From a virus: a DNA stretch of 52,545 nt. Location: positions 1 to 52,545 of the IMG/VR virus record IMGVR_UViG_3300010163_000045; one strand, given 5' to 3'. Shown here piece after piece: positions 1-52,545 of the stretch (positions are counted from its first letter, which is position 1; each line of letters starts with the position of its first letter). The notes beneath the pieces are model-generated. The model was not told the origin of the DNA. It was given only the letters and a program-made list of their open reading frames with translations, and ran no database searches. The position numbers and the translations under genes are program-made.

Positions 1-18300: not shown

Positions 18301-19169
18301 AGAACATGAAGACGGCAGTAAGCAATACAATCAATAATTTGAAGACTGCAGTAACAAATACGTTCAATAACATTAAGTCCAGTCTGTGTAACATAACAGA
18401 TAATATCAAGAGCTCTGTATCGCAGACGTTCGAGAATTTGAAGACGGCTATGTCCAATGCAGTAAACAATGCCAAGCAGTTAGTAGTCAATGCAATGACC
18501 AACGCAAAGAATGGTGTTGTGAATGTTTGGAATGGAATCACCGATACGTTTGCCAGCATCGGTAGAAATATCATACAAGGTATTATCAATGGTATCGGTA
18601 GTATGGTATCCAGTCTATATGAAAGCATTAAGAGTGCATTGTCCGGATTGGTGGATAAGGCGAAGAGTGCTTTGGGTATCAATTCACCGTCCAGAGTGAT
18701 GCGGGATAAGATTGGTAAGTGGTTGCCGCCTGGTATTGCTGCCGGGTTTGAATCTGCAATGTCCAAAGCAACAAAGGATATGCAGAAGTCGTTGGATGAT
18801 GGCATTGATGACCTTGAGGCTGAGGACGTTAGTGTTGGTGTACAGAGTGATATGAGAGGAGCGATGACGTCAGTCGCCGAATACTTTGAATCGATTGAAG
18901 CAAGGTTGGCTGCTTCGGTAGCAAGCATGCGGAGTAATTTGGAATACTTGATAGCGGTTGGTACTGCTGTGGCAAATGGCACGCCAATTGGATATATCGG
19001 GTATGGTGGAGTGTTCAGAGGTGGCGATGTTAAAGATGACCCGGATACGCCCAATGGTGGCGGTGGCATAAGGAATTACAATTTCTATACCACCAAATCA
19101 ATTGATGAGATTGAGGCTGCTAAGCAAATGCAGAGGGCTGAACGGGATATGGCAGAAGGATTTGCATAA
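15315..19169 (+). CDS. Tail tape measure protein
   Basis: 1284 aa, the largest ORF, with a hydrophobic central segment. A long array of degenerate WNAIKTTVSTVVNAIKST-type repeats is present. Confidence 0.9.
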   Translation: MVKAVAVDVGSAVGYLDLDISGFLANLRTAQSEGEKASSNLVTKIGGGITNVGKSLSSVGTSLTKSVTTPLLGIGGVVIKTSADFESAMSKVQAISGATGADFDKLNAKAREMGAKTKFSASESAEAFQYMAMAGWDVDSMLGGISGVMNLAAASGEELGTVSDIVTDAMTAFGLSAKETSKVLKDGVEVEVDNTTRFVDALAAASNSSNTNVAMLGESFKYVAPVAGALGYSVEDVAVALGLMANQGIKSSMAGTSLRTMLTNMANPTDTMAAAMQTLGVSLQDDEGNMKSLMEVMQDLRKGFGGGKMDAAEFQKSIAEIDTAFQSGEMSEEEYEQAINDLCVAMYGAEGAQKAQLAAQLAGKQGMAGLLAIVNSTDEDFQNLTESIYNASGTSQEMADIMQNNLSGQLTILMSSLQELALQFGEILLPYVKQFVEWIQQLVIKFQGMDEEQKKQIVKWAAIAAAIGPVILVVGKVVTAFGSIITTFGKIPGMITKLKSGFGLLKAAIGGLSAPVVAIIAVIATLVAAFKHLWDTNEEFRNKITAIWDGIKQKFQDFAQGIVDRLNALGFDFENFTEVISAVWNEFCNLLAPVFEAAFQIISDVLGGVLDVLTGLFDIFAGLFTGNWEQCWNGVKEVFGGIWDAIVGIFTGVLDALKGVADVVLGWFGTSWDECWTSIKDFFVGIWEGIKSFFEGIVNGIKSFASNAWNAIKTTVTTVFSAISNFFSTIWNAIYTTVSNVVSNIYGFISSIFNTIRDTISSVMNTIWSTIQTVWNTIYNTIKSVLDTIWQTIKSIFDTIYNTIKSVLDTIWNTIQSVWNNILYAITLVVVGIQNVIQNIFGAIKDFLSGNVEECKNKLHTAWTTIKNLITELVNTIRNTINVVFEAIKNIITTIMNAIQTVITNIWNAIKTTVSTVVNAIKSTINTVWNAIKTIIQTVMNGIQTVITNVWNAIKNTVSTVVNAIKSTLETVWNAIKTTISNIVNGIKQTVSQTFENMKTAVSNTINNLKTAVTNTFNNIKSSLCNITDNIKSSVSQTFENLKTAMSNAVNNAKQLVVNAMTNAKNGVVNVWNGITDTFASIGRNIIQGIINGIGSMVSSLYESIKSALSGLVDKAKSALGINSPSRVMRDKIGKWLPPGIAAGFESAMSKATKDMQKSLDDGIDDLEAEDVSVGVQSDMRGAMTSVAEYFESIEARLAASVASMRSNLEYLIAVGTAVANGTPIGYIGYGGVFRGGDVKDDPDTPNGGGGIRNYNFYTTKSIDEIEAAKQMQRAERDMAEGFA

Positions 19170-19191
19170 TGTAGGAAAGGAGTGGTGACCG

Positions 19192-20094
19192 ATGGTCGAA
19201 AATATAAAACTTTTGAATATGGCTACGAATGCATTATTGGAGCTGGATATGGTCACCACTCCATACTACATTCTGGAGTCAGCAACATGGGGAGAGGTTG
19301 AAGGAACGCATCACAGTTATAAATACGTCAATCAGATTGGTGTATACGTAACCGGTACCAGTTTAGGCACCAGGGACGTAGAAGTGGTCGGTTGGGTGAT
19401 AGCGGATACTGAAGGCCAAATGACGGACCGGAAAGCAATGTTAAATCGGTTCGTCAATCCACAGCAATTGATTGAGATGACGTACAGCAAGTACAAATTG
19501 AAGTTCCTACCAAATAAGTCAATCCAGTACAGTGCTAATTTGGTTGAGAACAACGAGGTGATGTGTAAGTTTAAGATAACCGGTATGGCAGCAGACCCGT
19601 TATTCAAGGATACCAATGATGATAAGGTGTCTGCTGCATCCACCAAAGCGTTGTTCCATTTCCCGCTGATAATCAATAAGACTACTCAGAACCCACCAAC
19701 AGTAGTGTTTGGTGTAAGAGAGCCGAGCTTGATTGTAAACGTGTTCAATTCTGGAGCAGTTGGCACCGGCATGAAGATTGTGTTCAAAGCATTGGGAACA
19801 TTGACCGGTCCGTCGCTGATAAATGTGTATACTCAGGATTATTTCAAGTTGAATAAAACTCTGTATGCAGGTGACGTGGTGGAGGTTTATACGACCATAG
19901 GAGAGAAGAAAGTGGTGGCAAAGATAAACGGTATTGAGACTAATTATTTCAGATATCGTGATTTAGACTCCACATGGCTCCAGTTGGACGTTGGTGACAA
20001 TCTGTTTCGGTATGATGCAGATGCAGGGATTGATAATCTGGAGGTATACATATACTTCTCGAATAAGTATTTGGAGGTTCAGGAATGTTATTAG
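19192..20094 (+). CDS. Distal tail protein (Dit)
   Basis: 300 aa directly after the tape measure. Confidence 0.65.
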   Translation: MVENIKLLNMATNALLELDMVTTPYYILESATWGEVEGTHHSYKYVNQIGVYVTGTSLGTRDVEVVGWVIADTEGQMTDRKAMLNRFVNPQQLIEMTYSKYKLKFLPNKSIQYSANLVENNEVMCKFKITGMAADPLFKDTNDDKVSAASTKALFHFPLIINKTTQNPPTVVFGVREPSLIVNVFNSGAVGTGMKIVFKALGTLTGPSLINVYTQDYFKLNKTLYAGDVVEVYTTIGEKKVVAKINGIETNYFRYRDLDSTWLQLDVGDNLFRYDADAGIDNLEVYIYFSNKYLEVQECY

Positions 20095-21233
20095 ACAAGA
20101 AGATTGAGATAACGATTTTCGAAATGAACGATACCACGTTCGAGCCTATTGGGCAGTTGGACGAGTATACGTCATTGATGTGGCCTGATGCATTCCTCGG
20201 CAAAGCGATGTTCCAGTTATGGGCACCGATAACCGATAGCAATGCAGAGAAGTTGAAGGCCGACAGAGTAATATGGTGTGGTGGTGAGAATGCTGCCATA
20301 ATCAAGATTGTAAAAGAGACGGTCAATGAGGATGGCGAGAAAGAGTTCAATGTAAAAGGTTGGACGCTGGAAATTTTGCTTGTTGACAAAATCGTTGAAG
20401 GGATGTATAATAAAAGTGGGAAGAATTTTACCAGTACGCTTATGTATGATATGGTGAACAAGTATGCCATCAATCCTACGAACCCGAAAAACAAGATACC
20501 GTATCTGGTTAATGCTGCAGACCAGCATCTCGGCAAGCAGGTGAATGGATACCAGAAGACTGGTGGCAGTTTGTATGATGTGCTTTATAGTAATGCATCT
20601 GCAGCAGATATTGGGTTTAGCGTACTGTTCGACCCGAGAGCAAAGAGGTTGGTATTTGAGGTGAGGTCAGGAGTAGACCACACACAAGAGCAAACGGAGA
20701 ATGAGCCGGTGGTATTCTCAACGGCATTGGAGGACGTGTTGTCCAGTTCATACTATCTGAATATTGAGGACGTCAAAAACGTGGCAATGGTTCAGGGTGA
20801 GGAAAAGAATGGGCAAAGGACTACGGTGTTCGTTGGTGATATAAATGCGGCCGGTATGGCAAGAAAAGTCCTTTACGTTGACGCAAGAGATTTGCAGTCT
20901 GAAATATATGATGATGCAGGCAACCCACATACGTTGACTGCTGCCCAGTATCAGGCAACATTGATTCAGCGTGGTGAGGAGAAGTTGGCGGAGCATCAGA
21001 AGACGGAAACATTTGAGGCACAGATACGTCAGTTTGGTGACGTACAGTATGAATTCGGTAAAGACTACCAAAAGGGAGACAAGGTGACCGTAGTTGATGA
21101 ACAGTTAGGGTTATCGGTATCCGCAAGAATAACAAGTGTGGAAGAAGATTTCGATGATGAGTATGCTCTGGTGTTGACGTTTGGTTACTCATATCCAACG
21201 TTGCTGCAAAGAGCAAGACGTTCATTCGGATAG
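20085..21233 (+). CDS. Tail hub / Gp37-like baseplate protein
   Basis: 382 aa following Dit. N-terminus is IEITIFEMNDTTFEPIGQLDEYTSLMWPDAFLGKAMFQLWAP. Confidence 0.5.
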   Translation: MLLDKKIEITIFEMNDTTFEPIGQLDEYTSLMWPDAFLGKAMFQLWAPITDSNAEKLKADRVIWCGGENAAIIKIVKETVNEDGEKEFNVKGWTLEILLVDKIVEGMYNKSGKNFTSTLMYDMVNKYAINPTNPKNKIPYLVNAADQHLGKQVNGYQKTGGSLYDVLYSNASAADIGFSVLFDPRAKRLVFEVRSGVDHTQEQTENEPVVFSTALEDVLSSSYYLNIEDVKNVAMVQGEEKNGQRTTVFVGDINAAGMARKVLYVDARDLQSEIYDDAGNPHTLTAAQYQATLIQRGEEKLAEHQKTETFEAQIRQFGDVQYEFGKDYQKGDKVTVVDEQLGLSVSARITSVEEDFDDEYALVLTFGYSYPTLLQRARRSFG

Positions 21234-21251
21234 AAAGGAGGTGGATGGACA

Positions 21252-22637
21252 ATGGCTCAGGAATGTGGATTTTTCAATGCCCAGTTGGTAGGCGAAGAAT
21301 ATGACCGAGTATATTTGGCAGAACAGTTTGCTGCATACTTCGCCAGTTTCATTGGTAATGGTATCTTTGGAAAGAGTATGCAGAAGTTGGAAGTGCTGGC
21401 CCAGACGTCACCAAATATGTCAATTAAGGTACTGTCTGGCGAAGCATGGATAAATGGATGGTGGTATCGGAATACCGAAGAGTATACGTTATCATTGGAC
21501 GTTGCAGATGGTGTACTGAATCGGATTGATGCAATCGTTCTGAGGTGGGGTAATCAGGAAAGGGATATGTGGCTGCAGGTAATCAAAGGAATAGCATCGA
21601 GCAGTCCGGTGGCTCCGGCAATCCGTAGGGATGCAGACTATTACGATTTGCAGTTAGCAACGGTGTCGATTGTTAAGGGTGCAATCAAGATAACCCAATC
21701 AGCAATCGACGATACCAGATTGGCAACAGCAAAGTGTGGTCTGGTTACTGGAGTAGTTGACCAGATTGATACCACAGGTCTGTATAACCAATTCGAGCAG
21801 TACTTTGCAGAGTTTAAGGTTACATACGAAAAGGACTATGCAGATTGGACGGCAGCTCAGAAAGCGGCATATATGGCATATATCAGCAATCAGCAGAAGC
21901 TGTATGAAGATTGGGTGCATCAGAAGCAAACCGATTACGATACGTGGACTGCAGATAAGATGGCAGAGTACATTGCATGGACGGCTGCTTCCAGAAAGAG
22001 CTATGAAGATTGGATTGCAGCTCAGGAAGACGAATTCATCAAGTGGATGCTGTCCAACAAAAATCTGTACGATACGTGGACTGCAGAGCAGAGGGCAAAC
22101 TACGAAGCGTGGGTTGCTGCATCCGAGAAAGATTATGATGACTGGACTGATGCCCAAAAAGAAGAATACCTGAAGTGGATTGCCAAACAGCAGTTGGATT
22201 TCAGGACGTGGTATGATAGCCACACGAAGACGTGGACAAAAGAGTTCGAAGATTGGTTTGCCAGTATCAAGGATAAATTCAGCAGTGATATTGCAGGCGC
22301 ATTGCAGTTGCAGATTGATGACCAGCAGAAGCTGATTGATAACCTTTATGATATGTTGTATGATGGTTGGCTGCGTTCTCCGGTTATGGGTACAGATGGA
22401 TACTACATAAAAGCATCTGACGGCTCATACCTGATGGGTATTCAGCCTACTACGAAAACTCTGCAGGCGCAGATAAAGGTCAATAGTATTGCAATCGGTA
22501 ACATCCTGGATATGTTGGTTAGCAAGCAGTTATTGGTGCCGGCAGTATCAAGCAATTCAGGTGAGTATATCCGAGGTACTGATGGTTCGTATCTGATGTT
22601 TACGGAACCGTTATGCAAATGTGAAAATGAAAATTGA
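21252..22637 (+). CDS. Tail fibre / baseplate protein with a Trp-rich repeat stalk
   Basis: 461 aa. N-terminus is GFFNAQLVGEEYDRVYLAEQFAAYFASFIGNGIFG. The centre carries DYxxWTxxQ-type repeats. Confidence 0.5.
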   Translation: MAQECGFFNAQLVGEEYDRVYLAEQFAAYFASFIGNGIFGKSMQKLEVLAQTSPNMSIKVLSGEAWINGWWYRNTEEYTLSLDVADGVLNRIDAIVLRWGNQERDMWLQVIKGIASSSPVAPAIRRDADYYDLQLATVSIVKGAIKITQSAIDDTRLATAKCGLVTGVVDQIDTTGLYNQFEQYFAEFKVTYEKDYADWTAAQKAAYMAYISNQQKLYEDWVHQKQTDYDTWTADKMAEYIAWTAASRKSYEDWIAAQEDEFIKWMLSNKNLYDTWTAEQRANYEAWVAASEKDYDDWTDAQKEEYLKWIAKQQLDFRTWYDSHTKTWTKEFEDWFASIKDKFSSDIAGALQLQIDDQQKLIDNLYDMLYDGWLRSPVMGTDGYYIKASDGSYLMGIQPTTKTLQAQIKVNSIAIGNILDMLVSKQLLVPAVSSNSGEYIRGTDGSYLMFTEPLCKCENEN

Positions 22638-22651
22638 AAGGAGAAAACAAA

Positions 22652-24199
22652 ATGGCAGGAGTAGTTGCTGGAGAGGGTAAGACGTTAAAAGATTATCCTC
22701 AGACGACAGAAGCAAACGCGAATGACCTTATCATGGTGGAGTCACCTACAGAGGGTACACGCGCAATGAAGTTTGGCGAGATTGCCGCCAATGTAGCGGA
22801 GCAGATGGCTGATACGCCCGAGTACGTTGCATTGAATAATCAGGCGCAGCAGGCTATCGATAGTGCCAATACGGCAGTTCAGACGGCCAACACTGCAGTG
22901 GAAAACCTGCAGCAGTATGACACCAGATTGGGCGAGATGGAAGATGCCCAGGATACATTGACCACTGCAATGGGTAATAAGCAGAACAAGGCTACCGACC
23001 CGAAAGAGTTGGGAGCTGGTTATCTGTACCAGCAGTCCGATGGTTCTGTGGTACTGACTGAGGCAAACCCGAAGTTCAAGTACACCATCATCGTGGATAA
23101 CGGAACAGACGGTACGGTCACGGCAGTTGAGTATGCAGATGATGCAGTCGGTATTACACCGGCGTCCGGAGCCAATTTGGGTGGATGGGCAAACACGGAG
23201 TTGCTGAAAGAATACTTCCGTCCTTGTGTAATCAAGAAGGGAGCTGATTCGCCGGCATATTTCCTGAACCCGAATAACCTGAAGAAGAAGTTGGATGATA
23301 CCGCATCGGTATTGACTGGAGCCGATGGTGACGTAATGGTTCAGGTCAAGAAGATGTATGGTAAGATTTCGAAGGTGGCTAATGGCAAGGTTGCAATTTC
23401 CATCAGTAACGTCCGCGAAGACGGTTCGTGGTTCTGTTGGAATGAGGTTGCAGGAGTGGAGAAAGAGTATCGGTATCGTGGTCGTTATATGGCTGGTTTT
23501 GCTACCGGTGATGAAACCATGATGCGTTCGATTTCTGGAGTACCGAAGACGGTCAACAAGACCAGGGCGGCGTTCAGGACTTTGGCAACAGCAATGGGGC
23601 CTCAGTATTGCCAGAATGATATCTATATGATTTTCTTATGGCAGTTCATGTACCTGCTGATGTATAAGAACCGGAACAGCCAGAGCGCTTTGGGACAGGG
23701 CAGGTCGCTGAGTTCCAATACCGCAAATGTGAACACTGGGTGGTCCGATAACTATGGCTGCTGCTTTGGTGACCAGGGTGGTGTCAATGGTGTGGTATTC
23801 CTCTGGGTTGAGGATTTCTATGCTGATACATGGGAATGGGCAGACGGCGTATGTTATGTGAACAATGTTTACAAGTTGACCCGTGACCCGTCCAAGTATA
23901 ATGATACTGGAGCCGGTTATGAGATTGAGCTGGCGTCTGGAATGACTGCAGCCAATAACAACGATAAGTATATCACCAAGTTGGCAATGACCAATGATGT
24001 TCCGTTCTTACCGGTTGGCTCCGGTGGAAGCTCGGCAACGTTCTGGTGTGATAACGTTTGGGTGGCTGATGCTACTCAGGTCGTTAGATTCGGCGGCGCT
24101 TGGGCTTATGCGGCTAAGGCGGGCGCGTTCTGCTGGTATCTGGCTTATACGGCTTCGGATGCGAATTCGAGTATCGGCTCGCGTCTGTGTCGAAATTAA
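22652..24199 (+). CDS. Distal tail fibre / receptor-binding protein, DGR target
   Basis: ATG 22652 follows AGGAG (ORF open from 22634). C-terminus ...FWCDNVWVADATQVVRFGGAWAYAAKAGAFCWYLAYTASDANSSIGSRLCRN contains the VR. Confidence 0.85.
   Translation: MAGVVAGEGKTLKDYPQTTEANANDLIMVESPTEGTRAMKFGEIAANVAEQMADTPEYVALNNQAQQAIDSANTAVQTANTAVENLQQYDTRLGEMEDAQDTLTTAMGNKQNKATDPKELGAGYLYQQSDGSVVLTEANPKFKYTIIVDNGTDGTVTAVEYADDAVGITPASGANLGGWANTELLKEYFRPCVIKKGADSPAYFLNPNNLKKKLDDTASVLTGADGDVMVQVKKMYGKISKVANGKVAISISNVREDGSWFCWNEVAGVEKEYRYRGRYMAGFATGDETMMRSISGVPKTVNKTRAAFRTLATAMGPQYCQNDIYMIFLWQFMYLLMYKNRNSQSALGQGRSLSSNTANVNTGWSDNYGCCFGDQGGVNGVVFLWVEDFYADTWEWADGVCYVNNVYKLTRDPSKYNDTGAGYEIELASGMTAANNNDKYITKLAMTNDVPFLPVGSGGSSATFWCDNVWVADATQVVRFGGAWAYAAKAGAFCWYLAYTASDANSSIGSRLCRN
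24080..24188 (+). repeat. DGR variable repeat (VR)
   Basis: 109-bp ungapped alignment with 24287..24395. It has 22 mismatches, and every one lies opposite a TR adenine. Confidence 0.9.
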
Positions 24200-24286
24200 A
24201 TTTGTAACAAACATAGGTATGGAAAATCATAGGGCGACCCATGATAGTGGATTGGATGTTTGGATTTGAAAAAAATTCATTAAGAA

Positions 24287-24395
24287 GTCGTTAAATTCAG
24301 CAGCAATTGGAATAATGCAGCTAAAGCAGGCACGTTCTACTGGAATCTGAATAATACAGCTTCGAATGCGAATTCGAATATCAGCTCACGTCTGT
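24287..24395 (+). repeat. DGR template repeat (TR)
   Basis: Noncoding copy of the VR. It is adenine-rich, with nine in-frame AAT triplets. Lies between the target gene and the RT. Confidence 0.9.
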
Positions 24396-24615
24396 TATGT
24401 GTGATAATAAAGGAGCCAGTTATCAGATAAGCTCCGCAATTATATCATGGGCGTCCGTGCCTGACCTATACTGTGCTGCTACCATGAAGGAAGATGGTAG
24501 TCAGGTGGGCAAAATATTGTTGAAAAGCTGTCTTAGTAAGTGCTCATACGAGATAAGGTGAGACGAAAGGTTGGCAAACTAAACACACAAGATTAAGCGC
24601 AGGCTACTATAAGGA

Positions 24616-25719
24616 ATGGAGAGCCGGACTAAGGTGAAAAGAGCGAGTGGATTGTTCGAGCAGGTCTACGATATCGACAATTTGGTATTAGCTCACAAGA
24701 ATGCCCGCAAAAGCAAAACGTTTTACACCGAAGTTCAGATGGTGGACAGTAACCCAGGTAAATATCTGTATGAGTTGCAAGATGCTATAAAGAATCATAC
24801 GTACCGGACATCTGAGTATGAAGTGTTTGAAAAGTTCGATGGCAATAAGGTACGGGAGATATACAAGTTGCCTTATTATCCTGATAGGGTATTCCAGTGG
24901 GCTTTGATTCAAGTTATCGAACCGTACTTGCTAAAGAATTTGACTGATGACACGTACAGTGCATTGCCGGGACGAGGGACGTACAAGGCTTACAAGAAGT
25001 TGAAAAAGGCACTGAGGGTTGATGCAGTTGGTACTCAGTGGTGCCTGAAGATAGATATATCCAAATATTATCCGAGTATCGACAAACAGATACTGAAGGA
25101 TAAGTATGCAAGGCTGTTCAAGGATAAGGATTTGCTGGAATTGATTTACGAATTGATTGATAGCACGTCTGGACCTACCGGAGTGCCGATTGGCAATTAT
25201 TTCAGTCAGTACTCCGGTAATTTTTATCTGAGCGCCTTTGACCACAAAGTAAAAGAGGAATGGCACGTCAAACATTATTTCCGGTATATGGATGATATGG
25301 TGTTCCTTGCAGAAACCAAAGAAGAGTTACAACAGTTGATAAACAAGATAATTCCGTATATGCGTAACGAGCTGCATCTGACGGTGAAGTCTAACTGGAG
25401 CATTTTCAGGGTTGAAGACAGAGGTATTGATTTTGTTGGCTATGTATTCCGTCATGGTAATATAAGGCTGAGGAAACGTATCACTGGAACGTTGAGGAAA
25501 ACCAGTATGGCAATCAAACGTCGTGTTAATAAAGGAATGCTGATAAACTATCATATGTACTGTTCAATCAATAGCATGTGTGGTTGGCTCCAGCATTGCA
25601 ATGGTGACGGCTTGAAGATGAAGTACGTAGACGTAATATGGGAGCATGTTGAAGAGTATCACGACGAAGTAATCGTAAAGATGAAAAGGAGGGAAAAGGA
25701 CAATGCAAAAGCTGCATGA
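24616..25719 (+). CDS. DGR reverse transcriptase
   Basis: 367 aa with FRYMDDMVFL (YxDD) and IGNYFSQYSGNFYL (the DGR-type I/LGxxxSQ motif). Alternative GTG start at 24634. Confidence 0.9.
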   Translation: MESRTKVKRASGLFEQVYDIDNLVLAHKNARKSKTFYTEVQMVDSNPGKYLYELQDAIKNHTYRTSEYEVFEKFDGNKVREIYKLPYYPDRVFQWALIQVIEPYLLKNLTDDTYSALPGRGTYKAYKKLKKALRVDAVGTQWCLKIDISKYYPSIDKQILKDKYARLFKDKDLLELIYELIDSTSGPTGVPIGNYFSQYSGNFYLSAFDHKVKEEWHVKHYFRYMDDMVFLAETKEELQQLINKIIPYMRNELHLTVKSNWSIFRVEDRGIDFVGYVFRHGNIRLRKRITGTLRKTSMAIKRRVNKGMLINYHMYCSINSMCGWLQHCNGDGLKMKYVDVIWEHVEEYHDEVIVKMKRREKDNAKAA

Positions 25720-25972
25720 TATTATCTATGATGCAAAGCCGGCTACTGTGACGGTATATGATACCTCAGTTATGGTGGTTACGGCTTGCACAGAGGTTGA
25801 GGTGACCGATGAAATGTCTGGAGCAACTTCGACCAAATGGAAGTGTGAAGTAGACCAGTATACCAATGCTGAGTATATCGAAACGTTGCAGGCAAGGATG
25901 GATAATACCGAGAATCAGGCGCTGCAGGCAATGGTCGGCTTGACTGAGGTGTACGAGATGATGTTAGGATAA
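25703..25972 (+). CDS. Hypothetical protein (tail-fibre accessory position)
   Basis: 89 aa with SD AGGAGGG. Acidic, so not Avd-like. Confidence 0.55.
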   Translation: MQKLHDIIYDAKPATVTVYDTSVMVVTACTEVEVTDEMSGATSTKWKCEVDQYTNAEYIETLQARMDNTENQALQAMVGLTEVYEMMLG

Positions 25973-25985
25973 GGAGGGACAAAAG

Positions 25986-26126
25986 ATGGCTGCAGTATAT
26001 GCAAACCTTATTATTAAGGGCATCAAGCAGATTGAGCAGGTGCCTGAGGTAATACGCGAGGAGGTCAAGAACATTTTGGCTGAGCGTGGTTACCCGGAGT
26101 TGGCAGGTGGTGAAAATGCTGTGTAG
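25986..26126 (+). CDS. Small conserved protein, paralogue 1
   Basis: 46 aa reading MAAVYANLIIKGIKQIEQVPEVIREEVKNIL. Follows AAGGAGGG. Too short for the ORF track. Confidence 0.55.
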   Translation: MAAVYANLIIKGIKQIEQVPEVIREEVKNILAERGYPELAGGENAV

Positions 26127-26175
26127 TATCCGGCTTTTCATATTAAGAGTTTTGTTACGAAAGGAGGAACAAACG

Positions 26176-26307
26176 ATGGCTGAGGTTTATGCTACGCTGA
26201 TTATTAAGGGCGTGAAGACGTATGCTCAGGTTCCGGCGGTTATCAAGCCGAAAGTGAAAGCTGTGCTTGAAGCTCTGGAGCTCGGTGAGCTGGCTACAGA
26301 AGAGTAA
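26176..26307 (+). CDS. Small conserved protein, paralogue 2
   Basis: 43 aa reading MAEVYATLIIKGVKTYAQVPAVIKPKVKAVL. Follows AAGGAGG. Confidence 0.55.
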   Translation: MAEVYATLIIKGVKTYAQVPAVIKPKVKAVLEALELGELATEE

Positions 26308-26325
26308 GATTCAGGAGGAACCGGT

Positions 26326-26637
26326 ATGAGTGAAGATTTTATCTCACGGCCTGAACACGAAGAGTTCGTCAAGAGGATGGACGAGGCGAATGAACGCCAG
26401 AGTAAGCGCATCAGTATTCTTGAGGACACAGTCCGCAATTTTGCTCAGGTGCAGGCATCAATGCAAAAGATGGAAACAATCATGGACTCTACTTTGAAAG
26501 AGATTGAGAAGCAGGGTAAACGGTTGGAGAGCCTTGAGGCAAAAGATGGAGAAATGTGGCGCAAAGTAGTGGGGTATATCGTCACGGCTATTGTAGGCAT
26601 TGTGATAGGCTTCGTGTTCAAGCAATTAGGAATGTAG
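26326..26637 (+). CDS. XhlA-like coiled-coil protein with a C-terminal membrane anchor (lysis accessory)
   Basis: 103 aa with an N-terminal coiled coil and a C-terminal TM (VVGYIVTAIVGIVIGFVF). Occupies the canonical post-fibre lysis position. Confidence 0.5.
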   Translation: MSEDFISRPEHEEFVKRMDEANERQSKRISILEDTVRNFAQVQASMQKMETIMDSTLKEIEKQGKRLESLEAKDGEMWRKVVGYIVTAIVGIVIGFVFKQLGM

Positions 26638-26652
26638 GTTTGTGTAAGGAGT

Positions 26653-26684
26653 GGCGGTGTGCAGGTGCATGCCGTCATTTCTTT
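26653..26684 (+). terminator. Hairpin plus U-rich tract ending the late operon
   Basis: GGCGGTGTGCA..TGCATGCCGTC stem (with G-U pairs) followed by ATTTCTTT. Confidence 0.5.
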
Positions 26685-26714
26685 ATATTTCCAAAAATTT
26701 CCAGAAAATATTTG

Positions 26715-26743
26715 TTGCCATTTCGTATACCATGGCGTATACT
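26715..26743 (+). promoter_or_regulatory. Early-family promoter
   Basis: TTGCCA, 17 nt, TATACT. Confidence 0.6.
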
Positions 26744-26787
26744 ATAATCATAAGGTAAATCAAACAAATGCTTAGGAGGGCAAAGAA

Positions 26788-27078
26788 ATGACAAGAACAT
26801 ATAACAGAACAACATTCACAGAGAATCTGGCAGAGGTAAAGGTTACATTATTCGTATACGAGAACAGCAAGTACACTGGTAATGTTGGTGAAGAAAGAAT
26901 GGTACGGTACACAGGACTGAAGCAGTGGAGCATCGTTGATGGAGAAGATGCAAAAGAAATCGAAGAACGTACAGATGGAAGTTGCATCGACGAAATGCAT
27001 GAGTATCTGGTACTTGAGTTTACAGATGGTACAACATCAACATTCAGAAATTCACACGTTGATATGTTCCTTAGATAA
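26788..27078 (+). CDS. Hypothetical early protein
   Basis: 96 aa with SD AGGAGGG. Confidence 0.6.
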   Translation: MTRTYNRTTFTENLAEVKVTLFVYENSKYTGNVGEERMVRYTGLKQWSIVDGEDAKEIEERTDGSCIDEMHEYLVLEFTDGTTSTFRNSHVDMFLR

Positions 27079-27085
27079 AGAACAC

Positions 27086-27113
27086 GGGCTGGACAGCCAG
27101 CCCAAAATATTTT
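27086..27113 (+). terminator. Rho-independent-type hairpin
   Basis: GGGCTGG-ACAG-CCAGCCC followed by an A/T-rich tract that includes TTTT. Confidence 0.5.
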
Positions 27114-27123
27114 CAAAAACATG

Positions 27124-27152
27124 TTGACTTCAGAGTAGATATGGTGTAAGAT
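27124..27152 (+). promoter_or_regulatory. Early-family promoter
   Basis: TTGACT, 17 nt (ending GGTG), TAAGAT. Confidence 0.65.
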
Positions 27153-27275
27153 ATAAATATAAAATAAATCAAGCAAATCTAAGTCGAAGTAGTAAGTGGC
27201 TCAGACGAGACAAAGCTCCGGAGGGGTTGCTGAAAAGTAGCAAGATTGCAAATGAGTGTTTAGGAGGACAAAAAG

Positions 27276-27560
27276 ATGATGACAGTTAATTACGAACAGT
27301 ACAGTGAGGAAAAGAAAAGCTTCTTCGCGAAGCACAAACATGATTTCAAATGTGATACCAGCAGCATGGATGAATATGGCAGATACTGGAAGACATACGT
27401 ATTTGCAGATGGAGCTGTTTGGTATGAGGCAATGTGCCCGGCTTATGAGTCCACTGAAGTAGAAATCAAGATGGTTAAGGTAACGGTAGAGATTAAGATG
27501 CTGAGGACAGAGTTCTGGAGTACTGAGAGTGGCTCCAAATATTATTACGAGAAGTTCTGA
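27276..27560 (+). CDS. Hypothetical early protein
   Basis: 94 aa with SD AGGAGG. Confidence 0.6.
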   Translation: MMTVNYEQYSEEKKSFFAKHKHDFKCDTSSMDEYGRYWKTYVFADGAVWYEAMCPAYESTEVEIKMVKVTVEIKMLRTEFWSTESGSKYYYEKF

Positions 27561-27576
27561 AAGGAGAGTGCTGAGT

Positions 27577-27834
27577 ATGGCAAAGTATTTTGTAACGATA
27601 ACTGAGGATATGTATGGTGCAACAGCAAGCTGCCGTATTGAGTGTCCGGTGGCAAGCGAGTTGGTTCTGAAGAAGATGTGGAAGCATTACTATAAGATGT
27701 ACCGGTATACGGACAGCTTTGACGTAAGTGCTTACGTGGAGGACGAAACTGGTTTGCACGACTTATCAATGTTTTGGTGTTTACAAGAACAAGAGCATAT
27801 GGTGATGACTGGAGCCATTCCATTTTGTTGTTAA
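27577..27834 (+). CDS. Hypothetical early protein
   Basis: 85 aa from ATG 27577, which follows AAGGAG. Confidence 0.55.
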   Translation: MAKYFVTITEDMYGATASCRIECPVASELVLKKMWKHYYKMYRYTDSFDVSAYVEDETGLHDLSMFWCLQEQEHMVMTGAIPFCC

Positions 27835-27858
27835 TCAAAAGAAAAGGAGGAAAAGTGA

Positions 27859-28041
27859 GTGAAAGAGAAGTTCAAAGAGTTTCTGTTGAAAGCAAAGCTG
27901 TTGCTGTTGAGTGTATTGGCATTGGCAACAATCATAGGTGCGGTGGTATCCGATATGTGGCCAAAAACGAAGTTTAACTATCCAATGTTGGTAGCAGCCG
28001 TATGTATGGTGTTATTCATAATCGTTTGGAATACATTATAA
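27859..28041 (+). CDS. Small two-TM membrane protein
   Basis: 60 aa with a GTG start after AAGGAGG. Has two hydrophobic helices. Confidence 0.5.
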   Translation: MKEKFKEFLLKAKLLLLSVLALATIIGAVVSDMWPKTKFNYPMLVAAVCMVLFIIVWNTL

Positions 28042-28050
28042 AATTGGCTG

Positions 28051-28079
28051 TTGACTTCTGGTTTAGATTGGTGTATAAT
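28051..28079 (+). promoter_or_regulatory. Early-family promoter
   Basis: TTGACT, 17 nt (ending GGTG), TATAAT. Confidence 0.7.
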
Positions 28080-28089
28080 AAAAGAAAAA

Positions 28090-28223
28090 GCTATCCTGAT
28101 GAGTCTTGGAAGATTAAGACGAAACGGTGCCGGCTGTTTCCTTTAGGATTGAGGATGATTCCCGTTCGAAAAGGAATGCGAGGGGAGCTGGTTAAATGAG
28201 CGTCATGGTCAGCCGTCGGTAGC
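28090..28223 (+). ncRNA. Candidate type I hammerhead ribozyme in the 5' UTR of 28264..28773
   Basis: CUGAUGA core at 28096-28102. Stem II is 28103-07/28116-20 (G10.1-C11.1). GAA is 28121-23 (G12 A13 A14). A15.1 (28124) pairs with U16.1 (28216). The GUC cleavage triplet is 28215-17. Stem I is GCUAUC 28090-95 / GGUAGC 28218-23. Stem III is ACGGU/GCCGU with an ~83-nt insert. Confidence 0.65.
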
Positions 28224-28263
28224 AGATGCTACTAAACAAAAGTATAGTGTTAGGAGGCACAAG

Positions 28264-28773
28264 ATGAAAAGAGAAGAGTTACAGAACATGAAGGTGGCCG
28301 AGCTGAAGGCTATCTGCAAAGAGAATGGTATTCACCATTACAACGGGAAAAACTGTTTCAAGAAAGACGAATTGGTCGAAGCAATCTTAGGAGCGGAGAA
28401 AAATGCTGAGGTCAGCAAGAAGAGTGCTAAAGACAAAGTTAAGACTGACGACCATGACGAAGTAGAGGCGGCAGGGCAAAGTGAGAAAAAAGCTGCTAAC
28501 ATCGGTGTTGATATGGAACAGAAAATGCCGTACATTGAGTCTGCAACGGTGGACACACTGGTAGCATTTCGGTTACCGAATGGCAAGGTAAAGAGTGCGA
28601 AGATTATTAAGAAGTCTACTCAGAACCGGAAGTTCATGGTTGAGACGGATTATGGTGCCCAGTACGTTATTAAGTACGAAGATGTGGTGTGGGTACGTTC
28701 CGGTAAGCGTTGGCCGAGAGGCGTGTACAAACTTTTGAAAGGACTGGTGGGTGCAGATGGGGCAGAGTCTTGA
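28264..28773 (+). CDS. HeH/Rho_N-like DNA-binding domain protein
   Basis: 169 aa. N-terminus is LQNMKVAELKAICKENGIHHYNGKNCFKKDELVEAIL. Confidence 0.65.
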   Translation: MKREELQNMKVAELKAICKENGIHHYNGKNCFKKDELVEAILGAEKNAEVSKKSAKDKVKTDDHDEVEAAGQSEKKAANIGVDMEQKMPYIESATVDTLVAFRLPNGKVKSAKIIKKSTQNRKFMVETDYGAQYVIKYEDVVWVRSGKRWPRGVYKLLKGLVGADGAES

Positions 28774-29287
28774 GCAGAAAGCAGCAGATGCGGCTTGGGA
28801 GTTTTTCCATCTGAAAGAAGAGTTTGACCAGACACAGAAACAGTTCGAAGCCCAGAAGCATGAGTTTTACGAAATGATGAATGAGTACTTTGGGAAGAAC
28901 GGTGGAGCCAGTGCAAAGTTTGATGACGATGGATTTGCCGGTGGTCAATTGGTCGTTAAGAAAGTGGAGAAGACTTCCATCGAGTGGGATGCTGAGAAGT
29001 TGGAGAAAAAGGTCGAAAAGCCTATCGCCAAACAAGTCATCAAGAAACAGTATCGCATCTCAGATATGCAGGGGCTGATTCAATATCTGAAGAGCTGTGG
29101 TGTAGACCCGGCAATCTTCAAACGGTTCATTCTGGTGGACAAGACTGTAGATGAAAAAGCAGTAGACCGATTGGGTGATACCGGACAGTTGACAGTCAAG
29201 CAAATCAGCGGTTGCTATGTGGTCAAAACTCAGAAGCCTTATTTCACCACTCAGGTGAAAAAGGACGATGGCAATGACGAATGGTAA
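28757..29287 (+). CDS. Hypothetical protein
   Basis: 176 aa from ATG 28757 (GTG 28751 also possible). Ends ...DDGNDEW. Confidence 0.55.
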   Translation: MGQSLEQKAADAAWEFFHLKEEFDQTQKQFEAQKHEFYEMMNEYFGKNGGASAKFDDDGFAGGQLVVKKVEKTSIEWDAEKLEKKVEKPIAKQVIKKQYRISDMQGLIQYLKSCGVDPAIFKRFILVDKTVDEKAVDRLGDTGQLTVKQISGCYVVKTQKPYFTTQVKKDDGNDEW

Positions 29288-30266
29288 CAATGATGGCGCA
29301 ACCAAATTGGCAAAGGTGCTGTGGTACTACAATTTAATATATGATGCTCATACCACAAAGCAGAAGATTGTTTGTCCGTTTCATGCAAACGATGTCAATC
29401 CGAGTTTGTTGGTCAATCTGGTAGATGGTTCGTGGTTCTGTTTCGGTTGCCAGTTGAGTGGTGATGCAAGGCGGTTCGTAGAGCTGATGGAAAAGAAGTA
29501 CAATGGTTTGAATGACCTGCAGGCATACCAAAAATATTTGAAGATACTGAAATCGGACAAGTGTAGCAATATCAAGATTGACGTTAAGGCAATCCAAAAA
29601 GTTCAAAAGCCAAAGAAGCAGTTGTATGATGAAGCGTATGACTACTATCATGGACTGAGGACAGTAGATTGGACTTGGGATGATGAACAAGAAGTATTGC
29701 ATGCTTTAGGTTATATGGAACAGAGGGGATACAGTCCAGAAACGTTGAATGCCGTTAAGGCAAAAGTGACGTATAACGATATGTATGGGTTGATATTTCC
29801 GATGATGGACAACGGTAAGTTTCGTGGTTGGGTATCCAGAACAATGAGAAAGGATGTTGAAGCAAAGCGGAAGTATTTATATAACGAAGGGTTCTCCAGA
29901 GCAACAACTTTGGTTGGCAACTACGGCAGTGAGAAATATGCAATAGTGGTCGAAGGATACATGGACCGGCTGAGGTTCGTAGAGTGTGGTTTGGAGGACA
30001 GTGTGGTGGCAATTCTCGGTTGGAAAATGTCAGCTCAGCAGGAGGACAAACTGAGGAAAGCTGGAGTAACGAAGATTATAAGTTGTTTAGATAACGATGA
30101 GTGTGGTCGCAAAGGAACATTGTACTTGAAGTCGGTGTTCGGTCCAAAGAATGTGTTAAGGTGGAGTTATCTGAAAGGTATCAAAGACCCGGGAGAAATG
30201 ACGCCAGAACAATTTCAGAGGATGTACCAAAGGACGATGGACCAGTACCACAAGAGATACCAGTAA
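29268..30266 (+). CDS. DNA primase (CHC2 zinc finger + TOPRIM)
   Basis: Has CPFHANDVNPSLLV...WFCFGCQLSGD and IVVEGYMD...CLDNDECGRKG. Confidence 0.85.
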   Translation: MAMTNGNNDGATKLAKVLWYYNLIYDAHTTKQKIVCPFHANDVNPSLLVNLVDGSWFCFGCQLSGDARRFVELMEKKYNGLNDLQAYQKYLKILKSDKCSNIKIDVKAIQKVQKPKKQLYDEAYDYYHGLRTVDWTWDDEQEVLHALGYMEQRGYSPETLNAVKAKVTYNDMYGLIFPMMDNGKFRGWVSRTMRKDVEAKRKYLYNEGFSRATTLVGNYGSEKYAIVVEGYMDRLRFVECGLEDSVVAILGWKMSAQQEDKLRKAGVTKIISCLDNDECGRKGTLYLKSVFGPKNVLRWSYLKGIKDPGEMTPEQFQRMYQRTMDQYHKRYQ

Positions 30267-30279
30267 AGGAGATAGTAAG

Positions 30280-31314
30280 ATGGCAGGATTGGTCAATCAA
30301 ATTAAGAATGAAGTCAAGAGGGCAGGTACGAACAAAGGTAAGTTCGTGTTCATCAGGGAAGGAGAGAAAAGGCGTTTCCGTTTTCTGACTGATGCGGACG
30401 ACGGTATGGAAATTACGTTCCACGATAACTTTGCAGGTGGAGTGGTTCCTACGCCGTGTCAGGAAATCTTTGGACGTGATTGCCCTTATTGTGATGAAGA
30501 GGGTATCAGGACAAGGAGCCAGTATGCATGGTCCGTTTGGGATTATGAGGCAAAGGAAGTACGGGTGTTCATGTTCCCGGTCAATAACTGCAGCCCCGTG
30601 CCGCATCTGATTAGTATGTATGAAACCTATGGTACATTGTGCGATAGGGATTACGTCATTAGCGTATCCGGCAAGCAGCAGAACAAAACGTACGCAGTGG
30701 TGCCGATGGATAAGGTACGTTTTCGGAATGACAAGGCGAAGCCGTTCTCTCAGAAGCAGTTGCTGAAGATGCTGGACAAAGCATTTCCGTGTGATGCAGC
30801 AGAAGGGTCTGAGGACGAAGACGACAATGATGATTTCCCGATGCCGAAGCCGAACGGCAAGGGTGGCAAGAAGTCTGGAAAGAAGTCGGAGCCTGAGGAA
30901 GATTGGGGCGATGAAGATAAGCTGCCGCCTACTGAGGAGCTGGAGGGAATGAAACCTCAGAAGTTGTACAGTATGTGCAAGGAACGTGATATTGACGTTC
31001 AGCCGAAGAAGAAGGTCGAGTATTACGTGGACAAGTTGGAGCAGTGGCGTCTGGACCATGAGGACGAAGATGAAGACGGCGACTATGATGACGACCAGGA
31101 TTGGGGCGATGACGAAGACGAAGAAGCTCCGGACTACGAAAGCATGTCGCCTCAGGATTTGTTCAAGCTGTGTAAGGAACGGGATATAAAGGTGCCTCCG
31201 AAGAAGCCTGCTAAGTTCTACATAAAACAGTTGGAGGAGTATGACAAGGCTCAGGAAGATTGGGGCGATGAAGATGGCTCCGATGACGATGGTGACGAAT
31301 GGGAAGATGAATAA
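30280..31314 (+). CDS. gp32-like ssDNA-binding protein with a long HeH/acidic C-terminal extension
   Basis: N-terminus parallels T4 gp32 (RFRFL..., FHDN...C...CPYC, YAWSVWDYEAKEVRVFMF, DYVISVSGK). C-terminal half has 2 HeH repeats and 3 DWGD(E/D) motifs. Confidence 0.55.
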   Translation: MAGLVNQIKNEVKRAGTNKGKFVFIREGEKRRFRFLTDADDGMEITFHDNFAGGVVPTPCQEIFGRDCPYCDEEGIRTRSQYAWSVWDYEAKEVRVFMFPVNNCSPVPHLISMYETYGTLCDRDYVISVSGKQQNKTYAVVPMDKVRFRNDKAKPFSQKQLLKMLDKAFPCDAAEGSEDEDDNDDFPMPKPNGKGGKKSGKKSEPEEDWGDEDKLPPTEELEGMKPQKLYSMCKERDIDVQPKKKVEYYVDKLEQWRLDHEDEDEDGDYDDDQDWGDDEDEEAPDYESMSPQDLFKLCKERDIKVPPKKPAKFYIKQLEEYDKAQEDWGDEDGSDDDGDEWEDE

Positions 31315-31339
31315 GCATAAGTGGTAGGAGGTAGATGTT

Positions 31340-34093
31340 ATGTTGGATTTACACCGCCACGATATGTTCAGCCGGTTTGATGGTTTCGGAAAGCCGGCAG
31401 AGCTTGCAAAGTTGGCAAAGGAGCTGGGGCATACTGCCCTGGCTACCTCCAACCACGGCAATACGAATGGTTTGGTTCAAACCTATGATGCATGCAAAAG
31501 AGAAGGCATCAAGCCGGTACTCGGTGTTGAAGGATATTTTCTGCCGGTGTACAAGGCTCAGGAAAGAGGTTACCATTTATGTTTGTTTGCCAAAGATTTG
31601 GAGGGATACAGAAATCTGAATGCTTTGCAGTATGAGGGAGAATTGCAGAAGTATTACAATCCGATATGGACGTTTGAGTTATTGGAGAAGTACCATGAAG
31701 GATTGATATGTACTACTGCATGTGTAGCCAGCTACAGTTCCCAATGTATTCTGAAAGGGAAGAAAAAGCAGGCAGTCAAGTATCTGGAAAAGTTGCAGAG
31801 TTTGTTTGGTGACGATTTGTATATTGAGATTCAGCCTTATAAGATTTCAGAGGTTGGGGCTCAGGAGAAAATAAACGTTGGAATGATTGAGCTCGGTGAA
31901 GAGTTGGGCATCAAATGTATTCTGACGTCTGACTCACATAGAGGCAGAAAAGAGGAGTTTGATACGTACCTGAAGATGCACATGATGGACCATCACGATG
32001 AAGATTGGGTACGTGGCACATACGAAGAAAGATATATGCCGGCACTGATGGAAATGGAAAAGCGGTTCTATCGGATGCACAAAGGTGACTATGGCGATAA
32101 GCGTGCAAAGCAAATGGCTCTGGAAATGCAGAACAATATTGAGGAGCTTGAAGCAAAAGTGGATGGTGACATCCTGGGTAAGCTGGAATTGCAATTGCCG
32201 AAAGTGGATAGCGATAAGGACAGTTGGAAAGAGATTGTTCGTCAGGTGCAGGATGGATTGAAAAAAAGAGGTAAGTATACCAAAGAGTACATTGAACGGT
32301 GCAAGCAGGAGCTGGACGTAATTAAGAAGAACGGATTTGTGGACTATTTCCTTATTGTGGCCGATTATACCAACTGGGCAAAGGAAAGAGGGATATGTGT
32401 TGGACCTGGACGAGGTTCAGTATGCAATTGTTTGGTAGCATATGCAATGCATATCACTGAAGTGGACAGCATTCGTTTCAATCTGGATTTCAGACGGTTC
32501 ATGCGATATGACAAAAAAGCATTCCCTGATATTGATTTGGATTTTGAAATGGATAGGCGTGGTGAGGTGATTGAGTATCTTATCAACAAGTATCCGGGGC
32601 AGAGTGCTCGAGTGTCCAGCTATGGTCTGTATCAGGTTGAGAACACCATCAATGAGTTGGCAAAGGTCTGTGGTCTTGAGACTGATAAGTCAGTAGACGA
32701 GCATCAGGCAAAGCAGAACAAGGAAACGATACGGGCTATCAAGAATCTGGTCAAGAAGTACAAGATGGAGGACGGCAGTATTGATAACGAACGGTTGCTG
32801 CATGGTGACGATGAAGAGGAAGTCCGGATGTACAATCGGAAATATGATAATATCGTAACCCACTTCACATTACTGTTTGGCAAGGTTCGTTTCATTGGTA
32901 CTCATGCAGCAGGAGTGGTATTGACGTCTGGTGATATTCTGCAGTATACATCAATGCGCGTGGACAAGTCTGGCAATTTGTATTCGACGTTCAATCTGGA
33001 GGACTTGAATAGCATTAACATCATCAAGTTTGATTTGTTAGGATTGAAGACGATGCAGAGTATTGGTGAATGCCGTAAGCTGGCAGGGATAACCGGTTTC
33101 GATATTGAGTACACCGAAGACCCAAAACTGTTGGACGCATTCCGAGAGGGTAACACCTGCGGCGTGTTCCAATTTGAAAAAGGAACCGCCAAAAGGATAC
33201 TGGATGAAATCCATTGTGACTGTTTTGATGACGTAGTAGCCACTTGTGCAATGAACCGTCCTGGTCCATTGGGTCAGGGTATGCCTGAGCAATATGCTGA
33301 GAATAAGTTGAGTGGTACTGCAGATAAGTCGGATATCACATATCAATACACCAAAGAGAGTTATGGAACGGTCGTGTATCAGGAGCAGTTGCTTTTGATT
33401 TGTGTGTTCATTGGTGGCCTGGAATGGGGAGAAGCTGATAAGGTTTTGAAAGCAAACAAGCATGGGTTCAAAGAGAGGGCGGTAGCAATCTTAAATAAGC
33501 ATGCTCAGGACACTGGAGTCGACCTCCATAAGAAGTTCGTCAAGAATGCAATGAAGAAAGGTATGTCCAGAGAGAGGGCTGAGGGTACGTGGGATAGCTT
33601 ACTGGTGTATTCTTTCAATAAAGGGCATGCAGCCGGATATTGTATCATTAGTATGGAGGAAATGTTCTATAAGATTTATTATCCGGTATTCTTCTGGTAT
33701 GCCAAAATCAAGTATGCTCGGAACGATGAGGAAAAGGTTGAGTTCAGTAACGAAGCATGCAAAGCAGGCAGCGTGATATTCTTGCCGCACGTCAATTATT
33801 CCAAACCGGCCACCAGTATTCGCAAAGTGGATGGTGAGGCAGTATTGCAACAAGGTTTCACTGACCTGAAAGGTATCGGTGAGAAAGCAGCAGAGTTCAT
33901 CTGTGCCGAAAGGAAACGTGGAGGAGTATTTGTTTCGTACGATGACTTCTACGATAGATGTGTTGGCAGAGTGGTCAATAAAAAAGTGTTGAATATTCTG
34001 GCGGAGCAGGGAGCATTGGAGTTCAACAAGAAAGTGTACATCAGGAGAGTGACGTCTTATAACACCGCATTATACTCCAGAGCACATAGATAA
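31340..34093 (+). CDS. dnaE: DNA polymerase III alpha-type replicative polymerase (PHP + pol core)
   Basis: 917 aa. Has MLDLHRHDMFS (PHP), GPGRGSV, FPDIDLDF and GIGEKAAEFI (HhH). Confidence 0.85.
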   Translation: MLDLHRHDMFSRFDGFGKPAELAKLAKELGHTALATSNHGNTNGLVQTYDACKREGIKPVLGVEGYFLPVYKAQERGYHLCLFAKDLEGYRNLNALQYEGELQKYYNPIWTFELLEKYHEGLICTTACVASYSSQCILKGKKKQAVKYLEKLQSLFGDDLYIEIQPYKISEVGAQEKINVGMIELGEELGIKCILTSDSHRGRKEEFDTYLKMHMMDHHDEDWVRGTYEERYMPALMEMEKRFYRMHKGDYGDKRAKQMALEMQNNIEELEAKVDGDILGKLELQLPKVDSDKDSWKEIVRQVQDGLKKRGKYTKEYIERCKQELDVIKKNGFVDYFLIVADYTNWAKERGICVGPGRGSVCNCLVAYAMHITEVDSIRFNLDFRRFMRYDKKAFPDIDLDFEMDRRGEVIEYLINKYPGQSARVSSYGLYQVENTINELAKVCGLETDKSVDEHQAKQNKETIRAIKNLVKKYKMEDGSIDNERLLHGDDEEEVRMYNRKYDNIVTHFTLLFGKVRFIGTHAAGVVLTSGDILQYTSMRVDKSGNLYSTFNLEDLNSINIIKFDLLGLKTMQSIGECRKLAGITGFDIEYTEDPKLLDAFREGNTCGVFQFEKGTAKRILDEIHCDCFDDVVATCAMNRPGPLGQGMPEQYAENKLSGTADKSDITYQYTKESYGTVVYQEQLLLICVFIGGLEWGEADKVLKANKHGFKERAVAILNKHAQDTGVDLHKKFVKNAMKKGMSRERAEGTWDSLLVYSFNKGHAAGYCIISMEEMFYKIYYPVFFWYAKIKYARNDEEKVEFSNEACKAGSVIFLPHVNYSKPATSIRKVDGEAVLQQGFTDLKGIGEKAAEFICAERKRGGVFVSYDDFYDRCVGRVVNKKVLNILAEQGALEFNKKVYIRRVTSYNTALYSRAHR

Positions 34094-34101
34094 ATTCCAT
34101 G

Positions 34102-34130
34102 TTGACTTCCGGACTGGATAGGTGTATAAT
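34102..34130 (+). promoter_or_regulatory. Early-family promoter
   Basis: TTGACT, 17 nt (ending GGTG), TATAAT. Confidence 0.7.
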
Positions 34131-34201
34131 TAAAATATAGCTGGAACACTAACCTCAGTTGAGGGTGTGACGGTTACCAAACAAAAGCAAAGGAGGCAAA
34201 A

Positions 34202-35074
34202 ATGAAAACGATAACAGTAAAGACTTCGTATGAGGGTGTGCATTGTTGGCCTGAGGCACCTGACGAAGTGAGTTTCTTGAGAGAACCGCACCGGCATATG
34301 TTTGTGGTCAGTGCTGAGGTGGAAGTGACAGGCAACGACAGAGAAATTGAATTCATCATGCTGAAGCGCCACATTGACAAATGGCTCCATATTCAGATGG
34401 ACGCAGATAGCAATGTATGGCAGATGGGTCGGCTGAGCTGTGAGCAGGTGGCTAAAATGGTACTGGATGTGGTCCATGAATATTGTGGTGATATTCCGTT
34501 GGATGAACAAACGGTAAGAGTTCGTGGCATTTCTGTTACGGTATCAGAGGATGGAGAGAATGGTGCAAGCGTAAGTAATCAGTCGTGGAGCATTCCAACC
34601 GCTGTAACGGCCGGCGCATACATTGGAGGACAGTTTGTAGGGGCAATGGATAAGTGGACAATGGCTGATTATCAGGACAAGGCATACCAGAACATTCAGG
34701 AGCATTACAACCAGAAAGAGGAAATGATGCACTGGGCGATTGGTCTGGGGGAAGAAGCCGGGGAAGCGTTGTCGGTGGTCAAGCACCGGTATTATGCAGG
34801 ATGTTACAAAGATGATGATGACATGCTTGAGGATTTGGTCAGTGAGCTTGGTGACGTACTGTGGCACGTATCTGCATTGTGCACTGTTTTAGGTATCGGT
34901 CTGGAGGACGTGGCAAAGTATAATATTGCAAAGTTGGATAGCCGCTATCCGAATGGCAAGTTTGAAAGAGAGAGGTCTGAGTCCAGACACGAAGTATATC
35001 AGCAATGGAAAAAAGAAACCACACACGAAGATGTGATGAAGCAAATAAGAGAAAAGAGAGGTACGAACAGATGA
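34202..35074 (+). CDS. Fusion of a QueD/PTPS-like T-fold domain and a MazG-like NTP pyrophosphohydrolase
   Basis: N-terminus is YEGVHCWPEAPDEVSFLREPHRHMFVVSAEVEV...REIEFIMLK (cf. QueD AAHRLP...HGHSF). C-terminus is EEAGEALSVVKHRYY...ELGDVLWHVSALCTVLGIGLEDVAKYNIAKLDSRYPNG. Confidence 0.55.
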   Translation: MKTITVKTSYEGVHCWPEAPDEVSFLREPHRHMFVVSAEVEVTGNDREIEFIMLKRHIDKWLHIQMDADSNVWQMGRLSCEQVAKMVLDVVHEYCGDIPLDEQTVRVRGISVTVSEDGENGASVSNQSWSIPTAVTAGAYIGGQFVGAMDKWTMADYQDKAYQNIQEHYNQKEEMMHWAIGLGEEAGEALSVVKHRYYAGCYKDDDDMLEDLVSELGDVLWHVSALCTVLGIGLEDVAKYNIAKLDSRYPNGKFERERSESRHEVYQQWKKETTHEDVMKQIREKRGTNR

Positions 35075-35865
35075 AAGATTTCAAAGTAGCAGAGATTGTT
35101 CCGGTGGAACAGTTGGAGGATATTGCATCCAACCACTACCATATGTGTTTGGCACATCTGGTGGCAACCAATGGCATTCAGGCTCAGAGGTACACTGAGT
35201 TCTATCGGCGGATGTCTGATGAGGGCAAGTACGTTCTGATGGATAACGGAGCGGCTGAGGGTAGACAGTTAAATTATGACCGGCTGTTCCGCCAGTATGA
35301 GGAAATTCATCCGTCAGAGATTGTGGTGCCGGATACTCTGAACGATGCAAATGATACGCTGGCCAAAATGTTTAGTTGGCTTGGACAGTTCATCGGTCTG
35401 CCATATCGGTTCATGGCTGTTCCTCAGGGCAAGACGTTTGAAGAGTGGAAAGCGTGCGCATACATCATGATGCAGGAGAAACGTATCAATACGATTGGTA
35501 TCAGCAAGTTCCTGAATATCGCCACCGGTGATGAAACAATCCGGCATCAGGCTGTTCAGTATCTGGACGAGATTGCCGATAAACTGGGGCGTGACGATAT
35601 TGAGTACCATCTGTTGGGTTGTGATGAAGGTCCGGGTATCGTTGGAGGTATCCAGAGCATCAGCAAACGAGTGCGTGGATGTGACAGTGCATTCGCCTAC
35701 ATTGCCAGTAAGGCGGAAGTGGTGATTGAGAGGAATACCAAACGGCCGGCAGGCACAATTGATTTCCTGAATGATGCACGTCTGGATGGTTTCATTCCTA
35801 ACAGCTATGCTTTTGAGGGTATCTGTGGAGTACTGAGCAATACCAATGGGAAGGAGTGGAAGTGA
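35071..35865 (+). CDS. dpdA: DpdA/TGT-like transglycosylase candidate
   Basis: 264 aa with ATGA overlap to the upstream gene. Has VLMDNGAAEG, IVVPDTL and RGCDSAFAY (TGT-like Asp motifs). Sits among QueD-like, QueF-like and YhhQ genes. Confidence 0.5.
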   Translation: MKDFKVAEIVPVEQLEDIASNHYHMCLAHLVATNGIQAQRYTEFYRRMSDEGKYVLMDNGAAEGRQLNYDRLFRQYEEIHPSEIVVPDTLNDANDTLAKMFSWLGQFIGLPYRFMAVPQGKTFEEWKACAYIMMQEKRINTIGISKFLNIATGDETIRHQAVQYLDEIADKLGRDDIEYHLLGCDEGPGIVGGIQSISKRVRGCDSAFAYIASKAEVVIERNTKRPAGTIDFLNDARLDGFIPNSYAFEGICGVLSNTNGKEWK

Positions 35866-36209
35866 TGGCCAGTTTTGAGAATAATGACAAGATAAGCAAT
35901 CTTCATATGTATGGCATCAAAAAGAAGTTCTTCTGTCCGATTGGTAAATCTGAGTGCACATATGAGATTGAGATTGATATGGAGCCACGAAAAGTAATTT
36001 GTGATTATCTGGACGTGGATGCATTCATAAGAGGTATGGAGTGCCAGCAGACGTTGGAGAGTGCGTGTGCTGTAATCTGCAACCATATGGTGGAACAGTA
36101 TCAGCCGGATGCTGCTATGGTAAAGGTAAAATGTGAAGATGCAAAGCATATGCCGGTGGAAGTAACAAAAATGGTTCGTCGCAATATTTGTGACGGCAGC
36201 TACAATTGA
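35865..36209 (+). CDS. QueF-like T-fold protein
   Basis: 114 aa from ATG 35865 (TGATG overlap, SD AAGGAG). FCPIGKSECTYEIEIDMEP... parallels QueF CPxTGQPDxxxIxIxYxP. The E-S-K-S-x-K NADPH motif was not seen. Confidence 0.45.
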   Translation: MASFENNDKISNLHMYGIKKKFFCPIGKSECTYEIEIDMEPRKVICDYLDVDAFIRGMECQQTLESACAVICNHMVEQYQPDAAMVKVKCEDAKHMPVEVTKMVRRNICDGSYN

Positions 36210-36229
36210 GAATGAAGGAGAAAAGAACG

Positions 36230-36904
36230 ATGAGAAAAACTGAGAAAAATCTGTACCTGCTGTATATGGTGTTTGCAATTGGTTTGATTACGGCCAACTG
36301 CATTGGAGCTAAAATCTTCACTACTGGTATCTATCTGTTTGGCAATCCGGTAACATTGACGTGTGGTACTCTGGCGTATCCGATTACGTTCCTATGCACC
36401 GATGTGATTGGAGAGCTGTGGGGCAGGGAGAAAGCAAGGATTGCAGTGGGGTATGGTTTCGTCTGCCAGATTATTTCCACACTAATTATTGTGGTGGCCA
36501 GATATCTGCCGGCAGTGGACGGAGCGCAGCAGGATGCATACGTTGCTTTGTTGGGTCAGAATTATATGTTCGTGTTTGCCAGTCTGGTGGCATACTACTG
36601 CAGCCAGAGTTGGGATGTAATGGTGTTCCATAAAATCCGGAGTGCTTACATAAGGAAGCATGGCAGTACGAAAGGCGGCAAGTGGTTATGGAACAATGGC
36701 AGCACAATGACCAGCCAGTTGATTGACAGTATCCTTTATGCAGGTATTGCTTTCGGTGTAGGTTTCGGATGGCTGTGGACAGACGGTATGCAGATTATGC
36801 TGCTGAACATGATTCTGGGTCAGTGGTTGATTAAGGTTATTCTGGCGGCATTGGATACACCGGTGTTCTATTTCCTGACGAGAAATTCAGAAAATAATTT
36901 TTGA
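36230..36904 (+). CDS. yhhQ: Queuosine-precursor transporter, YhhQ/VUT (DUF165) family
   Basis: Multi-TM protein with ANCIGAKIF...G...AYPITFLCTDVIGELWG and SQSWDVMVFHKIR...LWNNGSTMTSQLIDSILY. ATG 36230 follows GAAGGAG. Confidence 0.75.
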   Translation: MRKTEKNLYLLYMVFAIGLITANCIGAKIFTTGIYLFGNPVTLTCGTLAYPITFLCTDVIGELWGREKARIAVGYGFVCQIISTLIIVVARYLPAVDGAQQDAYVALLGQNYMFVFASLVAYYCSQSWDVMVFHKIRSAYIRKHGSTKGGKWLWNNGSTMTSQLIDSILYAGIAFGVGFGWLWTDGMQIMLLNMILGQWLIKVILAALDTPVFYFLTRNSENNF

Positions 36905-36911
36905 AAACATG

Positions 36912-36940
36912 TTGACTTTTCCGGCGAAATCATGTAAGAT
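36912..36940 (+). promoter_or_regulatory. Early-family promoter
   Basis: TTGACT, 17 nt, TAAGAT. Its leader resembles that of the 26715 promoter. Confidence 0.65.
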
Positions 36941-36990
36941 ATAATCATAAGGAACAAACAAAAACAAAAGTGCTTAGGAGGGCAAACGAT

Positions 36991-37203
36991 ATGATGAATC
37001 AGGAAGTTGAAGCAAGGATTGAAGAGCTGGAAAACAATGGTATGGTAATCGTGAATGTAGTTACATTCGAGAACGGCAGAGAGAACATTGAGTTTTGGAA
37101 CGGCGAAGGAACAGTTGCATACTTCGAGTGCATTACAGTAGAGCAGTATGAAGCAAATGGTTACGATGTAGCAAACATTCCGGTACAGACAGTTGAGATG
37201 TAA
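36991..37203 (+). CDS. Hypothetical small acidic protein
   Basis: 70 aa from ATG 36991, which follows AGGAGGG. Confidence 0.55.
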   Translation: MMNQEVEARIEELENNGMVIVNVVTFENGRENIEFWNGEGTVAYFECITVEQYEANGYDVANIPVQTVEM

Positions 37204-37212
37204 GATGTTAAG

Positions 37213-37240
37213 GGCGGTTGGTATGGAGCCGGCCGCCTTT
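37213..37240 (+). terminator. Hairpin plus TTT
   Basis: GGCGGTTGG-TATGGAG-CCGGCCGCC (9 bp including 2 G-U) followed by TTT. Confidence 0.45.
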
Positions 37241-37273
37241 ACATAAATTAAAACGTAAAGGAGAAAATGTGCA

Positions 37274-37654
37274 ATGAAGAAGTACAACGAAGTGGTGGAG
37301 TTTCACAACAGTATGATGGACAAGTGTCAGAAGGTATCCGAGGAGCAGCAGGCGATTCTGAAGCAGGCACACGAGACGGCTGATAAAGTCGTTGGGGGGG
37401 CTCTGGACGAGTTTACTAAAGGTCTGGAGGAAAAGGTCAAGGACTGGACGGCTGAAGACTATGACCAGTTCATCAGTATCTCGGAGCATGATGAGCGTCT
37501 GGACAACAGAGACATTCTTACCATCAGTACCGCATATGCTCGGACGCATGAGGCGGATAAGGAACGTGTCCATAACGACGTGTGCAAGAAGGCTCTGTTT
37601 GAAATGGCTCTGGACAACTTCAGCGAAATGCTGGATGCTCTGGTTGGCAGATAA
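37274..37654 (+). CDS. Hypothetical protein
   Basis: 126 aa with SD AAGGAG. Contains an in-frame G7 run at 37394-37400. Confidence 0.55.
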   Translation: MKKYNEVVEFHNSMMDKCQKVSEEQQAILKQAHETADKVVGGALDEFTKGLEEKVKDWTAEDYDQFISISEHDERLDNRDILTISTAYARTHEADKERVHNDVCKKALFEMALDNFSEMLDALVGR

Positions 37655-37729
37655 CAGAACGGACAATAAGATGAACAAGGGCAAGGCTGGCACAGGTTGC
37701 TGGCCTTAGCCCAGTAATCGGGAGGCATT

Positions 37730-38704
37730 ATGGCAAAGACAAATAAAGCAGGGATAATTGCTCTATGTGGGAAGATTAACAAGAAAGAGGGTGAGGGAAC
37801 AGTATACTCAATTGACTCAAAACATGCGGACCTGAAAATCAATCGTTGGTCAACCGGTATTGAAGACCTTGATGCAATCATTGGTGGCGGTATGCCTGAG
37901 GGTAGAGTGGTTGAGATATTTGGTCCTGAGTCCAGTGGCAAGACGACTCTATTATATCATCTGTGTGGTTTACACCAACTGTGTTTGGACATTCCAATTG
38001 AAGGAACGTTCGATTCGGATAGGGCAAAGGTGTTTGGTAACAGACCAAAGCAGTTGCTGATATACAGAGCGAAGTACGGCGAGGATGCCATGAACAAAAC
38101 AATCCAGTTCGCAAAAGAGGGCATTCCTCTTATTGGGATTGACAGTGTCCCCAGTTTGGTACCAAAAGAGGATGCAGAAAAGGTTCTGAAGTCTGCAGAC
38201 CGGGACAGTATTGAGGAACAACGGATTGGAGGAACAGCAAGGTTGCTGAACAAGTATCTGCCAACGATTGAGGAGATAATCGAAGTAACCGGAACAACAT
38301 TGGTGTTTGTTAATCAGTTACGTGATAAGATGAATGCAATGATGTTTGGTGAAAAGACAGATACTCCCGGCGGCAGGAAATTAAAGCATGCTTGTAGTCT
38401 GAGGCTGCAGGTGGCAAGAAAGAGTTGGATTGAGATACCGAACAAGAACCCGAGGAACAGTGCAACTAACGAAAAGGTTGGATTGATTATGAAAGTCCGT
38501 GTGGTCAAGAGTAAGGTATGCAATCCAATGGGAGAGTGTGAGATACCACTTTTCTTTGACAGAGGTTTCGTATCGTTCGATGACATCAAACCTATCCGGA
38601 ATGAGTTGATGAGGCAGAGGGCTGCTCAGTATGGCAAACGTGTTCCAAAGGATTTGGATGATGACGGAGAAGATACAGAGTGGGGCGACGATGAAGAAGA
38701 ATAG
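37730..38704 (+). CDS. RecA-family recombinase
   Basis: Has STGIEDLDAIIGGGMPEGRVVEIFGPESSGKTTL (Walker A) and LIGIDSV. C-terminus is acidic, ending ...TEWGDDEEE. Confidence 0.8.
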   Translation: MAKTNKAGIIALCGKINKKEGEGTVYSIDSKHADLKINRWSTGIEDLDAIIGGGMPEGRVVEIFGPESSGKTTLLYHLCGLHQLCLDIPIEGTFDSDRAKVFGNRPKQLLIYRAKYGEDAMNKTIQFAKEGIPLIGIDSVPSLVPKEDAEKVLKSADRDSIEEQRIGGTARLLNKYLPTIEEIIEVTGTTLVFVNQLRDKMNAMMFGEKTDTPGGRKLKHACSLRLQVARKSWIEIPNKNPRNSATNEKVGLIMKVRVVKSKVCNPMGECEIPLFFDRGFVSFDDIKPIRNELMRQRAAQYGKRVPKDLDDDGEDTEWGDDEEE

Positions 38705-38743
38705 TCAGTGGACAATAAGATGAATTAAGGAGTGGACAATAGG

Positions 38744-39208
38744 ATGGCTTTTGGAGATACAATGATGGAAGAAGCAATGGCTGTGGCTGAGGATAGAGTC
38801 AAGATATGTAAGAATTTCTGCAAAGGGTATGACCAGTGTGAACACATTGGAAACGTACATTGCGAAAAGTATATGGCTCTGGTACGCGACCGGATGTCAA
38901 GGGCAGCAAAAGAAGGAGTGGCGGAAGACGTGGTCAATGAACCGAGCCATTATCAGCATGGAGCATTCGAAGTGATTGATGAAATGGTTATCATGTTCGG
39001 TATGGAGAAGACGATTGTGTTCTGCCAGTTGAATGCATGGAAGTATCGGGCACGTGCTCCGTATAAGAATAAGTTTGAAGAGGATATGGCGAAAGCTAAC
39101 CGGTATCTGGAAATGGCATACGAGCTGCAGCAGATACGTCAGGAATATCCTGAGGTGGATGGCTATGAGGTTTGTGCTCTTTTGAAAGGACGGAAGAAGG
39201 AGGGATAG
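38744..39208 (+). CDS. DUF3310-like protein with a Cys-rich N-terminus
   Basis: Has PSHYQHGAFEVIDEM...CQLNAWKYRARAPYKN. Start is ATG 38744 or GTG 38732. Confidence 0.6.
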   Translation: MAFGDTMMEEAMAVAEDRVKICKNFCKGYDQCEHIGNVHCEKYMALVRDRMSRAAKEGVAEDVVNEPSHYQHGAFEVIDEMVIMFGMEKTIVFCQLNAWKYRARAPYKNKFEEDMAKANRYLEMAYELQQIRQEYPEVDGYEVCALLKGRKKEG

Positions 39209-39211
39209 CAA

Positions 39212-40033
39212 ATGGGTGTTGTAGATGATATCAAGAAGTCGGCTCAGGCGAATGGTACCAAAATACAGTCCTCAGATGCTGCCAGTCTGGAAAAGATATT
39301 GAACCGAATGTTTTATCTGCCAAAGGATATAAAGAAAGAAACTGCATTCGTAAAGAATGTTATGACCAGAGGTCAGGAGAGTACGGAGCGTGTTGGTCTA
39401 CATGCTTCGGCTCTTATCGTTGGTGATAAAAAGTTCTGCCTGAGGCAGCAAGTATTGAGTCTGATATATAAGCAGTTGCAGGGTGAGCAGGTCAATGTAG
39501 GCTTACGGAGAATCTTTGAAGAGGGCAATGCAGTCCACGAGAAGTGGCAAAGGTTATTCCTGAGAGCTGGTTATTCGGAAGTAGACGATTTGGACGTGAC
39601 ACAGTTCAATGAGAAGTTCAGAGTGAGCTTCACTCCGGACATTATCTGCCGGATACCTGAGTTTCACGATGGTGATATGATTGGTGAGCTGAAGTCGGTC
39701 AATACATATCAGTTTAGTAAAATGGCGAAGCATCCGTCTGCCGGAAAGCAATTGCAGTGGTATATGTATCTGTCTGGTATCCATAAAGGGTTTGTTCTGA
39801 GTGAGGACAAAAATATGCAGGAGGTCAAGATTGAGGTTTACGATTTTGACCCAAAGGTGGTGGAGCCATTCATCGAAAGGTGCCGACAGATTAAGGCAGC
39901 ATACAAAAGAGTATTCAGTGAGAAGAAAATGGTCAGGCGTCCATCGGATGCAAAGTCAGACGATTGCAAAAGGTGCCACGACTGTCCAATGAAGGTTGCT
40001 TGTTGGCAAACGTCACAAGCTGAGAGGATATGA
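39212..40033 (+). CDS. Cas4/RecB-like PD-(D/E)xK exonuclease with an Fe-S cysteine cluster
   Basis: Has DGDMIGELKSV and QLQWYMYL. Contains an N-terminal Cys (FCLRQ) and C-terminal CKRCHDCPMKVAC. Confidence 0.75.
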   Translation: MGVVDDIKKSAQANGTKIQSSDAASLEKILNRMFYLPKDIKKETAFVKNVMTRGQESTERVGLHASALIVGDKKFCLRQQVLSLIYKQLQGEQVNVGLRRIFEEGNAVHEKWQRLFLRAGYSEVDDLDVTQFNEKFRVSFTPDIICRIPEFHDGDMIGELKSVNTYQFSKMAKHPSAGKQLQWYMYLSGIHKGFVLSEDKNMQEVKIEVYDFDPKVVEPFIERCRQIKAAYKRVFSEKKMVRRPSDAKSDDCKRCHDCPMKVACWQTSQAERI

Positions 40034-40521
40034 GTACCACATTGACAGTGGCGCAGGCTGATAAGATAATGAGCCAAATTGGATATACCAGACATATGAG
40101 TGGATGCAATCCAAATACTGGTGAAGTTCTGGAGTGCTACTACAGCAATCGGAACGTAGAAGCATTCAGCATCAGCATTGGTGTGAGGTTGGCTGATGCA
40201 GGTTTTATGTTCCGGTACATTCATGGATTGCAAACAATGACGAGGCTCCAGACTGATTGGTTTTCGCCACTGACCAGCAAAAAGCATTTTATGAAGTGGT
40301 ACAAGCAGTTCGTTGAGGATGCATTTTGGTTTAGCAAGAGGTATACGAATGTGATGGATAAAAGGATATTGGAAGATATGGTGACACTGTGTGATGGTGT
40401 CCTGAGCCAGTTTACGCCGGAACAGTGGAACGAGTTATCTCAGAATGATAAGATGAAGTGGTGTGACGATTTTGGTTTGGAACACGCACACGTGATAAAG
40501 GATGAAGGCGATGGATGGTAA
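40030..40521 (+). CDS. Hypothetical protein
   Basis: 163-aa ORF with ATGA overlap to the upstream gene. Confidence 0.55.
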   Translation: MSTTLTVAQADKIMSQIGYTRHMSGCNPNTGEVLECYYSNRNVEAFSISIGVRLADAGFMFRYIHGLQTMTRLQTDWFSPLTSKKHFMKWYKQFVEDAFWFSKRYTNVMDKRILEDMVTLCDGVLSQFTPEQWNELSQNDKMKWCDDFGLEHAHVIKDEGDGW

Positions 40522-40681
40522 AGCATTGTACGATAACAATAAGGATTTCAAGCAGTATGTGGACAAGTATGCCAACCAGAGGAAACTATCAATCGAGGAA
40601 GCACTGAGCCATGCTCTGGTGAAAGAGGTTGGCAAAGTATACGGAGGAAAAGAGAATGAAAGTAATCAATGCAGGATATAA
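40511..40681 (+). CDS. Hypothetical small protein
   Basis: 56 aa reading MDGKALYDNNKDFKQYVDKYANQRKLSIEEALSHALVKEVGKVYGG.... Too short for the ORF track. Confidence 0.4.
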   Translation: MDGKALYDNNKDFKQYVDKYANQRKLSIEEALSHALVKEVGKVYGGKENESNQCRI

Positions 40682-41307
40682 GATATTGAGTGAGATATCT
40701 GTGGGGGGGGCTCAAGGAATTGCAGCACATTGAGAAGATTGGCAGAGTGTGCTATAAGTCCGAAGGGCAAATAACTGAGGACGGTGAATCGGCAAAGAAG
40801 TTCATCCGCAAGCTGATTAACAATGGACATGAGGCAATGCTGGAACATTCCAGCTTATCGGTTCTGTTTACGGTGGATAGAGGTGTTACACATGAATTGG
40901 TTCGCCACCGGATTATGAGCTTTGCTCAGGAAAGCACACGATACTGTAACTACAGCGGAGATAAGTTCGGCAACGAAATTACGGTTATCAAGCCATGTTT
41001 CCTCGAAGAGGGTACTATGAAGTATGGGACGTGGGAGCAGGCAGTTTTTGATGCAGAGAAGGCATATTTTGAAATGCTTGACGATGGATGCAGTCCGCAG
41101 GAAGCTCGTTCGGTTTTGCCAAATAGCACGAAGGCTGATATCACACTGACAGGCAATTACCGTGAGTGGAGGCATTTTTTCAAGTTAAGGGCTTGTGGTG
41201 TTACTGGTGCACCACATCCTCAGATGCTTGAGGTGGCCGTTCCGTTACTGCAGGAAATAAACAAGTTGATACCTGTGGTGTTCGAGGATTTGGCAAAAAA
41301 TGTATAA
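40656..41307 (+). CDS. thyX: FAD-dependent thymidylate synthase ThyX, frame broken at a G8 run (40703-40710)
   Basis: ATG 40656 follows GGAGG and gives MKVINAGYKILSEISVGG, stopping at 40731-33. The +1 frame continues LKELQHIEKIGRVCYKS...VRHRIMSFAQESTRY (RHRxxxxxxS ThyX motif). Confidence 0.8.
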
Positions 41308-41908
41308 GCAGATTGTTATCGGTATTGACCAGTCATATAAGAATACCGGTATCAGTATCATAGCAGATGGAAAGATAAGGGACATTAAGAGCATCAGGCT
41401 TGAAAAGTGTTCCTGCAATTCAGAAAGGCGAGAGGTGCTCAGGCGTAGTCTTGGGCATCTCATGTCCGTCGTTGCAAATAAATCGGAACAGATAGTGTGT
41501 TTGGTTGAGCGGACCAGAGTGCATGGTGGTGAGGGGAGTTTCATCAATATAGACGTAATCAAGTCAATGGGTTCGCTTACGGCTCTAACTGTAGACGTAA
41601 TGTACTCATACGGCGTTGATGTTTATTCGGTGGATACCAGAAGTTGGAAGTCTCAGGTGGTAGGGACAAGTAAGCCTATGGCAAATAAGTTTGGTGTTCC
41701 AAATGAGAAGTGGCCAACCATCAAGTGGGTCATCAAACAAGGGTTTGAGGATAAAATCCTGATAGACGTAACGGATACCAAAAAGCAAAAGGGAGTGTTC
41801 GTGAGGGACGGCAGAAAGTATCAGTACAATGATGATGCAGCAGATAGTGTTGGCATTGCAATGTACTATGTGGTAGGTGACCACGATAAACTACAGCTCG
41901 AAAGGTAG
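41300..41908 (+). CDS. RuvC-like Holliday junction resolvase
   Basis: Has IVIGIDQSYKNTGISI at the N-terminus and DDAADSVGIAMYY near the C-terminus. Confidence 0.7.
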   Translation: MYKQIVIGIDQSYKNTGISIIADGKIRDIKSIRLEKCSCNSERREVLRRSLGHLMSVVANKSEQIVCLVERTRVHGGEGSFINIDVIKSMGSLTALTVDVMYSYGVDVYSVDTRSWKSQVVGTSKPMANKFGVPNEKWPTIKWVIKQGFEDKILIDVTDTKKQKGVFVRDGRKYQYNDDAADSVGIAMYYVVGDHDKLQLER

Positions 41909-41917
41909 GTGGTACCG

Positions 41918-42109
41918 ATGGCAGGAGTAACGTGCTGTTACAAATGTCCTGACCGGCATCCCAATTGTCACAGTACATGTGATAAGTATATCCAGCAGAA
42001 AGCTCAGTTGGCTGAGGACAAGAAGAAAGAACGTGCCAATCGTAAGCCGGTTATCAAGAAAGGTGATTTCCTCGGTGATGCTGGTTTCCGGAAGCACAGA
42101 CGAAAATAA
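41918..42109 (+). CDS. Small Cys-rich protein
   Basis: 63 aa with CCYKCPDRHPNCHSTCDKY. Confidence 0.5.
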   Translation: MAGVTCCYKCPDRHPNCHSTCDKYIQQKAQLAEDKKKERANRKPVIKKGDFLGDAGFRKHRRK

Positions 42110-42122
42110 TTTGAAATTGCTG

Positions 42123-42151
42123 TTGACATTCTCCGGTATATATAGTATGAT
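42123..42151 (+). promoter_or_regulatory. Early-family promoter
   Basis: TTGACA, 17 nt, TATGAT. Confidence 0.6.
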
Positions 42152-42198
42152 ATATATAAGATATATAATAAGTTCTCAAGAAGAGAGGAGAAACAGAT

Positions 42199-42984
42199 AT
42201 GGCACAGTACACCAAAGAGTTCAAGAGTATCCATGAGTTTTACGATTATCTTTGCAACACACCATTCAATGATGCATTCAGATGGGAACGTCATGCAAGC
42301 GTTGATGAGAGTTATGGTTTTACAAAGACGCATAACTTTGAACAAGCAGTAGACCTGATGAAGAATGGTTGGTCTGATATGAGCCAGAAATTGACGCAGA
42401 AGTTAAAAGCTGCTGCAAAACCGGCTCCACAAATGAAACCGAGAAATGTTTTGTCGGTGGCAGGGTATCAGCCAGTAGTTGCTTTATATCTTGCTGGTGT
42501 ACCAACCAACATGATGGACAAACAACTGGTTGCAGTAAAGTCAAAAGTGATAACGGTAACCAAAATGGTCAACTACAATTGTGGTGTTGATGCAGAGGAT
42601 ATCGAAAAGGAAAGCATCAAGGCAATGCAGGTGGTCAAGAAATTAGAAGCTCAAGGATATAGAGCGAACCTGAATGTTGGTTGGGGCACTTGTGCAGGTG
42701 ATAGAGAGATAATCCTGAAAGTGAGAATCAAGAATGCAAATGAAAAGCTGAATGTCAGCAAGTTGGCTTTCCCAATGGTTCATCCGAGTATGTTGAGAAG
42801 ACTGTTCTTCAGGTATTTGGAGGTATGTCCGGATACAACAAAGAGTTATGTTTGGGGATATGGTAGGCCGGCAGGGTTCAATAGTATGAAGAAAGCATTC
42901 CCGGACGATATAGTATTACCGAGTATCTGGAACGGTGATGTTGATAAGATAAATGATTTGGAAAGTCTGCAGGCTACCTTTTAA
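42199..42984 (+). CDS. Hypothetical protein (partner of the downstream AAA ATPase?)
   Basis: 261-aa ORF with SD GAGGAG. No motif recognised. Confidence 0.6.
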   Translation: MAQYTKEFKSIHEFYDYLCNTPFNDAFRWERHASVDESYGFTKTHNFEQAVDLMKNGWSDMSQKLTQKLKAAAKPAPQMKPRNVLSVAGYQPVVALYLAGVPTNMMDKQLVAVKSKVITVTKMVNYNCGVDAEDIEKESIKAMQVVKKLEAQGYRANLNVGWGTCAGDREIILKVRIKNANEKLNVSKLAFPMVHPSMLRRLFFRYLEVCPDTTKSYVWGYGRPAGFNSMKKAFPDDIVLPSIWNGDVDKINDLESLQATF

Positions 42985-43030
42985 GGTGGTCTGTGGCTCC
43001 AAACTTTTTCAAAGAATTTGTAAAAACGTG

Positions 43031-43058
43031 TTGACATTTATGTTTCGTGGTGTATACT
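43031..43058 (+). promoter_or_regulatory. Early-family promoter
   Basis: TTGACA, 16 nt (ending GGTG), TATACT. Confidence 0.6.
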
Positions 43059-43116
43059 TATAACATAATCAAACAACAAACAAATTCAGAGTTCAATTGA
43101 ACGGAGGTACAAAAAG

Positions 43117-44259
43117 ATGGCATGGAAAATGACACATGAGCAAACAGAGGTTGGTTTCGAAGTAGTAAAGATGGAGCAGGCAAAGAAAGCCGGTCACGTA
43201 GTAACATATGTGAAGTATCCTACAATGGACCAGTTGTACACCTACGTAAGAAAGACCAGCCGGAAAGAAGATGGCAACTACGAAACAGTGGTTGACGGAT
43301 GTAGTGTAAGATACAATCCAATTACATTAGAAGTGGTATCGGTTACAAGGTTGTACGATACGAAGGGTATGAAGAAGAAAACAAACCCAGGCAGCTCTGG
43401 TGTAAAGGTTGGCGATGCAGTAGCAAGCATCAAGGCTGAGATGGAAGATAAGGAAATCGAGGTTACCGCCCCCCTTTCTAAAAAGGTTGAATATGAAGAG
43501 GGAATCGTACACCACGAGAAATATGAAACAATCAAGATGTGCCTGATGAGTGATATTCCGGTTTACCTTGCAGGACCGGCAGGAAGTGGAAAGAACCATA
43601 CAGTAGAGCAGATAGCTGATGAGTTAGGTTGGGAGTTCTACTTCAGCAATAGTGTACAGCAAGAGTACAAGTTGACAGGTTTCATCGATGCAGGTGGCAA
43701 GTACCATGAGACAGAGTTCTACAAGGCTTGCACGAGTGATAAGGATTGTGTATTCTTCTTAGATGAAATGGATGCAAGTATTCCTGAGGTACTGGTTCTT
43801 CTGAATGCTGCAATAGCAAATGGGTATTTTGAATTTCCTTGTGGCAGAGTTGAATTAGAACATGTACATTTCGTAGCAGCCGGCAATACGGTAGGAAGTG
43901 GTGCAGATGAAATGTATACCGGTAGAATGGTACTGGACCAGGCAACATTGGACAGGTTTGCAATAATCGATTTTGACTACAGTCTGAGAATTGAAATGTC
44001 CATCAGCAAAGGAAATGCTGATTTGGTAAGTTTCATCAGACAGTTAAGGGAAGAGGCAGACAAGAAAGGAATCAGAGCAACATTCAGTTACAGATGTATC
44101 ACAATGGTGACAAAGTTGGAAGTAGCTGGAATGGATGATGAAGAGATTATCCGGATAGCAGTTATGAAAGGACTGGACAAGGATACAATCAACACATTCA
44201 ACATCAGTGGTGCAACAAAGTATCATGGAGCATTGAAGAAAGTTCAGATGGCGGCATAA
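43117..44259 (+). CDS. AAA+ ATPase (MoxR/AAA_5-like) with an N-terminal extension
   Basis: Has VYLAGPAGSGKNH (Walker A) and CVFFLDEMD (Walker B). Confidence 0.75.
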   Translation: MAWKMTHEQTEVGFEVVKMEQAKKAGHVVTYVKYPTMDQLYTYVRKTSRKEDGNYETVVDGCSVRYNPITLEVVSVTRLYDTKGMKKKTNPGSSGVKVGDAVASIKAEMEDKEIEVTAPLSKKVEYEEGIVHHEKYETIKMCLMSDIPVYLAGPAGSGKNHTVEQIADELGWEFYFSNSVQQEYKLTGFIDAGGKYHETEFYKACTSDKDCVFFLDEMDASIPEVLVLLNAAIANGYFEFPCGRVELEHVHFVAAGNTVGSGADEMYTGRMVLDQATLDRFAIIDFDYSLRIEMSISKGNADLVSFIRQLREEADKKGIRATFSYRCITMVTKLEVAGMDDEEIIRIAVMKGLDKDTINTFNISGATKYHGALKKVQMAA

Positions 44260-44276
44260 GCCGCCTCTGGCTTTTT
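44250..44276 (+). terminator. Hairpin plus T-run
   Basis: GGCGGC-ATAA-GCCGCC spanning the stop codon, followed by TCTGGCTTTTT. Confidence 0.45.
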
Positions 44277-44300
44277 GGAGGATAGGATGAGGATAGGATA

Positions 44301-44399
44301 ATGAAGAGATTTATGATGGTGTTAGGATTATGTTTATTGTTGGTGTTTGCGACAGCATTGTTTGTGGCATGGGTTGGAGCAGGGCACTATTGTGGATAG
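44301..44399 (+). CDS. Possible 32-aa hydrophobic peptide
   Basis: Reads MKRFMMVLGLCLLLVFATALFVAWVGAGHYCG. The SD is weak. Confidence 0.3.
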   Translation: MKRFMMVLGLCLLLVFATALFVAWVGAGHYCG

Positions 44400-44411
44400 G
44401 AGTTGGTCAAG

Positions 44412-44669
44412 ATGGCAAAGTTAGTCGAGAAGAACAGTGAGGGTGATGACAAGATTCTGGAGATTAAGAGAATGACAAGTGGTTATCACTATTGCAATGT
44501 CTGCCATGAGCAGATAAGCGATGAGAATGTCCAGAATTTTGTTATTGGTAACAAAGGACACGAGTTAGCGTTTGGACGTAATAACTTCAGCACAACAGTC
44601 TGCTTGTGTACGGAATGTTTGAATAAGTTTGCAGATTTGTTGTGGCAGTACTTAGAAGAAGAGGCATAA
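44412..44669 (+). CDS. Zn-ribbon protein
   Basis: 85 aa with CNVC...CLCTEC. Confidence 0.55.
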   Translation: MAKLVEKNSEGDDKILEIKRMTSGYHYCNVCHEQISDENVQNFVIGNKGHELAFGRNNFSTTVCLCTECLNKFADLLWQYLEEEA

Positions 44670-44696
44670 ATAAATTAAAATATTTTCAAATAAATG

Positions 44697-44725
44697 TTGA
44701 CATTCGCTTCCATATGGTGTATTAT
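44697..44725 (+). promoter_or_regulatory. Early-family promoter
   Basis: TTGACA, 17 nt (ending GGTG), TATTAT. Confidence 0.65.
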
Positions 44726-44779
44726 ATAATCATAAGGAACACACAACAATAAGTTTTCAGTAGAAAAGGAGATTTCAAG

Positions 44780-45208
44780 ATGAAAAAAGAGATTATGAAC
44801 CAGGTAGCAAAGATGACAGTAGCAGAAATGAGAAAAGCAGCAAGCCAGTACGGTATCAAGAATGCAAAGAAGTACAAGAGGGTTGAGCTGGAGCAGATGA
44901 TGGTTGAGGCAATGGTTAAGGTAGCCGAGGAAAAGGCAGCAGCAGAGAAGGCAGCTAAAGAAGCTGAGAAGAAAGCTGTAAAGAAGACTGAGAAGTCTGA
45001 CAAGCGTTACAAAGCTGCAGACCTGAAAGCAACCAAAGAAGAGATTGAGGCAATGGCAGTTGAAGTGATTAGTAATCTGGCAGACATTGATTTGTTCCAG
45101 GTGAACAGAAAGGTCCTGATTGTGGTTATGAAGAACCTGAAATGTGACCGTTGGTACAGAACATATGACAAGCCGACTATGGTAAATAAAATCATGGCTG
45201 CTGCATAA
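44780..45208 (+). CDS. Lys-rich HeH-like domain protein
   Basis: 142 aa with MTVAEMRKAASQYGIKNAKKYKRVELEQMMVEAM. Confidence 0.6.
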   Translation: MKKEIMNQVAKMTVAEMRKAASQYGIKNAKKYKRVELEQMMVEAMVKVAEEKAAAEKAAKEAEKKAVKKTEKSDKRYKAADLKATKEEIEAMAVEVISNLADIDLFQVNRKVLIVVMKNLKCDRWYRTYDKPTMVNKIMAAA

Positions 45209-45236
45209 GCAGCCTGAGGCAAAGGAGGAGTAAGCA

Positions 45237-45494
45237 TTGATAAAGATGCGTACAAATGTAGAGCCTGATGCTCAATGTTGTGAGTGTGGCAATGGACGGA
45301 ACAGTTCGTTAGAGCTTTTCGATATTTGTATCGGTGGTCAGATATTTACAATCTGTGACCTGTGTAACGAACAGTTGTTCCAGAAAACGTTAAGAGCCAC
45401 TTGCAATGTGAACCACAAAGTGAAGCAGCCGAGTGATATGGCAATAATCAGAAAGCGTCAGGCAGGGAGTTACATCAAGAAGGAGAGTGAGTAG
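45237..45494 (+). CDS. Zn-ribbon protein
   Basis: Has CCECGN...CDLCNEQL. TTG 45237 is well spaced from AAAGGAGG. ATG 45246 is the alternative. Confidence 0.5.
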   Translation: MIKMRTNVEPDAQCCECGNGRNSSLELFDICIGGQIFTICDLCNEQLFQKTLRATCNVNHKVKQPSDMAIIRKRQAGSYIKKESE

Positions 45495-45690
45495 CATGGC
45501 AATGTTGGAGCAGATAGCAAGGACGTATGGTATGAATGCAGATTATCTGGATTGGCATACAGGTCTGATTTATCAGATGCCAAGAGCGGTGGTCAATCCT
45601 GAGAACCCGAATGAGTTGTTGGTGCCGGTTGTTGATGGTACTGGTGTACCTTACGGAACGGCACATATGGAGCGGCCATGTCTGGAATAA
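45487..45690 (+). CDS. Hypothetical protein
   Basis: 67-aa ORF in tight overlap with its neighbours. Confidence 0.45.
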   Translation: MSSMAMLEQIARTYGMNADYLDWHTGLIYQMPRAVVNPENPNELLVPVVDGTGVPYGTAHMERPCLE

Positions 45691-46049
45691 ACTTTGATAG
45701 CATGCCAAGCAAGTATTGGGACGAGCATGTAAAAATCAGTTACTTGCAAAGGAGAATAATCGTATACAGCATCATGTACTACGAAATGAATGAGAGCTGT
45801 GTATCAGACAAACAGTATGATGAGATAAGCCAGCAATTGGTTCATCTGCAGCGGTCAGTCGACTTGAAAGAGTTTAAGAGGTCTACTTACTATTATGCAA
45901 TGTATGACTTCGATGGTTCCACTGGTTTCGATATTCCAAGTCGGCTGACCAAAAAGGACAGGCAATATCTTACACAGATAGCGACTATGGTGTTGCAAAG
46001 CTGGAAGAACCATACAAGTGCAGAGGAGAGGAGAAAGCAACTATGCTGA
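45678..46049 (+). CDS. Hypothetical protein
   Basis: 123-aa ORF with YSIMYYEMNESCVSDKQYDEISQQL. Confidence 0.5.
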   Translation: MSGINFDSMPSKYWDEHVKISYLQRRIIVYSIMYYEMNESCVSDKQYDEISQQLVHLQRSVDLKEFKRSTYYYAMYDFDGSTGFDIPSRLTKKDRQYLTQIATMVLQSWKNHTSAEERRKQLC

Positions 46050-46402
46050 AAAGAAAAGAGCTGTCCAACCTGAAGCATGACGATACCAGAACATTAGTTG
46101 GTTTCAGTTATGATGTGGTGGACAAGGATAGAAGAGAGAGTGACCCGGAGCGGTTATGTTTCATGGCAGATTGGGTAAAAGGCGAGCAGCCGGGAGAATG
46201 GAACATGAGAGTGGTGCTACCGAGAACAAGGGATGCAGACAGTCAGGTTTACAATTTCGGTTATGTAATGCCGAGAGAGGGTTTGCCGGTAGAGCTTATT
46301 GCTGCAACTGGGCTGAGGTACTTCCAGATGTATCTGAAAGAGGAAGTCCAGAGGAAAAGCAACTACGACTTCGTGTTGGGTGAGTTGCTGAGGGATATGT
46401 AA
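46043..46402 (+). CDS. Hypothetical protein
   Basis: 119-aa ORF. Confidence 0.5.
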   Translation: MLKRKELSNLKHDDTRTLVGFSYDVVDKDRRESDPERLCFMADWVKGEQPGEWNMRVVLPRTRDADSQVYNFGYVMPREGLPVELIAATGLRYFQMYLKEEVQRKSNYDFVLGELLRDM

Positions 46403-46881
46403 TGGCTATGAGACGAAGTGGTAAGGAATACCGAAAGATTGAAAAGGACGTTATGGAGTTGTTAGGTCTGGAGCCAACAAAGAACAGTGGTTCAGGTTGG
46501 ATTGAAAAAGAAGATGGTCAGTCCGATAATGTTCTGTGTCAGTTGAAGAGTACTGATGCACAGAGTATTAAGGTTGCAAAGTACGATTTGGACACGTTAC
46601 AGTACAATGCTATGGTGGCACACAAGTTACCGGTATTTGCAATCCAGTTTTTAGGAAGCAATGAGGTATATTTGGTGATGAAGCCGGAAGTGCTGGAGGA
46701 CATGGCAAAGTATTTGAAAACCGGAGAAGCACCCGAGCCATTTATCGGGATTGATTTAAGTGAGCATGAGGACATGACTGCTATTGGTGGTCGAGTAATA
46801 AAGTCAAGCTCAAGTGCAAGAGAGCAGTTCCACGAGGAACAAGAACAGAAGTATGGAAAGAAACGGAGGTCAGCTACATGA
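46402..46881 (+). CDS. Possible Hjc/PD-(D/E)xK-fold protein
   Basis: 159 aa with NSGSGWIEKEDGQSDNVLCQLKST, a pattern reminiscent of resolvase-type nucleases. Weak evidence. Confidence 0.3.
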   Translation: MAMRRSGKEYRKIEKDVMELLGLEPTKNSGSGWIEKEDGQSDNVLCQLKSTDAQSIKVAKYDLDTLQYNAMVAHKLPVFAIQFLGSNEVYLVMKPEVLEDMAKYLKTGEAPEPFIGIDLSEHEDMTAIGGRVIKSSSSAREQFHEEQEQKYGKKRRSAT

Positions 46882-47261
46882 TACCGATTAAGGTAAGTCA
46901 GGTGGTCAAGTATGGTGGACATAGCCTTGCGGCATCTGGTTCTGTGAACCTGACGTTCAAAGCAATGTACTCCGAGTTGACCAAAACGATACAGTTGCAT
47001 CAGATGCTGAACAATGATGTGACGGTCAAAGCAAAGTTGCCGGGGCAGGCAAAGCCTATTATGTTAGGAATGTTTCGCATCAGTGGTTTGAATACCTCTG
47101 GCGATGGATGCAGCACAATAAAACTGAATGGCCTGAATACATATGTTGAAATGGACAATTTGAATTTGCTGCCAACCAAGCAGGATGGTGATGACGATTT
47201 GTTTATTGTCCGGTATGAGGCTGAGATAGAGGAGGAGGACGAAGACGGTGGCGAAGAGTAA
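46878..47261 (+). CDS. Hypothetical protein with an acidic C-tail
   Basis: 127-aa ORF ending EIEEEDEDGGEE. Confidence 0.5.
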   Translation: MIPIKVSQVVKYGGHSLAASGSVNLTFKAMYSELTKTIQLHQMLNNDVTVKAKLPGQAKPIMLGMFRISGLNTSGDGCSTIKLNGLNTYVEMDNLNLLPTKQDGDDDLFIVRYEAEIEEEDEDGGEE

Positions 47262-47514
47262 GACAGAGTACACTGAGATTACCAAAGCAGCAGTAACCGA
47301 GAGCCGGAACATTATCATCAGTGATTGTTCCAGAGGCGGCTTCACAATTGCTCAGCAGGTGGTTGTAAAAGAGGAAGACAGAGAGACGCCGGTATTTATG
47401 AAAGGAGCCTTTCATGTTGATGATATCCACGGTCTGTATAATTTGAGAGATTCGTTGAATCTGGCAATCCAGACCATAGAAAATCGGGAAAACGGAGAGG
47501 AAACATGGGATTAG
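47248..47514 (+). CDS. Hypothetical protein
   Basis: 88 aa with a GTG start after GAGGAGGAGG. Confidence 0.5.
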   Translation: MAKSKTEYTEITKAAVTESRNIIISDCSRGGFTIAQQVVVKEEDRETPVFMKGAFHVDDIHGLYNLRDSLNLAIQTIENRENGEETWD

Positions 47515-47564
47515 TGGTCAATATCACCAAAACGAATATTTAACAAAATATTTCGTATAAACTG

Positions 47565-47593
47565 TTGACTTTAACGTAGACCTGGTGTAAGAT
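47565..47593 (+). promoter_or_regulatory. Early-family promoter
   Basis: TTGACT, 17 nt (ending GGTG), TAAGAT. Confidence 0.65.
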
Positions 47594-47666
47594 ATAATCA
47601 TACCAAATAAATCCTCAGTTGAGGAAACACAAACCTATATTTCAAGAAGAAAAGGAGAAAACAAAA

Positions 47667-48380
47667 ATGAAGAATTGGACAATCAATGAAGCAGTGAAAG
47701 TTATCAATGAGAATCAGGACATTGAGGCGGTCAAGGAAATCGTCTCCCATTTCCCGGTATTCGCAATGGCGGCGGCAAAGAACGATTTGGCTGGTGTAGC
47801 AGCCCTGATGGGTGAGAAGTTCACTCTGAACCGTCTTTCCAAAGAGCCTATCGACATCACTGCTGAGAACGAAGGCGGAGCAGAGGACGCTCCGGCAAAC
47901 GGTGGCAAGGCTGAGAAGGCTGCTCCGGTTGGCGACAAGGCACTGGAGGATATGACCACCAAAGAGCTGATGAAACTGTGTGATGCACGTGGCATCAAGG
48001 TTCCACACTACGGTAAGAATAAGCAGTTCTATCTGGAGCAGCTTCAGGGTGCAGGCGGCGCAGGGGAAGCGGCTGAAGAGTCTGGCGAGGACTGGGGCGA
48101 TGAAGGCGAAGCTCAGGCAGACCCGTACGAGGGCAAGACTGCAAAGGAGCTGCATGCAATGTGCAAGGAGCGTGGCATCAAGGCTGATATCAAGAAGCCT
48201 GCTAAGTTCTATGCTGACCTGCTCCGCAAGGCTGATGCAGAGGCTGAGTCCGGTGACGACGGTGAAGAGGACTGGGGCGATGAAGGCGAAGAGGAAGCTC
48301 CGGCCGAGAAGAAACCCAGCAAACCCGCTGCAAAGCCGGCTGCTAAGGCAAGTGCTGATGACGAGAATTGGGACATCTAA
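47667..48380 (+). CDS. Protein with 2 HeH repeats, 2 DWGDE motifs and a Pro/Ala/Lys tail
   Basis: ATG 47667 follows AAGGAG. Has LEDMTTKELMKLCDARGIKVPHYGKNKQFYLEQL and KTAKELHAMCKERGIKADIKKPAKFYADLL. Confidence 0.65.
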   Translation: MKNWTINEAVKVINENQDIEAVKEIVSHFPVFAMAAAKNDLAGVAALMGEKFTLNRLSKEPIDITAENEGGAEDAPANGGKAEKAAPVGDKALEDMTTKELMKLCDARGIKVPHYGKNKQFYLEQLQGAGGAGEAAEESGEDWGDEGEAQADPYEGKTAKELHAMCKERGIKADIKKPAKFYADLLRKADAEAESGDDGEEDWGDEGEEEAPAEKKPSKPAAKPAAKASADDENWDI

Positions 48381-48427
48381 TCGGTGTCCCCGTCACTCCA
48401 CAGAACAAACGATAGGTAAGCGAGAGT

Positions 48428-48461
48428 GGCGGGTATGCAGAAATGTGTATCCGCCATTTTT
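48428..48461 (+). terminator. Rho-independent terminator
   Basis: GGCGGGTA..TATCCGCC stem (8 bp including one G-U) followed by ATTTTT. Confidence 0.6.
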
Positions 48462-48476
48462 AATTAAGGAGAGCTT

Positions 48477-48836
48477 ATGACGACGAACCAGATACTGCAA
48501 TTGGATTGCAGAGAGGAACAAAATAGAGAAATCATACAGAAAGTGTTGAAGAAGATTGGACCACTTTCGAAGTACTCAGAAGAGGAGCAGGTGCCTTTTG
48601 AAAAGGTGGAAAAGTTAGTTACGGTGTTAAGCAAGAGGTACAATATACGTGTTAGAGATTTCGTTCCTGACGTATGGAGTAACAGTAATGAGTCAATATG
48701 GAGGGCAACGGTAATCAATGATACGAACCTACAAACAATAAAGCTGGTATACGGATTATCAGTATATGAGGTTTTCGCTAAGGCAGCAATCTGCATGTAC
48801 ACGGTAAGAGAAGAAGCTGGCAGAAGGCAGGAATGA
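48477..48836 (+). CDS. Hypothetical protein
   Basis: 119 aa with SD AAGGAG. Confidence 0.55.
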   Translation: MTTNQILQLDCREEQNREIIQKVLKKIGPLSKYSEEEQVPFEKVEKLVTVLSKRYNIRVRDFVPDVWSNSNESIWRATVINDTNLQTIKLVYGLSVYEVFAKAAICMYTVREEAGRRQE

Positions 48837-48839
48837 TGG

Positions 48840-49310
48840 ATGAAAATAGTTAAGATATACACAGACGGTGCTTGTTCTGGCAATCCAGGACCTGGTGGTT
48901 GGTCGGTGGTTGTTAATCTGGATGAAGAGTGCAAACAGTATTCCGGTGGAGAAGCAAGCACGACCAACAACCGAATGGAATTGACGGCAGTTATCCGGTG
49001 TCTGGAAATGATATTGAAGAACAAGAGTAAGGATGCAAGGTTTGAGATACATTCCGATAGTGCATATGTGGTCAATGCAATCAATAACAGATGGTTGGAA
49101 AGTTGGGAACGAAATGGCTGGCGTACCAAACAGAAGGAGCCAGTGAAGAACAAAGACTTGTGGGAGCAGGCAGCAAAGTGCTTGTATAACATAAGAAAAG
49201 CGAAACAGTCGGTGGTGCTGATAAAAGTGAAAGGCCATGCTGGTAACACATTTAATGAGCTGTGTGATAAGCTGGCAAAAGAAGCAGCAGCGCAAGCCGG
49301 TAGAAAGTAG
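48840..49310 (+). CDS. rnhA: Ribonuclease H (type 1)
   Basis: Has IYTDGACSGNPGPGGW, NNRMELTA, HSDSAYVVNAI and VKGHAGNTFNELCDKLA. Confidence 0.9.
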   Translation: MKIVKIYTDGACSGNPGPGGWSVVVNLDEECKQYSGGEASTTNNRMELTAVIRCLEMILKNKSKDARFEIHSDSAYVVNAINNRWLESWERNGWRTKQKEPVKNKDLWEQAAKCLYNIRKAKQSVVLIKVKGHAGNTFNELCDKLAKEAAAQAGRK

Positions 49311-49317
49311 GTGCAAC

Positions 49318-49704
49318 ATGGGAAAAATGTTTTATACGCAGCAGTTTGGCAAAAAAACATTCCGTGGTGCATCTGCGAAAGATGCCTACATGAATGCATG
49401 CAAGTGGTACGCAACAAATGTGATAGCCAAAGACAAGCTGCATCATATTCAGGCTGAGTACATAAAAGAAAAAGACGACAGTGTGACGTTGGTGTTATAT
49501 GCATCTATTCCGGAGAAGGAAGTGTTAGACCAACATTGCACTTGCTGTAAGGAAATGCATCACAGTTTCTTCATCAATGAGGACACGCACTGTGATAGAT
49601 GTAGTGCAGTTGGTTTCCAGAGACGGCTCCAACAGAAACTGGCAATCAAGATTGATTACTACAAGCAGATACTGAGGAAAATTGTAGAAGAAAGCAGAGG
49701 ATGA
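49318..49704 (+). CDS. Hypothetical protein
   Basis: 128 aa from ATG 49318. Has a Cys cluster, CTCC...CDRC. Confidence 0.5.
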   Translation: MGKMFYTQQFGKKTFRGASAKDAYMNACKWYATNVIAKDKLHHIQAEYIKEKDDSVTLVLYASIPEKEVLDQHCTCCKEMHHSFFINEDTHCDRCSAVGFQRRLQQKLAIKIDYYKQILRKIVEESRG

Positions 49705-49708
49705 TGAT

Positions 49709-50110
49709 ATGAAGATACCAAAGTGGTTGTCCATGATTAAGGACATTACAATGGACGTATGGTATGAGGTGGTATATTTCGTTCAGATGAACATGAGGTA
49801 TGCTGCAGCTCTGGCAGAGATAGCGTTACCGTATGGTATGTATGTTTTAGGACAGAGTGTGGCGTTATCCAGAGGAAGTATTGAGGTTGGAGGAGAAATC
49901 TTCATTCCGATACTGTGTACAGTGGTTATCCATTACATCAAAGAGTTTGCCAATAAGTCTGGCAAAGGGAACACAATCCCAATACCGGCAAAGAGGTTCA
50001 CCGAAGTAGATGACGATGGAGAGGTCAGTGTTGATAACAAGCGGCTCCAGGAGCTGTTGCTTTATGTAGCAGACCTCGAGGACTATATGACGAGAAAGAG
50101 GTGGTTGTAA
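49709..50110 (+). CDS. Membrane protein
   Basis: 133 aa with 2-3 hydrophobic helices. Confidence 0.5.
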   Translation: MKIPKWLSMIKDITMDVWYEVVYFVQMNMRYAAALAEIALPYGMYVLGQSVALSRGSIEVGGEIFIPILCTVVIHYIKEFANKSGKGNTIPIPAKRFTEVDDDGEVSVDNKRLQELLLYVADLEDYMTRKRWL

Positions 50111-50637
50111 TGGCAATCGCCGCATGGAGATACTTCACACATCAGACTGAGTGGAAAGCATACTTGCAGGATTTGGTATCACAGAACGATACTGCATTAT
50201 TGAGGTCAATAATCCTGATTGATAACTTACAGACTGAGCCTGAGAGGAAAGCAAAAGAGAGTGTTGAGGATAACAACGTTGGATGGACAAAGCAGGACGC
50301 CAAAGAAATGGGAGAGATTGCTGATAAGATTCGCAATCGGGAACAATTAAGTAAAGGCGAGCTGGCAAAGTCCAGAAACAAGATGAAGAAGTATTGGAAG
50401 CAACTGATGGTAATATCTAAACGGCAACGAACGGAAAACGAAATGCAGCAGTTGGCTGAGATACAAGAGCAAAAGGAACAGGAACGTATATCCAGAGAGG
50501 AGCAGTTCAGGGAATACAGCAGAGCCCTGCAGGAGTGTTCAGAGAATGGCAAGCCTTGTGAGTATGGTATATGTGACGAGTGTCCAGTAACAAGAGGACT
50601 GCAGATGCGTCTTCAGTTAGGAGGAACAAATGAATAA
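50110..50637 (+). CDS. Hypothetical coiled-coil protein
   Basis: 175 aa from ATG 50110 (TAATG overlap). Confidence 0.5.
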   Translation: MAIAAWRYFTHQTEWKAYLQDLVSQNDTALLRSIILIDNLQTEPERKAKESVEDNNVGWTKQDAKEMGEIADKIRNREQLSKGELAKSRNKMKKYWKQLMVISKRQRTENEMQQLAEIQEQKEQERISREEQFREYSRALQECSENGKPCEYGICDECPVTRGLQMRLQLGGTNE

Positions 50638-50758
50638 GTTCCAGCAGAGAAGAAAAGAATACAGAAGAAAACGTTATGAACGGCAATTGGTGATGCATGC
50701 CATCATAATCGTAGTGATATTGTTTATCGTGTTACAAATGAAGATTGGAGGAATGTGA
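50630..50758 (+). CDS. Possible 42-aa basic/TM peptide
   Basis: Reads MNKFQQRRKEYRRKRYERQLVMHAIIIVVILFIVLQMKIGGM. SD is GGAGG. Confidence 0.35.
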   Translation: MNKFQQRRKEYRRKRYERQLVMHAIIIVVILFIVLQMKIGGM

Positions 50759-50759
50759 A

Positions 50760-51017
50760 ATGGGTATGCGCAAGATAGATAGGCGGATGGACTGCCCGTG
50801 GTGTGGTAACGATATGATGTTCAAAGGTATCCTGAACAATCAGCCGAGAGACCAGAAGTGTACGTATTGTCGTAGGTGGGCAACAGTAACACCACACATC
50901 AGAAGCAATAAGGTGACGTTTGAAGTGGAAGCAAAAGATTTTCCGGAGCCTGAGCGTGAACCGGCTTATAAGGACAGATATGCCATGTCTCAGTCCGGTT
51001 TAGAATATGGTCGGTAA
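50760..51017 (+). CDS. Zn-ribbon protein
   Basis: 85 aa from ATG 50760 after GGAGG. Has CPWCGN...CTYCRRW. Confidence 0.5.
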   Translation: MGMRKIDRRMDCPWCGNDMMFKGILNNQPRDQKCTYCRRWATVTPHIRSNKVTFEVEAKDFPEPEREPAYKDRYAMSQSGLEYGR

Positions 51018-51028
51018 GCTCCGGAAAG

Positions 51029-51108
51029 GCGGTATAAATCGATTTTAAGGAATAGGGTGTAGATTCTTGCCAGAGAAAAAGCAAACCACCTTAAAATCGA
51101 TTATACGC
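51029..51108. repeat. Long imperfect inverted repeat
   Basis: GCGGTATAAATCGATTTTAAGG (51029-50) faces CCTTAAAATCGATTATACGC (51089-108). 14 bp are perfect, with extensions. The spacer is 38 nt. Confidence 0.75.
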
Positions 51109-51152
51109 GTTTATAAAGCCGGAAATATTTTTGAGAAATTTTGAAATATCTG

Positions 51153-51181
51153 TTGCCATTTTCCTTATAATGGTGTATGAT
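51153..51181 (+). promoter_or_regulatory. Early-family promoter
   Basis: TTGCCA, 17 nt (ending GGTG), TATGAT. Confidence 0.55.
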
Positions 51182-51232
51182 ATAGATAGTTCAAGAGAGA
51201 ACAAAAATAAGTCCTTAGAGGAGGAAATAAAG

Positions 51233-51382
51233 ATGACATTATTCCAGATGAACCAGAAAAGAGAGAGAACAGAGAAGCAGATGTACAAAGAGATTTCCAA
51301 AGGCAATTTCGATAAGGCTGATAAGCTGAGAAAGAAACTGGTTGACCTGGATGTTCAGATTTTAGCAGCTAAGATGGCATAA
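51233..51382 (+). CDS. Small basic coiled-coil protein
   Basis: 49 aa from ATG 51233, which follows GGAGGAGG. Confidence 0.45.
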   Translation: MTLFQMNQKRERTEKQMYKEISKGNFDKADKLRKKLVDLDVQILAAKMA

Positions 51383-51408
51383 GAATCTCTAAGAAGGAGG
51401 AACGGAAG

Positions 51409-52545: not shown

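Follow-up and report, generated by a model that had tools for sequence, protein, structure and literature searches.

The window analyzed here is a stretch of 52,545 nt that represents a complete, circularly assembled siphophage genome of ~52.4 kb. The host of this phage is probably a member of the gut Clostridia, and the phage lineage has been recovered from several sets of human or animal samples. The locus considered below is arranged, on a single strand, as a tail-protein gene bearing the VR at its 3′ end, the TR, a spacer, a reverse transcriptase (RT) gene and a small acidic ORF (Table 1). This arrangement is that of a diversity-generating retroelement (DGR). DGRs are an established class with very many catalogued members, for which the Mtd protein of Bordetella phage BPP-1 is the paradigm.

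Table 1. Features of the DGR locus, with positions numbered from the first base of the window.
Feature	Position	Strand	Basis or remark
DGR target gene, 515-aa tail protein	22652..24199	+	ORF, PHROG match, predicted fold (AF2)
VR	24080..24188	+	Ungapped 109-bp match to TR; positions varying among phage copies are 24086-24173
Constant G+C-rich VR 3′ end with adjoining sequence	24174..24199	+	TCGGCTCGCGTCTGT, invariant in ten VRs
Weak bulged hairpin in VR-TR spacer	24226..24245	+	ATCATAGGG-CGA-CCCATGAT, from DNA fold of 24170-24290
TR, invariant master copy	24287..24395	+	35 adenines, nine in-frame AAT codons
TR-RT spacer	24396..24615	+	Presumed non-coding part of the DGR RNA; conserved core 24448-24590
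DGR-type reverse transcriptase, 367 aa	24616..25719	+	Pfam RVT_1 6e-16; IGNYFSQ and YMDD motifs
89-aa acidic ORF	25703..25972	+	Overlaps RT stop; pI 4.1

The VR and the TR align with 87 matches and 22 mismatches, and the TR base is A at every one of the 22 mismatch sites, where the VR carries G (16 sites), C (three sites) or T (three sites); 13 of the TR adenines are unaltered in the VR. Chance placement of 22 of 22 mismatches within the 35 TR adenines has a probability of 2.4e-14 (hypergeometric). Homology stops at 24189/24396 (G in the VR, T in the TR), and on the 5′ side two further bases can be aligned, to 24078/24285, with one additional A mismatch. Position 24080 is the first base of a codon in the ORF ending at 24199, and thus the 109-bp VR lies within the last 40 codons of that gene, stop included. 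The TR is found 207 bp 3′ of the VR and 220 bp 5′ of the RT gene, and no ORF of the target frame contains it; read in the frame of the target gene, it has exactly nine AAT codons. The initial annotation had reported the same gapless pair with adenine-only mismatches, about 35 TR adenines including nine in-frame AAT triplets, the same end of homology and a VR inside the last 40 codons of the fibre gene, and independent recounting agrees with it on each of these points. In a repeat search, the VR/TR pair is the top repeat family of the window. A TR/VR-aware scan of both strands of the window yielded this single pair, with mismatches confined to TR adenines and no further TR-like copy. The VR translates as VVRFGGAWAYAAKAGAFCWYLAYTASDANSSIGSRLCRN, in which the GGAW...FCW...R pattern claimed at first sight is present.

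The RT is most similar to the RT of BPP-1 (bRT). The best PDB match is 8ub7_A (E = 1.6e-24, residues 8-302), a chain 100% identical to BPP-1 brt, whereas retron-type and group II intron RTs match at 6.6e-13 or weaker; this placement by match strength is consistent with the DGR affiliation proposed earlier. Both motifs first noticed in the ORF are there: IGNYFSQ aligns with IGSLTSQ of bRT, and YMDD with YMDD. The protein also matches PHROG 1423 "reverse transcriptase" (1e-106). Its true start may be GTG 24634, where homologues begin. An origin from a group II intron, retron or Drt/Abi RT was rejected, as NCBIfam scores are far below the respective cut-offs (group II 103 against 300, Drt3a 59 against 200, retron St85 45 against 235) and a search of 23800-26000 against Rfam at E ≤ 1 gave zero matches, with no intron or retron RNA.

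Relatives of the RT are regularly accompanied by a similar repeat pair. Pairs specific for A were found in 70 of 84 scanned loci, comprising those of 80 IMG/VR RT relatives and four contigs of the same phage, as well as at 27 of the 40 genome loci, with the same order of elements; in total, the association of RT and repeats is seen in 97 of the 124 loci scanned. The closest RT relatives are on uncultured contigs (64% identity for IMG/VR, 61% for a Ruminococcus MAG). RTs of GenBank phages, including crAssphage LMMB, Lactobacillus phage LBR48 and Faecalibacterium and Bacteroides phages, are 35-47% identical, the best being about 46-47%; crAssphage LMMB and LBR48 presumably carry DGRs themselves. 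No match of GenBank phages to 22000-26500 (megablast) and no DNA-level relative of the window genome among them were found. DGRs of gut phages are described in the literature as diversifying genes of the tail-fibre type.

The target gene is the last of a tail module with the order TMP-Dit-Tal-461 aa-target, and holin-like genes come next. Its ATG at 22652 is preceded by an AAAGGAG Shine-Dalgarno sequence, and this start agrees with 515-aa gene calls in related contigs. The protein matches PHROG 5302 "tail protein" (1.8e-62) and consists of a coiled-coil N-terminus, a beta domain and a C-terminal domain which bears the VR and is predicted to adopt the C-type-lectin fold. The AF2 model has a pLDDT of 89.3, and a Foldseek search of the PDB returned TaqVP (5vf4) as the best match (E = 1.7e-7, probability 1.0); the three matches at E ≤ 0.001 are all TaqVP chains, and Mtd (1yu0-4) and then TvpA (2y3c) follow, the TvpA match being weak (rank 11, E = 0.13). 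The structure prediction thus bears out the fold expected in the initial annotation, with TaqVP, Mtd and TvpA as the top PDB hits. TaqVP of Thermus aquaticus (5VF4) and TvpA of Treponema (2Y3C) are, like the window protein, DGR variable proteins of the C-type-lectin fold, but they are cellular proteins rather than phage tail proteins, with 12-14% sequence identity. In comparison, the coiled coil and the beta domain in the N-terminal part of the window protein are of the phage-fibre type, and tail collar fibre proteins are matched in BFVD (Foldseek, 3.4e-37).

The gene order, the PHROG assignment and the fold suggest that the target would be a distal tail fibre and a receptor-binding protein. 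Another possible role for the product of an active DGR is that of a tail-associated binder of mucus or glycans, or some function apart from adsorption. The cellular C-type-lectin-fold targets of DGRs have many other roles, no close characterized homologue ties the protein to adsorption, and receptor binding could be performed by the nearby 461-aa structural protein (21252-22637) or the Tal-like protein (20085-21233). The position of the gene at the end of the tail module, its "tail protein" and "tail collar fibre" matches and the phage precedent of Mtd, a tropism determinant (so named in PDB 1yu0-4), argue against such a role, which we consider unlikely.

Several observations on natural populations point to the activity of the element. 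Polymorphism was assessed in independent assemblies in place of read mapping, and the phage copies were obtained by exact-protein look-ups in Logan/ENA assemblies; exact 45-mers of the TR gave zero matches in IMG/VR and JGI metagenome contigs. The diversity values given here therefore describe consensus assemblies from different samples, not reads from within a population. Ten phage copies from other samples have ten distinct VRs and a near-identical TR. Among these VRs, 27 of the 29 variable columns coincide with TR adenines (P = 3e-16), hardly any change is seen in the 74 non-adenine columns, and nucleotide diversity is 0.149 in the VR versus 0.006 in the TR. The expectation that polymorphism would be confined to the TR-adenine positions is largely borne out in these assembled copies. 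At the protein level, 14 variants include a single residue beyond the reach of adenine changes; the scaffold is constant, and 12 of the 13 columns with at least three residue types are within VR residues 479-507.

The TR is the same in eight of 11 related contigs, and each of the remaining three has a single G/A change. One of these contigs, L081, carries A in place of G at TR position 24376, and its VR likewise has A at 24169. One of the two variable columns off the adenines is thus a TR point mutation copied into the VR of the same phage, and this marker mutation shows transfer from TR to VR. Another contig, L130, has one non-adenine change in the VR, at 24111. Near-clonal genomes have two to five differences outside the VR in 5.2 kb and 12-19 differences in the VR, all at TR-adenine sites; for instance, of the 21 differences between L125 and L131 over 5,225 nt, 19 are within the VR.

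As near-clonal genomes are distinguished almost solely by their VRs, the element is active, and diversification in natural populations is ongoing. Past and present activity are indistinguishable from a single genome, and the RT of L130 is frameshifted by a 1-nt deletion in an A-run, meaning that inactive copies may exist. It is nevertheless highly improbable that the VR is frozen in the window phage, with the TR/VR pair and the RT as relics of a fossil DGR: the RT ORF is intact in the window, an identical protein is found on four other contigs, near-clonal genomes differ in the VR at TR-adenine sites, and the TR mutation of L081 has been passed on to its VR. The chance is virtually nil that the pair is a diverged duplication of the 3′ end of the gene, shaped by point mutation, recombination and positive selection on a receptor-binding tip next to an unrelated retron, group II intron or defence RT: tail-fibre tips are often hypervariable without a DGR, and lineages do vary in the usual way in the part of the target gene 5′ of the VR (diversity reaching 0.125 in 23851-23959), but the restriction to TR adenines (P = 2e-14 and 3e-16) is beyond ordinary mutation and already refutes this explanation, and the invariance of the non-adenine columns, the low diversity of the non-coding TR, an RT far closer to bRT than to retron-type or group II RTs and the recurrent RT-repeat association also stand against it. 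We are therefore highly confident that the locus is a functional DGR with the layout target-VR, TR and RT and without an Avd gene, in line with the apparent functionality suggested initially from the window alone.

A mechanism of the known DGR type would account for these results. The non-coding TR and the putatively structured spacer are presumably co-transcribed with the RT gene, and both the transcription unit and the priming mechanism are those that we infer for such an element. The RT would copy the TR RNA into cDNA with misincorporation opposite template adenines, a step of which the outcome in the VR is what is observed. The mutagenized cDNA would then replace the homologous VR at the 3′ end of the target gene, leaving the TR unaltered. 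About 13 codons on the ligand-binding face (nine AAT, two AAA, ACA and ATC) would be re-randomized, and the scaffold residues FGG.W, AGAFCW and GSRLCRN would be retained. The most likely outcome would be that the phage changes or recovers binding to its host receptor. By our own arithmetic, the twelve AAT, AAA and ATC codons would allow protein variants numbering some 10^13 or more.

The site at which cDNA integration starts in other DGRs, the IMH, has a putative counterpart in the constant end of the VR. This VR end (TCGGCTCGCGTCTGT) differs from the TR end (TCAGCTCACGTCTGT) at 24176 and 24181 only, with G in the VR and A in the TR. Constant ends of this kind, with divergent sequence beyond them, are by sequence alone compatible with an IMH/IMH* pair. 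It is doubtful that the hairpin in the VR-TR spacer is the analogue of the BPP-1 stem-loop downstream of VR: it is kept in the closest relatives only, and the DNA fold of 24170-24290 has a whole-segment z-score of only -0.74. A conserved perfect stem downstream of VR was not found across the relatives, and a comparable one was not detected in most related loci. According to the literature, a G+C-rich stem-loop at this position is not universal among DGRs.

In the TR-RT spacer, loci with 61-64% RT identity share the conserved blocks GGGCAAAA, GCTGTCTTAGTA, CGAAAGGTTGGC and CACACA. RNAalifold predicts two helices with compensatory changes in 12 of 26 pairs, based on only five sequences. A covariance model of the spacer core recovered only these five training sequences among 74 sources, and the lack of more distant copies leaves the RNA structure weakly supported. 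The RNA fold of 24270-24620, which spans the TR and the spacer, is no better than that of shuffled sequences (z = -0.63), and no family described in Rfam is detectably similar to the spacer RNA. A 54-codon ORF at 24397-24561 has no family match and is probably no gene. A scan for promoters and terminators around the TR detected none.

The substitution pattern in the VRs differs among TR adenines. TR adenines outside AAT and AAA codons read G in nearly every VR, silent sites included: at four silent third-codon sites, copies of the window phage have G in 40 of 40 cases, and at four-fold-degenerate sites of relatives, G was found in 80 of 84 cases and C or T in none. Among 105 VRs, 88% of isolated adenines before G read G. 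A bias in this direction, from AG to GG, has been described before for bRT of BPP-1. The error rates published, however, reach only about 30% and are reportedly lower in the AG context, and near-complete conversion at neutral sites thus needs another cause. The identity of the next base is not the full cause, as four-fold sites followed by T or A also read G in about 90% of cases. TadA-like A-to-I editing at a UACG motif was dropped as an explanation since most of the sites are CAG. Candidate causes include a different property of the RT, a ratchet of G·T mismatch repair at cDNA integration, and selection at the nucleotide level. It is conceivable, if unlikely, that the RT clade without avd reads TR adenines in two modes, randomizing those of AAT and AAA codons and converting isolated ones that precede G or C to G almost every time, and that the 89-aa ORF is an unrecognized substitute for Avd.

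DGRs typically, but not universally, encode an accessory protein, namely Avd (or HRDC, MSL or CH1), and in the BPP-1 paradigm Avd is essential. An Avd-like family was found neither by Pfam among the 46 small ORFs of the window nor by Pfam in the neighboring genes nor by NCBIfam, and the interval between the VR and the TR has no coding space. In this respect, the window DGR is not a BPP-1-type cassette. DGR membership is compatible with the missing Avd because DGRs without Avd make up 29% of one survey.

The 89-aa ORF may encode an accessory factor, or it may just be a phage gene that is conserved. It lies directly 3′ of the RT gene in relatives whose RT identity is as low as about 41%, and five homologues were found in a large protein index. 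Searches of Pfam, PDB profiles, GenBank phages (tblastn) and Foldseek gave no match. The AF2 model (pLDDT 80) has a beta sheet and one long helix, and the predicted structure does not look like Avd, whose fold is a helical bundle. The CH1 accessory proteins are also acidic but comprise 160-169 aa (Wu et al., 2018; PMC5758913).

As in BPP-1 (mtd-avd-TR-brt), the DGR is phage-borne and targets a tail protein, the VR occupies the last ~40 codons, the variable domain has a C-type-lectin fold (here predicted), TR/VR differences are restricted to adenines, the RT is homologous to bRT, and the G+C-rich constant end of the VR is slightly different from the TR end. The window DGR departs from that of BPP-1 in lacking avd, in a TR that comes immediately after the target gene, in diversifying AAT instead of AAC codons and in having no convincing stem-loop of high G+C content past the VR; identity between the RTs is low, and similarity of the target to Mtd is not detectable in sequence. 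In organization, the element corresponds to architecture A1, in which TR and RT occur without avd and to which 75 of the 372 DGRs surveyed belong (Wu et al., 2018; PMC5758913). Members of A1 or "Lineage 3" share the order target, TR and RT and the absence of a recognizable accessory gene (Wu et al., 2018; PMC5758913). The layout of the window DGR is that of A1, a likeness that concerns gene order. Avd-independent retrohoming has been suggested from such elements (Wu et al., 2018; PMC5758913), and the window DGR provides another well-documented case.

Overall, this DGR is a clean further example of a well-known system and no new type of system, and it leaves the DGR concept itself as understood. 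The field gains a clean natural data set consisting of ten VRs with one TR, together with 105 VR/TR pairs from 62 TRs of RT relatives. For the phage itself, the last tail protein undergoes ongoing re-randomization of its tip in nature, and rewriting of the VR is likely to underlie changes in host range or in the receptor used by this lineage of gut Clostridia phages.

The variable repeat (VR) at the 3' end of the tail protein gene and the template repeat (TR) downstream align without gaps over 109 bp, and a base-by-base recount gives 22 mismatches. The downstream copy has adenine at all 22 positions, where the upstream copy has G (16), C (3) or T (3). TR contains 35 adenines, 13 of which are also A in VR; the probability that 22 mismatches all fall on adenines by chance is 2.4e-14. 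The pair is the top family of a repeat finder, and only these two copies match TR at non-adenine positions on both strands of the entire window. With no third TR-like copy, the diversity-generating retroelement (DGR) has a single target. VR begins at a codon start (24080) in the ORF that stops at 24197-24199, and TR, read in the register of that ORF, contains exactly nine AAT codons. Homology ends with a G/T difference at 24189/24396, and an extension by two bases is possible at the 5' side. The figures in the initial annotation for the alignment, the adenine mismatches, the AAT codons and the end of homology are all correct, and the motifs it named (IGNYFSQ, YMDD and GGAW...FCW...R) are found as described.

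The ORF downstream of TR encodes a reverse transcriptase (RT; Pfam RVT_1). Its best match among solved structures is 8ub7_A (E = 1.6e-24, residues 8-302), which is identical (100%) to the brt product of Bordetella phage BPP-1 (AY029185); in the alignment, IGNYFSQ lies opposite IGSLTSQ and YMDD opposite YMDD. Retron-type and group II intron RTs rank behind it, at 6.6e-13 or weaker, and scores against the NCBIfam group II, Drt and retron RT models are far under the cut-offs. The start of the RT is ambiguous: gene callers take ATG 24616, and homologues start at GTG 24634, which GGAG at 24618-24621 precedes.

The target starts at ATG 22652, preceded by AAAGGAG, consistent with the 515-aa genes called in related contigs. 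Sequence searches of Pfam and the PDB gave no hit for the protein, which does match PHROG 5302 'tail protein'. An AlphaFold2 model built from 84 homologues has a mean pLDDT of 89.3, with 96-98 from residue 140 on. In a Foldseek search of this model against the PDB, the three matches at E <= 0.001 are all chains of TaqVP, a Thermus DGR variable protein (1.7e-7 to 3.1e-7), followed by five variants of Mtd, the BPP-1 target, with Treponema TvpA at rank 11. Among predicted viral structures, the model matches 'tail collar fibre' proteins at 3.4e-37. The diversified surface would bind the host receptor. The 461-aa protein just upstream contains central tryptophan-containing repeats (...DW.AAQ...Y..W...); its PHROGs label 'head protein' is probably wrong, because the gene sits in the tail module.

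The population data that the initial annotation called for were taken from assemblies of related contigs, and serve to assess activity in natural populations. The exact RT protein is present on four other contigs, and at 90% identity the target protein falls in a cluster of 54. Ten distinct VRs were recovered from relatives of the RT and target, each with a TR beside it; TR is identical in 8 of 11 contigs and carries a single G/A change in the remaining three (G at 24299 in two phage copies, L128 and L132; A at 24376 in another, L081). Variation among the ten VRs occupies 29 columns, 27 of which are TR-adenine columns (P = 2.8e-16). One exception is a lone C-to-T change in the VR of phage copy L130. 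Column 24169 is the second exception and concerns L081, whose own TR has G-to-A at the matching 24376; the change in TR is mirrored in its own VR, so a TR marker has been copied into VR.

Among the proteins, 14 variants have the scaffold VV.FGG.W..AA.AGAFCW.L...AS.A.S..GSRL in common; a single residue in them is beyond the reach of adenine substitutions, and 12 of the 13 columns with at least three residue types lie within residues 479-507. Nucleotide diversity is 0.149 in VR, 0.006 in TR and 0.041 in the rest of the target-RT region. Near-clonal genomes from different runs differ mostly in VR, which holds 19 of 21 differences over 5,225 nt between L125 and L131 and 12 of 17 between L125 and L126; the element has therefore been at work recently in natural populations. 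In L130 (ERR3199584, 4440-4700, about window 24700), a 1-nt deletion in an A-run frameshifts the RT near residue 28, which could mean that the RT is dead or that the assembly is in error. Alone among the VRs, that of L130 keeps TAC (Tyr) in place of the conserved Cys codon, and it alone has a non-adenine change.

The TR adenines fall into two classes. Across the ten VRs, adenines next to another adenine (AAT/AAA codons) are read as A 105, G 73, T 34 and C 28 times, and isolated adenines as A 12, G 96, T 1 and C 1. Nine positions have G in at least nine of ten VRs, seven of them in all ten; two of the nine, 24176 and 24181, may belong to an untransferred IMH (the integration-site element at the VR 3' end). 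Sites read as G in almost every VR are 24092, 24095, 24112, 24118, 24121, 24125, 24132, 24151, 24176 and 24181. At such sites TR itself is G/A polymorphic (24299, 24376). Four silent third-codon sites have G in 40/40 cases (lower 95% bound of 0.93 on G per event), and four-fold-degenerate sites with A in TR among IMG/VR relatives have G in 80/84, A in four, and never C or T. In a wider set of 105 unique VRs and 62 TRs, isolated adenines are read as G in 88% and A in 11% when followed by G, and as G in 69% and A in 28% when followed by C; adenines beside another adenine are G in 30% and A in 42%. In loci L003-L124, too, TR adenines outside AAT/AAA codons are read mostly as G, and AAT adenines are randomised.

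For the BPP-1 RT (bRT), incorporation is biased to dC, hence A-to-G, when a template G is read immediately ahead of the adenine, the spectrum is wider in AAC contexts, and error rates are near 30% and lower in the AG context (bioRxiv 10.1101/2025.03.24.644984; 10.1101/2025.08.18.670894). The direction of the bias agrees with that seen here, whereas the near-100% G at neutral sites does not, and with such error rates those studies leave near-complete conversion unexplained. The high frequency of G might stem from a property of this RT clade, from a G.T mismatch-repair ratchet at integration, or from selection at the nucleotide level.

Standard mutagenic retrohoming is the best-supported account. 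The RT would copy TR RNA with misincorporation at adenines, the mutated cDNA would replace VR, and TR would be spared because its 3' end differs. The adenine-only pattern, the TR-to-VR direction (L081 marker), the invariance of TR, the RT family and the target fold are matters of observation. We infer the priming, the integration site and the transcript of this DGR; co-transcription of TR and RT is an assumption, and no promoter or terminator stands out in a scan. The 3' ends of the repeats are constant and G+C-rich (TCGGCTCGCGTCTGT in VR, TCAGCTCACGTCTGT in TR) and are followed by unrelated sequence; judged by sequence, they look like an IMH/IMH* pair, IMH* being the element at the TR end. 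The sole hairpin between VR and TR is weak and kept in close relatives only. The 220-nt TR-RT spacer has conserved blocks in loci with 61-64% RT identity and two predicted helices with compensatory changes in 12 of 26 pairs. As this comparison comprises five sequences only, a covariance model found no more distant copies, and folding the single sequence gives no advantage over shuffles, a structured RNA in the spacer is no more than plausible.

Adenine-specific repeat pairs occur in 70 of 84 loci scanned (80 IMG/VR relatives of the RT at 36-64% identity and four contigs of the same phage). The order in the 70 is invariable: VR ends a long ORF (mostly 450-800 aa), TR follows 50-210 bp past VR, and the RT usually 100-290 bp past TR. 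Among bacterial-genome loci, 27 of 40 have TR/VR pairs, some with TR after the RT. Unlike BPP-1, which has the accessory factor Avd, this DGR lacks Avd: the VR-TR interval has no room for an avd gene, and nothing Avd-like emerged when 46 small ORFs from all over the window were scanned with Pfam. The same accessory-free TR-RT layout is architecture A1, found in 75 of 372 DGRs by Wu et al., who noted a lineage without avd (PMC5758913), so the missing Avd is not new.

The 89-aa ORF after the RT recurs directly after it in relatives down to ~41% RT identity. In its model (pLDDT 80) a long helix comes after a beta sheet, and no match was found in Pfam, PDB, GenBank phages or any solved fold. The ORF is either a possible accessory factor of the DGR or, with equal plausibility, an ordinary gene of the conserved tail-lysis module, which is common as a whole to the phages with this ORF.

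Because its two ends form an exact direct repeat, the window represents a complete phage genome, closed into a circle of ~52.4 kb. Its genes include terminase, portal, major head, tail tube, DNA polymerase and primase, and it has no DNA-level match among GenBank phages. From the Tal-like gene onward, the 461-aa structural protein, the target, TR, the RT, small genes and an XhlA/holin-like gene follow in order. The nearest cellular-genome relatives of the RT are in a Ruminococcus MAG (61%) and Lachnospiraceae isolates (46%), so the host is probably a gut member of Clostridia. An endolysin/amidase-like ORF is distant from the holin-like genes at ~26.3 kb, and a tandem duplication has produced two small paralogues between the RT region and the XhlA/holin-like gene.

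Coordinates of the retroelement and of other features of the phage genome
Feature	Coordinates	Strand	Remarks
Terminal direct repeat	1-115 and 52431-52545		Exact, 115 bp
Endolysin/amidase-like ORF	1795-3282	+	495 aa; PHROG 20388 (2e-116); between large terminase and portal genes
Tape measure	15315-19169		
Dit	19192-20094		
Sipho_Gp37/Tal-like	20085-21233		
461-aa protein	21252-22637	+	
Target tail protein	22652-24199		515 aa
VR	24080-24188		
Hairpin	24226-24245		
TR	24287-24395		
RT	24616-25719		
89-aa ORF	25703-25972	+	Acidic, pI 4.1; overlaps RT stop codon
Tandem duplication	25971-26053 / 26161-26243		75% identical across 83 nt
Paralogous ORFs	25986-26126 and 26161-26307		46 and 48 aa; PHROG 1382
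XhlA/holin-like gene	26326-26637		

The DGR is real and was correctly interpreted at the outset, as borne out by the adenine-only pattern, the RT family, the target fold and the activity in natural populations, evidence of which is added here. DGRs on gut-phage tail fibres and the avd-less layout are both well documented already, and this element adds an instance of a known system. Only two leads might reach past the textbook picture of DGRs: the two-class adenine pattern and the conserved ORF that follows the RT.

Follow-up and report, generated by a model that had tools for sequence, protein, structure and literature searches.

A predicted type I hammerhead ribozyme at the head of a phage replication module

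How is the 5′ end of a phage replication mRNA set when the leader of its first gene carries, between promoter and start codon, the parts of a self-cleaving ribozyme? The locus that raises this question, positions 28090-28223 on the + strand, lies in a 52,545-nt stretch of viral DNA (IMG/VR record IMGVR_UViG_3300010163_000045), the whole of which we call the window. Hammerhead ribozymes that flank genes of phages and prophages have been known since 2011, and some of them cleave in vitro and in vivo (PMC3088659); what purpose hammerheads serve in bacteria and phages is regarded as an open question (PMC6765202). On the basis of sequence comparison, we give a probability of roughly 0.8 to the reading that this region is a type I hammerhead self-cleaving ribozyme, which heads the replication module and defines the 5′ end of its mRNA.

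Hammerhead elements in the leader of a replication module

The gene downstream of the element (28264-28773) encodes a Rho_N/SAP-domain protein and is the first of a replication module, the other members of which are, in order, a 178-aa ORF, a DnaG-like primase, a 344-aa ORF and PolIII-alpha. The resemblance of PolIII-alpha to the polymerases of Agathobaculum and Clostridium sewage phages (50-55% identity) points to a gut Clostridia host for this phage of about 52.5 kb. The sigma-70-type promoter that the earlier note had placed ahead of the leader scores 11/12 and is conserved in two other loci (L122 and L137). From its position we infer a transcription start at about 28085-87, 3-5 nt ahead of stem I. 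The leader is about 180 nt long, and predicted cleavage after C28217 leaves 46 nt to the ATG at 28264, both as the earlier note had reckoned. It had also taken the ORF at 28002-28199 for spurious; this ORF overlaps both promoter and ribozyme, and the note is very probably right, the conserved upstream ORF being 27859-28041, which is present in L137 too.

Table 1. Coordinates of the leader features in the window
Feature	Position	Strand	Details
Sigma-70-type promoter	28051..28079	+	TTGACT (28051-56), 17-nt spacer, TATAAT (28074-79); 11/12 matches
Stem I, 5′ strand	28090..28095	+	GCUAUC; pairs with 28218-23 (6 bp, one G-U); covaries with 3′ strand across orthologs
Catalytic core C3-A9	28096..28102	+	CUGAUGA; directly after stem I 5′ strand
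Stem II hairpin	28103..28120	+	GUCUU, loop GGAAGAUU (8 nt), AAGAC; 5 bp, 28103-07/28116-20; closing pair G10.1-C11.1 (G28103-C28120)
Core G12-A13-A14	28121..28123	+	invariant in orthologs; with A15.1 forms GAAA (28121-28124)
Stem III, 5′ strand	28124..28128	+	ACGGU (A15.1-CGGU); A15.1 (28124) pairs with U16.1 (28216) at the stem base
Insert in stem III loop	28129..28211	+	83 nt; internal helices 28130-35/28186-91 and 28138-44/28170-76
Stem III, 3′ strand	28212..28216	+	GCCGU (GCCG-U16.1); covariation with 5′ strand
C17, predicted scissile bond 28217/28218	28217	+	cleavage triplet GUC (28215-17); position from hammerhead consensus
Stem I, 3′ strand	28218..28223	+	GGUAGC; predicted start of 3′ product
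Alternative terminal hairpin	28218..28233	+	GGUAGC-AGAU-GCUACU, 6 bp; 3′ product fold z = -3.48
Shine-Dalgarno and start codon of Rho_N/SAP gene	28252..28266	+	AGGAGG (28252-57); start codon 28264-66

When each segment was checked by script, all of the hammerhead core nucleotides and the three stems that had been proposed were found where the earlier note put them (Table 1). The helices follow one another in the order correct for type I, with stem I open and stems II and III closed, and position 17 is C, that is, a non-G as N-U-H demands. A closure scan found no other valid closure for the core of the window. The insert within stem III is indeed 83 nt long, and the two internal helices suggested for it, CCGGCU/AGCUGG and UUCCUUU/AAAGGAA, can both form.

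Orthologous leaders and the wider phage family

Orthologs of the Rho_N gene (56-86% protein identity) were collected from IMG/VR, from JGI/ENA metagenomes and from Logan assemblies. A type I hammerhead occupies the same position in 15 of 15 orthologous leaders with a scorable core; L132 has a hammerhead with an irregular stem II, which the scanner left unscored. The distance from predicted cleavage to ATG is 45-54 nt in the orthologs, and 122-128 nt in those with a tRNA-like element in between; this element (~100 nt, in the leaders of L122-124 and L137) stands directly past the cut, inside the same terminal helix. In orthologs that lack the promoter the ribozyme begins 0-8 nt past the upstream stop codon, suggesting that cistron separation was probably its ancestral job.

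The pairing scheme is supported by covariation. In a fixed-register alignment of 13 distinct orthologous leaders, the register of which was picked by a scanner demanding pairing beside U-H, 98.9% of the cells in stems I and III are paired and 9 of the 14 pairs have compensatory changes. None of 500 column shuffles scored as high, and sliding the 3′ partners by 1-3 columns brought pairing down to 21-56%. Five of the seven positions of C3-A9 are invariant in the ortholog alignment (A1); N7 varies between U and C, and L159 has a C at position 4 in place of U. Position 17 is C, U or A in the orthologs, and never G.

The element also has relatives beyond this locus. A pattern scan of IMG/VR with CTGATGAGTCTT-N8-AAGACGAAAC (22 specified bases) found that the 30-nt core and stem II of the window recur in at least 120 phage contigs. 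Among the matches listed, 114 of 131 occurrences complete as type I hammerheads, and nearly all of these completed members have a stem III loop of 3-10 nt. Family members typically lie a few nucleotides past a stop codon and 20-50 nt ahead of a ribosome-binding site and ATG. Several contigs carry two or three copies (three in L027), and in L049 and L111 both stem II and loop II are identical to those of the window. Conservation of loop II in the family, as UGAAAAUU or GGAAGAUU, suggests a possible contact between stem I and stem II, of the kind on which rapid cleavage at cellular Mg2+ depends. The consensus core is present, unannotated, in the deposited crAss-like phages cr53_1, cr131_1 and cr272_1. 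Judged by its sequence, the element belongs to a widespread family of intergenic phage hammerheads, a kind of ribozyme that is already known.

Searches by other routes returned little. A nucleotide search of deposited phages with 27500-29300 gave no match, and the replication regions of two cultured relatives (Agathobaculum AB434P2 and Clostridium CS266P3) contain no hammerhead cores. Exact-pattern scans of IMG/VR gave no relevant match for the 3′ end of the leader and no homolog for the insert segment, returning one unrelated match in a coding region (L128). Patterns for stem III inserts containing UAAAUG matched only compact hammerheads, in which TAAATG held the downstream start codon, and were discarded.

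The earlier note had proposed Rfam's hammerhead models as a check, with failure to match counting towards refutation. The check was run, and the whole window gave 0 matches at the gathering threshold (RF00163, RF00008 and RF02275-7 were among the models); in a permissive local search Hammerhead_3 reached 14.3 bits against a threshold of 48.5, covering the core and stem II. This silence is uninformative, because compact orthologs and family members are missed as well (the compact ortholog L121 scores 22.3 bits against 34 for Hammerhead_1, and the compact family members L111, L002 and L018 have no gathering match) and because the models cannot span the 83-nt insert. The expected match was thus not obtained, and the check itself does not discriminate.

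A covariance model, R1, was made from 14 compact IMG/VR members, with the window and its orthologs left out. On both strands of the 52.5-kb window R1 gave a single match, at 28092-28150 (32.3 bits, E ~1e-8), the alignment of which takes in the 5′ strand, core, stem II and GAAA; compact orthologs score 50-82 bits. R1 closes the window element on a nearer pseudo-partner (AUCCU/AGGAU) with C3 and U4 deleted, which is an invalid hammerhead. An iterated model, R2, spans members of up to 79 nt and not those of 98-134 nt (L060, L125, L138 and the window). Both models match only the one site in the window (32-37 bits, E 1e-8 to 1e-11), its 134 nt not being spanned, and members with a variable stem III could not be aligned by MAFFT. 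Since the models cannot align the whole 134-nt element, its 3′ closure rests on adjacency statistics (given below) and on comparison with L136 and L137, where GUCGUU-GGUGGC and GCUGGUC-GGUAGU, respectively, correspond to GCCGUC-GGUAGC of the window. The match to the family core, the conservation with compensatory changes in orthologs and the single R1 match all support the type I hammerhead first proposed from the window's letters.

The stem III insert, alternative folds and competing readings

What sets the window element apart is the unusual length of its stem III insert: 83 nt exceeds every other example, of which the longest measure 57 nt (L060), 46 nt (L138-140) and 43 nt (L125). Hammerheads tolerate long insertions in the distal loop of stem III (PMC2950038), and by analogy with these we infer that the ribozyme tolerates this one. 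The window, L125 and L138 have in common the stem III base A-Y-G-G-U...CAGCC-R-U, and compact orthologs have other bases; the base common to these three insert-bearing lineages hints that they may descend from one long-stem-III ancestor. Nine contigs from different samples match the leader of the window exactly throughout the ribozyme and on to the ATG, and have a single additional A ahead of stem I. Their identity leaves no sequence variation with which the insert helices could be checked for covariation, and, coming from different samples, it indicates that the insert-bearing version is stably maintained.

An insertion of this size, the largest of all examples, could also have disabled a compact ancestral hammerhead, leaving what is now only a structured 5′ UTR. 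Some hammerhead-like sequences are inactive (PMC3088659), core damage is seen in relatives (U4 to C in L159 and L161), and the length of the insert could slow or block folding. The minimum free energy (MFE) structure of the full leader (-53.2 kcal/mol) is moreover a non-hammerhead fold, in which core nucleotides are paired elsewhere and CCUGAUG (28095-101) pairs with 28201-08 or with the Shine-Dalgarno region. The distance between the two folds depends on how much RNA has been made. With stems I-III enforced and the core unpaired, and with no energy credit for tertiary interactions of the core, the hammerhead fold lies 2.0 kcal/mol above the MFE when the transcript ends at 28223-27, 4.1-4.6 kcal/mol above it once 28228-33 are available, and 7.7 kcal/mol above it for the whole leader. 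Because this gap grows with transcript length, the modelling indicates that the ribozyme fold would be accessible during transcription and later be out-competed. Its main competitor is the terminal hairpin (Table 1), which is built from the 3′ strand of stem I and 28228-33 and is mutually exclusive with stem I. Against decay stand the core nucleotides and stems of the window, all intact, with stems III and I closing exactly around the insert; the 43-46-nt inserts at the same site in L125 and L138-140, likewise with intact cores and closures; the unchanged leader in nine independent samples; and the position of the insert in the distal loop of stem III, where insertions are tolerated (PMC2950038). 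A disabled ribozyme is, in our judgement, unlikely.

The pairing with the Shine-Dalgarno region was considered as a function in its own right, the 5′ strand of the ribozyme masking the site until cleavage. Such pairing reaches -11.7 versus -6.7 kcal/mol in the window (p 0.036) and occurs in 9 of 12 ortholog MFE structures; in an own-versus-cross permutation over 46 family members it gave p = 0.63, and the idea was dropped.

If the insert is functional, the ribozyme might be gated by a ligand, a protein or temperature, or it might release a small RNA of about 130 nt with a 5′ triphosphate and a 3′ cyclic phosphate. The inferred start, 3-5 nt before stem I, would make the 5′ product essentially ribozyme plus insert. 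The insert also has stretches complementary to the 5′ strand and core, namely AGGAU twice (28145-56) and CGUCAUGG (28201-08), which could form an alternative 'off' fold; the anti-core pairings are short, however, and no excess of them over chance was established. In addition to the stem III base of the three lineages, the inserts of the window and L125 share a 12-nt word, CUG[G/A]UUAAAUGA (p ~0.02), and the closest relatives carry another structured RNA, the tRNA-like element, in the same leader. Yet the three inserts have no consensus structure beyond that stem base and the 12-nt word, so that a single conserved module in the three lineages was rejected, and the fold of the window insert is no stabler than that of shuffled sequences (z = -0.94). 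Nor does the insert have an Rfam family or a riboswitch or tRNA signal: a search against 4227 Rfam models returned only Hammerhead_3, through the core, and a chance match to ToxI (E 3-5), no tRNA was found in the window, and RF00005 had no match at E up to 10 in 28000-28300. A relocated tRNA-like element was likewise rejected, similarity to the elements of L122-124 and L137 being insignificant (p ~0.5). We consider regulation or small-RNA release through the insert quite improbable.

A broader idea, which we hold improbable, treats the leader as a modular, ribozyme-anchored RNA platform, in which structured RNAs have been plugged in around a conserved hammerhead in each phage lineage. The plug-ins may be the stem III module (83 nt, or 43-46 nt) or the ~100-nt tRNA-like element after the cut. 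If this were true, the insert would be a functional RNA, an allosteric gate or a released small RNA, and not inert filler.

How often would such an element arise by accident? We took as a generic core CUGANGA followed by a stem II of at least 5 bp and then GAAA; in 200 dinucleotide-preserving shuffles of the window it occurred on average 0.065 times per shuffled window. Closure was assessed separately by letting each position on either strand of the unshuffled window stand as a pseudo-core and seeking within 400 nt a U-H flanked by at least four extra stem III pairs and at least six stem I pairs. A closure as good as that of the window was found for 0.34% of pseudo-cores, which gives a joint chance expectation for core plus valid type I closure of ~2e-4 per window. 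Thus, although the motif is short, large databases do contain accidental matches (PMC3088659) and Rfam gives no significant match, the view that this non-coding leader fits the hammerhead consensus by accident is effectively refuted by these statistics, by a core identical over 30 nt to one that recurs in phage ribozymes, by conservation and covariation in orthologs and by the single match of the independent model R1 (E ~1e-8). Another hammerhead-like core in the window, at 36875-36906, falls within a coding region and has neither closure nor Rfam support; it was set aside as a chance match.

A proposed route to a defined 5′ end, and comparison with known systems

With the preferred reading, that of a self-cleaving hammerhead, events in the leader would run as follows. 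RNA would begin at the adjacent promoter (~28086) or read through from upstream genes, and the transcript would adopt the three-stem fold around the CUGAUGA/GAAA core and cut itself between C28217 and G28218. The upstream product, ~132 nt if started at the adjacent promoter, would consist of the ribozyme with its 83-nt insert and end in a 2′,3′-cyclic phosphate; the downstream product would be the replication mRNA, with a 5′-OH, starting 46 nt before the ATG. The 5′-terminal 16 nt of the cleaved mRNA would then refold into the 6-bp terminal hairpin, flush with the predicted new 5′ end, and re-ligation would be unlikely because the hairpin withdraws the stem I strand. The 5′ end of the mRNA would be identical whether transcription began at the promoter or read through from upstream. 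As with engineered ribozyme insulators, the likely benefit is that the replication mRNA would have a single defined 5′ end, capped by a hairpin, no matter which transcript it was cut from.

In the window the predicted 3′ product folds much more stably than shuffled sequences (z = -3.48), and its terminal hairpin is conserved among the orthologs. In the 10 distinct orthologous leaders without the tRNA-like element it has at least 4 bp in all 10 (0.46 in controls) and at least 6 bp in seven (0.075 in controls), with sequences that differ between lineages. In the wider IMG/VR family a loose test found no enrichment (0.66 versus 0.63), and RNAfold a modest to weak one (0.39 versus 0.23); conservation of the hairpin is claimed for the orthologous group only, not family-wide.

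The bacterial and phage hammerheads that flank genes (Perreault et al. 2011, PMC3088659) have the same core, the same three stems and the same intergenic position ahead of genes, and contigs related to the window often hold several copies, like the published picture. Their proposed role, cutting long transcripts into gene- or operon-length mRNAs (PMC6765202), fits the orthologs without a promoter. The window copy differs in lying directly behind its own promoter, where it would trim a leader and not only separate cistrons, and in its 83-nt stem III insert. Its family (GUCUU, 8-nt loop, AAGAC) stays below Rfam gathering thresholds and is unannotated in deposited crAss-like genomes. A very common family of phage hammerheads thus escapes these thresholds, and annotation of phage genomes therefore under-counts such elements. 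The analysis places an unannotated ribozyme at a defined, conserved spot, where the replication module of a family of gut Clostridia phages begins. The orthologs, which have ahead of one and the same gene a compact hammerhead, one with a stem III insert or a ribozyme with a tRNA-like element, form a natural experiment on the role of the hammerhead, and make it testable whether the ribozyme serves to standardise the 5′ end, to protect a 5′-OH mRNA or to release an accessory RNA. A hairpin at the predicted new 5′ end is common to all three versions.

For the insert, the closest precedent is the discontinuous Clec2 hammerhead. Discontinuous hammerheads accommodate large insertions in either of loops 1 and 3 (Martick et al. 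2008, as described in PMC2950038), and the conserved strands of the Clec2 ribozyme are, as in the window, split by a long insertion in a peripheral loop; such insertions are there compatible with cleavage and defeat standard searches. The Clec2 hammerhead is a mammalian 3′ UTR element that acts negatively, whereas the window has a phage 5′ leader with an 83-nt stem III insert and predicted activity.

For the fate of the cleaved mRNA, the glmS ribozyme is instructive. In that system (Collins et al. 2007, reviewed in PMC3328962) self-cleavage in a 5′ leader, in a Firmicute context, yields a 5′-OH product, as is proposed here, and the ribozyme-made 5′-OH end is a substrate of RNase J1 in B. subtilis. 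There the 5′-OH exposes the mRNA to RNase J1 and turns the gene off, whereas in the window the flush hairpin would, by analogy, shield the 5′-OH from 5′-to-3′ exonucleolytic decay in a Firmicute host. The window element also differs from glmS in having neither ligand dependence nor glmS homology.

The arrangement of hammerhead and hairpin has a counterpart in RiboJ, a hammerhead plus a 23-nt hairpin that is used to normalise 5′ UTRs (PMC7536230). In both, a 5′ UTR hammerhead is followed by a hairpin, and cleavage of RiboJ standardises the mRNA 5′ end whatever the promoter or upstream RNA. RiboJ was engineered from a type III satellite-RNA ribozyme, and the likeness is a functional analogy only; the hairpin of the window re-uses the 3′ strand of stem I.

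Distribution of the core and stem II

An identical 30-nt sequence (CUGAUGAGUCUUUGAAAAUUAAGACGAAAC), made up of the hammerhead core and stem II, recurs in crAss-like phages as well as on at least 120 IMG/VR contigs (L001-L120), which vary widely in size. It carries no annotation, and a contig often has two or three copies. That loop II is so strictly conserved among unrelated phages suggests that it makes a tertiary contact or that the sequence has spread horizontally. Type III hammerheads, in which the GUC and a stem I hairpin lie upstream of CUGAUGA, can have this stem II and loop as well; one of these (L051) scores 48.5 bits, exactly at the Rfam Hammerhead_3 threshold. One stem II module is thus common to circularly permuted hammerhead topologies. 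Ribozymes of other self-cleaving types, a twister-P5 and a type II hammerhead, co-occur with the family hammerhead on two contigs (L111 and L053).

Several independent Logan contigs, some as long as 39.8 and 50.3 kb, start or stop within the hammerhead core, likely because the 30-nt core, repeated within or between phages, breaks de Bruijn assemblies. Alternatively, these ends may represent a real genome terminus.

The window contains another hammerhead-like core at 36875-36906 (+), consisting of CUGACGAG, a 4-6-bp A/U stem and GAAA, at the end of ORF 36206-36904 and just before another TTGACT promoter-like site. Since it has neither closing strands nor Rfam support, we judged it to be a chance match.

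Coordinates of hammerheads and associated features in other loci
Feature	Locus	Position	Strand	Score (bits)
30-nt core and stem II	NC_055889.1	99074-99104		
30-nt core and stem II	NC_055902.1	445-475		
30-nt core and stem II	NC_055903.1	5519-5549		
Type III hammerhead, family stem II	L049	~2080-2130		
Type III hammerhead, family stem II	L051	1437-1495		
Type III hammerhead, family stem II	L058, L063			
Twister-P5	L111	1840-1890	-	58.2
Type II hammerhead	L053	5991-6058	-	48.7
Contig edge in core	L127, L139, L141, L161, L162, L174	locus starts		
Hammerhead and tRNA-like element	L122	949-1104		
Hammerhead and tRNA-like element	L123	1201-1356		
Hammerhead and tRNA-like element	L124	1322-1477		
Hammerhead and tRNA-like element	L137	575-725		
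CCGAUGA hammerhead	L159	~895-955		
CCGAUGA hammerhead	L161	1-60		
HNH-type-like gene	L125	~1190-1365		
HNH-type-like gene	L132	~900-1190		
Split PolIII-alpha	L165 (Clostridium phage CS266P3)	5989-9555		

A tRNA-like element behind the ribozyme

The closest relatives (protein identity 78-86%) have a tRNA-like element of ~100 nt immediately behind the compact hammerhead. Its D and T arms are good (GGUUCGAAUCC), its anticodon region is irregular and its acceptor stem imperfect. The Rfam tRNA model gave 32.6, 28.5 and 28.1 bits for the three loci scanned (L124, L123 and L122, respectively; gathering score 29), and ARAGORN called no tRNA in these elements. The 5′ strand left after the predicted cleavage pairs with sequence beyond the element and thereby encloses it; comparison of lineages reveals compensatory changes in this helix. 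A literature search found no description of such a hammerhead-tRNA-like arrangement.

Insert, variant cores and neighbouring genes

The insert in the window's ribozyme contains two copies of AGGAU (28145-28156) and CGUCAUGG (28201-28208), all complementary to the 5′ strand of stem I and the core (AUCCUGAUG, 28093-28101). These segments dominate the predicted minimum free energy structure and draw the covariance models into false closure; they may represent an 'off' state, or a coincidence. In one ortholog lineage (L159 and L161) U4 is replaced by C, giving CCGAUGA in an otherwise intact hammerhead, and the ribozyme may be weakened or dead.

The ORF at 28002-28199 (+), which the earlier note had suspected to be spurious, overlaps both promoter and ribozyme and very probably is so. 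The actual upstream gene is a hydrophobic 60-aa ORF (27859-28041, +), whose counterpart in an orthologous locus (L137) is kept upstream of the same promoter. At two other orthologous loci, the gene directly upstream of the hammerhead resembles an HNH-type endonuclease (motifs such as CYCG...NCVPCCGMCNKMK, judged by eye), suggesting insertion of a mobile gene beside the ribozyme. The PolIII-alpha homolog of the cultured relatives CS266P1-4 is in two parts with an I-HmuI-like DNA endonuclease gene between them, whereas the polymerase gene of the window (31340-34093) is unbroken.

Follow-up and report, generated by a model that had tools for sequence, protein, structure and literature searches.

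Among the closest described counterparts of the locus analysed here is the 7-deazaguanine module of Cellulophaga phage phiST, which encodes QueD, QueE, FolE, MazG, DpdL, an ATPase and DpdA3 beside DNA polymerase III alpha (Cui et al. 2023, PMC10516641). All dG in phiST DNA is replaced by 2'-deoxy-7-deazaguanosine (dDG), and full modification is also known from other DpdA3 phages (PMC10516641). The same paper defines DpdL as a QueD paralogue with the signature LxxxHRHxF that is accompanied by FolE, QueD and QueE and is predicted to decarboxylate 7-carboxy-7-deazaguanine (CDG). No biochemical activity has been demonstrated anywhere for DpdL or DpdA3, and the authors who named them failed to obtain dDG in E. 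coli (PMC10516641). No enzymes of phage 7-deazaguanine DNA modification are less well understood than these two. A second set of relevant proteins are the YhhQ transporters: E. coli YhhQ carries preQ0 and preQ1, specificity differs within the family, and CDG is not among the known substrates, which are preQ0, preQ1 and queuine (PMC11130926). Phage-borne YhhQ was already reported by Hutinet et al. in 2019, who found it uncorrelated with any phage group (PMC6884629).

A four-gene operon in a phage replication block

The window, a 52,545-nucleotide stretch of DNA from a rodent-gut phage (IMGVR_UViG_3300010163_000045), carries at 34102-36904 four tightly packed plus-strand genes, g1 to g4, downstream of a strong sigma-70-like promoter (Table 1). 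The evidence assembled here supports the reading of this operon as a phage 7-deazaguanine DNA-modification module. The exact pattern TTGACT-N15-19-TATAAT is found at 7651, 28051 and 34102, three occurrences against 0.06 expected for the window, which makes a promoter family plausible. The g1 stop and g2 start share an ATGA overlap (35071-35074), the g2 stop and g3 start share a TGATG overlap (35863-35867), and the 20-nt gap between g3 and g4 contains an AAGGAG site. For g4 we used the ATG at 36230, the same call as in twin contigs. The promoter, junctions, motifs and domains listed in the first-pass annotation were all recovered at the same positions. We found no convincing terminator between g4 and the promoter-like site at 36912; the sole plus-strand terminator-like site lies inside g4 and was not accepted. 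Rfam searches returned neither a preQ1 riboswitch nor any other RNA family, whether run on the operon with E values as high as 1 or on the entire window with gathering thresholds.

Table 1 Features of the operon in window coordinates.
Feature	Coordinates	Strand	Basis
Sigma-70-like promoter, TTGACT-17 nt-TATAAT	34102..34130	+	11/12 consensus positions matched
Ribosome-binding site of g1, AAGGAGG	34190..34196	+	direct sequence reading
g1, DpdL domain fused to MazG	34202-35074	+	
g1 N-terminal domain (aa 1 to about 125), DpdL, QueD-paralogous T-fold, predicted CDG decarboxylase	34202..34576	+	signature and homology
g1 C-terminal domain, MazG-type nucleoside triphosphate pyrophosphohydrolase	34649..35074	+	PF03819, phrog_229
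g2, DpdA3-family DNA-guanine transglycosylase (264 aa, TIM barrel)	35071..35865	+	predicted fold, phiST homology
g3, QueF-L-like T-fold protein (114 aa), unnamed family	35865..36209	+	predicted fold, family profile
g4, member of the YhhQ/QPTR (COG1738, Vut_1) queuosine-precursor transporter family (224 aa)	36230..36904	+	PF02592, TIGR00697
Next promoter-like site, downstream end of the operon, TTGACT-17 nt-TAAGAT	36912..36940	+	9/12 positions

The module lies in a replication block, flanked by DNA polymerase III alpha and RecA. Genome context was taken from a 95%-identical twin contig, the exact g2 protein being absent from the records. The runs that contain the region are DNA assemblies from rat, mouse and bovine gut. 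A DpdA3 search of genome contigs returned only two metagenome-bin contigs of phage size, with no integrated prophage and no host indicated.

Like the phiST module, the operon encodes a DpdL with LxxxHRHxF (31% identity), a DpdA3 (28%) and a MazG-type pyrophosphohydrolase, QueC is absent, and DpdL and DpdA3 adjoin polymerase III alpha in both phages. In contrast to phiST, the window has no FolE, QueD or QueE and instead carries YhhQ and a QueF-L-like protein; DpdL and MazG form one protein, and no ATPase gene separates DpdL from DpdA3.

Family assignments of the four proteins

The first gene had been described as a PTPS/QueD-like T-fold fused to MazG. The T-fold/MazG fusion stands, whereas the T-fold domain is DpdL and not QueD: residues L26-R-E-P-H30-R-H32-M-F34 form the LxxxHRHxF signature where QueD has CxxxHGH, with Leu at the position of the catalytic Cys of QueD. 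The protein is 31% identical to phiST DpdL (gp040, CGPG_00067; BLASTP E 1e-19), and its N-terminal domain matches phrog_17812 at 1e-18. The signature residues L26, H30, H32 and F34, as well as H14, E50, E81 and E116, are each kept in at least 26 of 27 homologues. DpdL is described as occurring with a DpdA and without QueC, and the window likewise has DpdA3 and no QueC; of the further companions FolE, QueD and QueE it has none of the three. Such a domain is predicted to consume CDG, not to produce CPH4. The MazG half matches PF03819 (E 5e-11, above the Pfam cut-off) and phrog_229 (6e-28) and has the metal motifs ExxE (E185-AG-E188) and ExxD (E215-LG-D218). MazG is a separate ORF in most relatives and is fused to DpdL in the window and in the related loci L001-L003 and L012.

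The product of g2 was resolved only through fold comparison and family profiles, since sequence searches against Pfam, NCBIfam and the PDB, including its TGT and DpdA entries, gave no match. With its AlphaFold2 model (pLDDT 96), Foldseek ranked DpdA 7ui4 first in the PDB and TGTs at ranks 2-6; in BFVD a 259-aa phiST protein, probably gp042, came first (TM 0.78). By BLASTP g2 is 28% identical to phiST gp042 (DpdA3, CGPG_00065; E 2e-17), its family HMM matches phiST DpdA3 at 3.8e-28, and tblastn found phiST (2e-10) and the 'DNA guanine transglycosylase' of Flavobacterium immuto. Structure prediction and the phiST match thus bear out the TGT/DpdA-like TIM barrel that had been proposed for this ORF. 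The motifs cited in its favour are present as well, MDNG, VPDT and GCDS at residues 57, 86 and 203, and their Asp residues (D58, D88 and D205) are invariant across 44 homologues and placed at strand ends.

In common with TGT and with bDpdA from Salmonella Montevideo (7ui4), g2 has a TIM barrel. Its three invariant Asp follow one another in the order of the active-site Asp of these enzymes and may correspond to Asp95 (acid/base), Asp130 (base recognition) and Asp256 (nucleophile) of bDpdA; its GCDS resembles the nucleophile motif S(A/I)DST, and its HLLG resembles VHLLG. An hhalign comparison of DpdA3 with DpdA1/2-type proteins, used solely for motif correspondence, places GCDS on SADST with a probability of only 18%, and the other two Asp pairings are motif resemblance alone. 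Unlike these enzymes, g2 is short (264 aa, where they have at least 413), shows no detectable sequence match to PDB entries and lacks the CxCxxC...H Zn site of TGT and bDpdA (its Cys are at 26, 129, 184, 204 and 252); the ParB-like DpdB partner of bDpdA was not found in the window. These data support the assignment of g2 to the short DpdA3 subfamily of the TGT/DpdA superfamily without the canonical Zn motif.

For g3, which matched nothing in Pfam or NCBIfam, fold comparison and family profiles were again decisive. Its model (pLDDT 94.6) has a beta2-alpha2-beta2 fold and superposes in Foldseek on QueF-L, the archaeosine synthase of the archaeon Pyrobaculum calidifontis (5jyx/5k0p), with a target-normalised TM of 0.86 and an rmsd of 1.6 A for 5jyx. 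The profile of the g3 family (138 representative clusters) matches the QueF-L sequence at E 4e-5 and aligns the family Cys with Cys21 and the family Glu with the HEE Glu. In a 60-sequence alignment of the family, C24 is nearly invariant and E65 invariant. Both g3 and QueF-L are single T-fold domains of about 105 aa with the preQ0-thioimide Cys and the base-binding Glu, and neither has an NADPH motif: the E(S/L)K(S/A)hK(L/Y)(Y/F/W) motif of QueF occurs in 0 of the 60 family members. The g3 family differs from QueF-L at the acid/base Asp28 (Cys +7), where the 60 members include 38 with Tyr, 16 with Cys and 2 with Phe, in the invariant D47, Y48 and H95 that are peculiar to the phage family, and in its context of phage DNA modification, where it usually adjoins YhhQ and/or QueC. 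The earlier assignment to a QueF-like T-fold therefore holds for the QueF-type fold but not for the subtype. Our data support a resemblance to archaeal QueF-L, not to the reductase QueF, and g3 lacks the Asp common to both.

For the genomic contexts of g3 we drew on nine individual look-ups and on HMM scans of loci that had been retrieved in other parts of the analysis. QueC lies beside or near g3 in seven of the nine contexts examined. Four members of the window's clade (L014, L016, L017 and L020) lack g3 and keep DpdL, MazG, DpdA3 and YhhQ, so the core pathway appears independent of g3. Two further identities for g3 were considered. GTP cyclohydrolase I structures fit it no worse than QueF-L, but the idea of a minimal enzyme of this kind was rejected because g3 lacks the Zn ligands and occurs alongside FolE in one locus (L006). 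A nitrilase feeding DpdL was dropped as the main model because g3 mostly adjoins QueC, where a nitrilase would create a futile cycle.

The assignment of g4 to the YhhQ/VUT family is confirmed by PF02592 (E 1.6e-43; 149 bits against a cut-off of 27) and TIGR00697 (115.8 bits against 50.95), and the protein has several hydrophobic segments. Set beside E. coli YhhQ/QPTR, it passes the Vut_1 and TIGR00697 cut-offs, scores only 37 bits where the E. coli-type equivalog NF008406 asks for 252, and shares with its YhhQ clade the insertion KHGSTKGGKWLWNN. Relatives of g4 are encoded on 197 IMG/VR contigs. Together with the 2019 report of phage YhhQ, this number shows that the first-pass annotation overstated how unusual it is for a phage to bring an importer for a DNA-modification precursor.

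An importer cassette in the slot of the de novo genes

We found no FolE, QueC, QueD or QueE in the window. Six-frame phmmer searches (--max) with 13 phage query proteins gave a best E of 0.036, and six-frame searches with small HMMs (--max) gave no match. None of the four occurs among the precomputed Pfam matches of the 95%-identical twin contig, nor in Pfam scans that took in, at 1-27,176, the ORFs of at least about 70 aa and, at 39,212-50,637, ten of the longer ORFs; short ORFs and ORFs past about 50,640 were covered by the six-frame phmmer and HMM searches only. The absence of FolE, QueE and QueC reported earlier is thus upheld and extends to QueD. With no de novo genes in the genome, the precursor must originate outside it, in agreement with the earlier proposal that the base comes from the host pool or is imported.

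Three related loci that do carry de novo genes (L021-L023) share with the window a backbone of primase, PolIII-alpha, DpdL, MazG and DpdA3, followed further on by RecA (RecA E about 1e-186). In these loci QueD-QueE-FolE lie directly 3' of DpdA3 and open the stretch that runs on to RecA. The window's clade has YhhQ, with or without g3 before it, in this same slot, which indicates that the importer cassette substitutes for de novo CDG synthesis. YhhQ is kept in every salvage-type clade member examined.

We annotated 82 phage YhhQ loci, 80 kept from the 197-contig IMG/VR scan and two more. DpdL-DpdA-YhhQ is the commonest arrangement in the 80. About 50 of the 82 combine DpdL, a DpdA and YhhQ, all but one without FolE, QueD and QueE within 7 kb, and QueC is present in 17, again with a single exception without FolE, QueD and QueE. 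Because YhhQ loci pair with DpdL or QueC and rarely with FolE, QueD or QueE, YhhQ accompanies CDG-consuming enzymes. DpdL and QueC occur together in none of 55 DpdA3 loci, 25 of which have neither within the flank read. A parallel comes from 62 genomes of gut bacteria with QueC but without FolE, QueD and QueE, for which CDG salvage has been predicted (PMC6593275).

A similar salvage-type set is found in Faecalibacterium phage Roos (orf76-79, PP479939), with DpdL, DpdA and a YhhQ that is 52% identical to g4; across the whole Roos genome the module comprises only ParB_N, DpdL, DpdA and YhhQ, with no FolE, QueC, QueD or QueE. A further likeness is that Roos is a gut phage of Clostridia with a diversity-generating retroelement. 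It differs in its longer, DpdA1/2-type DpdA (phrog_887-like), in the ParB_N protein ahead of this DpdA, in the lack of MazG and g3, and in being temperate. Every part of the module described here is of a known kind, whereas the searchable literature yielded no description of the salvage-only combination, with an importer replacing the precursor synthesis genes.

Precursor supply and fate of the base

Our preferred reading, to which we give a probability of roughly 60%, is a DpdL/DpdA3-type hypermodification module in which an importer takes the place of the FolE/QueD/QueE branch that makes CDG. Most likely, a 7-deazaguanine base takes the place of guanine in the phage DNA, which thereby evades restriction. 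The analysis shows the family assignments, the operon structure, the lack of de novo genes and the cassette swap; what g4 transports, what DpdL catalyses, which base enters the DNA and how widely, and what g3 contributes are inferred. In the pathway we propose, g4 would be inserted into the host membrane early in infection and would take up a 7-deazaguanine precursor from the gut lumen, to which the host's own pool may add. Genomic context suggests that uptake is not limited to preQ0/preQ1 and that this precursor is CDG or some other substrate of DpdL; the preQ0/preQ1 named in the first-pass annotation fit poorly with DpdL, and the comparative evidence points elsewhere. The DpdL domain of g1 would convert CDG to the base to be inserted, probably 7-deazaguanine, and the MazG domain would cleave some nucleoside triphosphate. 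DpdA3 would then swap guanine in phage DNA for the product of g1 by means of the Asp nucleophile and Asp acid/base of TGT/DpdA enzymes. The g3 protein may use its conserved Cys to bind preQ0, a nitrile, and then convert or hold it; its absence from several sister phages makes it an accessory component. DNA modified in this way would withstand some host restriction enzymes.

Motif counts bear on the extent of modification. The window contains no GATC (229 expected), no CTAG (32 expected) and no CAGCTG (24 expected), whereas GATC counts are normal in L021-L023 and in phiST. A phage with every G replaced would have no need of such avoidance, and the missing GATC therefore speaks against wholesale guanine replacement in this phage and against a modification that protects every guanine. 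Each genome copy contains 23,574 guanines; at an assumed burst of about 100, our own arithmetic gives a demand of roughly 2 million bases per cell, which is millimolar, and full replacement via salvage is therefore doubtful. Also counting against the preferred reading are the known YhhQ substrates, which do not include CDG, the lack of demonstrated DpdL and DpdA3 activity, and for g2 the missing Zn motif, the lack of sequence matches to PDB TGT or DpdA entries and the weak profile match to DpdA1/2-type proteins.

An unlikely alternative, yet one with several observations behind it, keeps the machinery and changes the chemistry: preQ0 or preQ1 would be imported, DpdA3 would insert preQ0, g3 would convert it to archaeosine (dG+) or the amide, as the free base or in DNA, and DpdL-MazG would act on a substrate other than CDG. 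It predicts dPreQ0, dG+ or dADG at a fraction of guanines, and the GATC avoidance is compatible with such partial modification. The thioimide Cys and Glu of QueF-L retained in g3 and the superposition at 1.6 A fit this scheme, as does the preQ0-making QueC beside or near g3 in seven of nine contexts; preQ0 and preQ1 are substrates of E. coli YhhQ, and the activity of DpdL is only predicted. However, the four clade members named above keep the core genes without g3, and in the g3 family Tyr, Cys or Phe stands where QueF and QueF-L have their acid/base Asp. DpdL and QueC are never found in one locus and the sister slot holds QueD-QueE-FolE without QueC, which indicates CDG, not preQ0, as the branch point.

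We regard as decidedly unlikely a bolder scheme in which DpdL-DpdA-YhhQ is a complete minimal salvage pathway for deazaguanine DNA, widespread in gut phages, the YhhQ clade imports CDG or 7-deazaguanine, and g3 performs a nitrilase- or nitrile hydratase-like conversion of preQ0. Its thioimide Cys would then turn imported preQ0 into a base usable by DpdL or DpdA3. If this were true, CDG/7-deazaguanine would be a previously unknown YhhQ substrate, g3 would catalyse a new T-fold reaction, and the phage could use any queuosine precursor released by the gut community.

The host's own queuosine pathway might instead supply CDG or preQ0, with the phage YhhQ merely auxiliary, topping up the pool or otherwise used. 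About half of gut bacterial genomes have de novo queuosine synthesis (PMC6593275), and the lack of correlation between YhhQ and phage groups in Hutinet et al. 2019 would agree with an auxiliary role. We nevertheless give this little credence, as YhhQ occupies the exact QueD-QueE-FolE slot of sister phages, persists in all salvage-type clade members examined and is very strongly associated with DpdL or QueC plus a DpdA. Action on host tRNA in place of phage DNA, shifting tRNA queuosine status to bias translation, is very improbable: cellular TGT enzymes, QueF-L and YhhQ all work in tRNA modification, but the closest characterised relatives of g2 come from the DNA-modified phages phiST and Flavobacterium immuto, both found by tblastn, and Campylobacter CP220 (PMC10516641), the module is embedded among replication genes, and g2 is a bare 264-aa barrel without a PUA or other tRNA-binding domain.

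That a module limited to DpdL, a DpdA and a transporter exists in nature implies that nothing beyond these proteins and an importable base is required, and the isolated phage Roos is a source of virion DNA bearing a salvage-type module. If the preferred reading is true, many gut phages would rely on queuosine precursors shared by the microbiota, and phage anti-restriction would be tied to the community micronutrient pool.

The phage genome and its four-gene operon

The window has the look of a complete phage genome of siphovirus type. Independent assemblies contain near-identical contigs (52,682 and 52,707 bp), and the sequencing runs containing the region originate from rat, mouse and bovine gut. 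Pfam searches of a 95%-identical twin contig and of the longer window ORFs identified terminase, portal, capsid, tail and lysin genes, together with a DGR reverse transcriptase, primase, polymerase III alpha, RecA and ThyX. The coding strand has a strong purine excess over the whole window (G 28.1% vs C 16.7%, A 31.2% vs T 24.0%).

The first-pass annotation had proposed one promoter driving four translationally coupled genes (g1 to g4), and this layout was borne out. The window has three exact matches to the promoter pattern where chance predicts 0.06; g1/g2 and g2/g3 overlap at their junctions (ATGA and TGATG, respectively), and 20 nt separate g3 from g4.

Coordinates of the operon and of other window features
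Feature	Position	Strand	Remarks
Promoter TTGACT-17 nt-TATAAT	34102-34130	+	11/12 consensus positions
AAGGAGG ribosome-binding site	between promoter and g1	+	seen in the sequence
g1	34202-35074	+	DpdL-MazG fusion
g2	35071-35865	+	DpdA3-family transglycosylase
g3	35865-36209	+	QueF-L-like T-fold
g4	36230-36904	+	YhhQ/QPTR-family transporter
Lysin	1795-3282		glucosaminidase, amidase_2, SPOR, CW_7
ADP-ribosyltransferase	6398-7633		PF03496 6e-25
Promoter TTGACT-N17-TATAAT	7651		one of three
ADP-ribosylglycohydrolase	7902-8750		PF03747 9e-47
521-aa ORF	22634-24199		
DGR, complete	24080-25719		
DGR variable repeat	24080-24188		3' end of the 521-aa ORF
DGR template repeat	24287-24395		
DGR reverse transcriptase	24616-25719		
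Two 83-nt direct repeats	25971-26243		75% identical, 190 nt apart

Several features lie outside the operon. All 22 differences between the two DGR repeats fall at template adenines. Just downstream of the reverse transcriptase, each direct repeat opens with a ribosome-binding site and ATG, and the pair resembles the 5' portions of two small paralogues in tandem. Both ADP-ribosylation genes are flanked by the portal and capsid genes, and the glycohydrolase gene follows the promoter at 7651. The four-domain lysin sits between the large terminase and portal genes, where a lysis gene is not usually found.

Products of the four genes

Each of the four products belongs to a known protein kind or has close relatives in structure. 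The C-terminal half of g1 is a MazG domain (PF03819 5e-11, phrog_229 6e-28) with ExxE and ExxD metal motifs, as first annotated. The QueD-like assignment of the other half did not hold: its N-terminal 125 residues match QueD only faintly and contain L26-x3-H30-R-H32-x-F34, whereas QueD has CxxxHGH. The LxxxHRHxF motif sets DpdL, a predicted 7-carboxy-7-deazaguanine (CDG) decarboxylase, apart from QueD (Cui et al. 2023, PMC10516641). The protein is 31% identical (E 1e-19) to gp040 of Cellulophaga phage phiST, which we take by position as the DpdL of that study, and the His triad, Leu, Phe and Glu residues are each kept in at least 26 of 27 homologues. In g1, therefore, the partner of MazG is DpdL and not QueD. 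DpdL and MazG are adjacent separate genes in most relatives and are fused in the window phage, its twins and locus L012.

The second gene had no match in Pfam, NCBIfam or PDB sequence searches, and its family comprises 319 proteins. An AlphaFold2 model built from 44 family members is a confident TIM barrel (pLDDT 96). Its closest PDB structure is DpdA (7ui4), which inserts preQ0 into DNA, and tRNA-guanine transglycosylases rank next, in keeping with the TGT/DpdA-like fold first suggested. The closest viral structure is a 259-aa phiST protein (TM 0.78), and g2 matches phiST gp042, the founding DpdA3, by BLASTP (2e-17) and HMM (3.8e-28). Sequence matches also include a Flavobacterium phage immuto 'DNA guanine transglycosylase' and proteins of Bacillus and Weizmannia phages. 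Each of the motifs already noted, MDNG, VPDT and GCDS, holds one invariant Asp (D58, D88 and D205). In bDpdA, Asp95 is the acid/base, Asp130 recognizes the base and Asp256 is the nucleophile (PMC10164549). In a weak profile-profile alignment, GCDS of g2 falls on the nucleophile motif and HLLG pairs with VHLLG. The canonical Zn motif is missing from g2. We conclude that g2 is a DpdA3-family transglycosylase. Two homologues, P0063 (394 aa) and P0113 (436 aa), are longer DpdA3 relatives; in P0063 a PTPS domain (PF01242) is joined to DpdA3, which gives the module a second type of fusion with a T-fold domain of the QueD/DpdL kind.

For g3, a word-indexed search returned five close relatives and an exhaustive search 138 representative clusters of ~105 aa. 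Its model is a confident single T-fold (pLDDT 94.6) that superposes on archaeal QueF-L (5jyx) at 1.6 Å over 101 residues; QueF and GTP cyclohydrolase I are further structural matches. The family profile aligns with the QueF-L sequence (E 4e-5), placing the Cys of FCPxG on Cys21, the thioimide-forming residue of QueF-L (PMC5485725), and an invariant Glu on the HEE Glu. The T-fold and the aligned Cys and Glu are common to g3 and QueF-L, but the general acid/base Asp of QueF and QueF-L is Tyr, Cys or Phe in the g3 family, and the NADPH motif of QueF is missing from every member. The scaffold of g3 is thus of the QueF-L type while its active site has changed, and we did not classify g3 as QueF-L proper. 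Of the initial 'QueF-like T-fold' label, the fold stands and the QueF reductase type does not.

The YhhQ/VUT-family assignment of g4 was upheld by PF02592 (1.6e-43) and TIGR00697 (well above cut-off). It scores below the cut-off of the E. coli-type YhhQ equivalog model, and specificity differs within the YhhQ/QPTR family, with preQ0/preQ1 for some members and queuine for others (PMC11130926). From its sequence, g4 can be assigned to this transporter family.

Probable supply of the deazaguanine precursor

As first reported, the genome lacks FolE, QueE and QueC, and QueD was not found either. Thirteen phage FolE, QueD, QueE and QueC queries, which do detect one another across loci, gave a best E of 0.036 in the six-frame window translation with filters off; small HMMs for the four enzymes likewise found nothing in the window, and none was among the Pfam hits from the twin contig and the longer ORFs of the remaining window. 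We annotated 55 IMG/VR loci encoding DpdA3 relatives. In the window clade the order is primase, PolIII-alpha, DpdL, MazG, DpdA3, (g3), YhhQ, RecA, and three same-backbone contigs (RecA E ~1e-186, PolIII-alpha E 0) have DpdL, MazG, DpdA3, QueD, QueE, FolE ... RecA. The DpdA3-RecA interval thus starts with either a CDG-synthesis or a transporter cassette within one lineage. Across these loci DpdL is paired with FolE, QueD and QueE or with YhhQ, and co-occurs with QueC in 0 of 55, a pattern suggesting that the importer takes over from de novo synthesis in the window clade.

A phage-borne importer had been thought unusual. Searches with phage YhhQ queries found 197 IMG/VR contigs, and phage homologues, with possible uptake of exogenous precursors, were already noted by Hutinet et al. 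2019 (PMC6884629). Among 82 annotated loci (80 kept from the YhhQ scan plus two others), 39 have DpdL, DpdA (phrog_887 type) and YhhQ, 11 have DpdA, QueC and YhhQ, and nine have DpdA and YhhQ; almost none has FolE, QueD or QueE within 7 kb. Roos is an isolated temperate Faecalibacterium phage, inducible from Faecalibacterium sp. FM8, whose orf76-79 (PP479939; L069 3757-6353) are ParB_N, DpdL, a DpdA1/2-type DpdA and YhhQ, all annotated as hypothetical and unmentioned in the Roos paper. No FolE, QueC, QueD or QueE was found in the whole Roos genome.

The YhhQ partners DpdL and QueC both consume CDG, and CDG salvage is predicted for 62 gut bacterial genomes with QueC and without FolE, QueD and QueE (Rodionov et al. 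2019, PMC6593275). We therefore infer that the DpdL branch more probably uses a CDG-type precursor than preQ0. In most of nine contexts g3 immediately precedes YhhQ, and in seven of the nine it sits beside or near QueC, as would suit a protein that acts on preQ0. QueC is lacking in the window clade, where g3 may use imported preQ0 or may have come paired with YhhQ. Its absence from four clade members (L014, L016, L017 and L020) indicates that it is dispensable.

Expected extent of modification and significance

The window contains no GATC (229 expected), CTAG (32) or CAGCTG (24), and GGCC reaches 0.38 of its expected count. The de novo DpdL phages, phiST and the same-backbone L021-L023 among them, have normal GATC counts; depletion extends to several salvage-type relatives though not to L015 and L016, and host differences confound the comparison. 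If every G were replaced, complete avoidance of a site that contains G would be hard to explain. Base supply argues in the same direction, since 23,574 guanines per genome copy and a burst of ~100 would demand ~2 million bases. Partial or site-selective modification is therefore expected in the window phage.

In the literature searched, where Cui et al. 2023 alone name DpdL or DpdA3, we found no description of DpdL, DpdA and YhhQ together without FolE, QueD and QueE, an arrangement opposite to the published account of DpdL distribution. Nor did it describe a swap of cassettes inside a single lineage, how often the DpdL-DpdA-YhhQ trio occurs in gut phages (isolate included), the DpdL-MazG fusion, or a family resembling QueF-L whose active site is altered. 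The module is valuable chiefly as a simple means of testing DpdL, DpdA3 and the transporter, and Roos is an isolated phage open to testing for modified DNA.
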